This document shows, piece after piece, positions 1 to 64,000 of a stretch of 64,000 nt of DNA. The stretch is from an uncultured Candidatus Saccharibacteria bacterium. Its GTDB lineage: Bacteria; Patescibacteriota; Saccharimonadia; Saccharimonadales; JACDBH01. The notes below the pieces were generated by a model. The model did no database searches. It saw nothing but the letters and a program-made list of their open reading frames with translations, and was not told the origin of the DNA. The DNA lies in the NCBI GenBank assembly GCA_964490245.1, contig CAZBAF010000004.1, positions 16,072-80,071 of the forward strand, in the 5' to 3' direction. Each line of letters opens with the position of its first letter. Within the stretch, counting starts at the first letter, position 1. The position numbers and the translations under genes were made by a program.

Positions 1-131
1 TTCGGCGGGATTATTACTTCAGGCCGGGCCGAAGTATTCGGCTCGGCTTCTGTATATAGCCGTTTACCCGCCAAATCCAGGCGGGCAATCCGTTATCTGA
101 ACCCGAACGGGTTCGTCTCCTCTTGGGCTTT

Positions 132-169
132 CACGAAAAAACCCCAGCAAATGCTGAGGTTTTTTCGTG
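132..169. terminator. Bidirectional hairpin terminator
   Basis: Perfect 12-bp inverted repeat CACGAAAAAACC / GGTTTTTTCGTG with a 14-nt loop. It has A/T runs on both sides and abuts the 3' end of tRNA-Glu. Confidence 0.6.
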
Positions 170-244
170 GTGATCCCGGCGGGATTCGAACCCGCGATCT
201 TCTGGATGAGAACCAGATATCCTTGACCACTAGACGACGGGACC
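168..244 (-). tRNA. tRNA-Glu (anticodon CUC)
   Basis: The reverse complement reads GGTCCCGTCGTCTAGTGGTCAAGGATATCTGGTTCTCATCCAGAAGATCGCGGGTTCGAATCCCGCCGGGATCACCA. It has a 7-bp acceptor stem, a GGTTCGAATCC T-arm, the anticodon loop TTCTCAT and an encoded CCA. Confidence 0.9.
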
Positions 245-309
245 GTGTGGCTTCTATGGCTGCTACTTAGTCTAACATAACAGAGGTGGATTGTCCAGCT
301 TGTGCTGAT

Positions 310-720
310 TTATTGTTCGAGGGAAAGCTTGTCCAGGAAAGCGACCAGCTCCTTAGGAGTAATGGCGGCCTTGATAATATAGCCGTCCGCCTGGCTTTCT
401 ATTTCGGATCTGGTATCATCTGCCTGATCAAGGTTGGTCGTGATGACAATCTTACTTTTAAAGCCCGGACTGAGTGAAGGATCGCGCAGGGTGCGCAGGA
501 TCTCTATGCCCGTCATTCCCGGTACCATTAGATCAAGCAAAATAATGTCGTAATGGTTGGTCTGGGCTGCCTGCAGGCCGTCCTGGCCGTTGAGCACGGT
601 GCTGACTTCGTAGCCTGCTTTTCTGAGCGCCCGTTCATAGAGTTCGCTGATAAAAAACTCATCCTCAATACACAGCACTTTTATGGGAGTTTCGGAATTT
701 GTGTTGCTGTCTGCGGTCAT
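310..720 (-). CDS. Single-domain (CheY-like) response regulator
   Basis: 136 aa, receiver domain only (IEDE...ILLDLMVPGMTG...K). It lies 5 nt downstream of the histidine kinase gene. Confidence 0.85.
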   Translation of the reverse strand: MTADSNTNSETPIKVLCIEDEFFISELYERALRKAGYEVSTVLNGQDGLQAAQTNHYDIILLDLMVPGMTGIEILRTLRDPSLSPGFKSKIVITTNLDQADDTRSEIESQADGYIIKAAITPKELVAFLDKLSLEQ

Positions 721-725
721 GATGT

Positions 726-2267
726 TTACCTCCTGTATAGCGAATGATTTTTTATCCAGCCGCCGGCCTGGCGTTCGATGCCGTCTTTATTAAGGCTGCC
801 GGCCTGGTCTTTGGCGTTTTCGTATGTCTGGATGCTGAAGCCGAAGGTACTGCCCTGACCTTCTTTACTGTTGACCCAGACATTGCCGCCGTGAGCGCTT
901 ACGATGGATTTGACGATGTACAGACCCAGACCGCTGCCGCTGACGGCGTTACGCGAACGGTGCGACCGGTAATAGCGCGTGAACAAGCCGTCCATGGCGC
1001 TTTGCGGCATTCCCGGGCCGAAGTCCTGGATCTCAGTTTCTATGCTACCACTTTTACCCAGGCGCGTATGAATAATAATTTCGGACGATTGTCCGCTGTA
1101 CTTTATGGCGTTATCAACAAGATTGCTGACCACCTCGTACATGCTGATACGGTCTATGGCAGCCGCCGGCAGGCCGGGAGCGATATTCAGTTTCAATTTT
1201 TTGCCGCGTACGGTGGCGCGTATGCTGAGATCATCGATAATCTCTGTTAAAACCGCCGGCCAGTCTGCTTCCTGCAGATTGAGGACGAGCTGGTTTTCGT
1301 CGATCCGGGCGATATTGAGGATGTTACTTACAAAGGCTGTCAACGTTTGGGCCGAGGCGTTCATTTTGCGCATAAACTCGCTGAGCTCGGGGGTTAGTTT
1401 ATCGCCCAGCTCGTCTTCAAATACTTCAATATAGCCGCGCAGCAGCGTCAGGGGCGTGCGCAGTTCGTGTACTGCGACCGCAACGTAGCCTGCGGATTGA
1501 TCAAGCTTGCTGTACAGTTCGGTTTTGTCAAAAAGCGCCAGCATGAGCTCATTGCCGGCAGGATTCTCTTTGCTGTAGGTTGCAGCAAGATCAAATTGGC
1601 GGACGGATTTGTTATCAGGCGGTGTGAGCCGGACATGCTCCCAGGTGCGTGTATCGATGGCTCTGGTCGTACTGACGTGCGTCAGCCAATTATCGAGTGT
1701 ATCGTCTGATGTGAAGGACAGCTTTAGGACGTCGTACATGCTTTTGCCCGCCAGTGACCGAGGGTCCTCGCCCAGCACTATGCCGGCCTGCCGGTTCGCC
1801 CAGCGGATGCCCCTGTCTTTATCTATAACAAACAGGGCGAGCGGCATAGCATCGACCAACTCCATGCCGCCCTGTACCCCGGAAGTCGCTTCTGCGGCGT
1901 CTTTACCGGTGGTAGCCGGGCTGCCGGCGAGTTCGTAAATCTGCTGAATGACGGAACGCACGAGTTCGCGGCCGGTCTTGAGGGATTCAAGCTTCGGTGC
2001 GGCCACGTTATTGCGCTGGGGACTGATGTGCCAGACGGCCTGCCAGATTTTTTCAACCGGCCCCATGCTGATGCGGGCCAGGCGGATATAGAACAGAGTA
2101 GCCGAGACAGTAAAAACCACGGCACCGGCTGACATGACAATCCATGCGTCCGCTTGGAGGTAATAGTGGACCACCAAAACCGTGCCGGCTGCAAAGATGC
2201 CCGGCAGCAGCATGGCCGCCACGATATAGCCGGTCAGCTGCTGGCTATATCGTTTGAGGTGGTTCAT
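726..2267 (-). CDS. Sensor histidine kinase (2 TM, PAS-like, HisKA, HATPase_c)
   Basis: 513 aa with an H-box HELRTPL, N/G boxes (DNAIKY, DFGPGM, GSGLGL) and N-terminal TM helices. Confidence 0.85.
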   Translation of the reverse strand: MNHLKRYSQQLTGYIVAAMLLPGIFAAGTVLVVHYYLQADAWIVMSAGAVVFTVSATLFYIRLARISMGPVEKIWQAVWHISPQRNNVAAPKLESLKTGRELVRSVIQQIYELAGSPATTGKDAAEATSGVQGGMELVDAMPLALFVIDKDRGIRWANRQAGIVLGEDPRSLAGKSMYDVLKLSFTSDDTLDNWLTHVSTTRAIDTRTWEHVRLTPPDNKSVRQFDLAATYSKENPAGNELMLALFDKTELYSKLDQSAGYVAVAVHELRTPLTLLRGYIEVFEDELGDKLTPELSEFMRKMNASAQTLTAFVSNILNIARIDENQLVLNLQEADWPAVLTEIIDDLSIRATVRGKKLKLNIAPGLPAAAIDRISMYEVVSNLVDNAIKYSGQSSEIIIHTRLGKSGSIETEIQDFGPGMPQSAMDGLFTRYYRSHRSRNAVSGSGLGLYIVKSIVSAHGGNVWVNSKEGQGSTFGFSIQTYENAKDQAGSLNKDGIERQAGGWIKNHSLYRR

Positions 2268-2370
2268 TGTGTCCTGCTCCGTGTGTTATCTGAAAATAAG
2301 TGGAGGTGATCTGTGTTTTTGCAGTGTTGGGTCATGCGGCATTTTTAGCAGGCTCTAAGGCTCGTCCGGT

Positions 2371-3747
2371 TTATGGATTATGGGTGACTCTATCGGCTGA
2401 TTCAACAATACTGAACCAGGTTTGGCCGGGGTTGAGCGCAATGACGTTGCCCTCATTGTCCTTTAGCTGCCATTGTGCGGTACGGCTGGGCTTGCTCCAG
2501 GTGCCTTCAATGACTTTGCCATCCTGAAACACGTACACTTTGCCGCTGCCGGTTGTGCCGTAAATAGTGTGGATACGGTTGGCGTGAATGCTCTTGTTGA
2601 CAATCGGTACAATCACTACGTCCGGCGCCAGCTGTTCGCCGCTTTCGGCATCCAGGTGGGCGGCGCCGCCCTGACTGCGCAGGTAGCGATTGGTGTTTTT
2701 GTCATAGCGGAAGGTGACGTTATAGAGTGCGCTTGAGATACGCAGGTTTACAACACTGGCTGCGGGCAGCTCGGGTTCTGTTGTCGCTTCGGTTGTATCT
2801 TCTACGTCGCCGCTTTCGGTCTCGGCCGGCTCGTCCTCGGTAACAGGCTCTTTGCGCGGCAGACTGGTAAAGGTGCCGTTACTGTAGCCTTTTGCGTTGA
2901 ACAGATCCAGCATCTGCTGTCCGGTTGAGTAAAGATTGTGCGGTGCGTAGCGGTTGGTAACGCGGCGGAATGAACCGCCGTTGACGCCGTGGTCCATATC
3001 CTGCACGCCCATAGTGCGCACGTCATTGAGAGCTTCAGGCGAGCCGCCGGCGTGCACGATCGGCGCGTTATACGGCATAAACCAGTCTATAAAATACGGC
3101 CGCAGACTGCGGATTGGTCCAATATTGGCCGGGACGTTGTCGTGATAGATGGCATTAAAGCGTGTAATGCCGCCCTCAGCGATGGCTTCCATTATAATAT
3201 CGGCTTCGCGCAGACCGGACTGTGGGCGGGCCTCGGGGCTGTTTTCGATCTGGACGGCATAGATCGGCTTATTGTTTTCGCCGATAGGCAGCTGCCGGCC
3301 GCTGACGCGTGAGGCTTCGGTGGTGGGTGCTGGTTTTGGTTCGGGTTCAGGCTCCTGCTGCTGGACGACAGGCGGGGTGGTGTCACGGATGGCAAACCAG
3401 TAGACCGCACCGGCAATAACTCCCAGTAGCACTGCCCCGGCGGCAATGGCGATTATCCATTCTTTTTTATTGCGCGGTTTTCTAAGCGGCAGCTTAAAGC
3501 GCTTTTTTGGCTTTGGCGGCGTTGGAGCCGCCGGCTTATCTGGCCTGGACTCGGGGTTCGGTGCGGGTTTGGGGGGCGGCGGGGCTGCCGTGGTAGGCGT
3601 CTGTACCGGAGCAGCTGCCGGCGCACGGGGCGGAACCGCCTTATGCGCCAGAGTTTGGTCTGGCCTGGCGCGAGGCGTCAGCGGTTGGCCAACAGGTATA
3701 CGGGGTCGCTTTGACGGGCGAACAAAATCATCCATACTTGGAAGCAT
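2371..3747 (-). CDS. DUF3048 (YerB-like) membrane-anchored protein with a Pro-rich linker
   Basis: 458 aa. After a TM helix and a P/A/K-rich stretch it carries the motif AVQIENSPEARPQSGL..ADI..E..AEGGITRF. Confidence 0.65.
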   Translation of the reverse strand: MLPSMDDFVRPSKRPRIPVGQPLTPRARPDQTLAHKAVPPRAPAAAPVQTPTTAAPPPPKPAPNPESRPDKPAAPTPPKPKKRFKLPLRKPRNKKEWIIAIAAGAVLLGVIAGAVYWFAIRDTTPPVVQQQEPEPEPKPAPTTEASRVSGRQLPIGENNKPIYAVQIENSPEARPQSGLREADIIMEAIAEGGITRFNAIYHDNVPANIGPIRSLRPYFIDWFMPYNAPIVHAGGSPEALNDVRTMGVQDMDHGVNGGSFRRVTNRYAPHNLYSTGQQMLDLFNAKGYSNGTFTSLPRKEPVTEDEPAETESGDVEDTTEATTEPELPAASVVNLRISSALYNVTFRYDKNTNRYLRSQGGAAHLDAESGEQLAPDVVIVPIVNKSIHANRIHTIYGTTGSGKVYVFQDGKVIEGTWSKPSRTAQWQLKDNEGNVIALNPGQTWFSIVESADRVTHNP

Positions 3748-3950
3748 TCTAGCATAAGCGTCCGCTGCAGAGAAAGCGGTTGAAAAAATACCAAAAAATG
3801 CTTTTGCAGTAGAGTGTAAACCCTCGGTCCTGGTAACGGTTCTTTGCCGTGCTGCTGCCTGGCCCTTCCGCTAGGCAAAAGTGCAGCAGATACAGGCCGC
3901 AGCGCTTTAGCAGCTTATTCGGCGCTGCGTCATCTGTTATACTTTGATAG

Positions 3951-5570
3951 ATGTATTCACCTGCCCTAATTGAGAGACTAATTAAACTTTTGGCGCCGGA
4001 CGGTTATGTGCCGCGCGCTGAAAGCGAGGCCCGTTACCCTGCCCGTGATTTACCGGATGGCGCAGAGGTTATGCGTGTACCGCCCAGTCCGACCGGTTTT
4101 GTGCATATCGGGACCATTTATGCAGGCCTGGTAAACGAGCGTATTGCCCACCAGTCCGCCGGTGGCGGAGGCGGCGTGTTTATCCTGCGCATTGAAGACA
4201 CCGATAAAAAGCGCGAAATCGAAGGCTCGGTTGATGGCATTATCAACGCGTTTAAAGCGTTTGAGCTGGAGTACGACGAAGGCCCGGACCGTGACGCGTC
4301 ATACGGCCCGTATCTGCAGAGCGAACGGGCGCAGATCTATCTGGGTTATGCGATTGAGCTGCTTCAATCCGGCCGCGCCTACCCCTGTTTTGCGACACCC
4401 GAGGAGTTGCAGGCCGCCGTCAAGGACCAGCAGGCTCAAAAGCTCCGTCCCGGCTATTATGGCCAGTGGGCGCTGTGGCGTGATCGTTCCGAACAGGACG
4501 TTATAGAGGCGCTTGATGCGGGCAAGCCGTTTGTGCTGCGCTTTAAGAGTCTTGGTTCGCACGACCGGCGCATTCGCTACACCGATGTTTTTAAGGGCAA
4601 AATGGAAGTACCTGAGAACGATCTTGATGTGCCGCTGATCAAATCTGACGAAACCCGCCTGCCCACCTATCATCTGGCGCATGTGGTCGATGATCATCTG
4701 ATGCGCATCACTAAGGTCTTCCGCAGTGACGAGTGGCTGCCCTCGACCGCGCTGCATATTGAGCTTAGCCAGGCACTTGGGCACCAGCCGTTCACCTATG
4801 GTCACTTTGCACCGATCTCTGTTATTGATAAAAACGGCGGCGGCAAGCGCAAACTCAGCAAGCGCAAAGACGACGAGGCCGACGTGCAGTACTGGCTTAA
4901 GGCCGGCTATCCGATTGAGGCAGTCAAGGCATATCTGCTGGGTCTGGCCAATAGCAACTTTGAGGACTGGTACCGTGCCAATCCCGACAAGCCGGTAACA
5001 GAATTCACTGTCAGTCTAGAGAAACTGGCGGCAAGCCGCGCCCCTCTGCTTGACATGACAAAACTAGAAGATTATGCCAAAGATTATATTGCCCGCCTGC
5101 CGCAGGACGAGTTTAATCGGCAGATAAGCGACCATGCTGACGACGTGTTTCATGCGGCACTTGAGGCCGATCCTGAGTACACCGGCCGCGTGCTGTCCAT
5201 TGAGCGCGACGGCGACAAACCGCGTAAAGATCTGGCCAAATGGAGCGATGCGTACGAGCAGTACGGCTACTTTTTTGACGGGATGTATGAGGCGGACTTC
5301 AAAAACCGCATCACGGACGAGCTAAAAGATTTGTCTAAAGAAACTATTAAATCAGCCCTGGACAGGTATCTGCAGGATTATAAACAAACGGATGCGCAAG
5401 ATGTCTGGCTCAGCAAAGCCCGCGCCGGCGCTGAAGAAGTTAGCCTGCACATGCGCGATTATACCCGCATCATCCGTGTCAAGCTGACCGGCAAAACCCG
5501 CACCCCGGATCTGTACGCTATCCAACAGGTTATGGGTGACGACCGCGTCCGTGCCCGGCTAGGCTTCTAG
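3951..5570 (+). CDS. gltX: Glutamate--tRNA ligase
   Basis: 539 aa with class I signatures PSPTGFVHIG (HIGH), RIEDTD and KLSKRK (KMSKS). Confidence 0.9.
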   Translation: MYSPALIERLIKLLAPDGYVPRAESEARYPARDLPDGAEVMRVPPSPTGFVHIGTIYAGLVNERIAHQSAGGGGGVFILRIEDTDKKREIEGSVDGIINAFKAFELEYDEGPDRDASYGPYLQSERAQIYLGYAIELLQSGRAYPCFATPEELQAAVKDQQAQKLRPGYYGQWALWRDRSEQDVIEALDAGKPFVLRFKSLGSHDRRIRYTDVFKGKMEVPENDLDVPLIKSDETRLPTYHLAHVVDDHLMRITKVFRSDEWLPSTALHIELSQALGHQPFTYGHFAPISVIDKNGGGKRKLSKRKDDEADVQYWLKAGYPIEAVKAYLLGLANSNFEDWYRANPDKPVTEFTVSLEKLAASRAPLLDMTKLEDYAKDYIARLPQDEFNRQISDHADDVFHAALEADPEYTGRVLSIERDGDKPRKDLAKWSDAYEQYGYFFDGMYEADFKNRITDELKDLSKETIKSALDRYLQDYKQTDAQDVWLSKARAGAEEVSLHMRDYTRIIRVKLTGKTRTPDLYAIQQVMGDDRVRARLGF

Positions 5571-6101
5571 CAGTGTGAGCAGCTTAACTGTCGTGTTCCA
5601 GCTGCGGATGGTGACGTTTTTATAAACCGGCTGGCTGATGATTTTATTAAGCCGGCTTTTAGTCCGTTCGCTGCTAAGACGCTGAAAATATACCACCCCA
5701 TTTGCCTGCCATGCCTTGTCGACTTCAGGATTTACTTCGGTGACTTGTATGATTTCACCGCTTGATATGCCCATGGGGAACAGCACGTCGCTGTGGTATT
5801 TCTCTGGTTGGCTGCCGAATCCGGCCGGAGCGTTGTTAACGATTTGTCCAAGTTGCACCGGGTTAAGCACCAGTACTTTAATGAGTTCGCTGTCGGTTTT
5901 GAAATGCCTGGTAATAACCTCCTCCACGCGGCGCCCCACTGTATCGGCCGTCAGCGGAGATTCAAGCAAAATGTTGCCGCTGTTTATGTAGCTGGAGACG
6001 TTTTTAAAGCCGTCATCCCATAGGTGCGACTTTAAGTCGGTCATAGAAACTGTATTTTTACCCCCGACATTCACGCCGCGCAGCAGACAAAGATATCGCA
6101 T
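5559..6101 (-). CDS. DUF1697 domain protein
   Basis: 180 aa. The N-terminus MRYLCLLRGVNVGGKN...INSGN is typical of DUF1697. Confidence 0.8.
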   Translation of the reverse strand: MRYLCLLRGVNVGGKNTVSMTDLKSHLWDDGFKNVSSYINSGNILLESPLTADTVGRRVEEVITRHFKTDSELIKVLVLNPVQLGQIVNNAPAGFGSQPEKYHSDVLFPMGISSGEIIQVTEVNPEVDKAWQANGVVYFQRLSSERTKSRLNKIISQPVYKNVTIRSWNTTVKLLTLLEA

Positions 6102-6261
6102 GCAGGTATTGTAGCGTATGTGCGTAAACCTACATTCTTCTTATTCTACATTATACCATACGGCGTCAAGTATGTCAATTCTCACCCTTGTCACAAGACT
6201 AAAGTATAAATTATAGAATACAGAGTACCGTATATCGTATTACGCATATCGTAGTACGAAT

Positions 6262-6726
6262 AAGCGGCCGGAGGCCGCTATAAAACAGTGCCCGTTAGGG
6301 CTTCTGCTTTTTTTGGGCATCGGCTTTTGCCCTGAGCGGATGTGCCAAACAGACAACGGCCAAAGGCGGCCAGGTGTTAAGCAATCCCATCCCAAGTAGC
6401 AAGGGATTGTGTGTTCTGGCCGTGCCGTTGTCTGGCTTGGCAACAGGCGCATCAAGGCAAAAACGCAGCCCAAGTTTTTTGGGTTCCGTTTTTGGCGATC
6501 CAAAAATGGAACAAGTTGCTTCTTGGTTGCAAGAAGGTATGAAAAGGAGTTAGTCTTTTTTTGCATACTTTTCTGCTGAACCAGAAAAGTATGGCGGTCA
6601 AAAGCCCGATGAGGCTTTACCGAAATTGTTTTAATAGAAAAGATAGACTTAAGACCCTACAGTGGTTTATAGAAATTACTTTGAAAATCCAAGAATAAAA
6701 CAGCCTGACTCTTGGTTCTAAGAACA
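6262..6726 (+). ncRNA. Unclassified multi-copy structured element, copy A (subtype 1, with an extra hairpin insert at 6466-6555)
   Basis: Shares the ordered scaffold and central domain with copies B and C. Stems covary and loops are conserved. The internal ORF 6240..6566(-) is not frame-conserved between copies. Confidence 0.6.
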
Positions 6727-6729
6727 AAA

Positions 6730-7782
6730 CTACATAGAAGTAGCAATACGTATCAACTGGTCGCTGTTAAGCTTGGCATCGCCCTTAATGTCATACCAGA
6801 TGCCGCCGCTGATCCAGGTAGCGTTCGATTCGCCATACAGATAAATAGTACGGCCCTTGTCTTCATAAGTATGAATATTATCGTCTGTGCTGGCAACATA
6901 GTTATCCCGCAGTGTTTCGCTGTTCCAGTTTGATTGACGCTGGGTGATGCTAAAGCTGCGCTCATCTGCATTTGACTGGAAGCTGACCGTTATTTGGCCG
7001 GGTGTGTACTGAATGTGGTGGTCCAGCGCAAAGCCTGCCGGCCGCCAGCCTGGCAAGGAGGCGTTGATGCCTGCCCTGGTGGCTGCGTAACGGATGGCAA
7101 TGTTCGGTATGTTCTGATAGGCGATAAAGGCGCCCAGCAGCAGCACGCTTAAACCGGCCGCTGCAAGACCAGTCAGGCGCCGTTTACCGGCACTGCGCTT
7201 GCGCGGTGCTTTTTTGGCGGGCTCGGTATGGCTTTGGGCGGCGCGCAGGCCGTTGTCCAGCATGGTTTGTATAGCAGACGGGCGCTGGGGGGCGCTTTTA
7301 GGTACGGGCCGGACGTTTGCCGCGGCAGCCGTTGCCGGCTTGACTTTAGCTGATGCCGACGGGCGGGCAGCTGCTTTTGGAGGTTGGGTGTTGAGGTTGA
7401 ATCTACTGACAAGTTTGCTGCGTTTGACCTCTGCTGCGCGCGCCTGGCGGGCAGGATCAACGCTCGTCGGACGCGGACCGGGCCGCTTGCCTGCCGGCCG
7501 CACCGGAGCGGCCACATCGGTCACCGGACGAACGGCTTTTGGCCGCGGCGTTGCAGCCACCGGCCTTTTGACGGCCTGACGCATCAGGGTTTTGCTGCGC
7601 TCCTGGACGCGCCGTGCCGGTATGGAGGTGCCGGCCCGCCGTACGTCCTGCAGGGCGCGCCTGACGGTGGTGGCGGTTTTTGCGACCGGCACAGGCGACG
7701 AGCCGCCGGGCCGCAGCAGGTGGCCGGTACGGGCATCATAAAGCTTGCCGTTTATTTCGATGGTTGTTTGTCGTTTGCCCAC
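6730..7782 (-). CDS. Membrane-anchored hypothetical protein (basic Pro/Ala-rich N-terminal half, possible DUF4367-like C-terminal domain)
   Basis: 350-aa ORF with one TM helix (LTGLAAAGLSVLLLGAFIAY). The C-terminal beta-rich domain assignment is tentative. Confidence 0.55.
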   Translation of the reverse strand: MGKRQTTIEINGKLYDARTGHLLRPGGSSPVPVAKTATTVRRALQDVRRAGTSIPARRVQERSKTLMRQAVKRPVAATPRPKAVRPVTDVAAPVRPAGKRPGPRPTSVDPARQARAAEVKRSKLVSRFNLNTQPPKAAARPSASAKVKPATAAAANVRPVPKSAPQRPSAIQTMLDNGLRAAQSHTEPAKKAPRKRSAGKRRLTGLAAAGLSVLLLGAFIAYQNIPNIAIRYAATRAGINASLPGWRPAGFALDHHIQYTPGQITVSFQSNADERSFSITQRQSNWNSETLRDNYVASTDDNIHTYEDKGRTIYLYGESNATWISGGIWYDIKGDAKLNSDQLIRIATSM

Positions 7783-7967
7783 GTTGATGTTTTCGAGCTT
7801 TTCGTGCTGTATTAACAGCCAAGTTGTTACCCTAACTTAGTGCTTCCTATAGTACTGCTTTTTGCCTGCTTTATGCAAGACGCTTCATCCACATTGCGGG
7901 TATTCGTGATGAAAAGGCCGCAGCTGCTGTTATAATAAGGCGTGAATTTATCTCGCACTGTATACTT

Positions 7968-9437
7968 ATGGATTTTCTAGACCCACGCCGTAAAAAAGCT
8001 CACCGCCGCCGTCTGTTTATAGGCTATATCCTGATGGGTATTGGCATAATTATCGGCACCATTACTTTATTCTATCTGGCGTATGGGTATGACATCGACC
8101 GCAAGACCGGCACGGTGATTCAAAACGGCATTGTCTTTGTCGACTCCAAGCCCGGCGGCGCGGTAATTTATTTGAACGATGTACGGCAAAACAGCCGTAC
8201 CGCTTCGCGAATGGCCCTGCCCGCCGGGGTGTACACTGTACGGCTCGAGGCCGAGGGTTACCGCCACTGGGAGCGAACTTTCAATCTGGAGGGCGGACAG
8301 ATTCAGCGGCTCGTCTATCCGTTCCTGTTGCCAAACGTTTTTGAAACTGACGATATGCATCAGTACGAGTTCCAGCCGCAGCTGACCAGCCAAAGTCCGG
8401 ATCGCCGCTGGGTGTTCGTACAGCAGCCCGGTCAGACCTATCTGTTCGATGTCTTTGATCTGCGCGATGCGCAGAAAGCACCTGTTCAGGTGCTGGTTCC
8501 GCCTGCCATACTGACCGAGCCGGCGGCGGAGGCCAGCCTGAAGTTTGTCGAATGGTCCAATGATAACCGTCATGTCCTGCTGGAGCGTACCTTTGGTGAC
8601 AGAACCGAATATATTATGCTGGACCGCGAAAACCCGGCCCAGTCGGTAAATATTAATACAATGATGGGCATAGAGCCCAGGATGCCCTCGCTGCGCAACA
8701 AGCGTCATGACCAGCTGTATTATTTGGACGCCGTACCGGGCGTGTTGCGGGTAGCTGATTTGTCCAGCCGCACAATTTCGGCACCGCTTGTTTCTTCTGC
8801 TTTGGCTTATAACTCATACGGCGATGATATTGTGCTGTTTGTAACCCAGGAGGGCATGGACGAGGGGCGGGCCGAGTTTCGGGTGCTCGAGGGTGATAAG
8901 GTGTATCCGCTCAAGTCTGTCTCGGCTGCAGATGCCTATGTCCTGGATGTGTCACGCTATAGCAACAAGTGGTACTATGTGGTCGGCAGCGCCGCGGACA
9001 ACATGGCATTTGTCTATGAAAACCCCTTGCCCGCCCTGAAGGCGCAAACCAGAACCCCGCTGATTGTGACTGCGATTTTACGGCTCGAGAACCCGCGTTT
9101 TGTAAGCTTCTCGGCTAACACGCAGTTTATCGCGCTGCAAAGCGGCAATAAGCTGCTGGTGATCGACCTCGAGGACAGCCGTCAGTACCGCACCAGCCTG
9201 ACACACGATATACCGCTGGACAGGCAGCTTAAGTGGATGGACGGCCACCGACTTTTGTTTATGGTTGGCAGCCAATCGTACATTCTTGATTTCGACGGCT
9301 CAAACGAGCAAACCCTGGTGACATCGCTGGTCGATCGGCCGTACTTTGACCGCGATTATGACAACGTGTTTACGCTGGAGCGGTCCAAGCAGGATGGCAG
9401 CCGGTTTGCTTTGACCCGGACGGTGATTGAGGATTAG
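7968..9437 (+). CDS. PEGA domain membrane protein with a C-terminal beta-propeller-like region
   Basis: 489 aa with an N-terminal TM helix and a PEGA-type motif (VDSKPGGAVIYLND...YTVRLEAEGY). Confidence 0.65.
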   Translation: MDFLDPRRKKAHRRRLFIGYILMGIGIIIGTITLFYLAYGYDIDRKTGTVIQNGIVFVDSKPGGAVIYLNDVRQNSRTASRMALPAGVYTVRLEAEGYRHWERTFNLEGGQIQRLVYPFLLPNVFETDDMHQYEFQPQLTSQSPDRRWVFVQQPGQTYLFDVFDLRDAQKAPVQVLVPPAILTEPAAEASLKFVEWSNDNRHVLLERTFGDRTEYIMLDRENPAQSVNINTMMGIEPRMPSLRNKRHDQLYYLDAVPGVLRVADLSSRTISAPLVSSALAYNSYGDDIVLFVTQEGMDEGRAEFRVLEGDKVYPLKSVSAADAYVLDVSRYSNKWYYVVGSAADNMAFVYENPLPALKAQTRTPLIVTAILRLENPRFVSFSANTQFIALQSGNKLLVIDLEDSRQYRTSLTHDIPLDRQLKWMDGHRLLFMVGSQSYILDFDGSNEQTLVTSLVDRPYFDRDYDNVFTLERSKQDGSRFALTRTVIED

Positions 9438-9440
9438 GTT

Positions 9441-9824
9441 TTAGTTCTTGCGGCCAAGAGACAGGCTGTTTCATTATTGATCGTCGAAGTTATTTCGACA
9501 AACCCTGGGGACTCTTGACTTCACTTCCTTTTATTAAAACAATTTCGGTAAAACCCCATTCAGGGCTTTTGACCGACATCCTTTCTTGTACTGACAGAAA
9601 AGTAACCAAAAGAGCTCGGCCGGGAACACATCCCGTGACTGTGCTTCCAGTCGAAAAGAACAACGACGCGGCCAGAACTCAAAAATCCTTAACTACTTGG
9701 GATGGATTTTCTTAAACATACTGGCCGCCTTGGTCGTTGTTCTTTCGACGAAGCCCAATCAGGGTATGGTTCCATGCCCAGGAAAAGCTGAAACCCGCTA
9801 AAGCGGGCGCTGTTTTTTATAAAT
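9441..9824 (-). ncRNA. Unclassified multi-copy structured element, copy C (subtype 1, reverse orientation)
   Basis: The reverse complement aligns module by module with copies A and B. The central long stem is fully compensated: GTCGAAAGAACAACGAC/GTCGTTGTTCTTTTCGAC versus GCCAAACAGACAACGG/CCGTTGTCTGGTTTGGC. Confidence 0.6.
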
Positions 9825-9880
9825 CCCTACTTTCGTCGTTTACGACTCGTCAGAACGGCTATGTTATCCGTTGAGTAGGG
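9825..9880 (-). ncRNA. Type III hammerhead self-cleaving ribozyme
   Basis: The minus strand reads CCCTAC-TC|AACGG-ATAACATAG-CCGTT-CTGACGA-GTCG-TAAA-CGAC-GAAA-GTAGGG. All core nucleotides are present: CUGANGA, GAAA, the A15.1-U16.1 pair, the G10.1-C11.1 pair and C17. Predicted cleavage is between 9873 and 9872. Confidence 0.8.
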
Positions 9881-10005
9881 TTTCATGGGGGCAGAATCGG
9901 TTTTTTGACGGTGGTTAGACCGAAAGACGGGACAATCCCATCGCGATTCAACGCCTCCATGGCCTGGATAGTCCAGGGCTTTATCGAGTCTCCGTGTCAC
10001 GGGGA

Positions 10006-10443
10006 TCAGCCGGCGTTGCGCTGCTCGTTGAGCGAGCCGATACTGGCCAGCTTGGCCTTGCTGCCGAACCGCCGCCTAACTGTGTTCGCCACCAGCACGA
10101 TCAGGAACCCGATCACGTAACTGACGTTCAGGATGATGTACAGAGCCCAGGCGGGCCGAGTTACATAGGGATTGATGCTAATAAGGTAGCAAATGAGCCC
10201 ACCGCTAATCAGGCAAACGATCAGCATTCCAATGAAGTTTTCGATGGTCTCATGTCGCTTGCCTTCGCTGATCGTTATTAGCACAATGCTGCTAGCGGCG
10301 CCGATGCCGATCAGGCTGAACCCGAACATGGCCCAGAACTGCGTTCCTGGATCGGCATCGCCGGGCAGACGGAAGCTCAGGTGCCAGCAGGCGAAGCCGC
10401 TGACGAGGAACAGGACGAGGGTTGAGGCGACGATGAGTCGCAC
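10006..10443 (-). CDS. Small multi-pass membrane protein (hypothetical)
   Basis: 145-aa ORF with four hydrophobic segments. It is flanked by copies C and B of the structured element. Confidence 0.6.
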   Translation of the reverse strand: MRLIVASTLVLFLVSGFACWHLSFRLPGDADPGTQFWAMFGFSLIGIGAASSIVLITISEGKRHETIENFIGMLIVCLISGGLICYLISINPYVTRPAWALYIILNVSYVIGFLIVLVANTVRRRFGSKAKLASIGSLNEQRNAG

Positions 10444-10582
10444 GTCACGGACGGATATGATGCTCCTTAGGGAGACTCTTGGTTGTTCCCAGGTTTGGTC
10501 AAGGGTGGAAACGTCCCTATCCTCTCATTGTAGCATACTTTAATAATATTGTCAATACCTTACCCCTGTTGATGACTAAGAA

Positions 10583-10673
10583 GTGATTAGTTATTAGTGT
10601 TTAGTGATTATAAGCCAGAAGTTAGAAGTGAGTTATTTAGTAGATGGTAGTTAGTAGATAGTAGTTGGTAAAG
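10583..10673 (+). repeat. Heptanucleotide tandem array (13 units), stop-codon rich
   Basis: GTGATTA GTTATTA GTGTTTA GTGATTA TAAGCCA GAAGTTA GAAGTGA GTTATTT AGTAGAT GGTAGTT AGTAGAT AGTAGTT GGTAAAG. The 7-nt register is strict. Confidence 0.8.
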
Positions 10674-11095
10674 GCGGCGTTAGCCGCCATTTAAAACAGC
10701 GCCCTTTAGGGCTTCTGCTGTATCTGGGCATCGGCTTTTGCCCTGAGCGGATGTGCCAAACAGACAACGGCCAAAGGCGGCCAGGTGTTAAGCAATCCCA
10801 TCCCAAGTAGCAAGGGATTGTGCGTTCTGGCCGCGCCGTTGTCTGGTTTGGCAACAGACGCATCAAGGCGAAAACGTAAGCCCGAGCTTCTTTGCATACT
10901 TTCCTCCACCCCACGAAACGGGTTTCGTGGGGGCCCCGGTTGTCGGTACAAGAAAGTATGGCGGCCGAAACCCTGAAAGGGTTTGCCGAAAATTCTTTAT
11001 TAAACAAAAAAGACGGGGTTAAGACCCCCGCAGGGCTTTACCGAAACAACTTTGAAATCCAAAAATAAAACATTCTCACTCTTAGCTGTAAAAAA
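10673..11095 (+). ncRNA. Unclassified multi-copy structured element, copy B (subtype 1)
   Basis: Full scaffold present. Near-identical to A in the central domain (10727-10890). Carries the same insert hairpin as copy F. Confidence 0.6.
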
Positions 11096-11143
11096 TTTAA
11101 AAATTAGTTCTTAATCCAAGACAAGTCATGCCCATTAAAAAAC

Positions 11144-12361
11144 TTAAAAAACCCAGTTCCACATCCGTGACCACAAGGACGGTGCGTTGCCCGCCAGAAT
11201 CTCGGCACTTTGTTCGGTCTTTATGGCTGTGCTTTCTTTATTCTGGTTGGGGTCAGGACTTATCTGCTCGCCCCATATAACCAGGCGGTTAACGTTGGTG
11301 CCGGGCGGGTCGCAGGTCACTAGAATCATGGTACTGGTTTTGCCTGGCACGTCATCAAGTACGCTGATATCGGTCGGCGGCACGATCTTGGTGTCAAAGA
11401 TCCGGTACAGATAGCGCACGCCGTCTTTTTCTATGTAGAAGGTGTCGCCCAGCTCGAGCCGGTTTAAGAGCGCAAAGGCAAATTTGTATTTGCCTCGGTT
11501 AAGAATGTTGCTGCTGGAGTGGCCAAAGATGGCGCCGTTACCCTTTTCGCCCGGCTGGGAGGTGATGGGATAGTGCACGACACCGCGCTCGAGGCCCGCC
11601 TGGATATCCGCCTCTTCAATACTGGTGACATCATAGACAACCGGCGCGTCGACGTTGATTTTAGGGATGATAACGCGCGGGTCAGGGCCGACGGCTGCCG
11701 TGCCGTCCAGGATTAGCGGTGTGGCGCTGACGTCGCGGCTGGGGGTGATAAACGGCGCAATAATACGCTCATTAAAGAAGCCGAACAACAGCAACAGCAT
11801 CATAAAACAGCCGGCTGCCAAGCCAAATGCCAATGACTTGAGGTGTTGTTTGCGGCTGAGCTTGCCGCGGCCCTGGACGCGTTTAACGATTTGCTGCTTG
11901 GCGTCGGCGATGGTGTGTGCGCTGGCTTTTTTGGCGGCCGTTTTTGGCCGGAAGGTGCGCGCACCGGGGACGGGCTCGGTCTCGTCAACAAAAGTGCCGG
12001 TCACGGTTGCGGATGATTTTGCCGATGACTGCCGGCTGCCCGGGGTTTGCGCGGCGTAGAATTCCTCCCAGACCTCGTGCTTTTCGCGGTCCGGCAGCGC
12101 TTTGTAGTAATCGTGCCATTCAATCTGAATCTGGGCGAACGGTTTGCCGCTGGCAGCCAGATCGGCCATAAACTTCTGGTGCTTACTGCGTGACTTGGCC
12201 GGCTCCTGCACGCTTTCTATGGCCTCGGTTACGACATCGGGCTCGCTGGCGTAGAGGCTGTCGAGCTTTTGACGTATCAGGTTTGCGGCCGCGTCACTAC
12301 CGCCCGTCGGGTCGTCATCGGGCAGCTGCAATGATGGTTGTGAGGCAGGGTCCAGTTTCAT
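11144..12361 (-). CDS. Sortase family transpeptidase with a long N-terminal extension
   Basis: 405 aa with a TM helix, then a sortase fold with GHSS and the LVTCDP (TLxTC-type) catalytic Cys motif. Confidence 0.8.
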   Translation of the reverse strand: MKLDPASQPSLQLPDDDPTGGSDAAANLIRQKLDSLYASEPDVVTEAIESVQEPAKSRSKHQKFMADLAASGKPFAQIQIEWHDYYKALPDREKHEVWEEFYAAQTPGSRQSSAKSSATVTGTFVDETEPVPGARTFRPKTAAKKASAHTIADAKQQIVKRVQGRGKLSRKQHLKSLAFGLAAGCFMMLLLLFGFFNERIIAPFITPSRDVSATPLILDGTAAVGPDPRVIIPKINVDAPVVYDVTSIEEADIQAGLERGVVHYPITSQPGEKGNGAIFGHSSSNILNRGKYKFAFALLNRLELGDTFYIEKDGVRYLYRIFDTKIVPPTDISVLDDVPGKTSTMILVTCDPPGTNVNRLVIWGEQISPDPNQNKESTAIKTEQSAEILAGNAPSLWSRMWNWVF

Positions 12362-12478
12362 CCTTGTTCATTATAGCAAGACATCGGGGTTGTTCCCTTC
12401 ACTGGTATAGCGCGGTATAGTATAATCTATCTGTTAATTACCGCGGCGGTCAGGCAGCGGACGTTATCAACAGGTGGA

Positions 12479-12563
12479 GCCGGAGTGGCGGAATTGGTAT
12501 ACGCGTACGACTCAAAATCGTATGTCTTCGGGCTTGAGGGTTCAAGTCCCTCCTCCGGCACCA
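12479..12563 (+). tRNA. tRNA-Leu (anticodon CAA)
   Basis: GCCGGAG...CTCCGGCACCA acceptor stem, long variable arm (GTCTTCGGGCTT), GGTTCAAGTCC T-arm, anticodon loop CTCAAAA and an encoded CCA. Confidence 0.9.
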
Positions 12564-12653
12564 CGTATTGATAACAGAGCTATTTCATCCCTTTTCACCT
12601 CTTGCGCTGCTGCAGTCGAGTCGTGCAGAAAGAAGCTAAAGGTGCGCTATCGC

Positions 12654-12779
12654 ATGGCGTCAAAGCGCGGTTTTTGCCCTGATGATATTTATGTGCGCGG
12701 TGTCGAGGTAAGCGACGCCGGAATCTTTGAGGGAGAAAGCGATCATCGCGGTGTTTGGGCGAAGATTGTGACTGGTTAG
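12654..12779 (+). pseudogene. Possible C-terminal remnant of an endonuclease/exonuclease/phosphatase (EEP) family gene
   Basis: The 41-aa tail ends in ...SDHRGVWAKIVTG, resembling the EEP C-terminal SDHxPV motif (compare xth here, GSDHCPVSIELA). No upstream domain is present. Confidence 0.3.
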
Positions 12780-12785
12780 ATCAGT

Positions 12786-13454
12786 CTAGATGACATGACG
12801 GGTGCCATTGGGGGCTTTTTGAGTGCGCAGTTCGCGCAGCAGACTGTTCCAAGCCATAGACAGAGTAGCTTCATCGCCGGCGCTGATTGCCTCATGCAGA
12901 TCAGGGGTCCGCGCATCAGGGTCAAGAAGTAGGTTCTGGGGCGAAATGACGACAATATCTGCCGTGTACCTTTGAATATCCCCGGGCTTAAGCAATGACT
13001 TGGCCTGTATCTTGTGACGCCGATCATTTGTCCTGAAGATAAGGTCGACACCACGGTTCCTGCCGAACACACCGCCTGCATCCTCACTGTTGTGCGCCAG
13101 TCTGGCATAGCGCCCGAGGCCTTGCGAAGCAATACCCCACCATGTGACGGCATGGATGGCCACTTCTGTTTCGATACCGACTCTTTTGTCATCATGTCCG
13201 GAGTGCACATAGCCATCATTGAGAACCTCGGCGCTGATTTTTTGACAGCCTTCAAATACCGCCTGCGAATGTCTGCTTGGATCTTTATCGAGCAGGAGCG
13301 CTTCATATGCGTCGCTGGCCTCTAAAACAGCGTCATCGTAGGCGTCCCGCGGGCCGCCTGTCTCGCGCAGCTTATGCAGATGATGTATGCGTTCATCTCT
13401 ACTGGAACCAGTAGCGAAAAACACCGCAGTAATAATATCGTGGCCAAACCTCAT
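12786..13454 (-). CDS. Hypothetical protein (possible PD-(D/E)xK-like motif GVDLIF...IQAK; weak)
   Basis: 222-aa ORF with a protein-like composition and no family I recognise. Confidence 0.45.
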   Translation of the reverse strand: MRFGHDIITAVFFATGSSRDERIHHLHKLRETGGPRDAYDDAVLEASDAYEALLLDKDPSRHSQAVFEGCQKISAEVLNDGYVHSGHDDKRVGIETEVAIHAVTWWGIASQGLGRYARLAHNSEDAGGVFGRNRGVDLIFRTNDRRHKIQAKSLLKPGDIQRYTADIVVISPQNLLLDPDARTPDLHEAISAGDEATLSMAWNSLLRELRTQKAPNGTRHVI

Positions 13455-13484
13455 AAGATTGACTATATTTTACAACCATTACAT

Positions 13485-14264
13485 CTATTGCGCAACACTG
13501 GTCGTAATGGCTTCAAAGGGTTTGGCTGGGTGTTGTAGCCAAAAAACCGCTGCTTTGGCGGCGGTTTTTACCTGCCACGCCGGACTGTCTTCGGGCAGCC
13601 GGGTGGTACTGACCCTGCCTTGACGGGCAACGACAAGATTATTCTGTTCTTTTGTGACGATAATAAACGGATGCCGCTGCGTAAAGGTATGCAGGGCCTG
13701 CACCAGTAACAGCAGGCCCATGTCGAGCAGGAAGGGCTTGTCAAACTTCAGGGCGGTTCCCAGGCGTTGCAGTTGGGCCACGGTGACGACCAGACAGGTA
13801 TGAGGGCGCGCTGCTGCCGGTGCGGGTTGGGCCAGCACGTACTCAACCGTATCGCCCGTAAGGGTCAGCAGGCCGTCATACTTTTGCATATAACCTTCCA
13901 GCAATATGGCGGTTTCGCTGTTGCGCCCTAGATCGCCCGCCAGCAGCACGCCGTCTGCCCACGCTGACTGGATTAAAAATTCGTTCAGGGCGTCGCGGCC
14001 AAAGCTGCCGCTGGGGCTGCTGGGCGCAAACTCGTACGGACCCAATGGCCCCAGCGTTTTTTTAAGCGCATCCGGCAGCAGAGTCCGTACGGTGCCGGCG
14101 CCGGCCTGCTCTGCTGCCGCAAATGCCTCTCCGGGCGACGCAAAGCCGTGGGCACTGCCGCCGATTACCAGCAGCTTGCCGGCGTGCTGGCGGTTCTCGG
14201 GGCGGCTCCATAAAATATCTTCAAACAGCGGTGCGTCAGTTGTTTGCTTGAGCCAGTAGTCCAT
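13485..14264 (-). CDS. YjeF C-terminal / NAD(P)H-hydrate dehydratase-like carbohydrate kinase family protein
   Basis: 259 aa with HAGKLLVIGGS..G..GA...A..A...GAG and ADGVLLAGDLG motifs. Confidence 0.5.
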   Translation of the reverse strand: MDYWLKQTTDAPLFEDILWSRPENRQHAGKLLVIGGSAHGFASPGEAFAAAEQAGAGTVRTLLPDALKKTLGPLGPYEFAPSSPSGSFGRDALNEFLIQSAWADGVLLAGDLGRNSETAILLEGYMQKYDGLLTLTGDTVEYVLAQPAPAAARPHTCLVVTVAQLQRLGTALKFDKPFLLDMGLLLLVQALHTFTQRHPFIIVTKEQNNLVVARQGRVSTTRLPEDSPAWQVKTAAKAAVFWLQHPAKPFEAITTSVAQ

Positions 14265-14355
14265 TTCTTTAGAGTACAGAGTTTATGGGACCGAGTACAG
14301 AACCTTAAAAAGGTTTCAGTATCCTTTCAGCTTGGCATGAGACTATACTAGAGCC

Positions 14356-15015
14356 ATGCGCGTGCTTGTTGTTGAAGACGAACCGAAGATCGCGCAGGCG
14401 ATCAAGAAAGGCCTGGAGGCCGAAACATTCAGCGTCGACGTGGTGGAGGACGGTGACAGCGCGCTGAGCTATGGCCGCAGTCCCGAATATGACATCATTG
14501 TTCTTGATTGGATGTTACCAGGCAGTATTGATGGTCGTAAGGCATGCGAGACTTTACGACGCGAGGGTGTCAAAACGCCGATCCTGATGTTGACGGCGCG
14601 CGACGCCACCGAACACAAAGTCAAAGGGCTCAACAGTGGCGCTGATGACTATCTGGCCAAGCCCTTTGACTTTGATGAGCTGATTGCGCGGCTGTACGCC
14701 CTCCTACGTCGGCCGCGCAACCTACTCGGCGAGCAGATCACCGCTGGGGACATTGCGCTCAATCCGGTGACCAAAGAGGTGTTTTATAAAGACAGACCGG
14801 TGCAGCTGACGGCAAAAGAGTTTGCCCTGCTTGAGTACCTGATGCGCCACGCGGGCAACGTGGTCAGCAAAGACGATCTTATCGCGCATGTCTGGAGTGA
14901 CGAGGATGACATCCTGCCTAATACCGTAGAGGTATACGTCGGCTACTTGCGCCGCAAACTGAGCCCTGAGGTGGTTCAGACAAAGCGTGGCTTTGGTTAT
15001 ACAATACAAGCATGA
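14356..15015 (+). CDS. OmpR-family DNA-binding response regulator
   Basis: 219 aa with a receiver domain (VVEDE...DWMLPG...K) and a winged-helix output (LTAKEFALLEYL...GFGY). Confidence 0.9.
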   Translation: MRVLVVEDEPKIAQAIKKGLEAETFSVDVVEDGDSALSYGRSPEYDIIVLDWMLPGSIDGRKACETLRREGVKTPILMLTARDATEHKVKGLNSGADDYLAKPFDFDELIARLYALLRRPRNLLGEQITAGDIALNPVTKEVFYKDRPVQLTAKEFALLEYLMRHAGNVVSKDDLIAHVWSDEDDILPNTVEVYVGYLRRKLSPEVVQTKRGFGYTIQA

Positions 15016-16037
15016 ATCTGCTCCAGAGAGGTCTCAATCTAACTGCATCGCCACGAGCGCGGCTGGCGCTGACATATCTGACCATTATTATGGTCCTGAC
15101 GGTCAGTTTCAGCGCGGTGTTTTATCAGCAATCCATCAGTGAGGCGCGCGCCAATCTGCAGCGGCAGGAATCCAGGCTGCAGCAGTATCTGTACTTTACA
15201 ACGCCCGAAGGCATCAGCAGCATTCAGGCGGCCGAGCTGAAGGCCTTTCGGCGTAATGTGCTGAAGCGGCTGGCGGCGCTGAATATCGGCATGCTGGTCT
15301 TAGGCGGGCTTGTCAGTTATCTGTTGGCCCGCCGCTCGTTGCAGCCGCTTGAGGAGGCGCTGGAGGCACAGGGCCGCTTTACCAGTGATGCGGCACATGA
15401 GCTGCGCACGCCGCTGACCGCCATGAAGACCGAGATTGAAGTGGCTTTGCGTTCGGGCAGCATAACCAATAGTGAAGCGCGCCGGCTGCTGGCCAGCAAT
15501 CTTGAGGAGATTGATAAGCTGCAGCTGCTGACTGCGGCGCTGCTGCGTCTGGCCCGGAGCGATACAACCGATACGTCAACACACAAACGGTACCGGCTTG
15601 CAGATATTTTGCAGGCTGCTGCAGAGCGTCTGGAGTCCCGGGCTGCTGAGCGTCATATCCGTATCGAGCTGCCCGCCACCCGCCTGCTGGTGCGCGGCGA
15701 CAGTGATCAGCTGGTGGAGCTGTTTGTGCCGCTTATTGCCAACGCCATAAAGTACAGCCACGATAATTCGACTGTGTCCATTAAGGCGCGCCGGCGCGAA
15801 GGCCGGCTGTGTGTCGATGTGATCGACACCGGTATTGGTATTGCCGAGGTTGATTTGCCTCATATCTTTGACCGGTTTTATCGGGCTGATCAGTCGCGGA
15901 ACAAGTCCGGTGTGGAAGGCTACGGATTGGGCTTGTCGCTGGCTAAAGCCATCGCCGAAGCGCACGGCGGCCGGATTACGGTTAAAAGCCGGTACGGCAA
16001 AGGCTCGACCTTTCGGGTTATACTGCCGGGCGCATAA
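15012..16037 (+). CDS. Sensor histidine kinase
   Basis: 341 aa with the H-box AAHELRTPL and an HATPase_c domain (NAIKY, DTGIGI, GYGLGL). A 4-nt overlap joins it to the upstream response regulator. Confidence 0.85.
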   Translation: MNLLQRGLNLTASPRARLALTYLTIIMVLTVSFSAVFYQQSISEARANLQRQESRLQQYLYFTTPEGISSIQAAELKAFRRNVLKRLAALNIGMLVLGGLVSYLLARRSLQPLEEALEAQGRFTSDAAHELRTPLTAMKTEIEVALRSGSITNSEARRLLASNLEEIDKLQLLTAALLRLARSDTTDTSTHKRYRLADILQAAAERLESRAAERHIRIELPATRLLVRGDSDQLVELFVPLIANAIKYSHDNSTVSIKARRREGRLCVDVIDTGIGIAEVDLPHIFDRFYRADQSRNKSGVEGYGLGLSLAKAIAEAHGGRITVKSRYGKGSTFRVILPGA

Positions 16038-16096
16038 AATCCGCTGACGAACAGATTATTGATAATAACGCCTAAATATGTGATAATAACAACATT

Positions 16097-17365
16097 ATGA
16101 CCGCACGATCTCCTCTGTCACCGGAACTTGCGCAGGGCGAACAGCTACTGTTTGAGAAAACTACTAATTTTATCCGCGTTACAGACGACGGCCAGTATCA
16201 ATATGCAATGCTGAAAGCGCCTATCCCGCAGTTTTTGCAGGGGCTCATCAGCTGGAGTGATACCTCTCAGGATTTTCTGATGGTAGCTGCGGCTGATATG
16301 TATGATCGCAATATTATCGACATTGCCGGGGATGATATCGAGCATACCATTGACGCCCGCAGCCTAATGGTGCCGAAAGCGCTGGACCGCAAAGCCGGCG
16401 ACGTACAGCATAGTACCCAGATCATGTTCGAGCTGGCAAACATCGCTTTTAAGGGCGTGCTGTTCAGGCCAAAGGGGCTGGATGTGCCGCGGGTTGACCG
16501 GCAGCTGTACGCATCTGACCTGCGTCATAATCATTCCGGCGGCTGGCTCGTCGATGCTTTCAGATACCGGTTGAACGCACTGAAAAGGGTCGAGACAAAA
16601 AAGAACATCGGCAAAGCGGCCGCAGGCCGCCTGCGGGAGCTGGTACCCGGCGCGGGCGAGGACGGCTTTGTGCTAGAGGAAGCACACGTGCACGATTTTA
16701 TACAGAGCGGCCGGGCAGCCACGAGGCCGCGGGCTGTTGAAGCTCTTGCCCCTGTTTTTATGGGGCGGTTTGCTGCCGGGTTGGTGCCGCTTTTAACCGC
16801 CGGCAGTGGCGAGGCCGAGTACTTGAGGCGGCGCTTTATTGATCGCGCCTACGAAGAGTTTCACGAGTCGGGAGCCAGTAAAAAAGTCGGCGAAGTACTG
16901 TTTCATAAAGAAATTGACGAGCGGGCAAAGAGGCACATTCTGGCTGGGGATGCGTATGGCGGCGGCCATCATCTGCCGCGACTGGATCCAAAATACTTCC
17001 GGGTGATCGGGCCTGTGGTCCAGATTGACGGCGGGGTAACGGGCAGCAGTCAGCGAATCAGCGTGGCCCGTACGCAGCGCATGGATAAGGACGGCCGTAC
17101 TGTGGATGACCGCGTACAGGTGTTTTTCCCGCATGAGTGGAGCGATGACGAAGTGCTGGATGCCGTATGTAATCCCAGCCGTCTTGTGCTGCACCGCGAG
17201 AAAGACGGTGTGATAGAGCAGTATATGCATGCGCGCGGTATCGCAATGAAGCGCATTCTCGGCCTGCTTGCCGACAGTGATGACGGGCCGCTGATTACAG
17301 CCTACCCCGTCGCTCATGTGTCGGCTGATCTGCAGAAGCAGCTGGGCGGCCGTCAGGCCAGCTAA
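16097..17365 (+). CDS. Hypothetical protein with a possible C-terminal bacterial EndoU-like nuclease domain
   Basis: 422 aa. The C-terminal motif RHILAGDAYGGGHH...FFPHEWSDDEVLDAV resembles the HIxxGDxxGGGH...FPxxWSxxxI signature I recall for EndoU_bacteria toxin domains. Not verified. Confidence 0.45.
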   Translation: MTARSPLSPELAQGEQLLFEKTTNFIRVTDDGQYQYAMLKAPIPQFLQGLISWSDTSQDFLMVAAADMYDRNIIDIAGDDIEHTIDARSLMVPKALDRKAGDVQHSTQIMFELANIAFKGVLFRPKGLDVPRVDRQLYASDLRHNHSGGWLVDAFRYRLNALKRVETKKNIGKAAAGRLRELVPGAGEDGFVLEEAHVHDFIQSGRAATRPRAVEALAPVFMGRFAAGLVPLLTAGSGEAEYLRRRFIDRAYEEFHESGASKKVGEVLFHKEIDERAKRHILAGDAYGGGHHLPRLDPKYFRVIGPVVQIDGGVTGSSQRISVARTQRMDKDGRTVDDRVQVFFPHEWSDDEVLDAVCNPSRLVLHREKDGVIEQYMHARGIAMKRILGLLADSDDGPLITAYPVAHVSADLQKQLGGRQAS

Positions 17366-18156
17366 GCCAGTTCAATGCTGACCGGGCAGTGATCCGAGCC
17401 CATTTGATCGGGGTGGATTTCGGCCGATTTCACTTGATCTTTCAAAGTTTCTGAAACAAGAAAATAATCGATACGCCAGCCGACGTTGCGTTCGCGGCTT
17501 TTGGCAAAATGACTCCACCAGGTGTAGTAACCGTTTCCCTGCTTGAACATGCGGAAGGTGTCAACAAAGCCCGCCGCCAGCCAGTTGTCAAAGCCCTGGC
17601 GCTCTTCCATCGTAAAGCCCTTTTTGCCCTCGTTTGGCTTGGGGTTGGCCAGGTCGTCCTCGGTGTGCGCCACATTCATGTCACCGCAGTAAATGACCGG
17701 CTTTTTCTTTTGCAGCTCGGCGCAGTAGGTCAGAATGGCTTTGTCCCATTGCTGGCGCAGCGGGATGCGGGTCAGGTCGTCTTTGGCATTTGGCGTGTAG
17801 GCGGTGACGACATAAAAATCCTCATATTCGGCAGCAATGACCCTGCCCTCGTCGTTGCTGTGGCCATAGCCGTCCGCCACCAGCCCGTTGGCCTGCACAA
17901 ACTCCTCAGGGATATCGTTGATAATAGCCAGCGGCTTGATCTTGGTAAAGATTGCCGTGCCGCTGTAGCCCTTTTTGGCTTTGGATGAGTTCCAGTATTC
18001 CTCGTACTGCGGCAGGTCAATCTCGGCCTGCCCCTGTTCTGCCTTTGTCTCCTGCAAGCACAGGATATCCGGGTCGTGCCTGGCTATAAATTTTTGAAAC
18101 TCACCTTTTCTGACGACGGCCCGTATGCCGTTGACGTTCCATGAGAATAGCTTCAT
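17362..18156 (-). CDS. xth: Exodeoxyribonuclease III
   Basis: MKLFSWNVNGIR...QETK...GSDHCPVSIELA. The ORF extends to 18234, but the conserved N-terminus starts at Met27 (18156). Confidence 0.85.
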   Translation of the reverse strand: MKLFSWNVNGIRAVVRKGEFQKFIARHDPDILCLQETKAEQGQAEIDLPQYEEYWNSSKAKKGYSGTAIFTKIKPLAIINDIPEEFVQANGLVADGYGHSNDEGRVIAAEYEDFYVVTAYTPNAKDDLTRIPLRQQWDKAILTYCAELQKKKPVIYCGDMNVAHTEDDLANPKPNEGKKGFTMEERQGFDNWLAAGFVDTFRMFKQGNGYYTWWSHFAKSRERNVGWRIDYFLVSETLKDQVKSAEIHPDQMGSDHCPVSIELA

Positions 18157-18253
18157 ACGCTGTATTGTATCGGAATCCTGATGTTTATTGCCAGCTTCGC
18201 CGTTTTTGGTGGTAAATTGTCGAAAACTTCTCATGCTGATAGACTAAAGTTCA

Positions 18254-18958
18254 ATGGCTTACAAACGAGTACTCTTAAAGCTGTCCGGCGAACAGCTGGC
18301 CGGCCGCGAAGGCGGCATTGACCCTGACTTTGTTGCCTGGCTGGCCAATGAAATCAAAAAAGCTACCGAAACAGGGGTCGAAATGGCAATTGTGGTGGGC
18401 GGCGGCAACTTTTTGCGCGGCGCAACCATTGCCGGCGAGGGGCTGGAACGCGCCACTGCCGACTACATGGGTATGCTGGCTACGGTCATGAACGGCTTGG
18501 CATTGATGGACATGCTGGAGCACCACCACCAACCTGCCCGCCTGCAGACCAGCATTCAGATTAACCAGGTGGCCGAGCCGTTTATTCGCCGCCGGGCCAT
18601 CCGCCACCTTGAGAAAAAACGGGTGGTGATTGTGGCCGGGGGCTTGGGTAAACCCTATCTCACAACCGATACGGCAGCGGCCTCGGTCGCGCTTGAGCTG
18701 GACTGTGACATTATTCTTAAAGCCACAAAAGTTGACGGTATTTATGACAAAGACCCGGCCAAGTACTCTGATGCGCGCAAGTTTGACCGGCTCAAATATC
18801 AGGAGGCGGTCGAAAACCCCGCTATCGGCGTGATGGACAAGGCCGCTCTGGGTCTGGCTATGGAGCAAGGCATTCCCCTGCTGGTGTTTGACCTTCATCA
18901 GGACGACAATATCCTGCGTGCTGTCTCCGGTGGGCCAATTGGCACCCGGGTCGAGTAA
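18254..18958 (+). CDS. pyrH: UMP kinase
   Basis: 234 aa with KRVLLKLSGE...VVGGGN..RG...MGMLATVMN. Confidence 0.9.
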   Translation: MAYKRVLLKLSGEQLAGREGGIDPDFVAWLANEIKKATETGVEMAIVVGGGNFLRGATIAGEGLERATADYMGMLATVMNGLALMDMLEHHHQPARLQTSIQINQVAEPFIRRRAIRHLEKKRVVIVAGGLGKPYLTTDTAAASVALELDCDIILKATKVDGIYDKDPAKYSDARKFDRLKYQEAVENPAIGVMDKAALGLAMEQGIPLLVFDLHQDDNILRAVSGGPIGTRVE

Positions 18959-18982
18959 TCCGCTCTCCGGCAGAGCAGCATA

Positions 18983-19012
18983 TTGACAAGACTTGACAAA
19001 GTGTGCTATAAT
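18983..19012 (+). promoter_or_regulatory. Sigma70-like promoter (TTGACA-N18-TATAAT)
   Basis: Exact consensus hexamers at 18983-18988 and 19007-19012. They lie 14 nt upstream of the ATG at 19027. Confidence 0.5.
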
Positions 19013-19026
19013 ATAGTTATAGACCC

Positions 19027-19527
19027 ATGAGAAATATTTCCGGCCTCTTTATGCAATCCGGCTATCGCCCTGGTTTGCTGCAGACTTATGAGACACGCGC
19101 CCCATTCGTAGGGGATGAGGTTCTGCTTGGATCTGGGGAAAGATATTATGATGTCCGTAAAGTTGGCACCGTCGCAACGGTTGGTATTACTATAAAGCAA
19201 AGTGCGCGTGAACCGGTTGTTCACTGCAGATACTACCTTAGGGAGCCCGCCCGGGGGGTGATGGTTGCTGACACCAGCATACCGACACAACCGTTCAACA
19301 CTATCTATTTGCACGCCACAGCTGGCCGTAATGTCCTGCTGTTTGGCTGGGCAGAGTCCGATGCGCCGGAGGCGCGTACGGTAACTATCCGACCGAATCT
19401 GAACGAATGGCAGTATAATGCGGCTGCCGATGGACTTGGCGAAAGCACACTGGAAAAGCTGAACAGATTGACCGCGCGCAAAAGCTGTGGGGCTTTGCTG
19501 CAACCGCCACAGGCCGTAACCCCTTAA
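19027..19527 (+). CDS. Hypothetical protein
   Basis: 166-aa ORF directly behind a consensus promoter. I prefer it to the overlapping antisense ORF 19006..19659, which is Arg/Cys-rich and low quality. Confidence 0.45.
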   Translation: MRNISGLFMQSGYRPGLLQTYETRAPFVGDEVLLGSGERYYDVRKVGTVATVGITIKQSAREPVVHCRYYLREPARGVMVADTSIPTQPFNTIYLHATAGRNVLLFGWAESDAPEARTVTIRPNLNEWQYNAAADGLGESTLEKLNRLTARKSCGALLQPPQAVTP

Positions 19528-19536
19528 AGGGTATAT

Positions 19537-19908
19537 ATGATGATTAAAGACTACCATGATGGCTCGGTTGATAGAGAAAATGGCGTGGCGTTGAGCCAAG
19601 ACGGCGTGACGCGGTTTCGCTATCCGCGTCTGGCCTATGCGGCCGAGAAAGTCGGCCAATTTACTGCAGACCTATATATAGGGTTTTTGCATCTTCGGCC
19701 GAATGTTGCAAAAAGCGTTGGCGTATCAGAGATAACACCCCGTACAGCGCGGCGTCTTGGTGCGGCTCTGTTGGCGGTTGCGCTGCCGGTTGCTGCTGCC
19801 GGCCTGGTGGATAAGGCCCCGGATGCGGCGGCTGTAGTGACCGATGCCGCCGCTGACAGTCTGGATTGGCTGAACCCCTGGCAGTATTACCAGCCGCCCC
19901 GCCCTTAA
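19537..19908 (+). CDS. Hypothetical protein with a C-terminal hydrophobic segment
   Basis: 123-aa ORF in tandem with 19027..19527, with an AAAGGG sequence upstream of the ATG. Confidence 0.45.
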   Translation: MMIKDYHDGSVDRENGVALSQDGVTRFRYPRLAYAAEKVGQFTADLYIGFLHLRPNVAKSVGVSEITPRTARRLGAALLAVALPVAAAGLVDKAPDAAAVVTDAAADSLDWLNPWQYYQPPRP

Positions 19909-20541
19909 TTACCCGATATCGATTGATTCGCCAACGCCAAGCCGTTTGTAGGTGCTGCCGGCGCTCTCGGCGGCTTCCCGCAGATGCGCATCGTAAACTT
20001 TGCAGCCGATTTCGGACAAAAGGGCGTCATGCGTCGGTATGGTCATGTCGGCCTGCGCATTAAAGACAAACGAGTAGGCGTGCGCGATATGCAGCCACGG
20101 CGCACTGGACGGCGCCATAATAACCTTAACCCGCTTGCCCAGCTGGGCGTACGAGTCGCCCGGATAAGCGACAGCGCCGTTTATACAGACACCAATGTTC
20201 TTAATCTGTGGTTTGCCGGGGCGTGCCAGTTCGTGCAGGTCGCCGTAAAACTGCAGACTGAACGGACCGGCCTGATACGTATGGGCTTTGGCGGGTTCAG
20301 TACAATCCGGCAGTTCGCGGACCACCTCTTGGGCGCCAAACAGCTGCACGTCGGGGTTGTGTTGCCGGATTTTTTCGATATTCGGCGGGCTGAAGTGATC
20401 GCTGTGGACGTGGGTGATCACCACGGCTGCTATGTTGCTCAGATCGTCCGGCAGCTGCGTATATTCGCCCGGATCGACAATAATTTTTTGCCCCTGCTCT
20501 TCAACGACAAAGCAGGCATGGCCATACTTGGTAAGCTTCAT
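19909..20541 (-). CDS. MBL-fold metallo-hydrolase
   Basis: 210 aa with MKLTKYGHACF and ITHVHSDH (HxHxDH). Confidence 0.8.
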   Translation of the reverse strand: MKLTKYGHACFVVEEQGQKIIVDPGEYTQLPDDLSNIAAVVITHVHSDHFSPPNIEKIRQHNPDVQLFGAQEVVRELPDCTEPAKAHTYQAGPFSLQFYGDLHELARPGKPQIKNIGVCINGAVAYPGDSYAQLGKRVKVIMAPSSAPWLHIAHAYSFVFNAQADMTIPTHDALLSEIGCKVYDAHLREAAESAGSTYKRLGVGESIDIG

Positions 20542-20620
20542 AAAACCATGTTAGCACACCTTTTTAAAGACAGGCCTTTTAAGGATCTGGTCTCTGGGCG
20601 CCCAGATGCGCTTGTTGAAA

Positions 20621-20656
20621 ACAAAAAGACAAAAAGGGTCCGACCCTTTACAGGGG
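20621..20656. repeat. REP-like hairpin, left flank of the RAYT gene
   Basis: AAAAAGACAAAAAGGGTC-C-GACCCTTTACAGGGG. It is the inverted copy of 21338-21372. Confidence 0.6.
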
Positions 20657-20681
20657 TAAAAAATTGCAGTAACCTGTTGTT

Positions 20682-21299
20682 ATGCCCGCAAAGAATACCG
20701 TACGCGCGTTTGAGACAGGGGGATATTATCATGTCTACAACAGGGGTGCCGGCAAGCGGATTGTGTTTCATGACGACTACGACAAGGCATATTTTTTAGG
20801 CATCATTGCGCGATACCTCGACCCAAAAGTTCATGATTATGACGGTAATGGAGCGGAATATCCCAAATACGATACAGACATAGAGCTCCTCGCTTATTGC
20901 CTAATGGGCAATCACATCCACTTATTGTTCTACATAAAGCAAAGCCCGAATGCGCTATCCATGTTAGTAAAGTCCATAATGGTCAGTTACACGATGTATT
21001 TTAACTTAAAGTACAAGGAATCCGGTACGCTTTTTCAGGGTAAATATCGTGCGTCACGAATTACTCGTGATGACTACCTTCAGCACATTAGTCGCTACAT
21101 ACACCTAAATCCAAGGAACTATGCGACCTACCAGTTTTCGAGCTTTCAGGCGTACACCGGTGGCGCAGTTCCCCGCTGGTTGAATCCTCAAAGACTCCTG
21201 GCGCTTTTTAATACAAATGAGTACAAAGCATTTGTCGCTGATTACGAGGGGCATAAAGAGGCTCTTGAGTCGATACGCTCTGAGTTAGCCGACAGATAA
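20682..21299 (+). CDS. IS200-like / REP-associated tyrosine transposase (RAYT, Y1 HUH family)
   Basis: 205 aa with YHVYNRG, the HUH motif YCLMGNHIHLL, and SRYIHLNP carrying the catalytic Tyr region. Confidence 0.8.
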   Translation: MPAKNTVRAFETGGYYHVYNRGAGKRIVFHDDYDKAYFLGIIARYLDPKVHDYDGNGAEYPKYDTDIELLAYCLMGNHIHLLFYIKQSPNALSMLVKSIMVSYTMYFNLKYKESGTLFQGKYRASRITRDDYLQHISRYIHLNPRNYATYQFSSFQAYTGGAVPRWLNPQRLLALFNTNEYKAFVADYEGHKEALESIRSELADR

Positions 21300-21337
21300 G
21301 CCCCGCTAGGTGTTAACAGATGAGTGCAGAGATATAC

Positions 21338-21372
21338 CTCTGTAAAGGGTCAGACCCTTTTGTCCTTTTTAC
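21338..21372. repeat. REP-like hairpin, right flank of the RAYT gene
   Basis: CTCTGTAAAGGGTC-A-GACCCTTTTGTCCTTTTTAC. Its reverse complement matches the left-flank repeat at about 27 of 31 positions. Confidence 0.6.
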
Positions 21373-21603
21373 TTTGAGTTGGGGTCGGGCTTTTTGAGCT
21401 GGGGGCGGAACGTTTGGTTGGGTTTGTCGCTGTGTTGGCCGGTATTTAGTGTTAGCGGCTATTTAAGGTAGCGGGCGGCGTCGCGCTCTTGGTCACGCTT
21501 CTTCAAAGCCTGACGTTTATAAAGCTTCGCGCCGTAAAATCTCTCTATTTTAAATGATCTGATTTTGTCGGGCTCGGCATATAATTCTCCTTTATCAGTC
21601 GAA

Positions 21604-22074
21604 TTATCTAACTTGCCGTTTTATTAATGATCGAGCGTTTCTTTCCTCTTCTCGTTTTTTTATGCTCTGACGTTTATCGAACTGTTTCTTGCCGCGGCCG
21701 ATGGCTATTTCTATCTTAATAAACCGGCCTTTGGTCAGGAACTTCACAGACACAATGGTATTGCCCTGCTTCTTGGCCTCGATCAGCTGGTCGAGTTCGC
21801 GCTTTTTTAGCAGCAGCTTGCGGTTGCGGCTCTGCATCTCGTTGGGCAGCTGGGCGGCATTGGTCTTGAGCGGCGTAATAAGGGCGTTATACAGCCAGGC
21901 CTCGCCGTCTTTTATCTGCACAAAGGCACCCTGCAGACTGCCGTGATTTTCACGCAAGGACCGCGTCTCTGCCCCGGTTAAGGCAATACCGGCAATATAC
22001 GAGTCTTTCAGCTCGTAATCATACGTCGCCCGCTTATTGCGGATAATACCGGTTGGCTGCTTTTTCTTTGCCAT
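21604..22074 (-). CDS. smpB: SsrA-binding protein
   Basis: 156 aa with NKRA.YDYE....GI.L.G.E..S, typical of SmpB. Confidence 0.9.
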   Translation of the reverse strand: MAKKKQPTGIIRNKRATYDYELKDSYIAGIALTGAETRSLRENHGSLQGAFVQIKDGEAWLYNALITPLKTNAAQLPNEMQSRNRKLLLKKRELDQLIEAKKQGNTIVSVKFLTKGRFIKIEIAIGRGKKQFDKRQSIKKREEERNARSLIKRQVR

Positions 22075-22198
22075 AATTACTCTATTGTAGCTATAATCTG
22101 TTAATTCTTACAGTAACAGATGAAAATTTTACCATAAGAATATTGACAAATCAAACAATGTGTGCTAAAATGATACAGTCTTGCCGAGTAGCCTAAAT

Positions 22199-23368
22199 TT
22201 AGTTTTTGGTTAAACTCTGGTTTTCGGCGTCTATCCGGCGCAACTCTTCTTTGGCGGTGTCCCAAAGGGCCGGGTCGTTGTGTTTGGTCTTGCGCCAGTA
22301 CCACCACTCTACGCCCCATAGATCCATGGTGCGCATGCCGGTGGCTTCGCCATAACGGATGCGGTCTTTGAGCCTTTTTGGATCGAGAGACTTGTATTGC
22401 TCGTCGAGCGGAGTTTCTTTGGTGCCGCCAAAGGTGTCGGGTGTCCAAGCTTCGGTTTGTAGCTCGTGCATAAAGACATCGCGGCCCCGCGTGATCTCTG
22501 TCCAGCCGGCACGGAAGGCGTAATACCAAGCCGGGATGGGATATTCAAAATAACGGTGGGTGATATTCTTATCCCAAACGCGCTTATAGACTGATATGGC
22601 CCATATGTCGGGCGTGGGATCGCCGATGGGAGTGCCGATAGCGTTATTGCTCATGCTGACAACCACAGGAGTCGCCGGGTCAAGCTTTTTCACCAGATTG
22701 TATTCGCTGATCAGCCGGTCGCGGTTAAAGTCATAACAGATACCAAAGGCTTTTAAAAAGAACTCGTTCTCCAGCTGGTAACTATGCAGGGCCGGACTGT
22801 CTTTATAGCGCTCTACAACCGCGGCAATAAAATCCTCAAGCGGTTGATACCAGCCGTGTCCGGGTATCTCTTGTGCCCAGGACGGCATGTGGCATTCGGG
22901 CCAGCGTGGCTGACGTAAGCCCAATGCCAAGCTGACCTGAACATCGTTTTCTTCGGCCATCTTAAACTGCCAGTCCAGCTCGTCAAAGTTGTAAAGCCCG
23001 CGGTCTTTCTCTATGTCGCTCCAGTAGCTGACGAGACGCAGGCGCTTAACCCCTAAGTCGCTTATCATGGCATCCAGGGTTTCTTTAGGGTCGAGATCAT
23101 AATAGCGTGCATAATTTGGAATAAAAGTAGCCCCTACGGCCAGTGGTGTGTCTTTGTGTTTGTTGATGTACCACTGGGCCAGGCCGTACATACCGCCAAC
23201 AGCGAGAATGACAAATACGACAAGTCCGATCAAAAGCCGCTTCCAGAACTTGGTGCGAACGCCCCAGTACGAGAACCGGTACCAGAACACCTGCCAGAAG
23301 CCAGCGTGTTTAGGCGGCGGCTTCAGGGTGGTTTTAACTGATTTCTCAGGCTTTTCTTGTTTTGGCAT
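22199..23368 (-). CDS. Membrane-anchored glycoside hydrolase-like TIM-barrel protein (GH5/GH42-like)
   Basis: 389 aa with an N-terminal TM helix and YQLENEF (NE catalytic-type motif). The family assignment is tentative. Confidence 0.5.
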   Translation of the reverse strand: MPKQEKPEKSVKTTLKPPPKHAGFWQVFWYRFSYWGVRTKFWKRLLIGLVVFVILAVGGMYGLAQWYINKHKDTPLAVGATFIPNYARYYDLDPKETLDAMISDLGVKRLRLVSYWSDIEKDRGLYNFDELDWQFKMAEENDVQVSLALGLRQPRWPECHMPSWAQEIPGHGWYQPLEDFIAAVVERYKDSPALHSYQLENEFFLKAFGICYDFNRDRLISEYNLVKKLDPATPVVVSMSNNAIGTPIGDPTPDIWAISVYKRVWDKNITHRYFEYPIPAWYYAFRAGWTEITRGRDVFMHELQTEAWTPDTFGGTKETPLDEQYKSLDPKRLKDRIRYGEATGMRTMDLWGVEWWYWRKTKHNDPALWDTAKEELRRIDAENQSLTKN

Positions 23369-23388
23369 GATAGACTTTTATAGAATCA

Positions 23389-24210
23389 ATGAAATCGCTA
23401 ACGCTTAGTATAGTTATACCAGTTCATAACGAAGAAGACCATATACAGAATTGCCTGGATGCAATTGCCGACCAGACTGTGCTGCCTGATGAAGTGATTG
23501 TGGTTGACAATAATTGCACTGACCGTACGGCAGAAATTGCGCGGCAGTATCCGTTTGTGCGCGTAGTGAAGGAAAAAAAGCAAGGCATTGCCTATGGGCG
23601 TAATGCCGGTTTTGATGCGGCCAAAGGTAAGCTGATTGGCCGGATCGACGCCGATACAATTCTGGCAGAAAATTGGGTTGAGCAGGTTGTGGAGATTTAC
23701 AGGGACAGGCAGGATTTTGCCCTAACAGGCGGCGGGTATTTTTATAATGTCCCCTTGCCGCGCCTTAACGGTTGGGTGCTGGGCCAGTTGGCGTACCGTA
23801 TGAACCGTTTTATTATGGGGCACTACATTTTGTGGGGGTCTAATATGGTTTTGCCGGCAGCGGCCTGGAAAGAAGTGCGCTCAGAAGTGTGTACGCATCG
23901 GCTGGACATACACGAAGATCTTGATCTTGCCATTCACTTACACCGGACGGGCATGTCTATTGTCTACCTTGAAGGCTTGCAAGTCGGGGTTGAGATGAAG
24001 CGGGTCTACAATACGGAAGGAAGCGTACATAAGGCGCGTATGGCCATGTGGCCAAATACGCTGTACGCGCATGGGCTTAAACGGGCATGGTTGGGCAGCG
24101 TTGGCGCGTGGGTCTTATACCAGGGGCGGTTTGCGGTTCGTGTCGGAAATATGGTGGCTGCGCTTTACCGGCGCGGTCGCGAACATCTTTCGGAGGAATG
24201 GCAGGCTTAG
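23389..24210 (+). CDS. Glycosyltransferase family 2
   Basis: 273 aa with LSIVIPVHNEE...VVDN.CTD and a DAD motif. Confidence 0.8.
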   Translation: MKSLTLSIVIPVHNEEDHIQNCLDAIADQTVLPDEVIVVDNNCTDRTAEIARQYPFVRVVKEKKQGIAYGRNAGFDAAKGKLIGRIDADTILAENWVEQVVEIYRDRQDFALTGGGYFYNVPLPRLNGWVLGQLAYRMNRFIMGHYILWGSNMVLPAAAWKEVRSEVCTHRLDIHEDLDLAIHLHRTGMSIVYLEGLQVGVEMKRVYNTEGSVHKARMAMWPNTLYAHGLKRAWLGSVGAWVLYQGRFAVRVGNMVAALYRRGREHLSEEWQA

Positions 24211-24791
24211 GCCGGGTTGGTGGTCTTTTTGTCGCCGTCCTGCTTGATGTCGCAGGCACTCCACAGCCCTAAATTCTGTTCCCTGGCCTGGCGTTCGAGT
24301 TCGCGAAATTCCTCCATTTTGCTGAATGGGAACAACACGTATGCAAAACCATAGCCCTGGCGGATAATCTCGGCATTGACCAGCCGGCCGTCGGGTAAAT
24401 ACACATAACGCAGCAGGCGGTTATAGCGGTCGCGGTTGGTGTTCTGCGGGTCGGCCTCCAGCCTGACGGCGCTGGTGCCAACCAGGCTTTTGGTGAATTC
24501 GCTGGCCGCCTTGCCAAAACACTGCACGCTGGTGCGCGGGTCCTGAGTCTCTGGGGTGTCGACACCGATAAACCGTATGCGCTCGGTGGTGCCGTTCATA
24601 TCCACCGTAATGGTGTCGCCGTCTTCAAAGCTTGTGACTGCGTACAGGCCAGGCTGCGATTGCTGGACACTATTGCCGGCCTGCTCCACCCAGCCCATTC
24701 GCTGCGCCAGCAGCAGAACGCCGGCCAGCACAAACGGCATCATCAGCCGGACAAGCTTTTTGCGCGTACGTTTGGATTGCCAAAATTTCAT
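24207..24791 (-). CDS. Thermonuclease (SNase) family secreted nuclease
   Basis: 194 aa with a signal/TM segment, then DGDTI...RFIGVDTPE...YGR.L. Confidence 0.8.
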   Translation of the reverse strand: MKFWQSKRTRKKLVRLMMPFVLAGVLLLAQRMGWVEQAGNSVQQSQPGLYAVTSFEDGDTITVDMNGTTERIRFIGVDTPETQDPRTSVQCFGKAASEFTKSLVGTSAVRLEADPQNTNRDRYNRLLRYVYLPDGRLVNAEIIRQGYGFAYVLFPFSKMEEFRELERQAREQNLGLWSACDIKQDGDKKTTNPA

Positions 24792-24810
24792 CTATCCGTA
24801 TTATAAGCAC

Positions 24811-25047
24811 ATGAGTTGGCCCGATGGTATCCCTGCCCCTGATTTGATTTGGCCTGAAGCCACCCGTCCGGATCCGGCCAGTATGCACGAACTTGCCATG
24901 AGTATGCGTGATCTGCCCGAATATCGTCAGTTTGCCGACTGGCTGCCCTTTCCGCCCTCGACCATCCCCAGCCGGCAAAAATGCGTTTTGTTTTTACTGT
25001 ATCTGCATTTGCGGGCGGGGATAGAGCTGACGTTTGAGCATTTTTAG
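24811..25047 (+). CDS. Small hypothetical protein (possibly leaderless)
   Basis: 78-aa ORF that fills an otherwise empty 268-bp gap. A TATTAT box lies 6 nt upstream of the ATG. No homology recognised. Confidence 0.3.
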   Translation: MSWPDGIPAPDLIWPEATRPDPASMHELAMSMRDLPEYRQFADWLPFPPSTIPSRQKCVLFLLYLHLRAGIELTFEHF

Positions 25048-25059
25048 ATACAGGCACTC

Positions 25060-26073
25060 TTATGACTGGGTGCCGGTTTTTGCCCGTGGCTGCTTAAACA
25101 TAAACGAACCGATAATGCCGCCGCACAACAGCCCGCCGATAATCAGCAGACTAAGATTGGTCGGAATGTGTATATTGAACCAGGCGATGCCAAAGATCTC
25201 GCGTGGTGCAATCACCAGTTTGAGCCCGACAAACAGCAGCAACAACGCCAGGGCGTAGCTTAGCATCCAGAATCGTTCTTTAATGTGGTCAAAGACAAAG
25301 TACAGCGCGCGCATGCCTAAAATAGCCGCCGCGTTGCTGGCAACGATAAGGAACGGTTCGTGCGATACGGCCAGTGCGGCCGGTACGCTGTCTACGGCAA
25401 AGATGACGTCAGTAAACTCAACAACCAGCAGTGCCATGAACAGCATGGTGGCGACCCGTTTGCCGTTTTTGCGAGTGAACAGCTTGTGCCCGTCAAAACT
25501 GTGGGTCATAGGGATAATGGCTTTCGCGACCCTGAAAAAGCGGCTGTTATGCGGGTCGTATACGTGATCTTTTTTGGTTCTAAGCAATCTTATGCCGCTC
25601 CACAGCAGGATACCGCCGAACAGGATAAGTATTGGCTCGAACCGCTTGATTAAGGCAATACCGGCAAAGACAAATATGGTACGCAGTACGATTGCGCCAA
25701 TGACACCCCAGAACAAAATACGGTGCTGGTACTTTTTGGGAATGCGAAAATACGCCAGAATAATCGACCAGGTAAAGACATTGTCGATGGACAGGGATTT
25801 TTCGACCAGGTAGGCGCTGAAGTACTGGCTGGCCGCCTCGCCGCCAAATGCGTTGAGGATGACGATACCCAGTCCGGCACCGAGCAACACCCACGCAACG
25901 CTTTGCCAAATGGCTTCACGAATCCCGACAGGCTTGTCCTTGCGGTGCAGTACCAAAATGTCGACCAGAATAAGCAGCAAGAACCAGCCGCCCAAAAGTG
26001 CCCAGTGCCACCACTGGATATGGAGATTAAGAGCCAGTGTATTAACCGCAGCTTCAGCAAACAAATGCATCAA
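25060..26073 (-). CDS. TerC family integral membrane protein
   Basis: 337 aa, multi-TM, with E.SLS.DN and FA.DS.PA motifs. Confidence 0.85.
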   Translation of the reverse strand: MMHLFAEAAVNTLALNLHIQWWHWALLGGWFLLLILVDILVLHRKDKPVGIREAIWQSVAWVLLGAGLGIVILNAFGGEAASQYFSAYLVEKSLSIDNVFTWSIILAYFRIPKKYQHRILFWGVIGAIVLRTIFVFAGIALIKRFEPILILFGGILLWSGIRLLRTKKDHVYDPHNSRFFRVAKAIIPMTHSFDGHKLFTRKNGKRVATMLFMALLVVEFTDVIFAVDSVPAALAVSHEPFLIVASNAAAILGMRALYFVFDHIKERFWMLSYALALLLLFVGLKLVIAPREIFGIAWFNIHIPTNLSLLIIGGLLCGGIIGSFMFKQPRAKTGTQS

Positions 26074-26128
26074 TAAAAAATAGTTTACGGTTTTTTATGG
26101 CAGAATGCGAGAGGGATATGGGGGAGGA

Positions 26129-26240
26129 GTGGTTAGTGGTTAGTGTCTAGTGATTAGTTATTAGTGTTTAGTGATTAGAAGCCAGAAGTGCGAAGTGAGC
26201 TAAGAGTAGATGGTAGTTAGTAGATAGTAGTTGGAATAGG
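26129..26240 (+). repeat. Heptanucleotide tandem array (16 units), stop-codon rich
   Basis: GTGGTTA x2, GTGTCTA, GTGATTA, GTTATTA, GTGTTTA, GTGATTA, GAAGCCA, GAAGTGC, GAAGTGA, GCTAAGA, GTAGATG, GTAGTTA, GTAGATA, GTAGTTG, GAATAGG. Confidence 0.8.
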
Positions 26241-26590
26241 CGACGTTAGCCGCCTATTAAAACAGCGCCCTTTAGGGCTTCGGCCTGTTCTGGCCATGCC
26301 CGCCTGCCCTGATTCGGGTGGTGTAATAAAACACAATAGAGAGCAAGGCGTCAGCCCCAATACTCAAATATGAAACTATTGGGGCCGACTGAAAGGAGTC
26401 CGCCTTACGTATTGTATTTTTGAACAACAAGCCGAGTCACGGCAGGCGGGCCGGCCGAGCTTCTTTGTATTCTTTTCTGTCGACACAGAAAAGAATGTCG
26501 GTCAAAAGCCCTGTAAGGGCTTTACCGAAATTGTTTTAATAGAAAAGATAGACTTAAGACCCCGCAGGGGTTCATCGAAATAAGTCTTAA
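26238..26590 (+). ncRNA. Unclassified multi-copy structured element, copy D (subtype 2)
   Basis: The 5' and 3' modules match subtype 1. The central domain (26292-26455) is different and is shared, with covariation, by copies E and F. Confidence 0.6.
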
Positions 26591-27156
26591 AAATCAATCC
26601 CCTTATTAGCAAGAAACTTATCATCAAAGTGGTGTTTCATTTTGGTCATGTGGGTAGCGATGTCGACAATATCCAGTAGGTCTTCCGGGAAGTTGCGGCC
26701 GGTCAGACACAGGCTGGTCTTGCCTGCCCGCTTTTCTATCAGTTCTTTAAGTTGGTCTTTGGTGAGCAGGCCGTCATTGACGGCGTTGTTGATTTCATCG
26801 CATATGACCAGATCGTAGTTTCCGCCGGCTGCTGCCTGCAGGGCGGCATTGAACGTATCGGCGGCGGCCTGTTTGTGCTCTTGTTCGGTTACGTCTTTTT
26901 CGCTCAAAGCGCCGGCGTTATAGAACCCCTTGCCGCCCTTATGAAACAGCAGCTTATCGCCGTACAGCGGCTGGATGCTTTCGATAAAATCATGCTCGCT
27001 CACCTGCCAGGATTTGACGAACTGAATAAACGCCACCTGCCAGCCGGCACCGAGTGCGCGCGCCAGCAGGCCAACAGCGGCAGACGTCTTGCCCTTGCCC
27101 TCGCCGGTGTAGACGACTACAACCGAATCTTTGGTCTGATAATCCTCAAATGCCAT
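26587..27156 (-). CDS. Cob(I)yrinic acid a,c-diamide adenosyltransferase (CobA/BtuR type)
   Basis: 189 aa with YTGEGKGKTSAA.G...RA.G.G..V...QF.K and ..CDE. Confidence 0.8.
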   Translation of the reverse strand: MAFEDYQTKDSVVVVYTGEGKGKTSAAVGLLARALGAGWQVAFIQFVKSWQVSEHDFIESIQPLYGDKLLFHKGGKGFYNAGALSEKDVTEQEHKQAAADTFNAALQAAAGGNYDLVICDEINNAVNDGLLTKDQLKELIEKRAGKTSLCLTGRNFPEDLLDIVDIATHMTKMKHHFDDKFLANKGIDF

Positions 27157-27179
27157 TTTCTAAGAGCAAGTATAGCAGC

Positions 27180-27614
27180 TCAGGCGGCCGAATTGTCCTC
27201 GCGGGCGGCACTGTGGATCATAAAAGCCAGTATGGTTCGGCGGGCGCGGATAAGCTGCGAGAACTTTTCGTCAGACGAATAGCGCTGCCGTTCGGCAAGC
27301 AGTCTGGTCATAAGTTCGTCCTCGTAGATTGTGTCTTCTACCGCATCGTCGTAGACAGCGGTGTTATTGCGGGCAAGCCCGATCAGTTCTTTCTCATCGT
27401 CGTTAGTGGTGGCTGCGAATGGACGCTCGATGAGCGAGGCCAGAGACAGCGCCCCCAGTTCTCTTTGATGGCGGTCGGTGCCGTGTACCCACTCGGTACT
27501 AAAAAGCCCCAGCAACTGCTCGGCTGCTATCTCGGTATGTTCGGCCAATCGGGCAAGCCACTCTGCCCGCTTGTCGGGATCCGGTGTGTAGCTGCTGTGT
27601 GCACTGCCGCGCAT
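27180..27614 (-). CDS. Hypothetical protein
   Basis: 144-aa acidic ORF with no recognised family. Confidence 0.5.
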   Translation of the reverse strand: MRGSAHSSYTPDPDKRAEWLARLAEHTEIAAEQLLGLFSTEWVHGTDRHQRELGALSLASLIERPFAATTNDDEKELIGLARNNTAVYDDAVEDTIYEDELMTRLLAERQRYSSDEKFSQLIRARRTILAFMIHSAAREDNSAA

Positions 27615-27688
27615 AGTTCTAATCTAATACAAAACAATACTTATCAGCTGTGATAATTATCACCGTACCCCTGTGATGCAGATGTCTT

Positions 27689-27934
27689 TTACTGGTTGAC
27701 GATGTTGTGAGCCTGAAGCGCCGCGTCAATCTTGGGGCGGTCAAAGCCGATAATGATATCACCCTTGATATCTATGACCGGTATGCCCATCTGGCCGGAT
27801 TTTTGAATGGATTCCTCGGCGTGGGCACGGTCTGCCTCGATGTCTTTAACTTCATACTTTACGCCCAATTTGTCCAGATATTCCATGGCGGCGTGGCAGA
27901 ATGCGCACCAGGTGGCGCTGTATACGGTTATCAT
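27689..27934 (-). CDS. Glutaredoxin/NrdH-like redoxin
   Basis: 81 aa with a WCAFC active site (CxxC) and GIPVI. Confidence 0.8.
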   Translation of the reverse strand: MITVYSATWCAFCHAAMEYLDKLGVKYEVKDIEADRAHAEESIQKSGQMGIPVIDIKGDIIIGFDRPKIDAALQAHNIVNQ

Positions 27935-28140
27935 TTGTTTTGCTCCTTTTCTTTGACAGGCAGTTCAATGACGCTGAATTTCTGTAAGACAAAAATCGCG
28001 GAGCCCATCAGCCCGGCAACCAGCGCGGTGACCAGGATGGTAATAAGAATTATCTCCGGCAACGAGTGGGTAACGGCCTCGGCGACGGTTTGGTGATGTA
28101 CTCCGTTATGGGCGAATGTATCCATATCTTTATTATACAC
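27931..28140 (-). CDS. Small membrane protein (hypothetical)
   Basis: 69 aa with one TM helix. A 4-nt overlap joins it to the downstream redoxin gene. Confidence 0.45.
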   Translation of the reverse strand: MYNKDMDTFAHNGVHHQTVAEAVTHSLPEIILITILVTALVAGLMGSAIFVLQKFSVIELPVKEKEQNK

Positions 28141-28181
28141 CTGATTACTTTTTATATAAGCCTGCTTGCTATAATAACGGT

Positions 28182-28802
28182 ATGAACAAATACAAGACGG
28201 TTGCGTTGCTGGTTGGTATAGGGTTTTTGGGCGGAGTGCTGTGGCTGGCGGCCATGCGGTTCTTTCTTGTTGCCACTCCCGAGACGCACTATCATGCCAA
28301 TTTTGCCGTCTATATCAACGGGCAGCGTGAGGCGTTTGAAGAGTTTACTTACTATGAAGAAGTTGCCGCCTGCACCAGCGGCTATGCTGATAACCCTAAG
28401 GGGCGCGTACACATGCACGATCAGGTCAATGATGTTATCCATGTGCATGACAAGCGGGTGACGTATGGCAACTTTTTTCAGAATATCGGCTGGAATGTCG
28501 GGCCCGGCTATATTGCTACCCTGGACCGGGTCTATGTAGCTGACGAAGATAACACAGTGGTGTACATGCTTAACGGCGAGAAAGTTCGCGATATCAGCGG
28601 CCGTGTGATCGGCAATCTGGACCGGCTACTGGTGGCCTATGGCGATGCCTCTGATGAGGAGCTGCAGCGATGGTACGATGACGTGCCAGCCACCGCGGAA
28701 GAGGTCAACAAGTATCAGGATCCTGCCAGCTGCAGCGGCATAGGCGGTGCGGGTTATGACTCTTTGGGTAATCGCATCAAGCGCGCCACTTTTTGGCCGT
28801 GA
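28182..28802 (+). CDS. Membrane-anchored His-rich hypothetical protein
   Basis: The ORF runs from 28116, but MNKYKTVALLVGIGFLGG... at 28182 gives a signal-anchor. A TATAAT box at 28170-28175 lies 6 nt upstream, which suggests a leaderless mRNA. Confidence 0.6.
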   Translation: MNKYKTVALLVGIGFLGGVLWLAAMRFFLVATPETHYHANFAVYINGQREAFEEFTYYEEVAACTSGYADNPKGRVHMHDQVNDVIHVHDKRVTYGNFFQNIGWNVGPGYIATLDRVYVADEDNTVVYMLNGEKVRDISGRVIGNLDRLLVAYGDASDEELQRWYDDVPATAEEVNKYQDPASCSGIGGAGYDSLGNRIKRATFWP

Positions 28803-28806
28803 GCCT

Positions 28807-29290
28807 GAGTTATTGGTAGATAGTAGTTAGTAGTTGGTATATGGAATAGGCGACAAAGCCGCCATTAAAAAACGCCCGCTTTAGCGGGCTTCTGCTGTGT
28901 ATGGCAATGCCCACCTGCCCTGATTCGGCTGTTCGTCAAAAATACAATAGAGAGCGAGGACTCAGTCCAAAACTTCTACCTAAAATCAGTATGAAGTTTT
29001 GGACCGACTGGAAGGAGTCGTCCGAGCGTATTGTATTTTTGAACAACAAGCCGAGTCACGGCAGGCGGGCCGGCCGAGTTCTTTTGCATTCTTTTCTGTC
29101 GACACAGAAAAGAATGTCGGATAAAAGTCCGACAGGACTTAGCCGAAATGTCTTGTTGGCGCAAGAAAGAAAGGGTCGGTTCTTGGCTACAAGAACAAAA
29201 AGGCCCTTGAAAGGGCTGGTCGAAACTATTTAAATAAAAAGATGGTATAAAACCTGCATAACTAAGCCAAAACAAGACTTAAAATAAAAA
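28807..29290 (+). ncRNA. Unclassified multi-copy structured element, copy E (subtype 2, short heptamer leader, duplicated 3' module)
   Basis: Aligns with D and F. Two consecutive copies of the hairpin + CGAAA + AT-rich module sit at 29120-29155 and 29199-29255. Confidence 0.55.
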
Positions 29291-29395
29291 AGAATAATAA
29301 CTACACTACAAGAACTAGAAAATTACGAAAGAACACAAAACCCTGCAAAGATTTTGCAAAAACGGCCCAATATTTTTATCAAAAGCCACCAAGTC

Positions 29396-29425
29396 TTGTA
29401 GACTTCTCACCCTATCTGTTATAGT
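29396..29425 (+). promoter_or_regulatory. Candidate atp operon promoter (TTGTAG-N18-TATAGT)
   Basis: The hexamers lie 11 nt upstream of the atpZ ATG at 29437, so the leader would be very short. Confidence 0.45.
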
Positions 29426-29436
29426 AACGCAAAGGT

Positions 29437-29781
29437 ATGGGCAAAATTTTTAAGCGCGCCAAGCGGACAAAGGCTGCCAATGATCCGATTATGGATCATT
29501 TAGCCGTGGTCAACGCCCGTACACTGCTGATCAGCAACCTTATTGGCATGGGCTGGCGGTTGGCGCTGGTGGTGCTGGTACCGATTTTTGCCGGCGTACA
29601 GCTGGATAAGCGGTTTGATTCTGCTCCATCCCTGACATTGGCAGCTTTTTTTATTGCTATTTTTGCGGCGAGTATGCTGATATATAAGACGTATGTTGAG
29701 ATGAGCGCCCAGGCCGCTTCAGAAGAAGCCAAGAAAGCCAAGCGCCGGGCGAATAAAGTAAAGAGGGAGACAGATGTTTAA
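29437..29781 (+). CDS. AtpZ/AtpI-like ATP synthase accessory membrane protein
   Basis: 114 aa with two TM helices. It is the first gene of the atp operon and overlaps atpB. Confidence 0.6.
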   Translation: MGKIFKRAKRTKAANDPIMDHLAVVNARTLLISNLIGMGWRLALVVLVPIFAGVQLDKRFDSAPSLTLAAFFIAIFAASMLIYKTYVEMSAQAASEEAKKAKRRANKVKRETDV

Positions 29782-30616
29782 TAGGCTTGCTATTTTTGCG
29801 GCGACAGAAGCGGATGGTCCGGCCATTCATATGACACCGGGCGAGTTATTCACGATAGGCGGTTTTAGCGTCACTAACTCCATGCTCTATGGTGTGACCA
29901 GTTCGCTGCTGATTATTATGCTGTTGACTGCCGCCGCCCGCCGTATGTCGGTCAGGCCCAAGCGCGGTTTTGTGCAGTTTATAGAAATCGGGACCGAGTT
30001 TATTATCGGCACTATCCAGAACTCTATGGGATCGCGTAAGAAGGCGATCAAGTACGCACCGTTCTTTGTGACTGCGTTCTTCTTTGTCATGTTCAGCAAC
30101 TGGCTGGGTCTGATACCGGGCGTCGGCGAGACGCTGACGTACAATGGGCAGCCGGTGTTTCGTCCCTTTACGGCCGACCTGAACGGCACCCTGGCGGCAT
30201 CGACAGTTATGATGGTGCTGGTTCAGTATTTTGCCATCAAAGAATCAGGCTTCAAGCGTCATATCCGGCACTATTTTGCCGGCAGTCTATGGAACCCGGG
30301 TACTTATTTACTGGGGATCTTTGAGCTCTTTTCAGAGCTTACCCGTATCGGCAGTCTGGCGCTGAGGCTGTTTTTGAACGTGGCAATTGGAGAGGTGATC
30401 ATCGCGATCTTTACCTATCTGGGCAGCTATGCCGCGCCGATAACCGCCATGCCTTTTATTATTCTGGAGCTGTTCATCGGGGCCCTGCAGGCCTATATCT
30501 TTACGATGCTGACCATTATGTATCTGTCTGCGGCTATCAAGCATAACCACGAGGCCGAGGATTTGCAGCGTCACGAGCTAGCCAAGCTGCAGGCCAGGAA
30601 TGTTGCCAATGCGTAG
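29774..30616 (+). CDS. atpB: F0F1 ATP synthase subunit a
   Basis: 280 aa, multi-TM, with the conserved LALRLF.N....E region. Confidence 0.9.
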   Translation: MFNRLAIFAATEADGPAIHMTPGELFTIGGFSVTNSMLYGVTSSLLIIMLLTAAARRMSVRPKRGFVQFIEIGTEFIIGTIQNSMGSRKKAIKYAPFFVTAFFFVMFSNWLGLIPGVGETLTYNGQPVFRPFTADLNGTLAASTVMMVLVQYFAIKESGFKRHIRHYFAGSLWNPGTYLLGIFELFSELTRIGSLALRLFLNVAIGEVIIAIFTYLGSYAAPITAMPFIILELFIGALQAYIFTMLTIMYLSAAIKHNHEAEDLQRHELAKLQARNVANA

Positions 30617-30751
30617 GTCAGGTAAAGATGAAATAAAATAACGGTTGTTCTGATGGCACGCGTCTGGCTGGTTTGACGAACGGACGTGAAAGTACCCGGG
30701 CGTGTGTTATCAGCACTACCACTAACAAGATAAGGTTAAGGAGATATAAAT

Positions 30752-30958
30752 ATGGATACAGAAGTACTCGCAAAAGGTATTATGATGAGCTTTGGTATGC
30801 TGGGCCCGGCTATAGGTATCGGTATGATCGGTGCGTCGTTTATGAACGCTGTCGGCCGCAATCCGGAAGCCGCCAAATACTTTGGTCAGATTTTTGTGGT
30901 CATTGCAATTGTTGAGCTTATGGCTCTGCTGGTATTTGCTTCATTATTCATTATTTAA
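30752..30958 (+). CDS. atpE: F0F1 ATP synthase subunit c
   Basis: 68-aa hairpin proteolipid with GIGMIG...RNPE...VIAIVELMAL. Confidence 0.9.
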   Translation: MDTEVLAKGIMMSFGMLGPAIGIGMIGASFMNAVGRNPEAAKYFGQIFVVIAIVELMALLVFASLFII

Positions 30959-31094
30959 GTTCGGGGAGTTACATGATTAGTCTTATAAATAAAAAGCGGT
31001 TTGTGGTTGGCAGTGAATGTCTGTCCGTCTCAGGTTGGCGGCCTGCTGATTACTGCTTACAGCTGTTGGCAGCCGTCCGACGGGGGGTTGCATA

Positions 31095-31622
31095 ATGCTA
31101 CCAACGTATTTTGCAGCAACAGAAACCGAGAGCGGCATCTTGGGGTTTAGCGTTGAATCTTTTATCATCCAGATTGTCACTTTTATCCTGGTGTTCATTC
31201 TGTTGAAAAAGTTTGCTTTTGACCGCATTGTTGCCCTGCTGGATCAGCGCCACAAGGTTATTAACGAAGGGGTGCGCCACGGGCTGGATATGCAGAAAGA
31301 GCGCGAGAAGGCCGAGTCTGAAACGGCCAAGATTCTGCGGCGTGCACGCGCCGAAGCAGACAGCATCATCGGTGATGCTCAAAAGGAAGGCCGCGAAATC
31401 GTGCGCGATGCCGAAAAAGCTGCGCACAAGAAGTCAGAAATCATGCTGGCTGACGCCGAAGCCCGCATCAATGAAGAGGTCGAACAGGCCCGCCGCAAAC
31501 TCGAAAAGGAAATTACTGGTCTTGTCTCTGAGGCCACCGAAGCCGTGGTAGAAGAAAAAATCGATGCCGGCAAAGATGCCGAAATCATTGATCGCGCCAT
31601 TAAAAAGCGCCGTAAGAAGTAA
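31095..31622 (+). CDS. atpF: F0F1 ATP synthase subunit b
   Basis: 175 aa with an N-terminal TM helix and a long charged coiled coil. Confidence 0.85.
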   Translation: MLPTYFAATETESGILGFSVESFIIQIVTFILVFILLKKFAFDRIVALLDQRHKVINEGVRHGLDMQKEREKAESETAKILRRARAEADSIIGDAQKEGREIVRDAEKAAHKKSEIMLADAEARINEEVEQARRKLEKEITGLVSEATEAVVEEKIDAGKDAEIIDRAIKKRRKK

Positions 31623-31636
31623 GGACTGCCCTGCTC

Positions 31637-32041
31637 ATGCAACACGTCACCCGCAAGCAACTGGCACAGATCATCGGTGAAAAGACGATGCACATTGTTG
31701 ATCGCCGGCAGCTGGTTACCGCAGTCGCAGCGTTTTTGTCAGACGGGCATGAGTCAATCGATATAGACTCTTTGGTGCGTGACGTGATGCAGTATCGGCT
31801 CGAGCACGGCCTGGTTGAGGCGACTGCCGTCAGCGCGCATGAACTGACACCGGCAGTTATAAAAGACGTCGAGGATGTGCTCAAAGAGCGCTTTCCAGAC
31901 GCGCAGCAAATCATCATAAACCAGCGGGTTGAGCCGGAGGTGGTCGGCGGTGTGCGCATAGAGCTTCCGCGCGAAACGCTGGATTTATCAGTAAGAACAA
32001 AATTGAACACCTTAAAGCGGCTTGTTGCAGAGGAGAAATAA
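31637..32041 (+). CDS. atpH: F0F1 ATP synthase subunit delta (short form)
   Basis: 134 aa. The position in the operon and the OSCP-like C-terminus VVGGVRIE....LDLSV..KL fit subunit delta. Confidence 0.75.
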   Translation: MQHVTRKQLAQIIGEKTMHIVDRRQLVTAVAAFLSDGHESIDIDSLVRDVMQYRLEHGLVEATAVSAHELTPAVIKDVEDVLKERFPDAQQIIINQRVEPEVVGGVRIELPRETLDLSVRTKLNTLKRLVAEEK

Positions 32042-32046
32042 ATTAT

Positions 32047-32136
32047 GAAATATGAAATAAGAAATAAGAAAAATGGGAAAGACATTGGGCTACTGACTGC
32101 AGCTACCCATATTTCCTATTCCCTATTGCATATTTC
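32047..32136. repeat. Heptamer-based imperfect inverted repeat (empty IVS-like hairpin) between atpH and atpA
   Basis: The arms GAAATATGAAATAAGAAATAAGAAAAATGGG and CCCATATTTCCTATTCCCTATTGCATATTTC are complementary at 26 of 31 positions, with a 28-nt loop. Confidence 0.7.
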
Positions 32137-32157
32137 TGCGACTGAAAGGAGCAACTG

Positions 32158-33714
32158 ATGGCGATAAAGGATGATATTTCGATTGCGGACTTGTCAGCGG
32201 ATATCCGGGCTGCGATTGCCGAGCTGAAAAAGCGTCCCGAAATAGAAGAAACAGGCATCGTTACCCGTGTCGGTGACGGCGTGGTCTGGATTTATGGGCT
32301 GACAAGTGTTGGCTATAACGAAATGGTCGAAGTCGAAGCCGCCGACGGCGGTACTATGACAGCTTTTGCCTTTAACCTGGGCAGCGAAGAGATCGGTGCG
32401 GTGCTGCTGGGTGAGGATACGCATGTCAAAGCCGGCGCTAAAGCACATCGTACCGGCAAAGTTGTCGAGGTGCCTGTTGGGCCGGAGCTGATCGGCCGCG
32501 TGGTTGACCCTATGGGCCGTCCGCTGGACGGTAAAGGCGCCATCAAAGCCAAGCAGACCAGCCCGACCGAAAAAATTGCCCCAGGCGTACTGGCGCGCAA
32601 ATCTGTCCACGAACCAATGATGACTGGTATTATCGCAATCGATGCAATGGTGCCGATTGGCCGCGGTCAGCGCGAGCTGATTATCGGCGACCGCCAGACT
32701 GGTAAGACTGCCGTGGCGCTTGACACCATGATCAACCAGCACCGCCAAAACACCGGGGTCATTAACATCTATGTCGCCATTGGTCAGAAGATGAGTAAAA
32801 TCGCCCGCCTGGTGGAGCGCCTGAAGCGCGAGGGTGTCATGGAGCAGACGATTGTGGTGGCAACCAGTGCTGCCGACCCTGCACCGCTGCAGTATCTGGC
32901 CCCGTACGCCGGTGCTGCGATGGGCGAATATTTCCGCGACAACGCCCAGCATGCTCTGATTATTTTTGACGACCTGACCAAGCACGCAGCTGCGTACCGC
33001 CAGATGTCGCTGCTATTACGCCGCCCGCCAGGACGCGAAGCGTACCCCGGTGACGTGTTCTACCTGCACAGCCGCCTGCTTGAGCGTGCCGCCAAGCTCA
33101 GTGACGAGCTGGGGGCTGGATCGCTCACTGCCCTGCCGATTATCGAGACGCAGGCCGGTGACATCAGCGCCTATATCCCGACCAACGTGATTTCTATCAC
33201 GGACGGTCAGATTTTCATGGAAACCAACCTGTTCTATCAGGGTATCCGCCCGGCTGTATCGGTCGGTTTGTCGGTGAGCCGTGTAGGCGGTAACGCCCAG
33301 ACTAAAGCTGTTAAGTCCGTTGCCAAGTCTTTGCGCGTTGATCTGGCACAGTTCCGCGAACTGGCCAGCTTTAGCCAATTCTCGACCGATCTTGACGCTG
33401 ACACCAAGCAGCGCATTGAACGCGGACAGCGTCTGACCGAACTGCTCAAGCAACCGCAATATACCCCGTACAGCACCTGGCAGATGTACGTCATGCTGCT
33501 GGCAGCAACTGAGGGGGCATTTGACGAGGTCGAGGTGCCAAAGATTAAAAAGGCCGAGGCCGCTCTGCTGCGTGAATTCAAGGCTAAACACGGTAAGCTG
33601 CTGGAGAAAATCGACAGCGGTGCCGAAGCCGAGGATAAAGAGAAAGAAGAAATCCTCAAGCTTGCCCAACATGTTGCCGAAAGCTATAAGCCAGTCGAGA
33701 AAGAAGCAAAATAA
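32158..33714 (+). CDS. atpA: F0F1 ATP synthase subunit alpha
   Basis: 518 aa with the Walker A motif GDRQTGKT and the full alpha signature. Confidence 0.95.
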
Positions 33715-33717
33715 GAC

Positions 33718-33794
33718 ATGAAATATGAAATAGGAAAAATGAAAAACGGGATCGCGATAAAAGCCCATATTCCATATTTCATATTTCATATTCC
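33718..33794. repeat. Heptamer-based imperfect inverted repeat (empty IVS-like hairpin) between atpA and atpG
   Basis: The arms ATGAAATATGAAATAGGAAAAATGAAAAACGGG and CCCATATTCCATATTTCATATTTCATATTCC are complementary at about 24 of 31 positions. Confidence 0.65.
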
Positions 33795-33811
33795 TGCAAG
33801 CGGGGCTTGTC

Positions 33812-34681
33812 ATGGCTAGTACGCAGCAATTAAAGCGCCGGATTGGCAGCGTTAAGAACACCAAGCAGATTACTAAGGCTATGGAGCTTGTTGCTGCCAG
33901 TAAAATGCGTAAGGCTACAGAGGCTGCGCACCGCGGCCGTGCCTACCGCCAGGCAGCGCACAGCATGTTGGCACGCCTGAGTGCGGTGACCGAAATCAGC
34001 GAACATCCGCTGTATCAAACGCGCGAAATCAAAAACCGCCTGTACGTGGTGATCACCTCTGATCGCGGTCTGGCCGGTGCCTATAATGCCAATATCATTA
34101 AGCTGCTGACACGTGCTGTTTCGGATGATCGCCGTGCCAATATCAAAAGCCAGGTGATTATTATCGGCAAGCGCGGTGCGCAGTTCCTCCGCCGGGTCGA
34201 GCATATCAACATTGTCGGTGTCTACAGCGACTTTGGCGATCACCCGACCGCCAATGATATCCGTCCCATTCTGGATACAATTGTCGAGCAATATCGCACA
34301 AAGCAGACCGATGAAGTCCGCCTGCTCTACACCGAGCATAAGTCCAACATCACGCAGATTGCCCAAAGCCTGGCTGTGCTGCCCGCAAAGTTTGACGAAG
34401 AAGTAGCCGAGGAGCAGCCGCTGTCTGACGTTACCTTTGAGCCCTCTGTGTCAGAGGTGCTGGAAAACGTGACCGAGCGTTTGCTGGAGGTGCAGATCTG
34501 GCAGGCTTTGCTTGAGTCCATCGCCAGCGAGCAATCCATGCGCATGCTGAGTATGAAAAACGCCACCGACAACGCCAGCGAGATTATCGATGATCTGACG
34601 CTCGAGTTTAACACAGCCAGACAGGCCAAGATTACTCAGGAGCTGGCAGAAATAACCGGCGGCGCGGAGGCGATGAAATGA
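33812..34681 (+). CDS. atpG: F0F1 ATP synthase subunit gamma
   Basis: 289 aa with I.SV.NT.QITKAM.LVAA.K..KA and the C-terminal ITQEL.EI..GA.A. Confidence 0.9.
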   Translation: MASTQQLKRRIGSVKNTKQITKAMELVAASKMRKATEAAHRGRAYRQAAHSMLARLSAVTEISEHPLYQTREIKNRLYVVITSDRGLAGAYNANIIKLLTRAVSDDRRANIKSQVIIIGKRGAQFLRRVEHINIVGVYSDFGDHPTANDIRPILDTIVEQYRTKQTDEVRLLYTEHKSNITQIAQSLAVLPAKFDEEVAEEQPLSDVTFEPSVSEVLENVTERLLEVQIWQALLESIASEQSMRMLSMKNATDNASEIIDDLTLEFNTARQAKITQELAEITGGAEAMK

Positions 34682-34877
34682 GATCTTTTGATCAGCCGCC
34701 GTTGTTTGATGGGTTTGAGCCGGCTGTGTCTGATTTGACAGCGAGCACATCCACCCCCCAAGAGCTTCTGGAGGTTTATGACGCACTGCTTGCAGCAGGC
34801 GATCATAAAGGATTGGACAGGCTCATAGAGCAGTATCCGCTTGAACTTGATGAGGTTTTTTATGAGGAAGTGCGCAG

Positions 34878-34881
<4 letters not shown>
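34678..34881 (+). CDS. Small hypothetical protein embedded in the atp operon (paralog 1)
   Basis: 67 aa. Its start overlaps the atpG stop (ATGA). It shares the motif AAGDHKGLDRLIEQYP with the next ORF. Confidence 0.5.
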
Positions 34882-36489
<1,608 letters not shown>

Positions 36490-36522
36490 CTCCTAAGACT
36501 GGAGTGAGGAGTGCGGAGAGCT

Positions 36523-36972
36523 GAAATATGAAAAATGAAATAAGGAATATGGGGGATGGGGCCAAAGCCCTCAAGTCGTTCCAGCAGCTGGATGCATGGC
36601 AGGCCAGTCGTAAACTTTTCTTTATTGTTTTTCATATTACAAAAAAATTTCCCAGCGAAGAGCTGTTCGTTTCAGTGTCGCAAATGCGTCGAGCGGCACT
36701 GTCAGTGGCCTCAAACATTGCCGAAGGATTTGGCAGATCTTCCGCCGCTGATAAATTGCATTTTTATGTTATGGCAAGGGGCTCTCTGACAGAACTGCAG
36801 AACCAGATCATATTAACCAAAGACGTCGATCTCATTCGCGAGGCGGATGCGACAGTCGTCCAGTCGCAAGCTGAACTTGCCCATAAGCTTGTTGTTGGAC
36901 TTATTAAAGCTACGGAGAAGAGAAAATAATGCAGCTAATCCCCTATTTCATATTTCATATTTCATACTCCCC
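36523..36972 (+). mobile_element. IVS-like cassette: heptamer inverted repeats enclosing a four-helix-bundle ORF
   Basis: The left arm GAAATATGAAAAATGAAATAAGGAATATGGGGG pairs with the right arm CCCCTATTTCATATTTCATATTTCATACTCCCC over about 28 bp with one bulge. The architecture matches 23S rRNA intervening sequences that carry this ORF family. Confidence 0.45.
36528..36929 (+). CDS. Four-helix-bundle protein (TIGR02436 / 23S rRNA-intervening-sequence protein family, Avd-like)
   Basis: 133 aa (or 126 aa from Met8 at 36549) with F..L.AWQ......FP..E......Q.RRAA.SV.SNIAEG.GR......F...ARGSL.EL. Confidence 0.8.
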   Translation: MKNEIRNMGDGAKALKSFQQLDAWQASRKLFFIVFHITKKFPSEELFVSVSQMRRAALSVASNIAEGFGRSSAADKLHFYVMARGSLTELQNQIILTKDVDLIREADATVVQSQAELAHKLVVGLIKATEKRK

Positions 36973-36993
36973 TGCTTTTGAGAGGCTAAACTC

Positions 36994-37419
36994 ATGATAT
37001 CCTTCCAGCTAGTCGCCCTCGACGGCGTTAAATTTGACGAAGAGGTCTATGAGATTATCCTGCCGACCATGTCAGGTGATATTGGCGTTTTGCCGGGCCA
37101 CATGCCGCTTATCAGCGTGGCTAAGGCCGGGGCAATTTCTGTACGCCGCGACAAATCGCATCCGGACGATATGATGGAGCACTTTGCGATTTCAGGCGGC
37201 GCGATTGAAGTTTCCAACAACTCCCTGCGCGTGCTGGTGGATGAAGCCGATGCTTCGGCAGACATTTCTGAAGAAGAAGCAAGAGAGGCGTACGAGCGTG
37301 CCCAGAAACTCAAGGCAGAAGCTAAAGACCAGGTCAGTCTGGAACAGGCTCAGAGTCTGATAGACCGCTCGGCAGTGCGCCTGCAGGTCGCCGGCCTGAA
37401 GCGCCGACAGAGGCGGTAA
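36994..37419 (+). CDS. atpC: F0F1 ATP synthase subunit epsilon
   Basis: 141 aa with a beta-sandwich N-terminus (GDIGVLPGHMPLI) and a helical C-terminus. Confidence 0.9.
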   Translation: MISFQLVALDGVKFDEEVYEIILPTMSGDIGVLPGHMPLISVAKAGAISVRRDKSHPDDMMEHFAISGGAIEVSNNSLRVLVDEADASADISEEEAREAYERAQKLKAEAKDQVSLEQAQSLIDRSAVRLQVAGLKRRQRR

Positions 37420-37626
37420 CTTATTTAGCCCGCCGTCTGACAGTGCCAGTTGCCTGCCAAAATAACTTACGTTTACGATTCGGCCGCCGGGAGTCGATAG
37501 CTGCAGTACGCTTGCGGATCAGATCCGGTGTAGTTGTAGAATATACAATGTGACTTTTCTCACAGACATTGCAGGAGTATTCTGTAGGGCGAAAGTTTTT
37601 TGCAAGCAACCTAAATAAGGAAGTTT

Positions 37627-39018
37627 ATGATCCGTAAAGCCCTCTATTCTTTGGCCTTTGGTCTTGGTGCGCCGATTATTACACTAAGCGCAACAGCAAA
37701 CGCGGCTACAGGAGGGGGCGAAGAAAGCGGAGGTCACACTGCCCATTTCGGGCTGGTTTTTGCGATGCTGGCCCTTGTTCTGGTCGCGGGTAAAATTGGT
37801 AATTTCGTAGAGCGTTTCGGGCAGCCTGCCGTCATCGGCGAGCTTCTTGCCGGTATCGTGTTGTCGGCAGCTGGGTATTTTGGCTGGCATTTTATTGATG
37901 AAGTTACCTCAAATACTGTCATTGCATTTGTGGCCAGCTTTGGCGCTCTATTGTTGCTGTTCTCGATCGGCCTTGAGTCAAATATGCAGGAGATGAAGAA
38001 GGTTGGGCTGAACGCGCTATTCGTTGCGCTCATCGGGGTAACTCTTCCCTTTATTCTTGGTACCTATCTTTTGGGACCGATTTTCTATGGCGACGCATCA
38101 GCCAATGCAAGGCTATTCCTCGGTGCCGCCCTGGTTGCGACGAGCGTGGGAATCACAGCTTCAGTATTCAGATCACTGAAAATCATACGATCCCGTGCGG
38201 CGCAGACAGTACTCGGTGCAGCGGTGATAGATGATGTACTTGGCTTGATAGTGCTGGCCGTGGTATCGGCTCTAGCGGCAGGGGGCACAGTCACTGTGAT
38301 TTCTGTGCTGGCTATCGCGCTGAAGTCATTCGGATTTCTTGCCGGCGCACTGTTGTTGGGAACGCTGCTCGCAAAGCAGCTGTCGTTTGTGTTCAGTAAG
38401 ATTAACAGCGGCATTGCCATGAAGCTGACATTTGCGCTTGGTTTTGCGTTGATGTTTGGGTATCTGGCAGAATTGTTCGGGTTAGAGCCAATTATCGGTG
38501 CGTTTGCAGCCGGCTTGCTGCTTGACCAGGTGCACTTTAATAACTTTGCCGATCCGCAAATCGTCCATGACTTAAAAGAGCTTGATTTCAAGGCACCAAA
38601 AGACCGTGAAGCTGTTTTGCGCCTCATCAATAAACACAAGCATGCACATATAGAGGATCTCATCTCAACAGTAAGCTTGATTCTTGTGCCCGTATTCTTT
38701 GTGTATACCGGCATGCAGATTGAGTTTGGTTCATTACTGCAGCCGAAACTCTACCTGATCGCTTTCGTGATCGCAGCGTTTGCGGTTGCGGGTAAGGTTG
38801 CAGCCGGACTGGCAGCCAAGGGCGATATGAAGGAAAAGCTTTTGGTCGGTGTATCAATGGTGCCGCGTGGTGAAGTCGGCCTTATTTTTGCGGCTACCGG
38901 AAAGGCGCTAGGTGTGCTTACGGATGAAATTTTCTCAGTGGTAGTAATTGTGGTTATCATTACTACCTTTGTGGCTCCGCCGCTTATAAAAAAGCTCGGA
39001 TCCAATGTGGTCAAATAG
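37627..39018 (+). CDS. Cation:proton antiporter (CPA2, Na+/H+ exchanger family)
   Basis: 463 aa with about 12 TM helices and GQPAVIGELLAGI. Confidence 0.8.
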   Translation: MIRKALYSLAFGLGAPIITLSATANAATGGGEESGGHTAHFGLVFAMLALVLVAGKIGNFVERFGQPAVIGELLAGIVLSAAGYFGWHFIDEVTSNTVIAFVASFGALLLLFSIGLESNMQEMKKVGLNALFVALIGVTLPFILGTYLLGPIFYGDASANARLFLGAALVATSVGITASVFRSLKIIRSRAAQTVLGAAVIDDVLGLIVLAVVSALAAGGTVTVISVLAIALKSFGFLAGALLLGTLLAKQLSFVFSKINSGIAMKLTFALGFALMFGYLAELFGLEPIIGAFAAGLLLDQVHFNNFADPQIVHDLKELDFKAPKDREAVLRLINKHKHAHIEDLISTVSLILVPVFFVYTGMQIEFGSLLQPKLYLIAFVIAAFAVAGKVAAGLAAKGDMKEKLLVGVSMVPRGEVGLIFAATGKALGVLTDEIFSVVVIVVIITTFVAPPLIKKLGSNVVK

Positions 39019-39195
39019 CACCAGGTCTCATCCATGCCCTGCTGCTGGATTGCCGCCGGTACCTAATATGCAGTAAGAGAACTTGGCGTGCTAATAATGC
39101 AGGAATAAAGCAGGCGGAGTTGTTTACTTAAAGTATTTGCAATTCTACGGATAAACCACTATTGTAAATGCATAAATAAACGGAGGGTTTCTGTA

Positions 39196-39948
39196 ATGAC
39201 AGTGCGATCAAGGATCGCGATGTTGACGGCGGAATTTTTGGGTACAGCTGTACTCGCGACCGTCATGATTAACGTATCGCGTTCACAAATCGGCATCGGC
39301 TATTTTGTCGCTATTGCCGCGGGTGGTGCGTTGGCGTTTCTGACGCTGGTGCTGGGGTCTGCTTCGGGCGGCCATTTTAACCCGGCAGTGACCATTGGTC
39401 TGTGGACCCTGCGCCGTATACAAACCGTTCAAGCCATAGCCTATCTGGCCGTACAGATGTTGGGTGGTTTGGCAGCGTGGCAGCTGGCCAATTACTTCAT
39501 TGGCGGCGAGTTGCGCAGTATTGCAGGTAACGAGTTTGACTGGCGCGTGCTGGTCGCTGAAGCTGTTGGTATGGCGGTCTTTACGTTTGTAGTGGCGGCA
39601 GCCGTGTACCAGAAGTACGAAGGCGGCAGGGCTGCGGCGCTTATCGGCGGCGGCTTCTTCCTGGGTATCATCGTGGCTTCACTGGCCTCGAACGGTATAC
39701 TGAACCCGGCGGTGGCATTGGGCAACCAGTCGTGGTCACGGGCATATATCTTTGGTCCGATTATCGGTGGCGTCATTGGTATGAACCTGTATGTTCTGTT
39801 GTTTGCACCGGCCCGCGCGCTGGTTTCGGGTGCGGTTGCTTCAAGTGCCGGTACGACAGCAAATGCCAAGACAAAAACGACTGCGGTCGCCAGCAAGGCC
39901 AAAAAGACCGTAAAGCGCAAAACAACCACTTCGCGTAAAAAGAAGTAA
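39196..39948 (+). CDS. MIP family channel (aquaporin/glycerol facilitator) with a Lys-rich tail
   Basis: 250 aa with two NPA boxes (GGHFNPAVT, ILNPAVA). Confidence 0.85.
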   Translation: MTVRSRIAMLTAEFLGTAVLATVMINVSRSQIGIGYFVAIAAGGALAFLTLVLGSASGGHFNPAVTIGLWTLRRIQTVQAIAYLAVQMLGGLAAWQLANYFIGGELRSIAGNEFDWRVLVAEAVGMAVFTFVVAAAVYQKYEGGRAAALIGGGFFLGIIVASLASNGILNPAVALGNQSWSRAYIFGPIIGGVIGMNLYVLLFAPARALVSGAVASSAGTTANAKTKTTAVASKAKKTVKRKTTTSRKKK

Positions 39949-39977
39949 AACAGCGCTTTTAAGTCCAGGCGTTAACC

Positions 39978-40007
39978 AAAAACTCCCCTTTTGCAGGGGA
40001 GTTTTTA
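39978..40007. terminator. Bidirectional rho-independent terminator
   Basis: AAAAACTCCCC-TTTTGCA-GGGGAGTTTTT. Confidence 0.65.
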
Positions 40008-40061
40008 TAATCGCTGGGGTTTTAAACCGCCGGTGGTTCTATGCCGAGCTTTAGGCAGAAT

Positions 40062-40505
40062 CTAGAAATGGACGAGCTCCCGCTTGGCCAGGCTAAGGTC
40101 ACGAGAGGCCTTGATGGTATTCAATCCATTACCAGGCTCCTCCTCAGCTGCCCGGACGTAGGCCTGCTTGATATTGGGGTACTCTCTTTTAAACGCTCGT
40201 GTGCGTTCGGTCACGCCGCTATCGTTCATATAAAGCCTCAGAGGCTGAGGAGAGCGCTTTAAATTCTCATCAACAATAAAAAACAGTTTGACCAGCCAGA
40301 ATCCATGCCTGCCCGTTCTTTCTGCCCGCTCGCCGCAGGCAACCGGTGTCGACAAGGCGTCAGCGCCGGCAACTGCCGGACGGTTGTATAACAGCATAAG
40401 TGTGTAGGTTTCATCGACCACAAGCTGATCCGGAGCCTGGCGCTCATGAAAGTATTGCTGGTATTCTTCGATACTGCATCTGCGGGGTCCGTCGATACTC
40501 TTCAT
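40062..40505 (-). CDS. Hypothetical protein
   Basis: 147-aa ORF with no recognised family. Confidence 0.5.
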   Translation of the reverse strand: MKSIDGPRRCSIEEYQQYFHERQAPDQLVVDETYTLMLLYNRPAVAGADALSTPVACGERAERTGRHGFWLVKLFFIVDENLKRSPQPLRLYMNDSGVTERTRAFKREYPNIKQAYVRAAEEEPGNGLNTIKASRDLSLAKRELVHF

Positions 40506-40620
40506 AGAATATGACTATATAACATTATTTGATGAAAGGCAAAAGTAACTTACCTGATTTGCGAGGTCTATAAGGGTTATCGGGAAAAAGCACGCATGGT
40601 CAGGAGTCGGCAACCGCCGC

Positions 40621-40968
40621 TTAAAGTTCGGTGTATTTTTTATGGTTGCCTTTGGCTTTTTCGACGGCGTATTTTTTCTCGTTTTTGGTCATTTTTTCTT
40701 CAAAACTTTTATTGAGATCAATGCCCAGATCGTGGGACATCAACAACACCCAATACAGTACATCGACCAGTTCTTCGCCCAGGTCGGCGCGGTGTTTAGT
40801 AAGATGCTTGTCGATCTCTGGCGGCGTTTTCCACTGAAAATGCTCGATAACCTCGGCAGTCTCGAGTACCAGGGACAGCGCCATATCCTTAGGGGTATGG
40901 AATTGCTTCCAGTCACGCGCATTACGAAAATCAACCACGCGCTGCTGCATTTGTGCCAAGCTGCTCAT
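40621..40968 (-). CDS. MazG-like nucleotide pyrophosphohydrolase (dCTPase-like)
   Basis: 115 aa with F...RDW.QFH.PK....L..E..E..E.FQW and GEEL.DVL.Y. Confidence 0.75.
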   Translation of the reverse strand: MSSLAQMQQRVVDFRNARDWKQFHTPKDMALSLVLETAEVIEHFQWKTPPEIDKHLTKHRADLGEELVDVLYWVLLMSHDLGIDLNKSFEEKMTKNEKKYAVEKAKGNHKKYTEL

Positions 40969-41040
40969 TATTGCCTCCTGTTTGCAGGTATTCTAGCCGG
41001 TTTTGGGTAGATTTACCAAGTCGTGTCCTATGTAAAGCGG

Positions 41041-41070
41041 CAACAAAAAACCGCCCTGTTCAGGCGGCAA
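41041..41070 (-). terminator. Rho-independent terminator
   Basis: The minus strand reads GCCGCC-TGAACAG-GGCGG followed by TTTTTTGTT. It lies downstream of 41182..41814. Confidence 0.55.
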
Positions 41071-41181
41071 AAGCGGGTATTCATACCCCTATCTTTTTAT
41101 TGTAGCACACTGTAAATAATTTGTCAAGTAAGAGAGATATTTTAAGGTCTAAACAGGGGTAATTTGCCAGTCCTTGTCGCT

Positions 41182-41814
41182 TTATGCCCTCCAGCGTAAC
41201 GGATCATCCCAGTTGAGATTGGCAGTCTCGGCCTCGACGATTCTGTTTATAGCGCGATGGTGCTCTATGGTCGCCTGCCACGCCTGGTCCAGTAGGCAGA
41301 CGGTAAAGCCTGCCCCGTAAAAGGCAATTTTGCCCATGCTTCTATCATTGTTGATAACGGTAAAAAAGGATTCGACAGCGTCGATCTGCACCTGGAATTC
41401 GGGGTGGGCGTTATATCCGGAGTGTGCCATTGCATCAACGGTCTGAACGACCTGTCGCCGGTTGTCAGACCTTAGGTCGTCAGGCAATTCGGCGTCGGCA
41501 AGCCGGCGCAGCGTTGCCTCGCGCAATACACTGGTCGTGTTAGAATCTGCAAATGCCAGACAGGCCAGGCCGCCGGCTTCCGTAAATATATCGCGCCGCC
41601 AGTCCTCAATGGCAGGTCCCGCATCAGGTATCAGCAGTTCGGCGGCCGTCTGGATAGGTAGTCTGCAATCGTGTCGTTCCAGGCATTCAGCAGCAGCTAT
41701 AAGAGTTAGTCTCGGATCACTCTCGAAGTTCCGGCCTACTTGGCCAAATTGATCCAAGCTGTACCGTTCAGGCAATGCATCACTCATAATGAAATATATT
41801 ATACCAACAAACAT
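41182..41814 (-). CDS. Hypothetical protein
   Basis: 210-aa ORF with no recognised family. Confidence 0.5.
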   Translation of the reverse strand: MFVGIIYFIMSDALPERYSLDQFGQVGRNFESDPRLTLIAAAECLERHDCRLPIQTAAELLIPDAGPAIEDWRRDIFTEAGGLACLAFADSNTTSVLREATLRRLADAELPDDLRSDNRRQVVQTVDAMAHSGYNAHPEFQVQIDAVESFFTVINNDRSMGKIAFYGAGFTVCLLDQAWQATIEHHRAINRIVEAETANLNWDDPLRWRA

Positions 41815-41887
41815 AAAAAAAGCAATACCTATTCTCTTAACATTTATAAACCCTTGTACTGAAACAGTCTGCTACAATACCGGCAGT

Positions 41888-42685
41888 ATGGCGGAGCAGG
41901 ATTTATCGTTATTGCTGCGGTATGTAACCGAAGAGACCGACGGTGTTGACCCTGATGACTGGCCGGTTAAGTTATTGAACGAACTGGCCTTTGATGTCTT
42001 GCCTCAGGGTATGCGCGTGCAGCTTCTTGGCAATAGGTATTACGAGGTGCGCGGTGCGAATGAGTCGGATGCGGCGATGACGGCACATATCGGACAGGTT
42101 TCTTTAGGGGGTTACTTTATGGGGCTGCAACGGGTTCGGTACACTGATTATCTTGAGGCCGATATCAGGTACGAAGTCAACGAACTGACGGTAAGGGTTA
42201 ATGCGGGCGATAATATAACAGCGCTGGTGCCGGTCCAGGATCTTCTGGTGTTTGAGGCGGACACGCTCAAAGCAGCCGAGGTGCTTGATGGTGATGACGA
42301 GCTGGCTAAGGAAATAGATCTAATGATCGTAAACGGGACAATTGATCTGGCCGGACTCAGTAAGCTGTTTGCGGGCCTCAATCCCGAAGACATGCGTACG
42401 CAGCTGTACCTGGACTATTTGAACGAAGCACTTTATTTACCGGATATTATTAGTCGTATGGTTGCCAATAGACTCCTCTACCTTGAGGGCGAAGAGCCTG
42501 TCGAGCCAGGTGCTGGGTCGGTACGGATTGTGACACCGGATAGGGGCAGATCATTTACTGCGGTGGGTGCGACGTATGATGATGGCAGTCAACAGCTGAT
42601 TTTGTGCGCAAACGCGCGGACAGGTAATGATGAGCTGGTAAAGGTGCCTGTAGAGGATATTTCACAAATTATTAAAGCAGTTTAG
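41888..42685 (+). CDS. Hypothetical protein
   Basis: The ORF runs from 41789, but that start overlaps the divergent gene, so Met34 (MAEQDL...) is more plausible. Confidence 0.5.
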   Translation: MAEQDLSLLLRYVTEETDGVDPDDWPVKLLNELAFDVLPQGMRVQLLGNRYYEVRGANESDAAMTAHIGQVSLGGYFMGLQRVRYTDYLEADIRYEVNELTVRVNAGDNITALVPVQDLLVFEADTLKAAEVLDGDDELAKEIDLMIVNGTIDLAGLSKLFAGLNPEDMRTQLYLDYLNEALYLPDIISRMVANRLLYLEGEEPVEPGAGSVRIVTPDRGRSFTAVGATYDDGSQQLILCANARTGNDELVKVPVEDISQIIKAV

Positions 42686-45534
42686 TTTTCTGATAGCGGC
42701 GGATGCAGGCAGTAGTCATGCAGTTTGCCTGGCAGGAAGTCGCCGGTTTTAAAGCATTCGGCGGCTTTGCTCAGGCGCGTCACCAGGCCGTCAATGCCGC
42801 GCTGGGTCTTCTTGACTTGCCCTATCAGGTTGGTGTCGACAAATTCCAGCGACAATCTGGCCGGCAGTTGACCGTCGTGCTGCAGTTGCCAGGCCAGTGC
42901 GTACATGGTCAGCTGGGCGCTGGCCGCGGCGCGCCGGTTGGCCTTTTCCTGATCGCGTACGCCATCACCGGTTTTGTAGTCGCGGATTTCAATGCTGTCT
43001 TCGTCGCCCAGCACGACATCCAGCCGGCCGTACAGGACAATGCTGCCCGGAAGCTCGACTTCAAAATCCTGCTCGACAAACAAGGGCGCGGGGTTTTGTT
43101 GGCAGTTATTATAAAAATTAGACAAAGTCGTTTTGGCGCGGGCCAGCGCCCGCTCCTGTTGCTGCCGTGATACATAGCCGGCCTTTTGCCAGCCGGCTTC
43201 AAGCTGCTGCAGCAGGGGTTCCAGCGGCGGCAGCGTGCCCTGCTGACGGGCCTTATTGAGCTGTTCAAAAAAGCCGTGCAACTGTGTGCCGTACGAGGTG
43301 CGGACGGTGGCTTCCTCTGGCGCTTTTAGCACAAACTTGTAGTAAAAGTTAAGCGGGCATTCCAGTAGCGCCGATGCCTGGCTGACGCTCAGGCGAATTC
43401 TTTCTCCGTCGTATAGATTTGCCGGAATTGCGACCTTTGGCACAGGATCGATGGGGATATCGAGCAGGGACTGCTGCTGCCCGGTGACCGGATCGCTTAT
43501 CGGCACTGATTCGGCCGTACCGGCACCGAACGCCTCATCAATAAAGCGCGATGGTTTGCGGCTGGTGCCGGTCTTGCTTTTGCCGGCAAAACTAAGCATG
43601 AGGTTCTGGCGTGCGCGGGTTAGCGCCACGTACATCAGCCGGCGCTCCTCGGCATAGTGTTCGTCGGCCGGGCTGGTCGAAGCGGCGCGCAGTGCCTCAG
43701 GCAGCTGCAATCCCCCGCCCCGTCTGGTCCACGGGAACGAGCCTTCCACGAGACATGGCAGATAGACCGTTTGCCACTCCAATCCTTTGGCTTTATGAAT
43801 CGTGGTGACCGTGACCTCGCCGTCCGGGATGTTAAGCGTGCCGTCCTCGGTGGTTTCGCCAGCCGCCATAAGGGCCGGCAGCGACACCAGATACTGTGCG
43901 GTTGTCGGTTGGGTGGCAATGGACTCGAACTCGCGCAGCGAATCAAAAAATTGCTTAAGATGCTGAATGCTGGCAGCGGCCTGGTCATCGTCCGATGCGC
44001 GCGTCAACAGACGGTCTTTGTAGCCGGTCTCGCCGATGCCCCGCCATAACAGCCGGCCGACCGAGACACTTGCGGCGTCCTCACGCAAGCTATTGATAAG
44101 GGTGACGGCGCGCAAAATCTCTTGCGAGTCGCTGGCCGCCAGCAGGTCCTCAAGCCGTTCGTGTTCGTAGCGGGCCTGCGAAGCAAATGGCGCGATCAGT
44201 TCGTTACTGATGGTGAAAAGATCGCTGACCAGGGTGTGGTGCAGGCTGGCGTTGTTGTTTGGTTCGGCCAGTGTGCGGGCAAACTCCAGCAGCATGCGTA
44301 CCACCGGCCGGGTGTAGAGATCCTGGCTGGCCCCGACAACACGGTGCTGGACACCGGCTACCAGAAGCGCGTCATGCACCTGCCGGGCAATGGGGTTGCT
44401 GCGGGTCAGGACAGCGATTTGGCCCGGGTCGTCGCCGGCCGCAATGCGGGCCGCAATGTCGGTTGCCAGCCACTCCAGTTCGTCATTGATGTCATTAAAC
44501 CGTTTTATAAGCGGCGCCTGCCCTGTCTGATCAGAGGTTAGAACTTTGTTAATGCCCAGGGAGGCTTCGAGCCGGTTGGGATTATTGTACTGAATAAGCC
44601 GGTAGGCTGCGTCCAGGATGGCCTGATGGCTGCGGTAATTTTGGGTCAGCGCGGCCTCTGCGGCGTCGGGATAACGCTCTTTAAAACTGAGAATATTCTG
44701 CAGGGTGGCACCGCGAAAACCATAGATAGACTGGTCGTCATCGCCGACTACGATAAGATTCTGCCGGCCGTTAACCAGCAGATCGATCAGGCGCGACTGC
44801 ATGGGGTTAGTGTCCTGGAACTCGTCAATAAAAAGGGTATGAAACCGCTGCTGCAGGGTTTTACGGACATTGGGGCGGGTTTCGAGCAGCTGAATCGGCA
44901 GATAAATCTGATCGTCATAATCGATGACGTTCTCGGTACGGGTAAGGCGCATGTAGGTGGCATAGGCGCCTGAGAGCTCCTGATGCTTTTTCTTTTCGAG
45001 CGACTGCGCTTCGTCGTTTTGCGGCAGGCTGTCGGCATAGGACTGGTAAGTTTCGGGCGTAATAATATGCTGTTTTAGCTGACTGAACAGGCTGAGAATA
45101 TCCTCAATAATGCCGTCCGGCGATGCGGCCAGGGGCAGAAAGTAGTCCAGGCCGAACTCGTCGATGCGCTCGCGGAAAAAGATAATCTGTGCCTGCGGGC
45201 CGATCAGGCGAAAATTGTGCGGAATACCGATGTCGGTGCCAAACTCGCGCAGCAGGCTTTCGCCAAAGCCGTTAAAAGTCATAACGGCCAGATCGGCATG
45301 AAATCCGCTGCGTGCCATTAAAATGCGGTCCAGCATTTCGGCAGCGGCCTTTTCGGTAAAGGTAACCGCCAGGATGGCGGACGGCGGCACGCCTTCGTCC
45401 AACAGTTTGTTGATTTTCTCGACAATGACGCGGGTTTTGCCGGTGCCGGCTCCGGCCACGACCAACAACGGTCCCGACTGATGGTCGACAACCTGCTGCT
45501 GACCCGAATTGAGCGCGAAAACTTCCTCTGCCAT
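42682..45534 (-). CDS. UvrD/PcrA-type ATP-dependent helicase fused to a C-terminal PD-(D/E)xK (AddB/Cas4-like) nuclease domain
   Basis: 950 aa with the Walker A motif AGAGTGKT, FIDEFQD, VGDDDQSIY and TIHKAKGLEW. The C-terminus has GRLD...IRDYKTG. Confidence 0.8.
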   Translation of the reverse strand: MAEEVFALNSGQQQVVDHQSGPLLVVAGAGTGKTRVIVEKINKLLDEGVPPSAILAVTFTEKAAAEMLDRILMARSGFHADLAVMTFNGFGESLLREFGTDIGIPHNFRLIGPQAQIIFFRERIDEFGLDYFLPLAASPDGIIEDILSLFSQLKQHIITPETYQSYADSLPQNDEAQSLEKKKHQELSGAYATYMRLTRTENVIDYDDQIYLPIQLLETRPNVRKTLQQRFHTLFIDEFQDTNPMQSRLIDLLVNGRQNLIVVGDDDQSIYGFRGATLQNILSFKERYPDAAEAALTQNYRSHQAILDAAYRLIQYNNPNRLEASLGINKVLTSDQTGQAPLIKRFNDINDELEWLATDIAARIAAGDDPGQIAVLTRSNPIARQVHDALLVAGVQHRVVGASQDLYTRPVVRMLLEFARTLAEPNNNASLHHTLVSDLFTISNELIAPFASQARYEHERLEDLLAASDSQEILRAVTLINSLREDAASVSVGRLLWRGIGETGYKDRLLTRASDDDQAAASIQHLKQFFDSLREFESIATQPTTAQYLVSLPALMAAGETTEDGTLNIPDGEVTVTTIHKAKGLEWQTVYLPCLVEGSFPWTRRGGGLQLPEALRAASTSPADEHYAEERRLMYVALTRARQNLMLSFAGKSKTGTSRKPSRFIDEAFGAGTAESVPISDPVTGQQQSLLDIPIDPVPKVAIPANLYDGERIRLSVSQASALLECPLNFYYKFVLKAPEEATVRTSYGTQLHGFFEQLNKARQQGTLPPLEPLLQQLEAGWQKAGYVSRQQQERALARAKTTLSNFYNNCQQNPAPLFVEQDFEVELPGSIVLYGRLDVVLGDEDSIEIRDYKTGDGVRDQEKANRRAAASAQLTMYALAWQLQHDGQLPARLSLEFVDTNLIGQVKKTQRGIDGLVTRLSKAAECFKTGDFLPGKLHDYCLHPPLSEN

Positions 45535-45649
45535 ATATATCTATTGTACCTTTATCTGCCCGCCGGGGCGAACAAGCCATAGTAATATACCTGCCTGTCC
45601 GGCGCAATAGGTTGCGATTATTCTATAATAGTTCACAATAGTATTTATT

Positions 45650-46120
45650 ATGTCGGAGACACAGACACATCAATTATCGGTTGTTGAAATTGCTGAGGGC
45701 TATATCGCGCCTGAGTTTAAACCGCAGCTGCCTATTGATATGGTTCTGAGACCGCATCAAGAGTATTTTCGCAAATGGCAGTTTCCGATATTTGGAACGC
45801 CTGCGCCAACGTATGATCGCGGACTGGCGGCTGCTGTGTGGCTGCCTGACTTGTCTATCAGGACTACCAACGATAGTGACCTGCCGGTGATTGCCGTGTC
45901 GACCCCAAATATTTCAGAAAAAACCCCATCGCCTGAAAGCGCGCACTGGTTTGTTGGTTCGCTGCACCCTGAAGAGGCCGAAAAGGCTCGAAAATGCGGC
46001 GGCTACACTATGTCACTTATGGCTGTTGAGGTGGCTGTCTTTGGGCCCCTGTCACTCGAGAGGGCGTTCAGTCATCTTGGTCAGCATGTACGGGCGTGCT
46101 ATGTGATCGGTTCTTCATAA
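45650..46120 (+). CDS. Hypothetical protein
   Basis: 156-aa ORF with no recognised family. Confidence 0.5.
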   Translation: MSETQTHQLSVVEIAEGYIAPEFKPQLPIDMVLRPHQEYFRKWQFPIFGTPAPTYDRGLAAAVWLPDLSIRTTNDSDLPVIAVSTPNISEKTPSPESAHWFVGSLHPEEAEKARKCGGYTMSLMAVEVAVFGPLSLERAFSHLGQHVRACYVIGSS

Positions 46121-46521
46121 TCGCGCAGGTACGCGATGCAGTCCATCAGCTGGTTGGGGTCGCTGGCCAGGTCTATCTGGATCCATGAGGCCAGCATGTT
46201 ATAGCTGCGCAGCACTTGGCGTTCTTCAGGGAACAGTTCGTCGTCAAACCACAAAAACGGCTCGCGCCAGTTGATGGCGTCGGTTTTCCACTCGTGCCAG
46301 TCGGTGGGCCTGACCCGCTTTATGAGCTGGGCAGTGTGCGGTCGGAGTACCGGACGCAGCACATCAACCGCCCGGTTCTGGCCGCGCCAGCAGTGACTGC
46401 TCAGCCAATAGGTAGTGTCCGGCCATCTGCTCAGCACCAGCTGCAAAAAGTCATCAGCAAAAGGTGCTGCCCTGCTATCGCCGGTGCGCAGTACGCCGTC
46501 AATCCCGAGATAAATATTCAT
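46099..46521 (-). CDS. Hypothetical protein (HAD-like N-terminal DGV motif; weak)
   Basis: 140 aa starting MNIYLGIDGVL. Confidence 0.4.
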   Translation of the reverse strand: MNIYLGIDGVLRTGDSRAAPFADDFLQLVLSRWPDTTYWLSSHCWRGQNRAVDVLRPVLRPHTAQLIKRVRPTDWHEWKTDAINWREPFLWFDDELFPEERQVLRSYNMLASWIQIDLASDPNQLMDCIAYLRDYEEPIT

Positions 46522-46574
46522 TTCCCTAAGTATAAGGCAGTTTACCTGCAGGTAGGGTATAATCAGGCACGATA

Positions 46575-47267
46575 ATGCTTAAGCTTAACAACCGGCTTTT
46601 TTGTTTCTCGCCGCCCGTCATGCTGGCAACTTTTTTAATTGAGATTGTGCTGCTTGTTTATGCGCTGTGGCGCTATAGGCTGACGCCGGTGACTCGCTTG
46701 GCCGGCCTGTTGCTGTTCTTTTTGGCGGCGTTTCAGTTTGCCGAGTATATGATCTGCGGGGCTTTAGGGCTGACGGGCGTGGAGTGGGCGCGTTTTGGCT
46801 TTGCCGCTATTACCCTGCTGCCGCCGCTGGGCCTGCACCTGGCTTTGACGCTTGCCAAAAAACGCCTGCCGTGGCTGCTTGCCCTGGCTTATGCCAGCGC
46901 CGGGTTCTTTTTGTATTTCTTTGTGTTTGTTGCCGGTTCTCTTTACGGCGAGGAATGCCGACCCAACTATGTGGTTTTTCATGTGCGGGACTGGCTGGTG
47001 TATCTGTATAGCGGCTATTATTACGGCTGGCTGCTGCTTACGACCGGCTTGTCGCTGCGTTGGGCGCGGCACAGCCGGTATGGCCGTCAGCTGCGGGCTT
47101 TGGCAGTCGGCTATGCCGCGTTTATTGTACCGGTGACACTGGCTACTATACTTAATCCGTCAACGATTGCCGGAATCCCATCAATCATGTGCGGTTTTGC
47201 TGTGCTGATGGCGCTGGCGCTGGTGGGCTGGGTGCTGCCCGGCGCTGCCCCGATACGCAAGAAGTAG
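46575..47267 (+). CDS. Multi-pass membrane protein (hypothetical)
   Basis: 230 aa with about 7 hydrophobic segments. Confidence 0.6.
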   Translation: MLKLNNRLFCFSPPVMLATFLIEIVLLVYALWRYRLTPVTRLAGLLLFFLAAFQFAEYMICGALGLTGVEWARFGFAAITLLPPLGLHLALTLAKKRLPWLLALAYASAGFFLYFFVFVAGSLYGEECRPNYVVFHVRDWLVYLYSGYYYGWLLLTTGLSLRWARHSRYGRQLRALAVGYAAFIVPVTLATILNPSTIAGIPSIMCGFAVLMALALVGWVLPGAAPIRKK

Positions 47268-47291
47268 CACATCTGTTATTATGTATGCCGG

Positions 47292-48305
47292 ATGAGCGAT
47301 GGACTGTATGATTTTGAACTGCCTGACGAACTGATCGCCCAGGTGCCGGCCCGGCCGCGTGATCACGCCCGCCTGCTGGTGTACCGGTTGGCGGACGGCA
47401 GCATCACGGACACGGTATTTTATGAGCTTGAGCAGTATTTGCCGGCGGACACGACGCTGGTGATTAACGACAGCAAGGTCGAGCACTGCCGCCTGCTCTT
47501 TAACGGCGGTGCCACAGAGATTTTTATAGTAGAAAAAAACGACCCGGTCACCGTGCGGGCGATGGTGCGGCCGGGCCGCAAATTTAAACTTGGTGCAATG
47601 GTTGATCTGACCGATTGGCTGCGGGCTGAAGTACTGGCAATAGACGGCGAGGGCATGCGTACGCTGCGCCTGAATGTTCAGCACGATGACAGCAGGCTGA
47701 AAAATCACGAGCACGTTCCCCTGCCGCCGTATATCAGGCAGGACGACAATCTGGCGGATGAGTACCAGACAGTGTATGCAGACCCCGCGGGCAGTCTGGC
47801 GGCGCCGACGGCCGGTTTGCATTTTACTGACCAACTGTTGGCGGCGATCCGGCACAATCATGAGGTGGCGCAAGTGACGCTGCACGTTGGTCTGGGCACA
47901 TTTGCCAAGCTGACAGACGACAATCTGCAGACAGGCCGCCTGCACCGTGAGCGATATGAGGTTGATGAGGCTGCGCGCACAATCCTGGAGCGCTCAACGC
48001 ATCGTACTGCAGTCGGCACCACATCGGTGAGGACGCTGGAGACATTCTATAAAGACAAATCACAGACCCGAGGCGATACGGATATTTTTATTCGGCCAGG
48101 CTATTCATTTACGGCCGTTGACAGTATGATTACCAACTTTCACCTGCCGGGCACCAGTCTGCTGATGCTGGTGGCGGCATTGATTGCCGATAAGAGAAAT
48201 CTGCCCGAGCCTGAGGCTGCAGCCGAGCTGCAGCGGATTTACAGACATGCCGTAAATCAGCGCTATCGTTTTTATTCGTTTGGCGACGCCATGCTATTGG
48301 TTTGA
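47292..48305 (+). CDS. queA: S-adenosylmethionine:tRNA ribosyltransferase-isomerase
   Basis: 337 aa with FELPDELIAQ.P...RD..RLLV, PLPPYI and TAGLHFT. Confidence 0.9.
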   Translation: MSDGLYDFELPDELIAQVPARPRDHARLLVYRLADGSITDTVFYELEQYLPADTTLVINDSKVEHCRLLFNGGATEIFIVEKNDPVTVRAMVRPGRKFKLGAMVDLTDWLRAEVLAIDGEGMRTLRLNVQHDDSRLKNHEHVPLPPYIRQDDNLADEYQTVYADPAGSLAAPTAGLHFTDQLLAAIRHNHEVAQVTLHVGLGTFAKLTDDNLQTGRLHRERYEVDEAARTILERSTHRTAVGTTSVRTLETFYKDKSQTRGDTDIFIRPGYSFTAVDSMITNFHLPGTSLLMLVAALIADKRNLPEPEAAAELQRIYRHAVNQRYRFYSFGDAMLLV

Positions 48306-48392
48306 CGAGCATCAAGATGCTTGTGCATAAGTAATTGCAAAGTCATGAACGCAAAGCTATGCTTAATACAAACATAAGGAGGATTTCTTGTA

Positions 48393-48914
48393 ATGGAAGT
48401 AGTCAACAAAGCCGAAAAAGCGCTCGAAGGCCCGTTTTCTAGCCTGCCGGTGCTGCCAAAAGACGCCAGTAAGGGGTTGGCTCAAATTGTACCCTGGCTG
48501 GCGCTGATTGGCGGCGTGCTGCAGCTGGCCAGCGCCTGGTGGCTGTATGACTGGGCACGTACTGTTAATGAGTGGACCGAGGCGGCCAACCGCTTCAGCG
48601 CTGCGTTTGGCGGCGGACGGGTTAATGCGGGGCTTACCGTATGGGTATGGCTTGCCGTGGCTGTTCTGGCAGTGAGCGGCGTTATTTTGCTGGCGGCTTT
48701 TCCTAAACTGCAGAAAAAAGCAAAAGCCGGCTGGAATCTTTTGTTGCTGGGCGTATTGATCTACCTGGCTTATGGTGTCGTCAGTCTGTTTATTGACGGC
48801 CGCGGGGGAGTAGGCAGTCTGCTGGGCGTGCTGATTGGTTTTGCAATCTCTACCTACCTGCTGTTCCAGGTGCGCGAATATTTTGGCGGCAAGGCGCTGC
48901 AGGCTAAAAAGTAA
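48393..48914 (+). CDS. Membrane protein (hypothetical)
   Basis: 173 aa with four TM segments. Confidence 0.6.
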   Translation: MEVVNKAEKALEGPFSSLPVLPKDASKGLAQIVPWLALIGGVLQLASAWWLYDWARTVNEWTEAANRFSAAFGGGRVNAGLTVWVWLAVAVLAVSGVILLAAFPKLQKKAKAGWNLLLLGVLIYLAYGVVSLFIDGRGGVGSLLGVLIGFAISTYLLFQVREYFGGKALQAKK

Positions 48915-48931
48915 AATCTCAATTGCTTTAT

Positions 48932-48966
48932 AAAAACCCGGGTCAGCGCCCGGGTTTTTGTTTTTT
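48932..48966. terminator. Bidirectional rho-independent terminator
   Basis: AAAAACCCGGG-TCAGCG-CCCGGGTTTTTGTTTTTT, between convergent genes. Confidence 0.7.
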
Positions 48967-48979
48967 ATGCAAAGCTGTT

Positions 48980-50179
48980 TTAATTCAGAGCGTCGACGCG
49001 GGTAGCGCAGACCAGGCAGTTGTCCTCGCGCTCGCGGTCTGCCAGCAGGCGGTCGGTTGCCTTCCACCAGGGCTCGACATCGCGGTAGCCAATCCAGTCA
49101 GCGGCTTTACGCAGCCACCACGCCAGGCGTCCGTAGATGTGCAGTTTGCCCCACACAACCATAGCCCAGCCCTTCCCGACAGGTGTGATATACACAGGCT
49201 TCTTGGGCTTGTACGCATAGGGTGCCTTGCCGGCGGCGTGGCGTTTTAGGTTGCGGGCTATAAACATGGCGTCATGCAGGGCTGTTTGGGCCATGCCGCT
49301 GTATTTGGTGTCGGCGTTATCGCCAATGACAAAAATGCCCGGCCAGGCCTGCAGCAGCTGATCTACCTGGACGCGGCCGTTTTCACTTAGGATAAAGTTG
49401 TTCTTCGCAAAAAACGGATTATTGGCAATACCGGCTGTCCAGATAATAGTGTGTGTGCGGACCGGCTTACCGTCGAGCAGCAGCGTATCGGCGCTTTCTG
49501 CCTGTACCGGACGCCCAAAGTACAGTTTGACGCCAAGCTTCTTCAGTCGGCGCGCCAGCGACCGGCTGACGCTTTCCGGCATGCGCGGCATCAGGCGCGG
49601 TGCTGCCTCGACCAGGTCAATGTGCAGCTTACGCCTGGTTTTGATGCCGTGTTGTTTCATAAGGTATTTGAGGTATGCCGGCAGGGCCCCGGCCAGCTCG
49701 ATACCGGTTGGTCCGCCGCCAATAATTATATAGTTGCTGTCCGGTTCGCGTTTATCCAGCAGCTGTCGGTGCAAATGTGCCTTGAGCTCCTCGGCGTCAT
49801 GCAGCGACTTGATGCCAAACGAATACTCTGCCATGCCGGGAATATTAAAGTAGTTGGTGACAGTGCCCAAAGCCAGGATAAGGATGTCGTACTCCAGCTT
49901 GCCGCCGCTTTTAAGGGTCAGTTTTTTGGCGGTCCGGTTGAGCTTGACCGCGGTGTCGATGACGATGTCAATGCGCTTACCGGAAAAGATTTCACCCAAC
50001 GGTATAGTCGAGACTACTTTGCTGCCGCCGGTGGCGGTGTGGTACATCATCGGGTAGTATTCAAAAAACGGCTTGTTGGCCACCAGCGTGACATGAAAAC
50101 CGGGGTGCTCGGCCAGCTCAAGCGCTGACTTTACGCCGCCAAAACCGCCCCCTACGATAAGAACTTCTTGCTTGCGCAT
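48980..50179 (-). CDS. ndh: Type II NADH dehydrogenase (NDH-2) family FAD-dependent oxidoreductase
   Basis: 399 aa with two dinucleotide folds (VGGGFGG, IIGGGPTGIE). Confidence 0.8.
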   Translation of the reverse strand: MRKQEVLIVGGGFGGVKSALELAEHPGFHVTLVANKPFFEYYPMMYHTATGGSKVVSTIPLGEIFSGKRIDIVIDTAVKLNRTAKKLTLKSGGKLEYDILILALGTVTNYFNIPGMAEYSFGIKSLHDAEELKAHLHRQLLDKREPDSNYIIIGGGPTGIELAGALPAYLKYLMKQHGIKTRRKLHIDLVEAAPRLMPRMPESVSRSLARRLKKLGVKLYFGRPVQAESADTLLLDGKPVRTHTIIWTAGIANNPFFAKNNFILSENGRVQVDQLLQAWPGIFVIGDNADTKYSGMAQTALHDAMFIARNLKRHAAGKAPYAYKPKKPVYITPVGKGWAMVVWGKLHIYGRLAWWLRKAADWIGYRDVEPWWKATDRLLADREREDNCLVCATRVDALN

Positions 50180-50333
50180 GTATGTATTGATAGTTACTGT
50201 TTAGTTTATGCTTACGGTTATTGTATCAGGAAGGAGCGATTGCATAAACTATTCAGCGCAAGTATCCGGTCTTTCTTTTGGTGCTAAGCGGCAGCATGTT
50301 TTCTTTTTAGCCGGCATGCCCATGGATGGAAAA

Positions 50334-50438
50334 GTGATTAGTGATTAGTGTTTAGTGGTCAGTGATTAGTGACCAGTGACTAGAAGTGAGGAGAGAGTTA
50401 TTTAGTAGATGGTAGTTAGTAGATAGTAGTTAGTAAAG
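50334..50438 (+). repeat. Heptanucleotide tandem array (15 units), stop-codon rich
   Basis: GTGATTA x2, GTGTTTA, GTGGTCA, GTGATTA, GTGACCA, GTGACTA, GAAGTGA, GGAGAGA, GTTATTT, AGTAGAT, GGTAGTT, AGTAGAT, AGTAGTT, AGTAAAG. Confidence 0.8.
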
Positions 50439-50852
50439 GCGGCGTTAGCCGCCTATTAAAACAGTGCCCGTTAGGGCTTCTGCTTTGTTGGCCATGCACG
50501 CCTGCCCTGATTCAGGCGTTGTTCAAAAGTACAATATCTGCAAACGTGTTAGCCTGCCAACTCTATTATGAAACTTGGCAGGCCGACTGAGCCGGGGCCC
50601 CCGCAGAACCTGTTCTGTGGGGTAAGGCCGAAAGGAGTCCACGTTTGCATTGTACCTTTTGACAACTGGCTGAGTCACGGCAGGTTTTCCGCCCGAGCTT
50701 CTTTGCATCCTTTTCTCCACCCCACGAAACAGGTTTCGTGGGGACCCCGGTTGTCGATACAAGAAAGGATGTCGGTCAAAAGCCCTATAGGGGCTTTACC
50801 GAAAATGTTTTTAAAAAAAAGATGGGGTTAAGACCCCGCAGGGGGTCTATAG
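50438..50852 (+). ncRNA. Unclassified multi-copy structured element, copy F (subtype 2 with two insert hairpins)
   Basis: Aligns with D and E. The central stems are compensated (GCAAACGTG/CACGTTTGC versus AAGGCG/CGCCTT). It shares an insert hairpin with copy B. Confidence 0.6.
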
Positions 50853-50970
50853 GAGCATAGCCATTAGCAGCGTAGTACGATTTAACCAGCAGTTCGCCTC
50901 TTTACCAAAGAACACCCCGCCCCTGCCTTGCACCAGCCAGCATTTCTAGCTACACTAAACCATAAGAACT

Positions 50971-52626
50971 ATGCAGACATTCATTGATAACCTGCGCGCC
51001 GCAGGCTTTGACGGTGGGATTGATGATACCCCTGCCTCTAAGGACTTTTATAGTCACGACGCGTCATTGTTTGAAATCCGTCCGCAGCTGATCGTACATC
51101 CAAAGGACAGTTCGGATGTGCAGGCGCTGGTGCGTACGGTAAATAAACTCAAATCAAAGGATAAAACGCTTAGTATTACAGCGCGCAGTGCGGGTACCGA
51201 TATGTCCGGCGGTGCTATCAATGATTCGATTATTGCGGATTTTACCAAGCATTTTGATAAGGTGCTCAGTGTCAGCGCCACGGCCGCACGCAGCCAACCG
51301 GGTGTTTATTACCGTGATTTTGAAAAGAAAACGTTGCGCCACGGCGCGCTTTTGCCCCCCTACCCCGCCTCGCGTGATCTGTGCACTATCGGCGGCATGG
51401 TCAATAACAACTCGGGCGGCGAAAAATCTTTGCAGTACGGCAAGACCGACAATTTTGTGACCGAGCTGAAGGTAGTGCTGTCGGATGGCAATGAGTACGT
51501 GGTGCGGCCGCTTAACCGCAAAGAGCTGGACGCCAAAATGAAACAGAAAAACTTTGAAGGCGATCTGTACCGCCGCACCTACGAACTGCTCGAGAATAAC
51601 TACGAAGTGCTGCAGGCGGCGCGGCCGAAAGTAGCCAAAGATTCGACCGGTTATCATCTGTGGGATGTCTGGAACCGCGAAACAGGCGTGTTTGATCTGA
51701 CCAAGCTGTTTGTGGGCGCACAGGGTACGCTTGGTTTGACGACCGAGATGAAGTTCCGCCTGGTCAAGGCGCCCAAGCACAGCGGGACGCTGGTTATCTT
51801 TTTGCGTGATCTGGATCAGCTTGGCAGGATGATTAATAAGGTGCTGCGGCATAATCCGGCGGCTTTTGAGGGCTTTGACAACTATACGCTCATGCTGAGC
51901 TTCAGGCTGTTCCTGTCGTTTCATAAGCTGATTGGCTGGGAGGAAACCATCAAGCTGGCGCTGCAGCTGTTTCCGAATGCGCTGATGCTGTTCCGCGGCA
52001 TACCAAAGATGGTGCTTTTGGTTGAGTTTAACGGTCAGACGCCGGACGAGGTGGCGCAGCGGATTAATGATCTAAGGATGGATCTGGAGGAGTTTAAGCA
52101 CAGCTCGCTGTTCGAAGAGAATGAGACCGAAGCCAAATCACGCAAGTTCTGGATTATGCGCCGGGCCAGCTTTAAGCTGCTGCGCGAAAAGGTTAAAGAC
52201 AAGCACACGGCACCTTATATTGATGACCTGGTGGTTAATCCGGAGCATTTGCCCAAGTTTTTGCCTGAGCTGCGTAAAATACTTAAAAAATACAAGCTGC
52301 TGGCCACTATTGCCGGACATATGGGCGAGGGCAACTTCCATATCATTCCGCTGATGAAACTCGAAGAGAAAAAAGAACGTGCCAAGCTTGAGCCCAGTAT
52401 GCGTGAGGTTAATCGGCTTATCCTGAAGTACGGCGGCAGTCTGAGCGGTGAGCACAACGACGGACTGGTGCGCGGCCCGTGGCTCGAGGAAATGTACGGC
52501 AAAAAAGTCGTATCACTGTTCCGCCGGGTAAAGAAAATTTATGATCCGGAAGGTATTTTTAACCCGCGCAAAAAAGCTGACGCTACCTGGGAGTACAGTT
52601 TCAAGCACGTGCGTGATCATTTTTAA
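50971..52626 (+). CDS. FAD-binding oxidoreductase (FAD-linked oxidase, GlcD/D-lactate dehydrogenase-like)
   Basis: 551 aa with an FAD_binding_4 N-terminus (ARSAGTDMSGGA) and a C-terminal oxidase domain. Confidence 0.8.
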   Translation: MQTFIDNLRAAGFDGGIDDTPASKDFYSHDASLFEIRPQLIVHPKDSSDVQALVRTVNKLKSKDKTLSITARSAGTDMSGGAINDSIIADFTKHFDKVLSVSATAARSQPGVYYRDFEKKTLRHGALLPPYPASRDLCTIGGMVNNNSGGEKSLQYGKTDNFVTELKVVLSDGNEYVVRPLNRKELDAKMKQKNFEGDLYRRTYELLENNYEVLQAARPKVAKDSTGYHLWDVWNRETGVFDLTKLFVGAQGTLGLTTEMKFRLVKAPKHSGTLVIFLRDLDQLGRMINKVLRHNPAAFEGFDNYTLMLSFRLFLSFHKLIGWEETIKLALQLFPNALMLFRGIPKMVLLVEFNGQTPDEVAQRINDLRMDLEEFKHSSLFEENETEAKSRKFWIMRRASFKLLREKVKDKHTAPYIDDLVVNPEHLPKFLPELRKILKKYKLLATIAGHMGEGNFHIIPLMKLEEKKERAKLEPSMREVNRLILKYGGSLSGEHNDGLVRGPWLEEMYGKKVVSLFRRVKKIYDPEGIFNPRKKADATWEYSFKHVRDHF

Positions 52627-52728
52627 CTGGCGTTGCCTTTTTGAGAGGGGAGCATCCCCTCTCAACGCGCGGGGCGCGGGCAAAAGCCCGCCGCTCCGGC
52701 TTCTCTCCCCTGCCCAGGAGAGTAGGGC

Positions 52729-52758
52729 TTGACAAAAGCATAAGAAGTATGCTATAAT
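52729..52758 (+). promoter_or_regulatory. Orphan consensus promoter (TTGACA-N18-TATAAT)
   Basis: Exact hexamers. No ORF lies downstream before the terminator at 52781. Confidence 0.45.
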
Positions 52759-52780
52759 GAGAAGACAGGGTAATAAAATA

Positions 52781-52808
52781 GCGCCACGAGATAAGTGGCG
52801 CTTTTTTT
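52781..52808. terminator. Rho-independent terminator (bidirectional)
   Basis: GCGCCAC-GAGATAA-GTGGCGC followed by TTTTTTT. It also serves the convergent gene 52824..53084. Confidence 0.7.
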
Positions 52809-52823
52809 ACTAAACCAAGACCC

Positions 52824-53084
52824 CTACTTGTCGGCTTCTTGTAGTGCCAAGCGGCGGCGGGCGGTTTCGTTCAGGACGCTGACAATACCAAAGAATGCAA
52901 TACCGGTCAGGCAGGTGCGGATAATGCTTGCGTGGCTGAAAACGATCAGCAGTATGCCCGATGTCAGTGTGCCGGCGGCAAGCCCGTAGCTTGCTTTAAG
53001 CCTGTCGGCCTGGGGCTTAAAGTTATTAAAAGCCGACAGTGCCAATGCGCTGAGGGCAAGAATTACGTGGATAAGTATAAGCAT
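52824..53084 (-). CDS. Small membrane protein (hypothetical)
   Basis: 86 aa with three hydrophobic helices. Confidence 0.5.
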   Translation of the reverse strand: MLILIHVILALSALALSAFNNFKPQADRLKASYGLAAGTLTSGILLIVFSHASIIRTCLTGIAFFGIVSVLNETARRRLALQEADK

Positions 53085-53161
53085 GATTTCAGTATAGTCC
53101 TAAAGCGGTTCGGGCGCAACCTAAATGGCCGATTGCGGGCCGGAAGCGGCTGGCGGTAATC

Positions 53162-54022
53162 TTACGGCAGCCACGGATTGACTGAAATAGTCAGGCAGAA
53201 CAGTACCAGTACAGCCAGCGAGTAGTGAAAGTTACGACGGGCCCACTGCTCTTTATTATGCGCCAGAAACCCTTCGGCAGCCAATTGCAGCCAGCGCAGG
53301 CTGAGTACTAACATCAGCACCCAATACGTCCAGCTGGTGAGCGGGCTGACAGCCAGGCCCAGCAGACACGCGACGGTGAGAATGGTGTAAATAAAAATGT
53401 GTCGAATAGTTGCCGGTATGCCGCGCTTGACCGAACTGACCGGGATACCGGCTTTGGCGTACTCTGCTTTACGGAAAACAGCAATGCTGTAAAATTCGGG
53501 CATCTGCCAGAAGAAAATAACGCCGAACAGTATAATCCCTGTCCAGTCGGGATTGTTGGTTGCTGCCACATAGCCGGCCAGGATGGGCGCGGCACCGCTG
53601 ATGGCCCCCACCAGTGTGCCATGAACGCTGAGCCGCTTGCTCAAAGCGCCGTAAAGCCAGACATACACCATCCAGCCAAACAGCCCGACGGCGACCACCC
53701 ACCAGTTGGTGAACAGCGCCAGCAGCACGGTGCCGATGATGCCCAGTGCAGCGCCAAAAATAACTGCCTGCCGGCCGGTGACCTCGCCGGTCAGAAGCGG
53801 TCGTCCCTGGGTACGGGTCATGAGCGCATCAATATCCTGGTCAAGAAAATTATTAATGACGCACGCGCTGGCAATCACAAACCAGGTACCGACCGTGAGC
53901 GCCGCAAGCACTGTCCAGTCTATGCGGCCGTTGGCTGCAAACAGGTAGCCGGCAATTGTGGTAATAAGGTTGCCGTAGGTGACACCGGGCTTGGTCAGCC
54001 GATAGAGCGCCCCGAAATTCAT
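53162..54022 (-). CDS. cyoE: Heme O synthase (protoheme IX farnesyltransferase)
   Basis: 286 aa of the UbiA family with N..D.DID..M.RT..RPL. Confidence 0.85.
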   Translation of the reverse strand: MNFGALYRLTKPGVTYGNLITTIAGYLFAANGRIDWTVLAALTVGTWFVIASACVINNFLDQDIDALMTRTQGRPLLTGEVTGRQAVIFGAALGIIGTVLLALFTNWWVVAVGLFGWMVYVWLYGALSKRLSVHGTLVGAISGAAPILAGYVAATNNPDWTGIILFGVIFFWQMPEFYSIAVFRKAEYAKAGIPVSSVKRGIPATIRHIFIYTILTVACLLGLAVSPLTSWTYWVLMLVLSLRWLQLAAEGFLAHNKEQWARRNFHYSLAVLVLFCLTISVNPWLP

Positions 54023-54129
54023 ATCCTTAGTCTAGCACGTGTGTTTTACTGCTCCTTGAAAAGTGCTTATTTTGCTTAAGCTTGGTGTGGTATAGTGGGT
54101 GTAAATACTTAATAGCTCGAAGAGGGTTA

Positions 54130-55053
54130 ATGGCAAAACAGCAAAAAAAACAGCATAAGTCCGCATGGCTTGCTGTATTTGGGCTGGCAGGTACCGGACT
54201 TTTTATAGCCGTACTGGCATGGTTTATGCGCGGCCGCGATATTGCCCTGCTTAACCCCAAAGGGTTTATTGCCAACGAGCAGTACAAGCTGCTGGTGATA
54301 TCGACCGCTATTATGGTTGCATTTGCTGCAGTGGTTATCTTTTTTATATATTTCTTTGCCTGGCGATACCGCGAGACAGCTCAACAGACGGCGGTGGATC
54401 AGCAGGCCGGACGCAACAAAAAGCTGCTGACGACCGCCTGGGCCTCCCCGATCGTCATCTTTTTTATACTTGCTGCGCTGATGTTGCCCGCCACTCAAAA
54501 GCTGGTGCCGAACAAGCCTATAGAGGCCAGTAACGGCCATCTGACTATTCAGGTGGTTGCGCTTAGGTGGAAGTGGCTGTTTATCTATCCCGAGCAAAAG
54601 ATAGCAACCGTCAACTTTGTTCAAATCCCGGTTGATACTCCGGTCAGGTTTGATCTGACCGCAGACGAGGCGCCGATGAATTCGTTCTGGGTGCCCCACC
54701 TTGCCGGTATGCTGTATGCCATGACAGGGCACGTTAATCCACTGCACGTGATGGCTGATACGACCGGCGATTTTGACGGCGGTGCGGCAGAGATCAACGG
54801 CGGCGGCTTTGCGGACATGAGGTTTACGGCCCGCGTTTCGACCAAGAGCGAGTTTGACTCGTGGGTTGATCAGATAAAATATTCGGCCGGCCGGCTCGAC
54901 GCCCAGGAATACGACAAGCTGCTGGAGCCAACCAAGGAACACCCCGTGACCGCTTATTCACACGCCGGACCGGAAATTTTTAATACCATTCTGAGCAAAT
55001 ATCCCGAATCGCACACCGGCAGCGGGCATAATCATACAGGAGGGGGATACTAA
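54130..55053 (+). CDS. cyoA: Cytochrome ubiquinol oxidase subunit II
   Basis: The ORF runs from 54082, but the Met at 54130 follows AGAGGG. It has two TM helices and a cupredoxin domain that lacks the CuA Cys/His set, with FWVP.L.G. Confidence 0.85.
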   Translation: MAKQQKKQHKSAWLAVFGLAGTGLFIAVLAWFMRGRDIALLNPKGFIANEQYKLLVISTAIMVAFAAVVIFFIYFFAWRYRETAQQTAVDQQAGRNKKLLTTAWASPIVIFFILAALMLPATQKLVPNKPIEASNGHLTIQVVALRWKWLFIYPEQKIATVNFVQIPVDTPVRFDLTADEAPMNSFWVPHLAGMLYAMTGHVNPLHVMADTTGDFDGGAAEINGGGFADMRFTARVSTKSEFDSWVDQIKYSAGRLDAQEYDKLLEPTKEHPVTAYSHAGPEIFNTILSKYPESHTGSGHNHTGGGY

Positions 55054-57128
55054 TGAGAGAGTTTCTGCTCGGCCGACTGGACGCCAGCGCCTTGCCGCAC
55101 GAGTGGCATACCATTGCCGGTTCCATATCCTTTATTCTGATGGGTCTGGCGCTGGTGGGCTTTATTACCTACAAAAAGCGCTGGAAGTGGCTGTGGAATG
55201 AGTGGCTGACATCTGTTGACCCCAAGAAAATCGGTATTATGTACTTTATTGTCGGCGGCGCTATGCTGCTGCGCGGCGGTCTGGACGCTGTCATGCTGTG
55301 GCTGCAGCAGGCGCTGGCTGCCGATGGCTCCGGCGGCTATCTGTCGGCTCAGCACTTCCAGGAGATCTTTACTGCCCACGGCAATATCATGGTGTTCTTT
55401 GTGGCTATGGCGCTTATTTTTGGATTTATTAATTACATTGTTCCGCTGCAGATTGGCGCGCGTGATCTGGCGTCACCGTTCTTGAACACCTTGGGCTTCT
55501 GGCTGTATGTGGCCGGCGTGGTGATGATCAATATGTTCTTCTTCTTGGGCGGTGAGTATGCGGCCACTGGCTGGCTGGCGGTTGCCCCTTTGTCCGGGCC
55601 GGAATTCAGTCCCGGCGTGGGCATGGATTACTGGGTATGGAGCCTGCAGATATCCGGTATCGGTACAACGCTGGGCGGTATTAACTTCATTATGACTATC
55701 TTAAAAATGCGCGCTAAAGGCATGACGCTATGGAAGATGCCTCTCTTTACCTGGGGCAGCCTGTGCAGCATGCTGATGGTGGTGACGGTCTTTCCGCTGC
55801 TGACAATGACTATCTTTCTGCTGTTCTTTGACCGCTACCTGGGTACGCACTTCTTTACGACCACCGGCGGCGGCAATCCCATGATGTACACCAACCTGAT
55901 ATGGATGTGGGGTCACCCCGAGGTGTATATTATTATGCTGCCATCGTTCGGTATTTTCTCGGAGGTGGTATCGACGTTCAGCCGCAAGCCCGTGGCTTTT
56001 TATAAGACTGCAGTTGTCGGTATTATTAGCGTGGCCAGCATCTCTTTGGTGGTGTGGCTGCATCACTTCTTTACCATGGGCGCCGGCGCCAATGTCAACT
56101 CGGCCTTTGGTATCGCCACCATGCTGATCGGCATACCGACAACCGTGCTGATGTTTAACTGGATCGCAACGATGTACAAGGGCCGCATACGCTTTACGAC
56201 GCCGATGCTGTGGTTTTTGGCATTTGTTTTTGTATTTGCAATCGGGGGTATCACCGGTATCCTGCTGGCTATTCCGCCGGTTGATTTCCAGCTGCATAAC
56301 AGTCTGTTCCTGGTGGCGCATTTCCACTCTACGGCTGTGGGCGGTGTGCTGTTCGGTATTTTTGCGGGCCTTACCTATTGGTTCCCCAAGATGACCGGTG
56401 TGCGCTTGAACGAGCGCATTGGCCGCTACTCGGTTATCGCCTGGGTGGTCGGCTTCTTTGTGTCCTTTACTCCGCTCTATATCCTGGGCCTGATGGGCGC
56501 AACCAGGAGGCTCGACCGCTACAGCAATCCGGACTGGCAGCCTTTCTTTGTCATGGCGCTGATTGGCAGTCTTATTATCTGTTTAGGCGTCGCGCTGCAG
56601 ATTATACAGATTATTGCCAGCTACATGCAAAAGCGTCATTTGGCCGATACAACCGGCGATCCGTGGGATGGCCGCAATCTGGAGTGGTCGACTGCATCGC
56701 CGCCGCCAAGCTATAACTTTGCGGTTATTCCAAAGGTAAAATCCCTTGATGCATACTGGAATATGAAAAAGGCCGGCCTGCAAAAGCCTGAATATGAGGA
56801 CGTGCACATGCCCAAGAATACGGCGACCGGTATTTACATCTCGATCTTTGCCTTCCTGGCTGGCTTTGGTTTTGTCTGGGAGATGAACTGGCTTGCGGCT
56901 GTCTCGATTATTGGCGCCATTGTGGTGCTGGTGATGCGAATGTTTGACGAGCATACCGAATACACCATCCCAGCTCAAGAGGTGAAGAAAATGGAAGAAG
57001 ACCGTATGGCCCGCGATAAGGCGATAGAAAGCAAACGGGATCCCGATGAAGAAGATATGGGTCTGATCGAATTTATACAAACAGTGCTTAGATGGGCACT
57101 TGGTCTCGTCAGGAGGAATAAGCGATGA
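55053..57128 (+). CDS. cyoB: Cytochrome o ubiquinol oxidase subunit I
   Basis: 691 aa of the heme-copper oxidase family with WFFGHPEVYI-like WMWGHPEVYI and HHFF. Confidence 0.95.
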   Translation: MREFLLGRLDASALPHEWHTIAGSISFILMGLALVGFITYKKRWKWLWNEWLTSVDPKKIGIMYFIVGGAMLLRGGLDAVMLWLQQALAADGSGGYLSAQHFQEIFTAHGNIMVFFVAMALIFGFINYIVPLQIGARDLASPFLNTLGFWLYVAGVVMINMFFFLGGEYAATGWLAVAPLSGPEFSPGVGMDYWVWSLQISGIGTTLGGINFIMTILKMRAKGMTLWKMPLFTWGSLCSMLMVVTVFPLLTMTIFLLFFDRYLGTHFFTTTGGGNPMMYTNLIWMWGHPEVYIIMLPSFGIFSEVVSTFSRKPVAFYKTAVVGIISVASISLVVWLHHFFTMGAGANVNSAFGIATMLIGIPTTVLMFNWIATMYKGRIRFTTPMLWFLAFVFVFAIGGITGILLAIPPVDFQLHNSLFLVAHFHSTAVGGVLFGIFAGLTYWFPKMTGVRLNERIGRYSVIAWVVGFFVSFTPLYILGLMGATRRLDRYSNPDWQPFFVMALIGSLIICLGVALQIIQIIASYMQKRHLADTTGDPWDGRNLEWSTASPPPSYNFAVIPKVKSLDAYWNMKKAGLQKPEYEDVHMPKNTATGIYISIFAFLAGFGFVWEMNWLAAVSIIGAIVVLVMRMFDEHTEYTIPAQEVKKMEEDRMARDKAIESKRDPDEEDMGLIEFIQTVLRWALGLVRRNKR

Positions 57129-57727
57129 GTTCTGAAACCCATACGGTGTCAAAGAAAAAGCACGAAGAAGCAATGACCGACCGCATCATATTCGGTTTTT
57201 GGGTTTACCTGATGACCGACTTGCTAATGTTTGCGGTGCTGTTCGCCGTTTTTGCGGTGCTTCGGAACAACACGGTTGGCGGCGCACCGGGCAGCGAGCT
57301 GTTCAGCCTGCCGTTGGCATTAACCGGCACTCTGTTGCTGCTGACCAGCAGCTTTACAGCCGGTATCGGCATGATGTTTGCCCGCAGCGGGCTTAAGAAA
57401 CAGACGCTTATCTGGTTTGGCGTTACGTTCCTGCTGGGCCTGGCCTTCCTGGGTGTGGAGTTGTTCGAATTCTACGAGCTGGCCCATGAGGGTTATACTT
57501 TGACGCTCAATGCCTTTATGTCGTCATTCTTTATTCTGGTCGGTACACACGGGGTGCACATTGCGTCTGGTTTGATTTGGCTGGCGATTTTGATGGTTTA
57601 TGTGGCAAAACGCGGGCTTACTTATTCCAATGTGCGTAAGCTCTCGCTGCTGAGCCTGTTCTGGCACTTCCTTGATCTTGTCTGGATATTTATCTTCACC
57701 GTGGTGTATCTGGGGGCATTTGTATGA
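57125..57727 (+). CDS. cyoC: Cytochrome o ubiquinol oxidase subunit III
   Basis: 200 aa with five TM helices and the FWHFLD.VWI motif. Confidence 0.9.
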   Translation: MSSETHTVSKKKHEEAMTDRIIFGFWVYLMTDLLMFAVLFAVFAVLRNNTVGGAPGSELFSLPLALTGTLLLLTSSFTAGIGMMFARSGLKKQTLIWFGVTFLLGLAFLGVELFEFYELAHEGYTLTLNAFMSSFFILVGTHGVHIASGLIWLAILMVYVAKRGLTYSNVRKLSLLSLFWHFLDLVWIFIFTVVYLGAFV

Positions 57728-58407
57728 GCGAAAAAGTACATCAGTCAAAAAACAGCGAACACGGCACCATACTGTCTTATGCAACCGGCTTTGCCTTGTC
57801 GCTTTTGTTGACGTTTATTCCGTACTATCTTGTTGTTAATAAGGTCTTTTCCGGCAAAGGACTATGGCTGGCAATTTTGACGATTGGTGTTCTGCAAATG
57901 AGCGTACAGTTGCTGTTCTTCCTGCATCTGGGCCGCGGCCCTAAGCCGCTTTACAACATCGTCTTCTTTTTTGCGACAGCCGGCGTGATTATTATTACCA
58001 TAGGTGCCTCCCTGTTTATTATGGATAATCTCTACCGCACCATGTCGCCGCAGGAGATGACCCAGAAACTGGCTCAGCAGGAAGGCATAGCCCAGGTGGG
58101 CGGCAAGGAGACCGGCGCCTGCGGCCAGCTGCGGGACAACCATGTGGTGACTATCGCCAACGATACTGTTTATCCGATCCGGACCGAGGCAAAATTGTGC
58201 GATACGCTGACGTTCGTGAATAAGGATGGGGATGACCGGGACCTGCTGTTTGCTTCATACTTTGGCCCCGAAAGCTACGGCGGCGAGGATAAGGTCCATG
58301 TGCGCAGCGGCCGCCCCGAGGTGATTACGCTCAATCAGGAGGGTGACTTCAGCTACTTTGATGAGCGCAATCCCGATATTACCGGCTACTTTATTGTCTC
58401 CAGATAA
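57724..58407 (+). CDS. cyoD: Cytochrome o ubiquinol oxidase subunit IV fused to an extra ~100-aa C-terminal beta-rich domain
   Basis: The N-terminal ~115 aa match CyoD (three TM helices, Y..GF.LS..LT.IP...V). The remaining ~110 aa are soluble, and 227 aa is twice the usual length. Confidence 0.7.
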   Translation: MSEKVHQSKNSEHGTILSYATGFALSLLLTFIPYYLVVNKVFSGKGLWLAILTIGVLQMSVQLLFFLHLGRGPKPLYNIVFFFATAGVIIITIGASLFIMDNLYRTMSPQEMTQKLAQQEGIAQVGGKETGACGQLRDNHVVTIANDTVYPIRTEAKLCDTLTFVNKDGDDRDLLFASYFGPESYGGEDKVHVRSGRPEVITLNQEGDFSYFDERNPDITGYFIVSR

Positions 58408-58531
58408 GTTGACGCTTAACGGGGGCGGAAGGTGATAGATTGCCGCCAAGCAGCACTTTGCCCTGCCGAATCTGCCGAGGATTTGCTATGATAGCAGCTA
58501 TACTATTCAGCCCAGTCAGGATGTACAACAA

Positions 58532-59242
58532 ATGAAAGCCCGGTACGCACTTACCTTACTGAAAGTTTTGCTCTGTGTAACTTTTTTGATTGTAGTTACA
58601 CATCTGGCGCTTAAGTACATTAGCGTGCAGGTATATAACGAAAAGCACGGTTTTATCTTTGAGTTGTCCAACCGGTTTGATCTGAATGATGAAGCCAGTG
58701 TGCCGCAGTGGTTCAGCCAGGCGCTGTTTCTGGCTATTGCCGGCTTGTCGCTTGTAGCGGCATGGGGCGCAGCGAATAAAAAAGGCTATCGTTTGTGGCT
58801 GGCGATTGCGGTTATTGCACTGATTATGTCTATTGATGATGTGGCAACTTTGCATGAGTTTGTGCTGCAATCTTTGCATAACACTTTCTTTTTGGACACC
58901 GATCCGACACTTATAGAGAATGCCTGGTTGCTGCTTTTGCCGTTTATTCTGGCGGGGGCTTTATGGTTGTTTGTCGTGATGCTGCGGACGCTGCCGCGGG
59001 ACACGATGGCGCTGCTTGTGGCTGGAGGCGTTATCTTTATCTTTGGCGCTGTTGTGGTGGATTCATTTGCCAACACCGTGCCCAGCCGTGATTTTATGAA
59101 CCAGGGCGTGCTGGGTGCGCTGGAAGGCGGCTTGCAGCTGCTCGGTTCGGTTACGGTGCTGTTTGCGATTGCCCGCCATCTTGAGCTGAATCATGCCAGC
59201 CGGATCAGGGCTGCCTACCGCCAGCTGCGGCCTGCACGCTAA
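58532..59242 (+). CDS. Multi-pass membrane protein (hypothetical)
   Basis: 236 aa with about 6 TM segments. Confidence 0.55.
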   Translation: MKARYALTLLKVLLCVTFLIVVTHLALKYISVQVYNEKHGFIFELSNRFDLNDEASVPQWFSQALFLAIAGLSLVAAWGAANKKGYRLWLAIAVIALIMSIDDVATLHEFVLQSLHNTFFLDTDPTLIENAWLLLLPFILAGALWLFVVMLRTLPRDTMALLVAGGVIFIFGAVVVDSFANTVPSRDFMNQGVLGALEGGLQLLGSVTVLFAIARHLELNHASRIRAAYRQLRPAR

Positions 59243-59345
59243 GGCACGATCTGCCGGTATTGCTATAAAACCCGCGCTAAGATTTGGTCATCGGCTCGGG
59301 GTTGTTGATATACCTGCAAGCTGGCATACTGTATATGGTTAAACT

Positions 59346-60005
59346 ATGAAAAACAAACAGAAGGCTCAAAAAGACAGGCGTTTTACGTTCAGCCCGACCT
59401 ATCAGCTGGGCGCGGCTGTGTTGTTGTTTGTGATTGCAGCGATGGCGTCTCGCGGCGCCGATATGATGGCCTGGGAGGTCTCGGTTTTTCACTTTGTATA
59501 TGATTGGCCGGACTTTCTGCATCCGCTTTTCTTTGTGGTGACGCAGGCGGGCAGTATTCATGCCGCCGGTCTGTTGCTTGTGGTATATCTATGGCGCCAG
59601 CGCTATCATAGTGCGGTTCGGCTCCTGCTGACAGCAACGCTTGCCTACCTGTTTACCGGGTTCGCCAAAGATATCTGGGGACGTGCCAGGCCTAACGAGT
59701 TTTTGCTGGGTGTCGTAAATCTGGATTACGTGGTGCGCGGGCCGGGATTCCCGTCCGGGCATATGGCGCTGGCAACGGCGCTGGCGCTTACGGTTGGCCG
59801 CTATCTGCCTAAAAAATATCAGTGGATTGTGCCGGTCTGGATAGTTGGTGTCGGGTTATCCAGGGTTTATCTTGGCATTCATGCGCCGCTTGATATCATA
59901 GGCGGGTTTGCAATCGGCTGGGCAGCTTATGCTTTGTTTCGTCATGTACGAATTTATTCGCTGTTGCCGTTTGGCAAGTCCCGGTTCCCTAAGAAAGCCG
60001 CTTAG
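59346..60005 (+). CDS. PAP2 family phosphatase
   Basis: 219 aa with the motifs KD..GR.RP, PSGH and SRVYLG.H...D. Confidence 0.8.
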   Translation: MKNKQKAQKDRRFTFSPTYQLGAAVLLFVIAAMASRGADMMAWEVSVFHFVYDWPDFLHPLFFVVTQAGSIHAAGLLLVVYLWRQRYHSAVRLLLTATLAYLFTGFAKDIWGRARPNEFLLGVVNLDYVVRGPGFPSGHMALATALALTVGRYLPKKYQWIVPVWIVGVGLSRVYLGIHAPLDIIGGFAIGWAAYALFRHVRIYSLLPFGKSRFPKKAA

Positions 60006-60119
60006 GTTCTGCGACTTTCTTAGGGTTTTGCCTCCCTTCCGCCTCGCCTGGCGGACAACTTACGATGGTGCAAGCGGTTGAAGTTGACGATTCGCTATTG
60101 TCTCCATAGAATAAAGATA

Positions 60120-62021
60120 ATGTTCCGGTTAAGTTTACTAGACAGGGCAAAAAAGAGCCGGCGTCATTCGATCAATCGGAGTGCGGAGCATACGAAAAAA
60201 CTTCTGTTCATCGCCTCCTTTGCTGTTGTGGGTGCCTGGCTGCTTTTTTCTGTACGCGCGGCAGATGTGCAGCCGCCAGTTCCGTCCGATCGCCCTTTTG
60301 TACGTCTGTTTACTGAGGTCAATCACCCGACGGTTATCAGGAACGCAAACAATGCAGCCAGCATTAATCAGCTCAAGCAATGGTACGTACATGTTCATGC
60401 CGAGGGCAGCAACACCTTCCCGCTTGGCGATGCTTCGCGCACCAGCGGTTCTGATACGACGTTTGCCTATAAAGCGGCTCAGGCCGGGTTATGGACATCA
60501 AATTACCGCAACGGATCATATGTCTCTCAGGCAAATTCGGACCAGGTGAACTTTGGTGAAGCAGCCAGCATAGAACAAAATGCGCCGCTTGCTATTGGCA
60601 CCTGGTGGCCGGGTAACTTTGCCCCTTACGTTAACGGTAACAACAATGCAGCTATAGCACGCCTGACCGCTAATATTACTTCTTCGGCTACGACAGTGAA
60701 CGTAACCAGTGCGGCCAGCGTCAAGCCTGCGTCAAACCTGCCTAATACCTGGCCGTATATACGCTCCACCAACACCGGCACCTATTCAAAAAGTACGGCG
60801 GATTATGTCTCCTGGATACGGATCAATAATGAGATCATGCGTATCACCGGTACGCCAACCGAAAGCAACGGTGTGGTCAGTATTCCGGTACAGCGGGGCT
60901 ACTTTGGCACCACGCCGGCGGCTCATGCCTCCAATACACGCGTGCAATCACCTACCTATATCGGCAGTACGCAAGCAGTTATTTCCGACCAGACGCTTGC
61001 CGGCTCGCCCAATGTAAACAGCGCAAACAAAGCCTTAAGATACAGTATTAAAATCTGGCAGCCCGACGGCTATAAGTGGATTGCGCAGCGCATTAAGGAC
61101 ACTTTCGGCACATCATCCTTTCTTGGCGGACACAATACCGTCTGGCTGGATGTCTCAAGTTGTAACCAATACAACAACTCATCAAGCTCGGGGCACATGG
61201 TCTGGAATTGGAATGAAGCCACCAATCAAAAAATACTGCGTGACGAATGGGGCCAGCATCAAAAGACAAAGCTGGCAGGACTCCGAAGTGAGCTCCCGGG
61301 TATTAAATTTACCGGCAATAACCTCGGTAGTAACTTTAATCCCTGCACTGACGAGCTGCTTGGCAATGCTTACGACGGCGGCGTTTTTGAGCATTGGATG
61401 AAAACCGACCCCGTATGGAGCTTGGACTGGAATGGCTCAATGCAGCAGAATTTTGACGTGCAGAAAAACAACTGGCCCGGAATATACTGGGTCCGATGGA
61501 ATTATGATTTTTATGCCGCCAACGGCGGCCCGACGGCTGCGCAAATAGATGCCTATAAGCGTTTTAGTTACGGTTCGCTATTGCTGGCGTATCGCACGAC
61601 CGCAGACCGCTATCAATATGGCGGGTTGTGGGAACTTAGCAAGCCTGACGAACTGTATTTCTGGGACTGGGGCGCGCCGGTCAATCCGACTCCGAACGGG
61701 CTGGCAGATGTCTCGGCGGGCAGCGGTGGCCTGTACAAGCGCGACTTTGCGAACGGTATGGTTATCGTTAACCCCGGCACGCAATCGGTGACGTACAATC
61801 TGGGCGGCACATATTTTGATGTCACGCGAAAAAACAGCTCGAATCAACCTATTGCGGTGCAGTCGGTCACGATTGGCCCTAAGGATGCAGCTTTTGTCAT
61901 GAAGGGCGTATCGGATGCTCCAAACCTTAGCCTTGAAGCTGAGCATGGTATGCAGAATGGTTCGGTAACGACCATTAATGACCCGAATGCCTCACAGGGC
62001 AAAGCCGTTCGCTTTGATTAG
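60120..62021 (+). CDS. Secreted hypothetical protein (possible glycan-active; CBM-like C-terminal tail)
   Basis: The ORF runs from a TTG at 60078, with an ATG at 60120. It has a signal anchor (LLFIASFAVVGAWLLF). Any family assignment is tentative. Confidence 0.5.
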   Translation: MFRLSLLDRAKKSRRHSINRSAEHTKKLLFIASFAVVGAWLLFSVRAADVQPPVPSDRPFVRLFTEVNHPTVIRNANNAASINQLKQWYVHVHAEGSNTFPLGDASRTSGSDTTFAYKAAQAGLWTSNYRNGSYVSQANSDQVNFGEAASIEQNAPLAIGTWWPGNFAPYVNGNNNAAIARLTANITSSATTVNVTSAASVKPASNLPNTWPYIRSTNTGTYSKSTADYVSWIRINNEIMRITGTPTESNGVVSIPVQRGYFGTTPAAHASNTRVQSPTYIGSTQAVISDQTLAGSPNVNSANKALRYSIKIWQPDGYKWIAQRIKDTFGTSSFLGGHNTVWLDVSSCNQYNNSSSSGHMVWNWNEATNQKILRDEWGQHQKTKLAGLRSELPGIKFTGNNLGSNFNPCTDELLGNAYDGGVFEHWMKTDPVWSLDWNGSMQQNFDVQKNNWPGIYWVRWNYDFYAANGGPTAAQIDAYKRFSYGSLLLAYRTTADRYQYGGLWELSKPDELYFWDWGAPVNPTPNGLADVSAGSGGLYKRDFANGMVIVNPGTQSVTYNLGGTYFDVTRKNSSNQPIAVQSVTIGPKDAAFVMKGVSDAPNLSLEAEHGMQNGSVTTINDPNASQGKAVRFD

Positions 62022-62199
62022 CCGCCGGCTTGATTATGCACGGTGCGTGCTGCCGGGGTGCATAGTCGCCTGACTGCTGATGGATACGGCCGCCAGGCCG
62101 ACTATGGCATGGAAGGCCAGATCAAGCTCTGTCAGACCGCTCGGCAATATGCCAAACAGATCCCTTGAAGGCAGTCCGGCAATCGCCATGCCTACATAT

Positions 62200-62550
62200 A
62201 TGACCAGTCACCGAATTTATGCCATGAGTTTTGCAAAGGTATATCCCCTGTACGTGGCCAAAGCCGAGAGAAAGGGCCGCACAAAAGCCGAGGTTGACGC
62301 AATAATCCGCTGGCTGACAGGTTACACGCAGGCGGGTTTGGAGGCAGAAATTCAGAAAGAAACAGACTTTGAGACTTTCTTTGCCCATGCTCCGGACCTC
62401 AATCCGGCGCGCAAGCAGATAACCGGCGTGATCTGCGGCATCAGGGTGGAAGACATCAAAGAACCGCTGATGCAGGAAATACGCTATCTTGATAAGCTGA
62501 TCGACGAGCTGGCCCGCGGCAAGGCGATGGAAAAGATCCTCCGGAAATAA
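62200..62550 (+). CDS. DUF2200 domain protein
   Basis: Conserved [35 protein letters not shown]. The ORF extends upstream to 62080, but the family starts near Met41. Confidence 0.75.
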
Positions 62551-62721
62551 TCGGTGCCAACCTATCCTTTTATTTCAGGTTTTATACATGCCCGTCATGT
62601 TAAACATCTCGCCATGGCTCCACATCATGCTATTCAGAACACCTGATCGCCTGTGCCTTCTATAGCGTAAGGCTGGTTGTCCGCCGAGTTTCCCCGTTCT
62701 TGCCGCGAAACTTCTATATCA

Positions 62722-62764
62722 CGACAAGAATTAGAAAACCGCCATCCTTTCAGATGACGGTTTC
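62722..62764 (-). terminator. Rho-independent terminator
   Basis: The minus strand reads GAAACCGTCATC-TGAAAG-GATGGCGGTTTTC followed by TAATTCTT. One G-T pair is valid only on the minus strand. Confidence 0.6.
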
Positions 62765-62785
62765 TTGGTTTTCCTAGTCAATTAA

Positions 62786-62818
62786 TGGCTGGGGTTATGT
62801 GACATACTTCGCAACTTT
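62786..62818. repeat. 33-bp perfect direct repeat, copy 1
   Basis: TGGCTGGGGTTATGTGACATACTTCGCAACTTT, identical to 63202-63234. It abuts the stop of the gene 62817..63155. Confidence 0.85.
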
Positions 62819-63155
62819 AGCGAACAATTTCAGACTCAAACCATTGTTCTTGAAAATTAGTTAACTCTCTAATTTTTTCGTCGTCAAATTCTTTTCCGTC
62901 TTCACAAACAATTAGCTTGTCATCATTGTCGTTTAGTCGATGTATTATGGCTATGCACCTACCCTCAAAAGTTTTGAGAGGCTCATCAGGACCAAGCACA
63001 TAAGCATCAAGCTCCTCTCCGTCAGGCGCCTCAGTGCCAGGAATAAATCCGTAGTTAACAGGATATTCAAATCCATGCTTTGGATGAGTGGACCCAAGAG
63101 GCCTGTCCATTTGCACGCTAACCATCTCACCTAAATATGGACTACTGTATTTCAT
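62817..63155 (-). CDS. Short inorganic pyrophosphatase-family protein
   Basis: 112 aa with YPVNYGFIPGT...DGEELDAYVLG. AT-rich codon usage. A TATGAT box 6 nt upstream of the ATG suggests a leaderless mRNA. Confidence 0.55.
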   Translation of the reverse strand: MKYSSPYLGEMVSVQMDRPLGSTHPKHGFEYPVNYGFIPGTEAPDGEELDAYVLGPDEPLKTFEGRCIAIIHRLNDNDDKLIVCEDGKEFDDEKIRELTNFQEQWFESEIVR

Positions 63156-63159
63156 GAAC

Positions 63160-63196
63160 TAATCATAAAACAAAAAAGCACTAATCCATAGTGCTT
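63160..63196 (-). terminator. Rho-independent terminator
   Basis: The minus strand reads AAGCACTA-TGGAT-TAGTGCTT followed by TTTTTGTTTTATG. Confidence 0.6.
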
Positions 63197-63201
63197 ATGC
63201 T

Positions 63202-63234
63202 TGGCTGGGGTTATGTGACATACTTCGCAACTTT
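63202..63234. repeat. 33-bp perfect direct repeat, copy 2
   Basis: Identical to 62786-62818. It abuts the stop of the GT2 gene. Confidence 0.85.
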
Positions 63235-63237
63235 GTT

Positions 63238-64000
63238 CTAGGCAGAAGCTCCACTTCTTTGCCATACAGTCCATTCTGTACGCTTTCTTCGGATTAATCT
63301 ATAGATTGATTTTAATAAAGCAATAAACTCTATAAACTCTATAAATACCAACATTATAGGCATTAGAAAAACCCAAAGATTTTTCTTACTATGTTTTTCT
63401 CTCATATCACCCAATAGTAAGAGAGCGAAGGGGACTATTGAGTATGCCAGTATTAAAGCTGGGATATTTGCACTAATAAACACTAGATATCCTAAAGTTA
63501 GAATAATTACGGGGAACAATAACACTTCCAGCAAGCCAAACAATTGAAGTGGCAAGTCGATTAGTGTCAAGTATCGTCCCTTCCTAAAGGAAAATAGAAA
63601 GTCTTTGTGAAATCTTAAGCACTCCAAATAACCGTGCCTCCATCGTGTTCTTTGATTCAAGAGACCTTTAACGCTTGACGCGCCTTCAGTAATACATACA
63701 GCATCGTCAACGTATGCAATTTTATGGCCAGCCATTTTGATTCTCATGGATATGTCTAAATCCTCGGTACTACTGTAGTCAGTAAACTCACCTGTTTTCC
63801 TCAAAACACTGGATCTAAACATAGTTAATGCTCCTGGGAAAATATATGCAGAATCAAAAATATGTTGGGCACGCTTAACATGGAAACCTACTGTGTATTC
63901 GAAATGCTGGGCATAACCTAACCAATTTTTTGTATTTCCCACTATAACTTCACCTATCGCTACGCTGAACCTCTTATCAGATAAAGCGTCTACCATTTTA
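63238..64000 (-). CDS. Glycosyltransferase family 2 (processive, QRxRW type), C-terminal part; continues beyond the window
   Basis: Contains SEDLD-like STEDLD and the QRTRWRHG motif, followed by C-terminal TM helices. AT-rich. Confidence 0.75.
   Translation of the reverse strand, partial: KMVDALSDKRFSVAIGEVIVGNTKNWLGYAQHFEYTVGFHVKRAQHIFDSAYIFPGALTMFRSSVLRKTGEFTDYSSTEDLDISMRIKMAGHKIAYVDDAVCITEGASSVKGLLNQRTRWRHGYLECLRFHKDFLFSFRKGRYLTLIDLPLQLFGLLEVLLFPVIILTLGYLVFISANIPALILAYSIVPFALLLLGDMREKHSKKNLWVFLMPIMLVFIEFIEFIALLKSIYRLIRRKRTEWTVWQRSGASA

What the first reader, a model, noticed from the sequence alone, without database searches (positions are those of the whole stretch)
9825..9880. Canonical type III hammerhead ribozyme fused to the 5' end of one copy of the repeat family
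The minus strand reads 5'-CCCTAC TC / AACGG ATAACATAG CCGTT CTGACGA GTCG TAAA CGAC GAAA GTAGGG-3'. Every invariant hammerhead core position is present:
- C3 U4 G5 A6 N7 G8 A9
- G12 A13 A14
- the A15.1-U16.1 pair
- the G10.1-C11.1 pair
- a CUC cleavage triplet
- three helices of 6, 5 and 4 bp

It occupies exactly the position where the other five copies have a simple GC hairpin. Copy C is also the only copy that lies downstream of, and on the same strand as, a protein gene (10006..10443). Self-cleavage between 9873 and 9872 would release the structured RNA from that mRNA with a defined 5'-OH end. The other copies sit behind divergent promoter regions and would not need such processing.

I do not recall a described arrangement in which a hammerhead is the processing module of a large multi-copy bacterial RNA.
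Basis: partly seen in the sequence, partly recalled or inferred. Interest (0 to 1): 0.88.

Follow-up and report, generated by a model that had tools for sequence, protein, structure and literature searches.

The report
Conserved hammerhead ribozyme beside repeated RNA element
A genuine, evolutionarily conserved self-cutting RNA motif (type III hammerhead) sits between a small membrane-protein gene and one copy of an undescribed ~400-base repeated element in a Saccharibacteria chromosome. It is one of many such ribozymes in this bacterial group that standard annotation misses, but whether it matures the repeated element as an RNA is not yet shown.

Summary
Minus strand 9880..9825 is a complete type III hammerhead: the full core, a CUC cleavage site (cut between 9873 and 9872), and helices of 7 (6 plus A15.1-U16.1), 5 and 4 bp. 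A descriptor search finds it once in the window. It finds nothing as good in 300 shuffles.

Rfam gives only 26.7 bits against a cut-off of 48.5. However, two loci reached independently through the homologous small protein (L004, L009) carry the ribozyme at the same place. There 7 of 16 pairs have changed on both sides and the core is intact.

The organism is a Saccharibacteria (CPR) bacterium. A genome scan found 15 CPR loci with similar type III hammerheads, and all 19 hammerheads in the loci scanned with Rfam fall below its cut-off. They typically lie 20-130 nt after an ORF and just after a stable hairpin.

In five cases in three lineages the hammerhead is followed, on the same strand, by the repeat element or its 3' part. 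The other copies have a GC hairpin at that position.

Not supported:
- Copy C is not the only copy behind a same-strand gene; copy E is too.
- The transcribed strand of the element could not be determined.
- Near-consensus promoters for the other copies are mostly absent.

Verdict: a real ribozyme in a new context. The proposed processing role is plausible but unproven.

The parts
9825..9880 (-). Type III hammerhead ribozyme. Helix III is 9880-9874 with 9831-9825, helix I is 9872-9868 with 9858-9854, the core CUGACGA is 9853-9847, helix II is 9846-9843 with 9838-9835, and GAAA is 9834-9831.
   Evidence: (78.9 bits with own model R1); covariation.
9872..9873 (-). Predicted self-cleavage site, 3' of C17 (9873). 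The 5' product would end in a 2',3'-cyclic phosphate. The 3' product would start with a 5'-OH at A9872.
   Evidence: Position follows from the hammerhead consensus numbering applied. The chemistry is established knowledge of the class and was not tested here.
9881..10005 (-). Conserved structured 3' UTR between the stop codon and the ribozyme. It has a CCUGGA...UCCAGG hairpin and a multi-branch domain closed by CAUGGAGG/CC(U/C)CCAUG, ending 3 nt before the ribozyme.
   Evidence: Mean column identity is 81% between window, L004 and L009, while the protein is 42% identical. By eye on the alignment, one inner hairpin changes on both sides between the three sequences.
10006..10443 (-). Gene for a 145-aa protein with about 4 predicted hydrophobic segments. 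It is an orphan whose transcript would run into the ribozyme.
   Evidence: There is only one homolog (P0121, 42%) among 5.8 billion proteins. No Pfam, NCBIfam or PADLOC family matches.
10527..10555 (-). Near-consensus promoter TTGACA-17-TACAAT (with TG) of the small gene, followed by the GGATAGGG start motif (10515-10532).
   Evidence: The same promoter plus AGATAGGG is seen in L004, L027 and L033.
9440..9824 (-). Copy C of the repeated element (A-rich linker, hairpin P1, long rod-like hairpin, 3' hairpins), directly downstream of the ribozyme on the same strand. Its far end abuts the stop codon of the convergent PEGA gene (9437).
   Evidence: nhmmer 274 bits. The strand assignment is by co-orientation only.
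10673..11100 (+). Copy B, divergent from the small gene, beginning with the GC hairpin 10673-10688. Together with copy C it brackets the small-gene cassette as an inverted pair.
   Evidence: The cassette 9438-11143 is absent from relative L003.
6264..6725 (+). Copy A, with GC hairpin 6264-6278.
26239..26600 (+). Copy D, with GC hairpin 26239-26254.
28849..29250 (+). Copy E, with GC hairpin 28849-28863. Its upstream repeat tract starts 3 nt after the stop of the same-strand ORF 28116-28802, and there is no ribozyme.
50438..50857 (+). Copy F, with GC hairpin 50438-50453.

Best explanation
This is a functional type III hammerhead ribozyme in the 3' untranslated region of a small membrane-protein gene of a Saccharibacteria bacterium.

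Proposed mechanism:
- Transcription from the strong promoter at 10555..10527 reads through the gene, a conserved structured 3' UTR domain and the ribozyme. Read-through is inferred.
- The ribozyme folds co-transcriptionally and cuts after C9873. Cleavage is inferred from the intact core and the covariation.
- The mRNA is left with a structured 3' end carrying a 2',3'-cyclic phosphate.
- The downstream RNA is released with a 5'-OH. It begins with the ribozyme body (helix I and II hairpins) and continues into element copy C. It reaches at least hairpin P1 and probably runs through the whole ~385-nt element.
- The ribozyme thus stands in for the 5' GC hairpin (and whatever start signal) that the stand-alone copies have.

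It is one member of an unannotated population of type III hammerheads in CPR genomes. These share the anatomy ORF, stable hairpin, hammerhead, downstream RNA.
For: Motif and chance:
- The motif is complete and unique in the window.
- 300 shuffles gave no equal match.
- The structure holds alone and in context.

Unbiased phylogenetic support:
- L004 and L009 were reached through the small protein and the PEGA gene, not through the ribozyme.
- Both carry the hammerhead at the same position.
- 97.9% of cells are paired, against 19-59% in slid controls.
- 7 of 16 pairs have changed on both sides.
- The core and the CUC site are unchanged, and loop 2 is UAAA or UAGA.

Wider set:
- In the 8-sequence alignment, 96.8% of cells are paired and 10 of 16 pairs are compensatory.
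- Model R1 scores the window at 78.9 bits, and it scores 20 further complete hammerheads (plus one cut at a locus end) in CPR and CPR-like loci at 37-80 bits.
- The 6 non-CPR pattern hits give nothing convincing: five score 15.7-18.6 bits and one has no match.

Association with the element:
- nhmmer finds the element directly downstream and co-oriented in window C, L004, L009 and L027 at 3983-3690.
- It finds the element's 3' domain after a second L027 hammerhead.
- The L027 cassette carries a different cargo gene at a different chromosomal site.

Other points:
- The scan listed no minus-strand terminator-like or promoter-like site between 10005 and 9825.
- A stable hairpin lies upstream of most CPR hammerheads (mean fold z = -2.63, n = 20). 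This fits 3'-end protection of the upstream product.
- In L011 and L018 the downstream partner is another gene. The general job therefore appears to be transcript separation, as described for bacterial hammerheads in PMC3088659.
Against: - No cleavage assay or transcript data exist.
- Rfam scores 26.7 bits, below the 48.5 cut-off.
- The element's transcribed strand is unresolved. Folding energies are -69.8 (ribozyme strand) against -71.5 (opposite strand). G-U against A-C counts in shared pairs are 15 against 12.
- P1 plus its conserved A-tract reads as an intrinsic terminator on the opposite strand, and it has a U-rich 3' flank on the ribozyme strand too. Transcripts may therefore stop 30-40 nt past the ribozyme.
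- Copy E follows a same-strand gene without a ribozyme.
- The five ribozyme-element junctions come from related cassettes and are not independent.
- The wider hammerhead set was selected with a pairing filter, so its pairing percentage is partly by construction.
Confidence: 0.55

Rival explanations
1. The hammerhead is real, but it serves only the mRNA. It trims the small gene's transcript just upstream of a bidirectional terminator (hairpin P1). That leaves a protected, structured 3' end and discards a ~90-nt tail. The repeated element is either made from the opposite strand, as a 3' extension of the convergent PEGA gene ending at P1, or acts at the DNA level. Its adjacency to the ribozyme then reflects only shared terminator space between convergent units.
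For: - P1 plus the invariant AAAA tract is flagged as terminator-like on the strand opposite to the ribozyme (9794-9807 '+'; 28889-28874 '-').
- By my reading of the sequences, in most instances the element's far end lies within about 40 nt of the stop codon of a convergent gene.
- No near-consensus forward promoter lies upstream of copies B, D, E or F.
- Strand tests are symmetric.
- The second CPR hammerhead class lies roughly 45-100 nt upstream of sequences I read as intrinsic terminators. 'Hammerhead just before a terminator' is thus a recurrent layout.
- In L033 the GC hairpin plus heptamer tract occurs without the rod, where it reads as a terminator between co-directional genes.
Against: - In all five junctions the element, or its 3' domain, has the same orientation relative to the ribozyme.
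- This includes L027 at 7547-7493, where no convergent gene exists and the element's 3' domain is followed by a forward terminator-like hairpin.
- On the ribozyme strand the P1 flank fails the terminator criterion.
- L004 and L027a lack a convincing P1 terminator in either direction.
Confidence: 0.3
2. The ribozyme belongs to a mobile or exchangeable cassette: inverted element copy, promoter, variable small gene, hammerhead, element copy. Its cleavage serves the life cycle of that cassette, for example by defining an RNA intermediate in the manner of retrozymes or viroid-like RNAs with rod-shaped folds, rather than host RNA maturation.
For: - The 1.7-kb segment 9438-11143 is missing between PEGA and sortase in relatives L003, L007 and L032, but present in L004 and L009.
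- The same promoter and start motif carry different cargo in L027 and L005.
- The element is bracketed as an inverted pair and contains a ~65-bp rod with 36 of 80 pairs compensatory.
- L033 holds a decayed hammerhead relic.
Against: - I saw no recombinase, reverse transcriptase or transposase among the genes I examined next to the cassettes.
- There is only one ribozyme per unit, so no unit-length excision is possible.
- Copies within the genome are old: mean column identity is 55%, with compensatory change. There has been no recent burst.
- No matches were found in viral contigs.
Confidence: 0.08
3. The motif is a chance look-alike, or an inactive relic with no present function.
For: - The Rfam score is below threshold.
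- Helix II is short (4 bp).
- Relics do exist (L033, 18.6 bits).
Against: - Chance expectation is below 0.007 per window even for a much weaker motif.
- Every core position is intact.
- Helices are maintained by double changes in independently found homologs, while loops and flanks diverge.
Confidence: 0.04

Closest known systems
Type III (and I/II) hammerheads flanking genes in bacterial and prophage transcripts (Perreault et al. 2011, PMC3088659; read)
   Same: The catalytic core and three-helix junction are the same. The location is intergenic or in a UTR, co-oriented with genes. The inferred job is cutting a longer transcript into separate RNAs.
   Different: - The host is a CPR/Saccharibacteria chromosome, not a prophage. 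I saw no integrase or phage genes among those examined, and there were no hits in viral contigs.
- Every example I scanned scores below the Rfam gathering threshold.
- The downstream partner here is a large repeated non-coding element rather than another gene.
- The held literature has no relevant paper linking hammerheads with Saccharibacteria, CPR or Patescibacteria.
HDV-like ribozyme at the 5' end of R2 and other non-LTR retrotransposon RNAs (from my own knowledge: Eickbush and Eickbush 2010; Ruminski et al. 2011; not checked here)
   Same: A self-cleaving ribozyme placed at the 5' border of a multi-copy element releases the element RNA from an upstream host co-transcript.
   Different: - The ribozyme class is different.
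- HDV-like ribozymes cut at their own 5' edge, whereas a type III hammerhead leaves most of itself on the 3' product.
- R2 is eukaryotic and protein-coding.
- Here the element's RNA nature and strand are unproven.
RiboJ-type synthetic insulators: a hammerhead plus a hairpin placed ahead of a downstream RNA (from my own knowledge: Lou et al. 2012; not checked here)
   Same: A type III hammerhead is used to give a downstream RNA a defined 5'-OH end and a structured 5' leader, independent of what is transcribed upstream.
   Different: RiboJ is engineered, not natural. There the downstream RNA is an mRNA.
Retrozymes, viroids and Obelisk-like RNAs: type III hammerheads joined to rod-shaped RNAs (from my own knowledge; not checked here)
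   Same: A type III hammerhead is adjacent to an RNA predicted to fold into a long imperfect rod.
   Different: - Those are circular RNA replicons or retroelements with two cleavage sites per unit.
- Here there is one ribozyme per unit.
- The copies are DNA-encoded and scattered in a bacterial chromosome.
- There is no sign of unit-length excision.
Large bacterial non-coding RNAs in Rfam (OLE, GOLLD, HEARO, ROOL, raiA and others)
   Same: The size range, multi-helix architecture with modular insertions, and covariation are similar.
   Different: No Rfam 15 family matches any copy, even at E up to 10. I know of none that uses a hammerhead for 5' maturation; that point is from memory.

Membership tests
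Hammerhead ribozyme, type III (Rfam RF00008, clan CL00010) | Conserved core: C3 U4 G5 A6 N7 G8 A9 and G12 A13 A14. | tested here: met
   CUGACGA and GAA are at the right places. They are invariant in all 8 aligned homologs except at N7.
Hammerhead ribozyme, type III (Rfam RF00008, clan CL00010) | A15.1-U16.1 pair and a non-G nucleotide at position 17 (cleavage site NUH). | tested here: met
   The triplet is CUC, and A9831 pairs with U9874. The pair is invariant in the alignment. L011b has CUA with a covarying 1.1-2.1 pair.
Hammerhead ribozyme, type III (Rfam RF00008, clan CL00010) | Three helices around the core, with helices I and II closed by loops and helix III open (type III topology). | tested here: met
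   The descriptor hit has 5/4/7 bp. The minimum-free-energy fold shows this alone and in 236 nt of context.
Hammerhead ribozyme, type III (Rfam RF00008, clan CL00010) | Helices supported by compensatory change in homologs. | tested here: met
   With three independently found sequences, 7 of 16 pairs changed on both sides and 97.9% of cells are paired, against 19-59% in slid controls. With eight sequences, 10 of 16 pairs are compensatory.
Hammerhead ribozyme, type III (Rfam RF00008, clan CL00010) | Score at or above Rfam's curated gathering threshold (48.5 bits). | tested here: not met
   The score is 26.7 bits, from a local match to model positions 7-48. This is a curation cut-off, not a biochemical criterion. 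All 19 hammerheads in the 17 CPR-scan loci scanned with Rfam also fail it.
Hammerhead ribozyme, type III (Rfam RF00008, clan CL00010) | Loop 1 to loop 2 tertiary contact needed for fast cleavage at physiological Mg2+. | tested here: inconclusive
   Loop 2 is UAAA in 7 of 8 aligned sequences. Loop 1 keeps AU...AG ends in most sequences while its stems vary. This suggests a constraint but is not a structural test.
Hammerhead ribozyme, type III (Rfam RF00008, clan CL00010) | Mg2+-dependent site-specific self-cleavage giving 2',3'-cyclic phosphate and 5'-OH ends. | not testable with these tools
   Needs in vitro transcription or end-specific RNA-seq.
Ribozyme acting as 5'-processing module of a non-coding RNA | The ribozyme and the downstream RNA are on one transcript, and the mature RNA starts at the cleavage site. 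| not testable with these tools
   Only indirect evidence exists: co-orientation in 5 junctions, and no terminator-like or promoter-like site listed in between.
Ribozyme acting as 5'-processing module of a non-coding RNA | The downstream element is a functional RNA made from the ribozyme strand. | tested here: inconclusive
   Covariation supports a structure, with 36 of 80 pairs compensatory. Both strands fit equally well.
Any described Rfam family (for the ~400-nt repeat element) | Match to a covariance model. | tested here: not met
   Copies C, D and F, scanned at E up to 10, give only noise. The whole window at gathering threshold gives two tRNAs only.

The most novel reading that the evidence does not exclude
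Type III hammerheads form a CPR-wide RNA-processing system in 3' UTRs and between genes that current annotation does not see. In one branch of Saccharibacteria this system is the alternative maturation route for a new class of large (~300-480 nt), rod-shaped, multi-copy non-coding RNA. Stand-alone copies would begin with a 5' GC hairpin. Copies embedded behind a gene would be freed by the ribozyme, which then remains as their structured 5'-OH leader. This would be a natural counterpart of synthetic ribozyme insulators.
Probability: 0.35. Interest if true: 0.8.

Novelty: new member of a known kind. Interest (0 to 1): 0.6.

Why it matters
Hammerheads are the most studied small ribozymes, yet their roles in bacteria are largely unknown.

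- This case shows that CPR/Saccharibacteria genomes, which are tiny and have reduced RNA-processing machinery, carry many canonical type III hammerheads.
- The Rfam threshold misses them, so they are absent from standard annotation.
- They share a reproducible anatomy: ORF, protective hairpin, ribozyme, downstream RNA.
- That anatomy makes a concrete, testable proposal. Self-cleavage would replace RNase-dependent 3'-end and 5'-end formation in these organisms.
- The same locus exposes an undescribed repeated structured element, with six copies in 64 kb of a roughly 1-Mb-class genome (the genome size is an assumption from what is known of the group). Its biology is entirely open.

If the link is confirmed, it would be the first natural bacterial example I know of in which a hammerhead matures a large non-coding RNA.

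Tried and rejected
- (1) A DNA pattern built from the six window copies of the element (AAAGNATGKCGGNNNAAANYC...TTNNCCGAAA) gave nothing useful.
  - It found 0 matches in genome contigs, 0 in viral contigs, and one chance hit inside a coding region in metagenomes (L001).
  - The pattern was too strict; it does not even match the L004 and L009 copies.
- (2) Exact look-ups of window proteins, including the 100%-identical P0001, found no source contig on record.
- (3) I searched the protein database with a spurious ORF that gene callers place inside the element, hoping to count family members. It found only itself.
- (4) I tried three ways of deciding the element's strand: alifold energies on both strands, G-U against A-C counts in mirrored pairs, and base composition of unpaired positions. 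All were inconclusive.
- (5) I considered whether the rod arms are real promoters (GTGACT-18-TACAAT on the opposite strand in copies D, E and F).
  - I rejected this as the main reading. The A/B/C-type rods lack a usable -10 box, and both arms covary as a helix.
- (6) I considered whether the GC hairpin is a decayed hammerhead. There is only a short GTAAA resemblance in copies B and F and no core remnants, so I dropped this.
- (7) Pfam, NCBIfam and PADLOC give no function for the cargo proteins.
- (8) The region around the PEGA gene in the L027 genome (L034, L035) holds no further copies or ribozymes.

Full report
**1. The observation**

The minus strand 9880..9825 reads CCCTAC-TC-AACGG-ATAACATAG-CCGTT-CTGACGA-GTCG-TAAA-CGAC-GAAA-GTAGGG, exactly as reported. 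In hammerhead numbering this gives:
- C3-A9 = CUGACGA and G12-A14 = GAA.
- The A15.1-U16.1 and G10.1-C11.1 pairs.
- C17 at 9873, so cleavage falls between 9873 and 9872.
- Helix III of 6 bp plus the A-U pair, helix I of 5 bp with a 9-nt loop, and helix II of 4 bp with a UAAA loop.

Tests against chance:
- A type III descriptor that I wrote finds this site and nothing else on either strand of the window.
- In 300 dinucleotide-preserving shuffles, a much weaker version (3 bp per helix) occurred twice in total. Nothing as good as 5/4/7 bp occurred.
- The minimum-free-energy fold of the 56-mer is the hammerhead junction.
- The junction persists when 236 nt of context are folded (z = -3.0).

Rfam is the one negative result. 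Nothing is found at gathering threshold. There is a local 26.7-bit match to Hammerhead_3, against a cut-off of 48.5.

**2. The surroundings**

Six copies of a 360-480-nt repeat lie in the window: A 6264-6725, B 10673-11100, D 26239-26600, E 28849-29250 and F 50438-50857 on the plus strand, and C 9824-9440 on the minus strand.
- Five copies begin with a 15-16-nt GC hairpin followed by (T)AAAACAG and a hairpin P1.
- In copy C the hammerhead takes the place of the GC hairpin.
- Upstream of the hammerhead are a 125-nt 3' UTR, a 145-aa ORF with about four hydrophobic segments (10443-10006), and a near-consensus promoter TTGACA-17-TACAAT.
- The scan listed no minus-strand terminator-like or promoter-like site between the ORF and the ribozyme.

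Neighbouring genes (PEGA-domain protein, sortase, DUF1697, DUF4367, TerC, CobA) are chromosomal. Homologs of the PEGA protein place the window in Candidatus Saccharibacteria, which belongs to the CPR.

**3. Homologous loci**

The small protein has a single homolog in 5.8 billion sequences (P0121, 42% identity). Its contig L004 has the same layout: sortase end, an inverted element copy, the same promoter, the small gene, a 3' UTR, a hammerhead, an element copy, and the PEGA gene. L009, reached through a PEGA protein 99.6% identical to that of L004, has a third hammerhead variant at the same place. These two loci were found without reference to the ribozyme.
- Against the window sequence they show 7 of 16 pairs changed on both sides.
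- 97.9% of cells are paired, against 19-59% when the partners are slid.
- The core and the CUC site are unchanged, and loop 2 is UAAA or UAGA.
- The 3' UTR ahead of the ribozyme has 81% mean column identity while the protein is 42% identical. It folds into a multi-branch domain that closes 3 nt before the ribozyme.

Closer relatives by PEGA identity lack the whole 1.7-kb cassette. These are L003, L002, L007 and L032.

**4. A wider population of hammerheads**

I scanned one genome per species with a loose sequence pattern taken from the three ribozymes. It returned 21 loci.
- 15 come from Saccharibacteria, Berkelbacteria and other Patescibacteria MAGs, plus one labelled Nanoarchaeia. All 15 carry complete type III hammerheads, and some carry two.
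- The 6 non-CPR loci do not. With my covariance model R1 the complete hammerheads score 37-80 bits. Five of the six non-CPR loci score 15.7-18.6 bits and the sixth has no match.
- None of the 19 hammerheads in the 17 loci I scanned with Rfam reaches its gathering score.
- An 8-sequence alignment gives 96.8% pairing and 10 of 16 compensatory pairs. These sequences passed a pairing filter, so the 3-sequence test above is the clean one.

The hammerheads usually lie 20-130 nt after a same-strand ORF where one is called. A stable hairpin lies 0-13 nt upstream (mean fold z = -2.63 over 20 sites). What follows varies:
- another gene (L011, L018);
- a short stretch and then what I read as an intrinsic terminator, in a second, very uniform class in L012, L015, L016, L020, L021, L023 and L029;
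- or the repeat element.

No such ribozyme was found in viral contigs. The held literature has no relevant paper that links hammerheads with Saccharibacteria, CPR or Patescibacteria. The general picture of bacterial hammerheads cutting multi-gene transcripts is from Perreault et al. 2011 (PMC3088659).

**5. The link to the element**

A profile of the element finds it only in the window, L004, L009, L010, L027 and a fragment in L033. In L027, a Saccharibacteria genome, the cassette sits at another chromosomal site next to the topoisomerase gene. It carries a different, soluble 131-aa cargo protein. The layout is the same: an inverted element copy with a GC hairpin, the same promoter with the AGATAGGG start, the gene, a hairpin, the hammerhead, and an element copy. 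A second L027 hammerhead is followed by the element's 3' domain alone. In all five junctions, therefore, the ribozyme is co-oriented with the element and replaces its GC hairpin. These cassettes are related to one another, so this counts as less than five independent observations.

**6. What the element is**

Seven copies of one subtype give a consensus fold with a rod of about 65 bp. In that fold 36 of 80 pairs have kept pairing through double changes. There are also modular inserted hairpins. No Rfam family matches.

I could not determine the strand:
- Consensus folding energies are -69.8 for the ribozyme strand and -71.5 for the opposite strand.
- G-U against A-C counts in pairs common to both folds are 15 against 12.
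- Unpaired-base composition is mixed.
- P1 with its invariant A-tract is scored as an intrinsic terminator on the strand opposite to the ribozyme.
- Its flank on the ribozyme strand is also U-rich.
- By my reading of the sequences, the element's far end usually lies within about 40 nt of a convergent gene's stop codon.
- Only copy A has even a weak forward promoter candidate. This genome otherwise uses near-consensus promoters.

These points keep alive the rival reading. In it, the ribozyme merely trims the mRNA ahead of a shared bidirectional terminator, and the element is made from the other strand or acts as DNA.

**7.

Copy E begins 3 nt after the stop codon of a same-strand 228-aa ORF that looks genuine, and it has no ribozyme. 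So 'the only copy behind a gene needs the ribozyme' does not hold as stated. 'The other copies sit behind divergent promoters' is an assumption that the sequence does not bear out. The proposed Rfam test fails, but it is uninformative for this lineage.

**8. Verdict**

The hammerhead is real and under selection (confidence about 0.9). The most likely mechanism is co-transcriptional self-cleavage of the small gene's read-through transcript.
- The mRNA would be left with a structured 3' end carrying a 2',3'-cyclic phosphate.
- A downstream RNA would be released with a 5'-OH. It would start with the ribozyme body and run into copy C.
- That this matures the whole element as a functional RNA is plausible but unproven. 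My overall confidence in the combined statement is 0.55.
- The mRNA-trimming rival stands at about 0.3, a mobile-cassette role at about 0.08, and chance or relic at about 0.04.

As a ribozyme it is a new member of a known class. The context is new: CPR chromosomes, systematic invisibility to Rfam, and pairing with an undescribed repeated structured element. Interest is 0.6.

Noticed in passing
window 10582-10672, 26128-26238, 50326-50437, 28806-28848, 6220-6263: Directly upstream of each GC hairpin there is a tract of 7-nt-periodic repeats (AGTGATT/AGTTATT..., then TAGTAGATGGTAGTTAGTAGATAGTAGTTGG; copy A has CGTATAT-type units). The 30-nt TAGTAG... core has no C on the element strand, so the other strand there is G-free. 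I could not tell whether this is a promoter region, a protein-binding array, or a Rho-loading-like stretch on the other strand.
   Followed up: partly
window 9881-10005 (-): The 3' UTR between the small gene and the hammerhead is far better conserved (81% mean column identity) than the protein (42%). It folds into a hairpin plus a multi-branch domain and may be an RNA element in its own right.
   Followed up: partly
window 41040-41125 (-) and 52730-52806 (+): Two further consensus promoters (TTGACA-17-TACAAT or TATAAT) are followed by the same AGATAGGG/AGACAGGG start motif as the small gene. About 45-55 nt later comes a strong intrinsic terminator. They look like very short sRNA genes.
   Followed up: partly
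window 9438-11143 compared with L003 8037-8152, L007, L032 and L005 11474-12140: The PEGA-sortase intergenic site is variable among relatives. It is empty in several. It is filled by the element/gene/hammerhead cassette here and in L004 and L009. In L005 it is filled by a different insert that has a similar promoter. This suggests exchangeable cassettes.
   Followed up: partly
window 26411-26440, 29030-29059, 50649-50678 (all on the minus strand): Inside the rod of copies D, E and F, the strand opposite to the hammerhead orientation carries GTGACT-18-TACAAT. The other arm has a weaker mirror image. The copies of the A/B/C subtype lack a usable -10 box. This is probably a by-product of the palindrome, but I did not exclude a real internal promoter.
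   Followed up: partly
L012 2405-2462, L015 5520-5576, L016 391-332, L020 7236-7292, L021 260-204, L023 784-840, L029 7651-7595: There is a second, very uniform CPR hammerhead class (CCC UC AACAC ... GUCGU ugaaaauu ACGAC GAAA GGG). It occurs in Berkelbacteria, Saccharibacteria and other Patescibacteria, each time right after a hairpin. In several cases it lies roughly 45-100 nt before what I read as an intrinsic terminator. One Berkelbacteria MAG has at least three copies.
   Followed up: partly
L033 1031-1090 (-) and 1290-1383: A decayed hammerhead (18.6 bits; the CUGA box is lost) overlaps a 40-aa ORF behind an AGATAGGG promoter. Next to it is a miniature version of the element: heptamer repeats, a GC hairpin and a terminal hairpin, without the rod.
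   Followed up: no
window 10900-10935 and 50715-50750; 11013-11035 and 50820-50845: Copies B and F carry an extra inserted hairpin (CCACCCCACGAAAC...GTTTCGTGGGG). Near their 3' ends they have a GGGG/CCCC/GGGG run that can form two mutually exclusive hairpins. One of these is a strong terminator on the opposite strand.
   Followed up: no
L026 2051-2105: A contig of a MAG labelled 'Candidatus Nanoarchaeia archaeon' carries the same kind of hammerhead next to a gene I take from memory to resemble bacterial ribosomal protein S9. The bin may be mislabelled or contaminated.
   Followed up: no

What the first reader, a model, noticed from the sequence alone, without database searches (positions are those of the whole stretch)
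10583..11095. Six-copy family of large, modular, covarying structured-RNA-like elements that I cannot assign to any known family
There are six intergenic copies:
- A: 6262-6726 (+)
- C: 9441-9885 (-)
- B: 10583-11095 (+)
- D: 26129-26590 (+)
- E: 28807-29290 (+)
- F: 50334-50852 (+)

All share the same ordered scaffold:
1. A short GC hairpin. It reads GGCGGC-GTTA-GCCGCC, or AGCGGCC-GGA-GGCCGCT in A.
2. AAAACAG plus a hairpin (GCCC-TTTA-GGGC, or GCCCGC-TTTA-GCGGGC).
3. A conserved GCCCTGA.
4. A large central multi-helix domain.
5. A closing stem holding a variable insert. It reads CATACTTTC/GAAAGTATG in B, ATTCTTTTCTGT/ACAGAAAAGAAT in D and E, and CATCCTTTC/GAAAGGATG in F.
6. A hairpin, AAAGCCC-TGTA-GGGCTTT. 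It reads AAACCC-TGAA-GGGTTT in B and AAGTCC-GACA-GGACTT in E.
7. A conserved unpaired ACCGAAAWTGTTTTAATAGAAAAGAT.
8. A terminal hairpin, TTAAGACCCC-GCA-GGGGTT.

Stems change by paired compensatory substitutions while loops and junctions stay fixed. That pattern indicates selection on nucleic-acid structure rather than on protein. The ORFs called inside the copies lose frame between copies.

Strand assignment is provisional. Several G-T pairs fit the strands listed above, for example GACCCC/GGGGTT in D and CCCCGCAGAAC/GTTCTGTGGGG in F. Two A-C mismatches, in E and C, argue the other way.

Six copies in 64 kb is an unusually high density for a structured element of this size.
Basis: seen in the sequence. 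Interest (0 to 1): 0.92.

Follow-up and report, generated by a model that had tools for sequence, protein, structure and literature searches.

The report
Mosaic hairpin-rich intergenic repeats, one with hammerhead
A small-genome Saccharibacteria (TM7) chromosome carries six inserted copies of a previously undescribed non-coding, hairpin-rich element of about 460-580 bases; one copy starts with a hammerhead ribozyme, so the element probably acts as RNA, but its function and the way it spreads are unknown.

Summary
Exactly six homologous non-coding copies (about 4.9% of the window) share an ordered set of hairpins. Stems are kept by compensatory changes: 22 of 91 pairs change on both sides, against 15.1±2.4 in shuffles and 5-11 in slid controls. 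No Rfam 15 family matches any copy.

New findings:
- The host is a Saccharimonadales (TM7/CPR) bacterium.
- Copies D, E and F sit where syntenic relatives have only 0-125 nt, so they are insertions.
- Diverged members lie at the same CobO-TerC site in three related species, and short-read contigs break inside them.
- The copies are mosaics: two types of central rod, plus optional palindromic inserts.
- The core is bracketed by TATTAAAACA/TGTTTTAATA, which could be a closing helix or a terminal inverted repeat.
- Copy C has a complete type III hammerhead ribozyme where the others have heptamer repeats and hairpin 1.
- Otherwise the helices are about 97% Watson-Crick and show only a weak strand signal.

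Best reading (confidence about 0.45): a lineage-restricted, spreading, non-coding element whose RNA structure is under selection. A purely DNA-level palindromic repeat (BIME/MITE-like) is the main rival. Transcription, cleavage and mobility are inferred, not shown.

The parts
6225..6765 (+). Copy A. Contains a heptamer-like array (6232-6262), hairpin 1 (6263-6279), TATAAAACAG (6279-6288), hairpin 2 (6290-6301), an A/B-type rod, an extra hairpin pair x/y (about 6483-6540), hairpin 5 (6564-6593), hairpin 6 (6595-6625), TGTTTTAATA (6627-6636), hairpin 8 and a tail.
   Evidence: nhmmer; tandem repeats; motif coordinates; inverted repeats
9400..9880 (-). Copy C. The core runs from TATAAAAAACAG (9810-9821) to TGTTTTAATA (9532-9541), followed by hairpin 8 and a tail. 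It has no heptamers and no hairpin 1.
   Evidence: nhmmer; alignments; motif coordinates
9825..9880 (-). Type III hammerhead ribozyme motif at the 5' end of copy C: CCCUAC-UC|AACGG..CCGUU-CUGACGAG-UCG..CGA-CGAAA-GUAGGG. Stem I has 5 pairs, stem II 4 pairs and stem III 6 pairs, and the catalytic core is complete.
   Evidence: Rfam RF00008, 26.7 bits (gathering score 48.5), E 0.00054 over 181 nt and 0.19 over 64 kb. My own descriptor gives 1 hit in the window, 0 in 200 shuffles and 0 in 255 kb of the other loci fetched. The minimum-energy fold gives the three stems.
10582..11125 (+). Contains heptamer arrays AGTGATT/TAGTAGA (10582-10670), hairpin 1 (10673-10688), hairpin 2 (10701-10712), an A/B-type rod, hairpin 5 holding a palindromic insert (10909-10932), hairpin 6 (10962-10991), hairpin 8 and a tail.
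26128..26586 (+). Copy D. It fills the whole CobO-TerC spacer. Contains heptamers (26128-26232), hairpin 1 (26239-26254), TATTAAAACAG (26255-26265), hairpin 2, a D/E/F-type rod, hairpin 5 (26469-26496), hairpin 6 (26499-26530), TGTTTTAATA (26532-26541) and hairpin 8 (26556-26570).
   Evidence: empty site in relatives
28805..29382 (+). Copy E. It is inserted between the stop codon of a 228-aa gene and the atp operon promoter. It has a short heptamer array, hairpin 1 (28849-28863), a 6-bp hairpin 2 (28874-28889), a D/E/F-type rod, hairpins 5 and 6, and a diverged 3' part.
   Evidence: insertion limits from the alignment with relatives
50333..50860 (+). Copy F. Contains heptamers (50333-50435), hairpin 1 (50438-50453), TATTAAAACAG (50454-50464), hairpin 2, a D/E/F-type rod with one palindromic insert (50599-50622), hairpin 5 with a second insert (50720-50743), hairpin 6 and hairpin 8.
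   Evidence: empty site in relatives
6134..6179 (-). Consensus promoter module pointing away from copy A (TTGACATACTTGAC...TATAATGTAGAATAAGAAGAAT). The same module flanks the family member in relative L022 (10905-10949). It also occurs alone in L009.

Best explanation
This is a lineage-restricted family of non-coding, mosaic interspersed elements in Saccharimonadales (TM7, CPR) genomes. Members have been inserted into otherwise very short intergenic spacers.

Anatomy.
- Each member has a core of about 290-390 nt bracketed by TATTAAAACA ... TGTTTTAATA.
- The core holds hairpin 2, a 130-210-nt rod of one of two types, hairpin 5 and hairpin 6.
- Optional outer modules are heptamer arrays plus hairpin 1 at one end, hairpin 8 plus a tail at the other, and small palindromic inserts.

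Proposed mechanism. In copy C a type III hammerhead takes the place of the heptamer and hairpin 1 module. It would cut the element's RNA free from the transcript of the upstream gene, 9 nt before the closing helix. The RNA structure is probably needed for the element's own maintenance, processing or spread, and not for a housekeeping function of the host.

Shown: the repeat family, the insertions, the mosaic structure, the strong folds, the compensatory changes, the hammerhead motif, and the persistence of a member at one orthologous site in several species.

Inferred: transcription, self-cleavage, what the RNA does, and how new copies arise.
For: - Six copies and no more.
- No Rfam family.
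- Strong folds.
- Compensatory changes above both controls. Examples: the hairpin-a stems GCCCCAATA, GTCCAAAACTT and GCCTGCCAA in D, E and F, and the rod base CTTTTGCC/GGCAAAAG against CCCGCCTGCC/GGCAGGCGGG.
- Loops and junctions are conserved while stems change. An example is the loop ATCCCAAGTAG in A, B and C.
- D, E and F are insertions. The spacers are 514, 635 and 790 nt here against 0-68, 51-97 and 100-125 nt in relatives at 80-86% protein identity.
- Diverged members sit at the same CobO-TerC site in L022, L025/L026 and L028-L030. Hairpin x covaries between them (GTTCC..GGAAC against CCAGTC..GACTGG), and three of four keep an interior G-U.
- Contigs L003, L025, L026 and L028-L030 end inside the element, as expected for a multi-copy sequence.
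- A complete hammerhead sits exactly at the 5' boundary of copy C, on the proposed strand. It is the only one in the window and in 255 kb of the other loci fetched.
- An interior T-G pair in CCCTGATTCGG/CCGAGTCA is conserved in C, D, E and F.
Against: - Only one of six copies has the ribozyme.
- Helices are about 97% Watson-Crick. The strand-neutral count of wobble-type mismatches is 10 against 6, which is not significant. Hairpin 1 of D and E has an A-C mismatch that would be a G-U on the other strand.
- No convincing promoter or terminator lies on the proposed strand, while hairpin 2 followed by a T run looks like a terminator on the opposite strand.
- No expression data are available.
- Covariation comes from two or three lineages only.
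- No partner enzyme, target-site duplication or outer terminal repeat was found.
Confidence: 0.45

Rival explanations
1. A purely DNA-level palindromic mosaic repeat (BIME/REPIN/MITE-like). The hairpins and the TATTAAAACA/TGTTTTAATA inverted repeat would be recognition sites, in single- or double-stranded DNA, for a transposase acting in trans. An HUH Y1 enzyme like the one encoded at 20682-21299 is one candidate. Any RNA made would be incidental.
For: - The copies are insertions absent from relatives.
- They are mosaics with module exchange.
- The helices are nearly perfect Watson-Crick and strand-symmetric.
- An internal inverted repeat with hairpins just inside its arms brackets the core.
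- Small palindromes are inserted into loops.
- A RAYT-like Y1 transposase gene lies in the window.
- The heptamers next to GC-rich hairpin 1 are rich in GTAG, the tag of many REP families (PMC3733652).
Against: - The hairpins flanking the RAYT-like gene occur only there and show no similarity to the family.
- There are no outer terminal repeats and no clear target duplication.
- The copies are highly diverged and lack the near-identity of a recent burst.
- A hammerhead at the boundary of copy C has no role in a DNA-only element.
- Interior G-T pairs conserved across species are not expected for DNA recognition sites.
Confidence: 0.25
2. A terminator-plus-promoter spacer cassette read on the opposite strand. 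The host gene's transcript would run into the element and fold into hairpins that protect the 3' end or serve as RNase III sites. It would stop at hairpin 2 plus its T run, and an outward consensus promoter would restart the next gene.
For: - Read on the opposite strand, the element starts within 0-7 nt of the stop codon of a gene running in the same direction in A, C, D, L022, L025 and L028. In B about 50 nt of unrelated sequence come first.
- Hairpin 2 followed by TTTT(A/T) is terminator-like in all six copies, and strongly so in C and E.
- Perfect or near-perfect sigma-70 promoters point away from A, B and L022. The A and L022 promoters are homologous although they lie at unrelated loci.
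Against: - E is antisense to both of its neighbours, and F lies in a divergent spacer.
- D has no recognisable promoter for TerC.
- The hammerhead and the conserved G-U pairs are on the other strand.
- Adjacency to stop codons is expected for any insertion into spacers of 0-100 nt.
Confidence: 0.12
3. A host-encoded family of trans-acting structured non-coding RNA genes, multiplied by duplication and not mobile in any specific sense.
For: - Covarying stems with conserved loops and junctions.
- A possible closing helix that would give a compact four-way junction.
- A weak promoter-like site on the listed strand just upstream of A, at 6190-6219.
Against: - It is absent from relatives at 80-86% protein identity at three of three sites, apart from the CobO-TerC site.
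- Module content is very variable.
- There is no shared promoter or terminator.
- It takes up about 5% of a reduced genome's sequence.
Confidence: 0.1
4. A non-autonomous retroelement (SINE- or retrozyme-like). Its RNA would be released by the ribozyme and copied back into DNA by a reverse transcriptase encoded elsewhere in the genome.
For: - A hammerhead sits at the 5' boundary of one copy. Self-cleaving ribozymes are also found in R2 (HDV-like), in Penelope-like elements and in retrozymes; this comparison rests on my own knowledge.
- Insertions without terminal inverted repeats.
- Structure conserved beyond sequence.
Against: - No reverse transcriptase is encoded in the 64 kb, as far as the larger ORFs were scanned.
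- Only one hammerhead, in one copy.
- No direct long repeats and no clear target duplications.
Confidence: 0.08

Closest known systems
BIMEs / REPINs (mosaic clusters of repetitive extragenic palindromes, linked to RAYT transposases)
   Same: Intergenic, non-coding, multi-copy and hairpin-forming. Built as a mosaic of modules. Often lie just after genes. A RAYT-like gene is present in the same window.
   Different: - The units are ten times larger (a 290-390-nt core against 20-40-nt REPs).
- No short tagged palindrome is repeated throughout.
- The hairpins flanking the RAYT-like gene are unrelated to the family.
- One member carries a ribozyme.
Bacterial MITEs (e.g. Correia/NEMIS, ERIC, RUP, BOX)
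   Same: Non-autonomous insertions into intergenic DNA that fold into long hairpins when transcribed. They can bring promoters or terminators. The modular build resembles BOX elements.
   Different: - No outer terminal inverted repeats and no clear target duplication. The only inverted repeat is internal.
- The copies are strongly diverged, with compensatory changes, and not near-identical.
- The size is at or above the upper end for bacterial MITEs.
Retrozymes and other ribozyme-bearing non-autonomous retroelements of eukaryotes
   Same: Non-coding, highly structured and multi-copy, with a type III hammerhead at the element boundary.
   Different: - Retrozymes have two hammerheads in direct long terminal repeats, and a 4-bp target duplication.
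- Here a single hammerhead occurs in one of six copies.
- No reverse transcriptase is seen.
- The host is a bacterium.
HEARO / IscB omega-RNA and other multi-copy structured RNAs tied to IS200/IS605 elements
   Same: Large (a few hundred nt), ornate, many copies per genome, often without the protein gene, and part of a mobile element.
   Different: - No match to RF02033 or any other Rfam model.
- No IscB, TnpB or HNH gene among the ORFs scanned.
- No variable guide-like segment at a fixed end could be identified.
Intervening sequences (IVS) of rRNA and the IVS-like cassettes in this same window
   Same: Inserted sequences with long self-complementary stems that sit inside transcription units. 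The window's atp operon holds a 23S_rRNA_IVP gene flanked by inverted heptamer arrays. The family also carries heptamer arrays.
   Different: - The heptamer sequences differ.
- The family has an array at one end only.
- It has no ORF.
- RNase III processing was not tested.

Membership tests
Any Rfam 15 family (incl. GOLLD, ROOL, HEARO, OLE, raiA, group I and II introns, small ribozymes) | Covariance-model score at or above the family's gathering score | tested here: not met
   Whole window at gathering score: two tRNAs only. Permissive searches over all six copies on both strands give only chance-level hits, plus the sub-threshold hammerhead in C.
Hammerhead ribozyme type III (5' module of copy C only) | Catalytic core CUGANGA...GAAA, U16.1-H17 cleavage site, three stems with stem III open | tested here: met
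   CCCUAC-UC|AACGG(9 nt)CCGUU-CUGACGAG-UCG(UAAA)CGA-CGAAA-GUAGGG. My descriptor gives 1 hit in the window, 0 in 200 shuffles and 0 in 255 kb of loci. The minimum-energy fold gives the three stems.
Hammerhead ribozyme type III (5' module of copy C only) | Rfam RF00008 gathering score (48.5 bits) | tested here: not met
   26.7 bits. This is a local match to model positions 7-48, which leaves out most of stem III.
Hammerhead ribozyme type III (5' module of copy C only) | Self-cleavage activity | not testable with these tools
   Needs in vitro transcription and a cleavage assay, or mapping of 5'-OH ends.
MITE | Terminal inverted repeats at the ends of the inserted unit | tested here: inconclusive
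   None at the outer ends. An internal 10-nt inverted repeat TATTAAAACA/TGTTTTAATA brackets the core in A, C, D and (imperfectly) F. It does not vary, so it cannot be told apart from an RNA closing helix (helices 2-4).
MITE | Target-site duplication flanking each copy | tested here: inconclusive
   No direct repeats at the boundaries. At E, a 3-4-nt (A)GCC at both ends is possible but too short to count. The relatives are too diverged to fix the other boundaries.
REP / BIME / REPIN with RAYT | The RAYT gene is flanked by the same palindromes that are dispersed in the genome | tested here: not met
   The flanking hairpin AAAGGGTCYGACCCTTTACAG occurs only at the two sides of the gene. Its arms align to the six copies no better than to shuffles.
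REP / BIME / REPIN with RAYT | Short (20-40 nt) GC-rich imperfect palindrome with a GTAG or CGTC tag (PMC3733652) | tested here: inconclusive
   Hairpin 1 (GGCGGC-GTTA-GCCGCC) is preceded by GTAG-rich heptamers, with the nearest GTAG 8 nt away. This covers only one module of the element and is absent from C.
Group II intron (ORF-less) | 5' GUGYG, domain V with catalytic AGC and a bulge, domain VI, 3' AY | tested here: not met
   No hit to RF00029 or the D1-D4 models at E up to 10. No such motifs are seen on either strand.
IS200/IS605-derived element (PATE) or omega-RNA locus | A TnpA/TnpB/IscB partner, and a conserved target motif next to hairpins in direct orientation near both ends | tested here: inconclusive
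   - Hairpins 2 and 6 have the same stem (GCCC/GGGC) and lie just inside the two ends of the core.
- No TnpB or IscB was found among the ORFs scanned.
- No common flanking motif.
- The rest of the genome is not available.
Retrozyme | Two hammerheads in direct terminal repeats, giving a circular RNA | tested here: not met
   There is a single hammerhead in the window, in one copy.

The most novel reading that the evidence does not exclude
The family is a new class of large structured RNA that propagates itself in Candidate Phyla Radiation (CPR) genomes. It would be a ribozyme-processed, non-coding RNA element: a bacterial counterpart of retrozyme- or SINE-like elements, or the RNA partner of an unknown RNA-guided enzyme. 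Its four-way-junction fold, closed by the TATTAAAACA/TGTTTTAATA helix, would be the functional unit.
Probability: 0.2. Interest if true: 0.85.

Novelty: new variant of a known kind. Interest (0 to 1): 0.55.

Why it matters
Saccharibacteria and other CPR bacteria have genomes of about 1 Mb with very short spacers, and they are thought to carry few mobile elements. Here an undescribed non-coding element fills about 5% of a 64-kb stretch. It persists with compensatory changes at one orthologous site in several species, and in one copy it is coupled to a hammerhead ribozyme.

If the RNA is functional, it would be a new large structured RNA family. It would also give a rare natural context for a bacterial hammerhead, whose biological roles are still largely unknown. 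If it is only selfish DNA, it is still a new type of mosaic palindromic repeat. In that case it matters for assembling and annotating CPR genomes, because contigs break in it and spurious ORFs can be called in it.

Tried and rejected
Searches for more members that found nothing useful:
- A degenerate pattern that hits all six copies gave only chance hits in genome contigs (Limnobacter, Roseburia) and in metagenome contigs. It gave none in viral contigs.
- A second pattern gave ten viral hits with no further similarity.
- blastn 'distant' against phages and plasmids found nothing.
- I searched the protein collections with the 118-aa spurious ORF of copy B, hoping gene callers had translated related elements. 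The first search found nothing. The second found only unrelated tandem-repeat ORFs.
- A repeated look-up of the window's own GlcD protein gave nothing new.

Links that did not hold:
- A link to the RAYT-like gene through its flanking hairpins: no similarity. The 17-nt tandem repeat at 21432-21465, which looks faintly like hairpin 1, is not within 3 mismatches of it.
- Outer terminal repeats and target duplications: none.
- A long-range helix proposed by RNAalifold (TTCTGCTTTTT with GAAAAGATAGA): mostly one-sided changes and many mismatches, so I did not adopt it.

Strand assignment from bulk counts:
- G-U counts in the minimum-energy folds show no bias, 58 against 68.
- Orientation relative to neighbouring genes is not significant (3 one way, 1 the other, 2 neutral).

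Ideas left untested or unproductive:
- The tails of A, B and C might derive from the 3' end of CobO. I noticed the similarity but did not test it statistically, and I do not rely on it.
- Literature searches on Saccharibacteria or Patescibacteria combined with structured RNA, repeats or ribozymes found nothing relevant.
Full report

Yes.
- The six stretches align along their whole length. A profile built from them finds exactly these six in the window and nothing else.
- A degenerate pattern from the 5' part (TCAGGG-N9-AT-NN-CCA-N5-6-GC-N-GAA-R-CCC) hits all six and none of 100 shuffles.
- Each copy folds far better than its shuffles, on either strand (z -7.4 to -11.0).
- The ORFs inside the copies differ in frame, strand and length between copies.
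- The copies cover about 3.1 kb, or 4.9% of the window.

- C lacks the heptamers and hairpin 1.
- GCCCTGA is paired. TGA pairs with a conserved TCA at the base of a long rod.
- The 'unpaired' TGTTTTAATA is complementary to TATTAAAACA, which lies just 5' of hairpin 2.
- B and E are diverged in that 3' stretch.

**2. Known RNA families.**

Rfam 15 at gathering score gives only two tRNAs in the window. Permissive searches over every copy on both strands give chance-level hits only. The one exception is described in section 6. The models for GOLLD, ROOL, HEARO, OLE, raiA, group I and II introns and the small ribozymes are all in that library.

**3. Host and setting.**

The window is ordinary chromosome. 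It encodes the atp operon, cytochrome oxidase, GltX, SmpB, UvrD-like helicase, sortase and two-component systems. The closest named homologues of two of its proteins come from Candidatus Saccharimonadales / Saccharibacteria. The same species is seen only in one NCBI assembly and one read set, SRR7082966.

**4. The copies are insertions.**

Relatives at 80-86% protein identity keep the gene order but have short spacers.

| Site | Spacer in relatives | Spacer here | Copy |
|---|---|---|---|
| pyr-redox / GlcD | 100-125 nt | 790 nt | F |
| CobO / TerC | 0, 27 or 68 nt | 514 nt | D |
| 228-aa gene / atpZ (orthology) | 51-97 nt | 635 nt | E |

At E the alignment places the insertion between the stop codon and the atp promoter. 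About 200 kb of DNA fetched from these relatives holds no copy, apart from the CobO-TerC members described in section 5.

**5. The family is older than this species.**

The closest relative is L022 (GCA_964642275.1, CobO 86% identical). It has a 330-nt hairpin-rich element at the same CobO-TerC site and in the same relative orientation (z -7.1).
- It shares hairpin 2 plus TTCTGC, a long rod, a TTGTTTTTATG stretch and hairpins x and y.
- It resembles copy A (nhmmer E 1e-11) more than the co-located copy D. This points to exchange between copies or to repeated insertion at this site.

Two further species carry the x/y part directly after CobO (L025/L026 and L028-L030), and their contigs end there. 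Contig L003 from the window's own read set also ends inside copy F. Contigs that break this way suggest that these genomes hold several copies.

Across these species hairpin x keeps its inner TTTTTG/CAAAAA. Its outer part changes on both sides (GTTCC/GGAAC against CCAGTC/GACTGG). Three of four sequences keep an interior G-U.

**6. A hammerhead in copy C.**

CCCUAC-UC|AACGG-AUAACAUAG-CCGUU-CUGACGAG-UCG-UAAA-CGA-CGAAA-GUAGGG (window 9880-9825, minus strand)

- This is a complete type III hammerhead: the CUGANGA and GAAA core, U16.1 and C17, stem I of 5 pairs, stem II of 4 and stem III of 6.
- Rfam scores it at 26.7 bits, below the gathering score of 48.5, as a local match that omits most of stem III.
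- My own descriptor finds it once in the window, never in 200 shuffles, and never in 255 kb of the other loci fetched.
- The minimum-energy fold is the three-stem structure.
- It ends 9 nt before TATAAAAAACAG and hairpin 2.
- The gene upstream on that strand (10006-10443) has a near-consensus promoter. A read-through transcript would therefore be cut to release the element's RNA.

The chance that the only hammerhead lies within a few bases of a copy's boundary by accident is well under 1%. I take it as linked to the element.

**7. Structure and covariation.**

I counted a structure on the six-sequence alignment. It combines the RNAalifold helices with the closing helix I added, and I marked one long-range RNAalifold helix separately as doubtful. 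Results:
- 83.8% of cells are paired (shuffles 76.8%).
- 22 of 91 pairs change on both sides (shuffles 15.1 ± 2.4, 0 of 500 reach it; slid controls 5-11).
- The covariation score is 0.256 against 0.142.
- Sixteen of the 22 pairs are in the rod, where they mostly separate A/B/C from D/E/F.
- The closing helix never covaries, so it could equally be a terminal inverted repeat.

Some hairpins keep their place with unrelated stems. Hairpin a in D, E and F is one example, and hairpin 2 has 4 pairs in four copies and 6 pairs in C and E. Loops and junctions stay fixed: ATCCCAAGTAG, CCGAGCTTCTTTG, ACCGAAA.

The statistical weight is limited by having two or three lineages.

**8. Which strand, and RNA or DNA?**

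Bulk counts do not decide.
- G-U pairs in the minimum-energy folds number 58 on the listed strand and 68 on the other.
- Folding without G-U gives about 920 Watson-Crick pairs with only 29 single mismatches: 10 G-T, 6 A-C and 13 others.
- Such near-perfect, symmetric pairing is unusual for a functional RNA. It is what DNA palindromes look like.

The strand-specific signals that do exist favour the listed strand.
- The hammerhead lies on it.
- The interior T-G in CCCTGATTCGG/CCGAGTCA is conserved in C, D, E and F.
- The G-U in hairpin x is conserved in three species.

Against the listed strand:
- Hairpin 1 of D and E has an A-C mismatch.
- Hairpin 2 followed by a T run looks like a terminator on the opposite strand, clearly so in C and E.

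**9. Mosaic make-up.**
- A and B share a rod at 95% identity. C has a diverged version of it.
- D and E share another rod type, and F has a version with an insert.
- B and F share the 5' arrays and a 24-nt palindrome in hairpin 5 (CCCCRCRRAAC-NN-GTTYYGYGGGG). This palindrome occurs three times in the window, only inside copies.
- A and D share the 3' part.
- A has an extra x/y hairpin pair related to its own tail.

This pattern suggests recombination among copies.

**10. Flanking features.**
- Heptamer arrays (AGTGATT, TAGTAGA) precede hairpin 1 in B, D and F. A has a different seven-base periodic stretch, and E a short array.
- Perfect or near-perfect sigma-70 promoters point away from the hairpin-1 end of A and B.
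- The A promoter module recurs next to the L022 member at an unrelated locus. It also occurs alone in L009, where it is followed by a terminator.
- Read on the opposite strand, the element starts within 0-7 nt of a stop codon in A, C, D and the three relatives. In B about 50 nt of unrelated sequence come first. Any insertion into such short spacers would show this adjacency.
- No outer terminal repeats and no clear target duplications were found.

**11. What it most likely is.**

It is a lineage-restricted, spreading, non-coding element. Its fold is kept by selection that most likely acts on the RNA of the listed strand, and one variant is released from a host transcript by a hammerhead (confidence about 0.45).

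The rivals are:
- a purely DNA-level BIME/MITE-like palindromic repeat (0.25);
- an opposite-strand terminator-plus-promoter spacer cassette (0.12);
- a non-mobile family of trans-acting RNA genes (0.10);
- a retroelement (0.08).

Nothing here shows transcription, cleavage or the way copies arise.

**12. Comparison with known kinds.**

It behaves like bacterial interspersed palindromic repeats and like multi-copy element-borne RNAs such as HEARO. It fails or leaves open every membership test I could run:
- no Rfam match;
- no outer terminal repeats or target duplication (MITE);
- the hairpins flanking the RAYT-like gene are unrelated (REP/REPIN);
- a single hammerhead in one copy (retrozyme);
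- no group II motifs.

I therefore rate it a new variant of a known kind, of moderate interest. The rating would rise sharply if the RNA proves to be processed and functional.

Noticed in passing
window 20618-21375 (gene 20682-21299, +): A 205-aa distant HUH Y1 transposase: Pfam Y1_Tnp E 3e-9; NCBIfam REP-associated tyrosine transposase at 40 bits, below its cut-off of 80. It has HIH and YIHLNP motifs. It is flanked by 61-nt inverted repeats, each holding the hairpin AAAGGGT-CYG-ACCCTTT followed by ACAGRGGTA. That hairpin occurs nowhere else in the window. This looks like a RAYT-like gene with its own terminal repeats.
   Followed up: partly
window 36522-36966; also 32029-32136 and 33702-33794: A 133-aa 23S_rRNA_IVP (four-helix-bundle) gene sits between atpD and atpC, flanked by inverted heptamer arrays (TGAAATA)n ... 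(TATTTCA)n. Two ORF-less hairpins made of the same arrays lie before atpA and between atpA and atpG. Relatives have small unannotated ORFs at the same places in the atp operon (L010, L022, L023). This may be a second family of small inserted cassettes.
   Followed up: partly
window 6134-6179 (-); L022 10905-10949 (+); L009 3065-3113 (-): A conserved consensus promoter with its first transcribed bases (TTGAC(A/T)..TATAATGTAnAnTAAGAAGAAT) occurs at three unrelated loci in three genomes. In L009 it is followed about 55 nt later by a clean terminator (CCCGGGTCTTTTGGCCCGGGTTTTG), like a small RNA gene. In the window it drives the DUF1697 gene.
   Followed up: partly
window 10909-10932, 50599-50622, 50720-50743: A 24-nt near-perfect palindrome (CCCCRCRRAAC-NN-GTTYYGYGGGG) occurs three times, only inside loops of the family's hairpins (once in B, twice in F). 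It behaves like a tiny insertable module.
   Followed up: partly
L022 10969-11562 (-): Between the L022 family member with its promoter module and TerC lies a further ~700 nt with a called 197-aa ORF on the opposite strand and no Pfam hit. It is absent from the window and from other relatives.
   Followed up: no
window 62786-62818 and 63202-63234; 62000-64000: Two identical 33-nt direct repeats (TGGCTGGGGTTATGTGACATACTTCGCAACTTT) lie 416 nt apart and bracket a 112-aa pyrophosphatase-like ORF fragment. They sit in the only low-GC stretch of the window (43.6% against about 53%).
   Followed up: no
window 16097-17365 (+) and 17362-18234 (-): A 422-aa protein with a weak bacterial EndoU nuclease domain lies next to an exo/endonuclease/phosphatase-family gene. 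This may be a toxin-like locus.
   Followed up: no
window 21432-21465: A tandem 17-nt repeat (GTGTTRGCSGSTATTTA x2) just outside the RAYT-like gene's right repeat looks faintly like the loop and 3' arm of hairpin 1 plus TATTAA. It is not within 3 mismatches of it.
   Followed up: partly

Follow-up and report, generated by a model that had tools for sequence, protein, structure and literature searches.

A mosaic, hairpin-built intergenic element with two exchangeable apices, present in six copies in a Saccharibacteria contig

The interval 26292–26455 is the central rod of a mosaic, hairpin-built intergenic element that we consider, on balance, to be a persistent non-autonomous repeat with its structure under selection. 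Six copies of this 350–580-nt element were found within the window, the whole 64-kb stretch of DNA analysed, namely A (at 6.3 kb), C (9.7 kb, minus strand), B (10.8 kb), D (the copy holding the interval), E (28.9 kb) and F (50.5 kb). Together they make up ~3 kb, roughly 5 % of the stretch. Each element is a string of modules, consisting of a variable 5′ module, the hairpin h2, the rod, the hairpins h3 and h4 and usually a further hairpin, h5. Copies swap modules among themselves, smaller hairpins insert into loops, and the pairing of the hairpins is maintained by double substitutions. Elements sit at gene junctions where relatives carry none, and two of the sites are filled in a distant second genome. 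By analogy with known systems, the element may be read as a structured intergenic repeat like REPIN, BIME or BOX. The host of the window is a Candidatus Saccharimonadales bacterium.

Copy D was divided into the following features:
26128–26238, plus strand: C-poor tract with 7-nt periodicity (AGTGATT AGTTATT ... AGTAGAT AGTAGTT)
26239–26278, plus strand: 5′ hairpins h1 and h2, with the linker TATTAAAACAG
26239–26254, plus strand: h1, GGCGAC GTTA GCCGCC
26267–26278, plus strand: h2, GCCC TTTA GGGC
26292–26455, plus strand: rod-shaped central hairpin of 165 nt, from its fold and arm complementarity
26328–26421, plus strand: subtype-2 apical module (covariance model R1, 110.6 bits)
26469–26496, plus strand: h3, a perfect 12-bp hairpin, ATTCTTTTCTGT cgac ACAGAAAAGAAT
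26500–26526, plus strand: h4, GGTCAAAAGCCC tgtaa GGGCTTTACC
26550–26587, plus strand: h5, AGACTTA...CCCC gca GGGG...TAAGTCT

The long-range stem that the first-pass annotation had described in D was confirmed, with GCCCGCCTGCC pairing with GGCAGGCGGGC and the arms (26298–26322 versus 26427–26451) 84 % complementary over 25 nt. The basal helices of the rod are GGCC/GGCC, this stem, and TGATTCGG/CCGAGTCA, with a conserved U-G pair, followed by the apex, and the fold of the copy had z = −8.2. The apex contains helix a (ACAATA/TATTGT), helix b (AAGGCG/CGCCTT) and a hairpin (CCCCAATA/TATTGGGG), with TCAG ... CCGACTGAAAGGAGTC as the junction. The tract with the 7-nt period is common to B and F, and E has a shorter form of it. 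The loop of h3 is the site of nested inserts in B and F, while h4, made up of an A-tract, a GC stem and a T-tract, is terminator-like on both strands and h5 adjoins the stop codon of cobA (26587–26589, minus strand). A short-read Logan contig from the same organism (L001) ends inside copy D, which is repeat-like assembly behaviour.

The features of the other five copies were:
6255–6730, plus strand: copy A, with h1 (6264–6278), a subtype-1 apex (6346–6439) and the loop ATCCCAAGTAG (6389–6399)
6482–6512 and 6517–6537, plus strand: additional hairpins of copy A
10570–11100, plus strand: copy B, with a heptamer tract, h1 (10673–10688), a subtype-1 apex (10757–10850) and its loop (10800–10810)
10909–10932, plus strand: nested mini-hairpin of copy B
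9440–9824, minus strand: copy C, with h2, the rod, a subtype-1 apex (9653–9746), its loop (9693–9703), h3, h4 and h5
28806–29385, plus strand: copy E, the whole segment inserted relative to the empty site in L085
28903–29074, plus strand: rod of copy E, with a subtype-2 apex at 28939–29040
50326–50860, plus strand: copy F, with a heptamer tract (50326–50437), the rod (50490–50696) and a subtype-2 apex (50527–50659)
50592–50630, plus strand: mini-hairpin in the apex junction of copy F, CCCCGCAGAAC ct GTTCTGTGGGG
50715–50751, plus strand: mini-hairpin in the h3 loop of copy F, CCCCACGAAAC ag GTTTCGTGGGG

A motif in the 3′ scaffold was present in all six copies (0 expected by chance in the window scan), and an nhmmer profile of the element recovered the same six with no further match in the window. 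The rods range from 165 to 205 nt, with arms that were 73–84 % complementary in an inverted-repeat scan. The lower rod and the flanking hairpins are homologous in all copies, and the lower-rod helix CCCUGAUUCGG/CCGAGUCACGG includes a mismatch that is conserved, along with a U-G pair. The variable 5′ module can be a heptamer tract with h1, a hammerhead or an outward-facing promoter. In four of the six copies the 3′ end adjoins the stop codon of a converging gene; that of copy A adjoins the gene at 6730–7782 (minus strand) and that of copy C the PEGA gene at 7968–9437 (plus strand). Copy F lies between divergent genes. Orientation relative to the neighbouring genes is mixed, and 5/6 copies are on the strand of positive GC skew. 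A coding role was rejected, as the ORFs overlapping copies (6240–6566, 10651–11007, 28901–29233 and 50568–50831) are not conserved between copies, and indels in the alignment of the copies are not multiples of three, which bears on coding potential.

The two types of apex proposed in the first-pass annotation are real, but the exchanged part is smaller than the whole central domain suggested there. Both subtypes share, as homologous parts, the long-range stem and the helices that follow it (C and E were compared for the shared stem), and only the apical ~85–95 nt are exchanged (26328–26421 in D, 6346–6439 in A). The subtype-1 loop ATCCCAAGTAG occurs exactly three times, at 6389 (plus), 9693 (minus) and 10800 (plus), and the closing stem is CAATCCC/GGGATTG in A and B versus AAAATCC/GGATTTT in C, as had been reported. 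Helix a, helix b and the hairpin in D, E and F also pair as described. The broader claim that all helices are compensated between copies has to be narrowed, as helix a is the same in D and E and is compensated only relative to F. Similarly, the junction said to be nearly constant is so in D and E but is split in F, into CCGACTGA and GAAAGGAGTC, by a nested hairpin of 39–41 nt at about 50590–50630. The sequence CCGACTGRAAGGAGTC occurs at 26385 and 29004. Each apex contains invariant unpaired motifs, either the AUCCCAAGUAG loop or the UCAG / CCGACUGRAAGGAGUC junction.

Covariation was assessed after the three subtype-2 apices had been aligned and the alignment checked by hand. Ten of the 29 pairs were changed on both sides and 92 % of cells were Watson–Crick, while none of 500 shuffles reached 10 double-changed pairs and sliding the registers by 1–3 columns gave only 0–3. 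RNAalifold found compensated pairs in 12/59 and 15/52. None of the varying apex pairs in D, E and F was a one-sided (G-U) intermediate, and single helix mismatches had no strand bias (6 of wobble type versus 5 of A-C type). The MFE comparison of the two strands was mixed, with the sense fold more stable than the antisense fold in 6/8 copies (the six in the window and two in the contig L112, described below). Covariation is strand-neutral, so on its own the pairing does not demonstrate an RNA. When separate covariance models of the two apices, as suggested in the first-pass annotation, were run with filters off, only the known three plus three copies in the window were recovered, with no hybrids.

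Identities between segments of the copies were incongruent. A and B are 97 % identical in the apex but 25 % in the linker plus h3, while B and F are 85 % identical in the 5′ flank and 93 % in the linker plus h3 but only 21 % in the apex. D and E are 100 % identical in the 3′ arm and 40 % in h5. The same 40-nt mini-hairpin is nested once in B and twice in F, where the one at 50592, judged by its flanks, is inverted relative to those at 10909 and 50720. In these respects, and in the site differences described below, the family behaves as an insertion-polymorphic mosaic that recombines. Of the two interpretations originally offered, the evidence favours the modular recombining element, with paralogous functional specialisation the less favoured possibility. 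If the copies are a persistent repeat, the two apices would be modules that substitute for one another rather than demonstrated functional paralogues.

The D and E sites were empty in all six of the relative contig groups that span them. At the D site, the cobA-terC spacing is 513 nt in the window but 0 nt in L107, 30 nt in both L110 and L111 and 67 nt in L085; in L103–106 it is 136 nt of unrelated sequence. Copy D splits a gene pair that is stop/start-adjacent in a relative. The E site measures 635 nt in the window versus 50–96 nt in L085, L103, L107 and L108. Comparison of filled and empty sites revealed at most a possible 3–4-nt GCC repeat at E, whereas D had no recognisable repeat. The elements showed neither a transposase nor terminal inverted repeats, and no target-site duplication was clear. 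A classical MITE derived from a DDE transposase was rejected, as the element ends are different hairpins without a terminal inverted repeat. A candidate terminal inverted repeat between the 5′ heptamers of E and its A-rich 3′ tail was on inspection a low-complexity resemblance only; the inverted-repeat scan, with a reach shorter than the ~450-nt separation of the E ends, did not return such a pair.

A second, distant Saccharibacteria contig (L112) carries copies at the sites syntenic with B and C (nhmmer E = 4e-28 and 3e-27). These copies bear on the first alternative explanation, which we regard as unlikely, that the elements are paralogous genes for a large (300–400 nt) modular non-coding RNA. 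The rod and hairpins would then be a scaffold, the two apices would bind different partners, and the hammerhead or other 5′ modules would set the 5′ end. Consistent with this, two sites are syntenically filled in both genomes and, at the B site, L112 has a subtype-1 copy with the hairpin and loop nearly unchanged and the remaining apex about 71 % identical. At the C site, the apex in L112 is 91 % identical to that of copy F, though the PEGA proteins beside the site are only 64 % identical between the window and L112. This retention at two syntenic sites, the 91 % apex identity and the invariant loops adjoining covarying stems point to purifying selection as in a functional RNA gene, a pattern that counts against the reading as a persistent non-autonomous repeat. 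Against RNA genes, the apex at the C site is subtype 1 in the window versus subtype 2 in L112, so that one orthologous site has differing apex types. D and E were inserted recently, at junctions that relatives keep tight and that include a former stop/start overlap, and the supposedly conserved junction is broken in F by a nested insert. A diverged element with a promoter beside it was also seen in L083.

Searches elsewhere returned little. An exact-pattern scan for the 3′ scaffold motif gave 0 matches in species-representative genomes, 0 in viral contigs and 1 in metagenome contigs, inside an RHS-like ORF and attributed to chance. Two core motifs had 14 and 1 matches in viral contigs, none of which fit the element profile, and these were also treated as chance. 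The nhmmer whole-element profile, applied to up to 111 loci (~1.7 Mb), found only L112 and the same-organism contig L001, and the apex covariance models, run over 619 kb of about 40 further Saccharibacteria contigs, found no copies, another point against RNA genes. The family appears, from these searches, to be restricted to a few Saccharibacteria lineages. Patchy occurrence of this kind, including absence from those 619 kb, is unexpected for a widely successful mobile element. The element had no blastn match to phages and plasmids. Rfam at the gathering score identified two tRNAs only in the window and no family for the element body, and at relaxed thresholds nothing credible for the rod or hairpins of all six copies. 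An IscB/TnpB guide RNA (HEARO / omega RNA) was rejected, with no such domains in the 43 window ORFs scanned and no Rfam match, as were guide-RNA, retron, integron attC and CRISPR systems, for which matching protein genes or repeat architecture are absent from the window. Nothing relevant was found in the literature on intergenic repeats in Saccharibacteria or Patescibacteria.

The 5′ ends of copies A, B and C are associated with further features:
9825–9880, minus strand: type III hammerhead ribozyme that precedes copy C at its 5′ end, from its core, covariation and a descriptor (CCCUACUC^AACGG..CCGUU CUGACGA GUCGU aaa ACGAC GAA AGUAGGG)
9884–9960, minus strand: conserved multi-helix domain of ~80 nt between an ORF stop codon (10006) and the hammerhead
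10527–10555, minus strand: near-consensus promoter TTGACA-17-TACAAT, back to back with the 5′ end of copy B
6150–6178, minus strand: consensus promoter TTGACA-17-TATAAT, located at the 5′ end of copy A and pointing away from it

The hammerhead, which the first-pass annotation had missed, replaces the heptamer tract and h1, is found in 1/6 window copies only, and precedes both copy C and its L112 counterpart on the strand used in that annotation. The core (C3-U4-G5-A6-N7-G8-A9, G12-A13-A14, A15.1-U16.1, H17) is complete in the window and in L112, with a difference at N7 only (C versus A). Stems I, II and III are 5, 4–5 and 7 bp, the MFE structure is the three-way fold, the predicted cleavage triplet is CUC, and 5 compensatory pairs and 0 broken pairs separate the two sequences. 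The descriptor matched only these two in 1.69 Mb and none in 300 simulated windows. With RF00008, the hammerhead at copy C scored 26.7 bits (E = 0.015 in a 5-kb scan), below the gathering score of 48.5, and the L112 hammerhead was absent from the matches at E ≤ 1. Because the hammerhead is conserved on that strand at C and in L112, the strand is probably transcribed there, and at C this is the best evidence of its transcription. The promoter at 10527–10555 is predicted to drive an orphan ORF (10443–10006), then the hammerhead, then copy C. This context of promoter, small orphan ORF, leader domain, hammerhead and 300-nt structured element is conserved. The promoter at 6150–6178 is homologous to that beside the diverged L083 element, and the outward promoters at A and B have homologues in L083 and L112.

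A hammerhead on the same strand, together with the stabler sense folds, favours RNA genes, but no promoter on the element's strand was recognised for four copies (A, B, D and F), orientation to neighbours is mixed, and neither the wobble-type mismatches without strand bias nor the absence of one-sided apex changes is what this explanation would lead one to expect. A related proposal, that the elements are a new class of large, modular, structured Saccharibacteria RNAs, released by the hammerhead from an upstream mRNA at some loci and with mobility secondary, we likewise hold to be doubtful; if the RNA reading were true, microbial dark matter would have yielded a new class of large, structured RNAs.

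In the second alternative, which seems to us quite improbable, the elements are REPIN/BIME-type single-stranded-DNA hairpins copied by a RAYT-like HUH tyrosine transposase, with pairing kept since the enzyme needs a DNA hairpin and with no role for RNA. The RAYT-like gene at 20682–21299 is the only transposase-like gene in the window (Pfam Y1_Tnp, 3e-9); it occurs as a single copy, with syntenic counterparts in relatives that are 73 % identical. The helices are strand-neutral and almost purely Watson–Crick, several GTAG motifs lie 5′ of h1, and the bias towards the strand of positive GC skew fits as well. The conserved basal mismatch and wobble recall the bulge that E. coli REP requires (PMC8266576), and REPINs show compensatory changes (PMC3116915) and long vertical persistence. 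However, the protein scored 40 bits with NCBIfam RAYT against a cut-off of 80, and the 27-nt inverted repeats on either side of the gene (AAAGGGTCNGACCCTTT) occur nowhere else in the window and by blastn are not similar to the elements; a suspected relationship of h5 to these repeats was rejected, the alignment being only vague. The elements are ten times the length of a REP and their GTAG distance is not fixed, L103–106 carry the same RAYT without elements, and the conserved hammerhead implies that the strand is probably used as RNA at one locus or more.

Terminator-like hairpins numbered 10 in 26000–29400 (3.6 expected from shuffles) and 17 in 6000–11200 (6.2 expected), and several coincide with element hairpins; the short region holding copy F had 1 (1.2 expected), with no excess. 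That the elements are immobile, host-selected cis-acting cassettes (terminators, mRNA 3′-end stabilisers, insulators or promoters) duplicated by ordinary recombination is very improbable, for although the four 3′ ends at stop codons of converging genes, the terminator-like h4, h5 and h2 and the outward consensus promoters at A and B and in the L083 and L112 homologues agree with it, F lies between divergent genes where a terminator is needless, D separates cobA and terC, which used to overlap, a 165–205-nt rod with conserved loops far exceeds what termination needs, and relatives lack elements at the same junctions.

If the elements are a persistent, non-autonomous repeat, the family would multiply rarely, and recombination between copies would homogenise or reshuffle them. 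Selection on structure would mean that the folded single strand matters, as RNA or as single-stranded DNA. The immediate effect may be to punctuate transcription units, through terminator-like hairpins near stop codons and outward promoters, and at one locus ribozyme cleavage would free a structured RNA with a 5′-OH end. The genomes of Saccharibacteria and other CPR bacteria are small and densely packed, and the family would be a major shaper of transcription units in the lineage if the element density holds genome-wide. It is also a tractable case of nucleic-acid module exchange, with its swappable tips, its mini-hairpins nested within copies and a tip that differs at one orthologous site.

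Among known systems, eukaryotic retrozymes and viroid-like elements are similar in being non-coding, multi-copy, base-paired repeats with a type III hammerhead, but here there is one hammerhead per locus, leaving no second ribozyme with which to cut out a circle, no flanking direct repeats, no reverse transcriptase nearby and a bacterial host. The hammerhead at copy C resembles RF00008 members in its full core, three stems, CUC triplet, covariation and small, poorly conserved ORF nearby, and such an ORF is also found near prokaryotic hammerheads (PMC6155905), whose biological role in bacteria is an open question (PMC6155905). It differs in scoring below gathering and in being the 5′ module of one copy, not the element itself.

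The likeness to REPINs and REP-BIMEs is closer, in that the elements are extragenic and multi-copy, have inverted-repeat arms forming a long hairpin with compensatory changes, consist of mosaic units, persist vertically for long periods with occasional new insertions, and share their genome with a RAYT-like gene. Compensatory changes are documented in the hairpin-forming spacer of REPINs (PMC3116915), and the rods show the same inverted-doublet hairpin with compensatory spacer changes; BIMEs are mosaic combinations of palindromic units (PMC8266576). A REP is a palindrome of 20–50 nt preceded by a conserved tetranucleotide, usually GTAG (PMC8266576). Here the units far exceed that length, GTAG recurs often in the 5′ heptamer tract and is present in the subtype-1 loop but at no fixed distance from any palindrome, and the repeats flanking the RAYT-like gene are not those of the elements, as they would be in a REPtron. 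The elements, at 350–580 nt compared with 20–50 nt (REP) and about 100 nt (REPIN), also differ from REPINs in lacking a fixed GTAG-plus-palindrome unit, in the unrelated repeats flanking the RAYT, in their two alternative structured tips with invariant loops and in the hammerhead at one copy.

BOX elements of Streptococcus pneumoniae and the ERIC/IRU elements of enterobacteria consist of a conserved frame whose internal modules vary or which takes internal insertions at specific sites, are strongly folded and are often co-transcribed with neighbouring genes. The elements described here are likewise modular, strongly folded intergenic repeats, but they have no sequence relation to BOX or ERIC and differ from them in their Patescibacteria (CPR) host, larger size, greater number of modules, exchangeable apices and association with a ribozyme.

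The rod of copy D, the central hairpin of one of six copies (A-F) of a hairpin-rich intergenic element, lies at 26292-26455 (+) in a 513-nt gap between terC (25060-26073, minus strand) and cobA (26587-27156, minus strand), and is one long imperfect hairpin. Its helices are, in order, GGCC/GGCC, GCCCGCCTGCC/GGCAGGCGGGC and TGATTCGG/CCGAGTCA with a U-G pair, followed by an A/T-rich helix ending ACAATA/TATTGT, helix b (AAGGCG/CGCCTT) and a three-way tip with the hairpin CCCCAATA/TATTGGGG and unpaired TCAG and CCGACTGAAAGGAGTC. Folded as a whole, the element is much more stable than shuffled sequences (z = -8.2 for the plus strand and -11.4 for the minus strand). The 3' scaffold motif, not expected by chance at all, was found in all six copies, and an alignment profile search of the window returned the same six and no others:

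6255-6730, + strand, copy A
9440-9880, - strand, copy C
10570-11100, + strand, copy B
26128-26587, + strand, copy D
28806-29385, + strand, copy E
50326-50860, + strand, copy F

Of the 64 kb, the copies account for about 3 kb. Each lies between genes, and a comparison of the copies found no conservation of the ORFs that overlap them. The modules are ordered as a variable 5' part, h2 (a GC hairpin preceded by TAAAACAG), the rod, CCGAGCTTCTTTG, h3 (a hairpin of 10-12 bp), h4 (GGTCAAAAGCCC..GGGCTTTACC), GAAATTGTTTTAATA and h5. The hairpins h2, h4 and h5 look like terminators, and four of the six copies run at their 3' end right up to the stop codon of a converging gene. C-poor degenerate heptamer tracts (AGTGATT, AGTTATT, AGTAGAT, GGTAGTT and others) lie 5' of B (10582-10665), D (26128-26238), E (28806-28845) and F (50326-50437). 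These tracts are rich in GTAG and stop codons and vary in length as minisatellites do; the tract at the E site belongs to the inserted segment.

The first-pass annotation had described two central domains, subtype 1 in A, B and C and subtype 2 in D, E and F, and its observation was confirmed overall: each listed helix is present and pairs as described. In an alignment of the three subtype-2 tips, checked and with the nested insert of F taken out, 10 of 29 pairs were changed on both sides and 92% of cells were Watson-Crick, and nothing close was seen in 500 shuffles or in slid registers. Among the varying apex pairs there were no one-sided changes. Compensation does not extend to every helix, as had been proposed, since helix a is identical in D and E. 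The loop described as invariant in subtype 1, ATCCCAAGTAG, occurs exactly three times in the window, in A, B and C. The near-constant subtype-2 junction holds in D and E; in F the motif is split by a nested hairpin of 39-41 nt, which explains why D and E alone turn up in a two-mismatch search. The two domains are interchangeable only at the tip (the apical 85-95 nt), the lower two-thirds of the rod being homologous between subtypes (compare CCCTGATTGGGCTTCGTCGAAAGAACAA in C with CCCTGATTCGGCTGTTCGTCAAAAATACAA in E). Pairing is strand-neutral: single mismatches within helices included six of the wobble type on the element strand and five on the other, with 12 of other kinds. Folding energy favours the element strand in four of the six window copies, and in six of eight when the two copies from a second Saccharibacteria genome (contig L112) are added.

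Identity between copies shifts abruptly along the element, and the groupings conflict:

A and B: agree in the tip (97%), disagree in the linker and h3 (25%)
B and F: agree in the 5' flank (85%), h1-h2 (88%) and linker and h3 (93%), disagree in the tip (21%)
D and E: agree in the 3' rod arm (100%), disagree in h5 (40%)
A and D: agree in h5 (85%), disagree in the tip (15%)

An h2 variant is also common to C and E. A 40-nt mini-hairpin (CCGGGGY-CCCCRCRRAAC..GTTYYGYGGGG-TRRRG) is found in the h3 loops of B (10909-10932) and F and again, inverted judging by its flanks, in the tip junction of F (50599-50622 and 50720-50743 for the two F sites). Related mini-hairpins are solitary in intergenic DNA of the comparison contigs L103-106 (908-943 and 17856-17883 in L103, which has no large elements). 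A second small hairpin, TCTTGGnnnCAAGA (TCTTGG nnn CAAGA), has four sites, all within or beside A, C and E (6521-6534, 6710-6723, 9446-9459 and 29181-29194); a scan of both strands gave 11 matches where about one was expected, eight of them being these four sites counted on both strands. The mosaicism is DNA-level rearrangement, by recombination or conversion between copies together with nested insertion.

The L112 contig was found through the sole homologue, among 5.8 billion proteins, of an orphan ORF beside C. It shares synteny with window 7968-10560, with 64% identity in the neighbouring PEGA protein, and carries two more copies, H and G (nhmmer E = 4e-28 and 3e-27). Copy H occupies the B site, and its subtype-1 tip matches those of A and B at 71-72% identity; its inner hairpin and loop are nearly unaltered (AUCUAAAGUAG), and its outer helices are rewritten with compensation (ACACUACAAC/GUUGUGGUGU against CAGACAACGG/CCGUUGUCUG). 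Copy G occupies the C site with a tip of subtype 2 (91% identical to F, 73% to D and 64% to E), whereas copy C itself is subtype 1. The basal helix P2 takes five unrelated sequences among the eight copies, all fully paired. From the L112 copies and the variation in P2 we infer that the family predates the split of the two genomes, that some element sites have been retained and that the tip, or the whole rod, was exchanged at the orthologous C site. The earlier suggestion of a modular, recombining element is thus supported, with its anatomy corrected, by the conflicting segment identities and the swapped tip; its other suggestion, functional specialisation of the two tips, stands as a hypothesis.

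The gene content of the window is that of an ordinary chromosome (among others gltX, the atp operon, cyoB, pcrA-like, sortase and smpB). AtpD is at most 86% identical to that of Candidatus Saccharimonadales MAGs, and the exact CobA protein is recorded in an NCBI contig and one Logan sample. The Logan contig from the same organism terminates within D, as expected for a repeat. Contigs of relatives obtained via CobA and RAYT homologues were syntenic and lacked the elements:

D site (cobA-terC junction), window: 513 nt
D site, L107: 0 nt (TAA then ATG directly)
D site, L110 and L111: 30 nt; L085: 67 nt
D site, L103-106: 136 nt of unrelated hairpins, flanking 21-nt direct repeat
E site, window: 635 nt; L085, L103, L107 and L108: 50-96 nt

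The empty sites in syntenic relatives indicate that D and E are insertions in the window lineage. At the D site of L083, L108 and L109 there is a different, very diverged hairpin array that has only small modules in common with copy A. The L103 junction holds a 116-nt hairpin-rich insert between 21-nt direct repeats (17087-17107 and 17224-17244) that take in the start codon of terC as well as the final codons of cobA; the arrangement resembles an insertion that left a long target duplication.

Near-consensus, outward-facing sigma-70-type promoters were predicted at element 5' ends beside A (6150-6178, -) and B (10527-10555, -), and homologous promoter modules adjoin elements in L083 (about 10904-10949) and L112 (about 585-625). 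Common to the outward promoters is an upstream motif, TTACCCCTGTT in element-strand orientation. Between the promoter beside A and one by the diverged element of L083 the identity is 87%, which suggests that the promoter travels with the element. The promoter beside B begins a series leading to copy C:

10555-10527, - strand, near-consensus promoter
10006-10443, - strand, orphan ORF, 145-aa predicted membrane protein
9884-9960, - strand (L112 about 1195-1278, +), conserved multi-helix leader of about 80 nt, lying between the ORF stop codon and the hammerhead
9825-9880, - strand (L112 1281-1339, +), canonical type III hammerhead, copy C 5' end

The exact ORF sequence was absent among the 5.8 billion proteins, and its one homologue is 42% identical. 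In the leader, two hairpins lie within CAUGGAGG...CCCCCAUG, compensation between the window and L112 affects several pairs, and no Rfam match was found. A relaxed Rfam scan gave a match to Hammerhead_3 at 9831-9874 (-) that was below threshold (26.7 bits against a gathering score of 48.5 bits; E = 0.015 for 5 kb). The sequence, CCCUACUC^AACGG-auaacauag-CCGUU-CUGACGA-GUCGU-aaa-ACGAC-GAA-AGUAGGG, has all core nucleotides, the A15.1-U16.1 pair, a CUC cleavage triplet and three stems, and the hammerhead is its minimum-energy fold. At the matching place in L112 the core differs at N7 only, with five pairs changed on both sides and none broken. A strict descriptor found only these two in 1.69 Mb scanned and none in 300 simulated windows. 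The hammerhead is on the element strand, where it substitutes for the heptamer tract and h1 of other copies. With promoter, ORF and conserved hammerhead on the same strand, the element strand at the C locus very probably gives rise to a transcript that is cut immediately 5' of the element. Prokaryotic hammerheads are described as adjoining small non-conserved ORFs (PMC6155905), and the C locus agrees with this.

A RAYT-like HUH tyrosine transposase gene (20682-21299, +; Pfam Y1_Tnp 3e-9) scored 40 bits against NCBIfam REP_Tyr_transpos, under the 80-bit cut-off. It is single-copy and syntenic in L103-106 at 73% identity. Its 27-nt flanking inverted repeats (20632-20658 and 21335-21361, core AAAGGGTCNGACCCTTT) are confined to this locus within the window and show no match to the elements. 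Elsewhere, the atp operon contains A/G-rich tracts of 7-nt periodicity (GAAATAT GAAATAA ...) near imperfectly complementary pyrimidine-rich tracts. The arms show 83-88% complementarity at 32047-32136 and 33705-33795, where A/U-rich hairpins could arise between cistrons; the tracts at 36498-36561 and 36937-36970 lie about 375 nt from each other. The matching atp gaps in L083 are so long that they were called as small ORFs. Inverted repeats (12463-12485 and 12553-12575, 87% complementary) reach past both ends of tRNA-Leu (12479-12563), and its leader and trailer could pair.

The invariant loops, the conservation across genomes and the hammerhead would also suit a true multi-copy ncRNA family, a serious though less likely alternative. 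The elements failed the defining tests for REP/REPIN membership, a classical MITE, a retrozyme and any Rfam family. The evidence fits a mosaic repeat family that is persistent and non-autonomous and in which selection acts on the folded single strand; the family reshuffles its modules, has inserted itself at new junctions in the window lineage and is very probably expressed as RNA on the element strand at at least one site. Mobilisation of the elements, any termination or promoter activity and transcription at the remaining copies go beyond this as inferences.

No description of structured intergenic repeats in the host phylum was found in the literature, and the association with a ribozyme is unusual. 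The family resembles modular repeats of the BOX/ERIC type. Its population behaviour is also like that of REPINs and BIMEs, whose compensatory changes and long persistence by vertical descent are on record (PMC3116915, PMC8266576).
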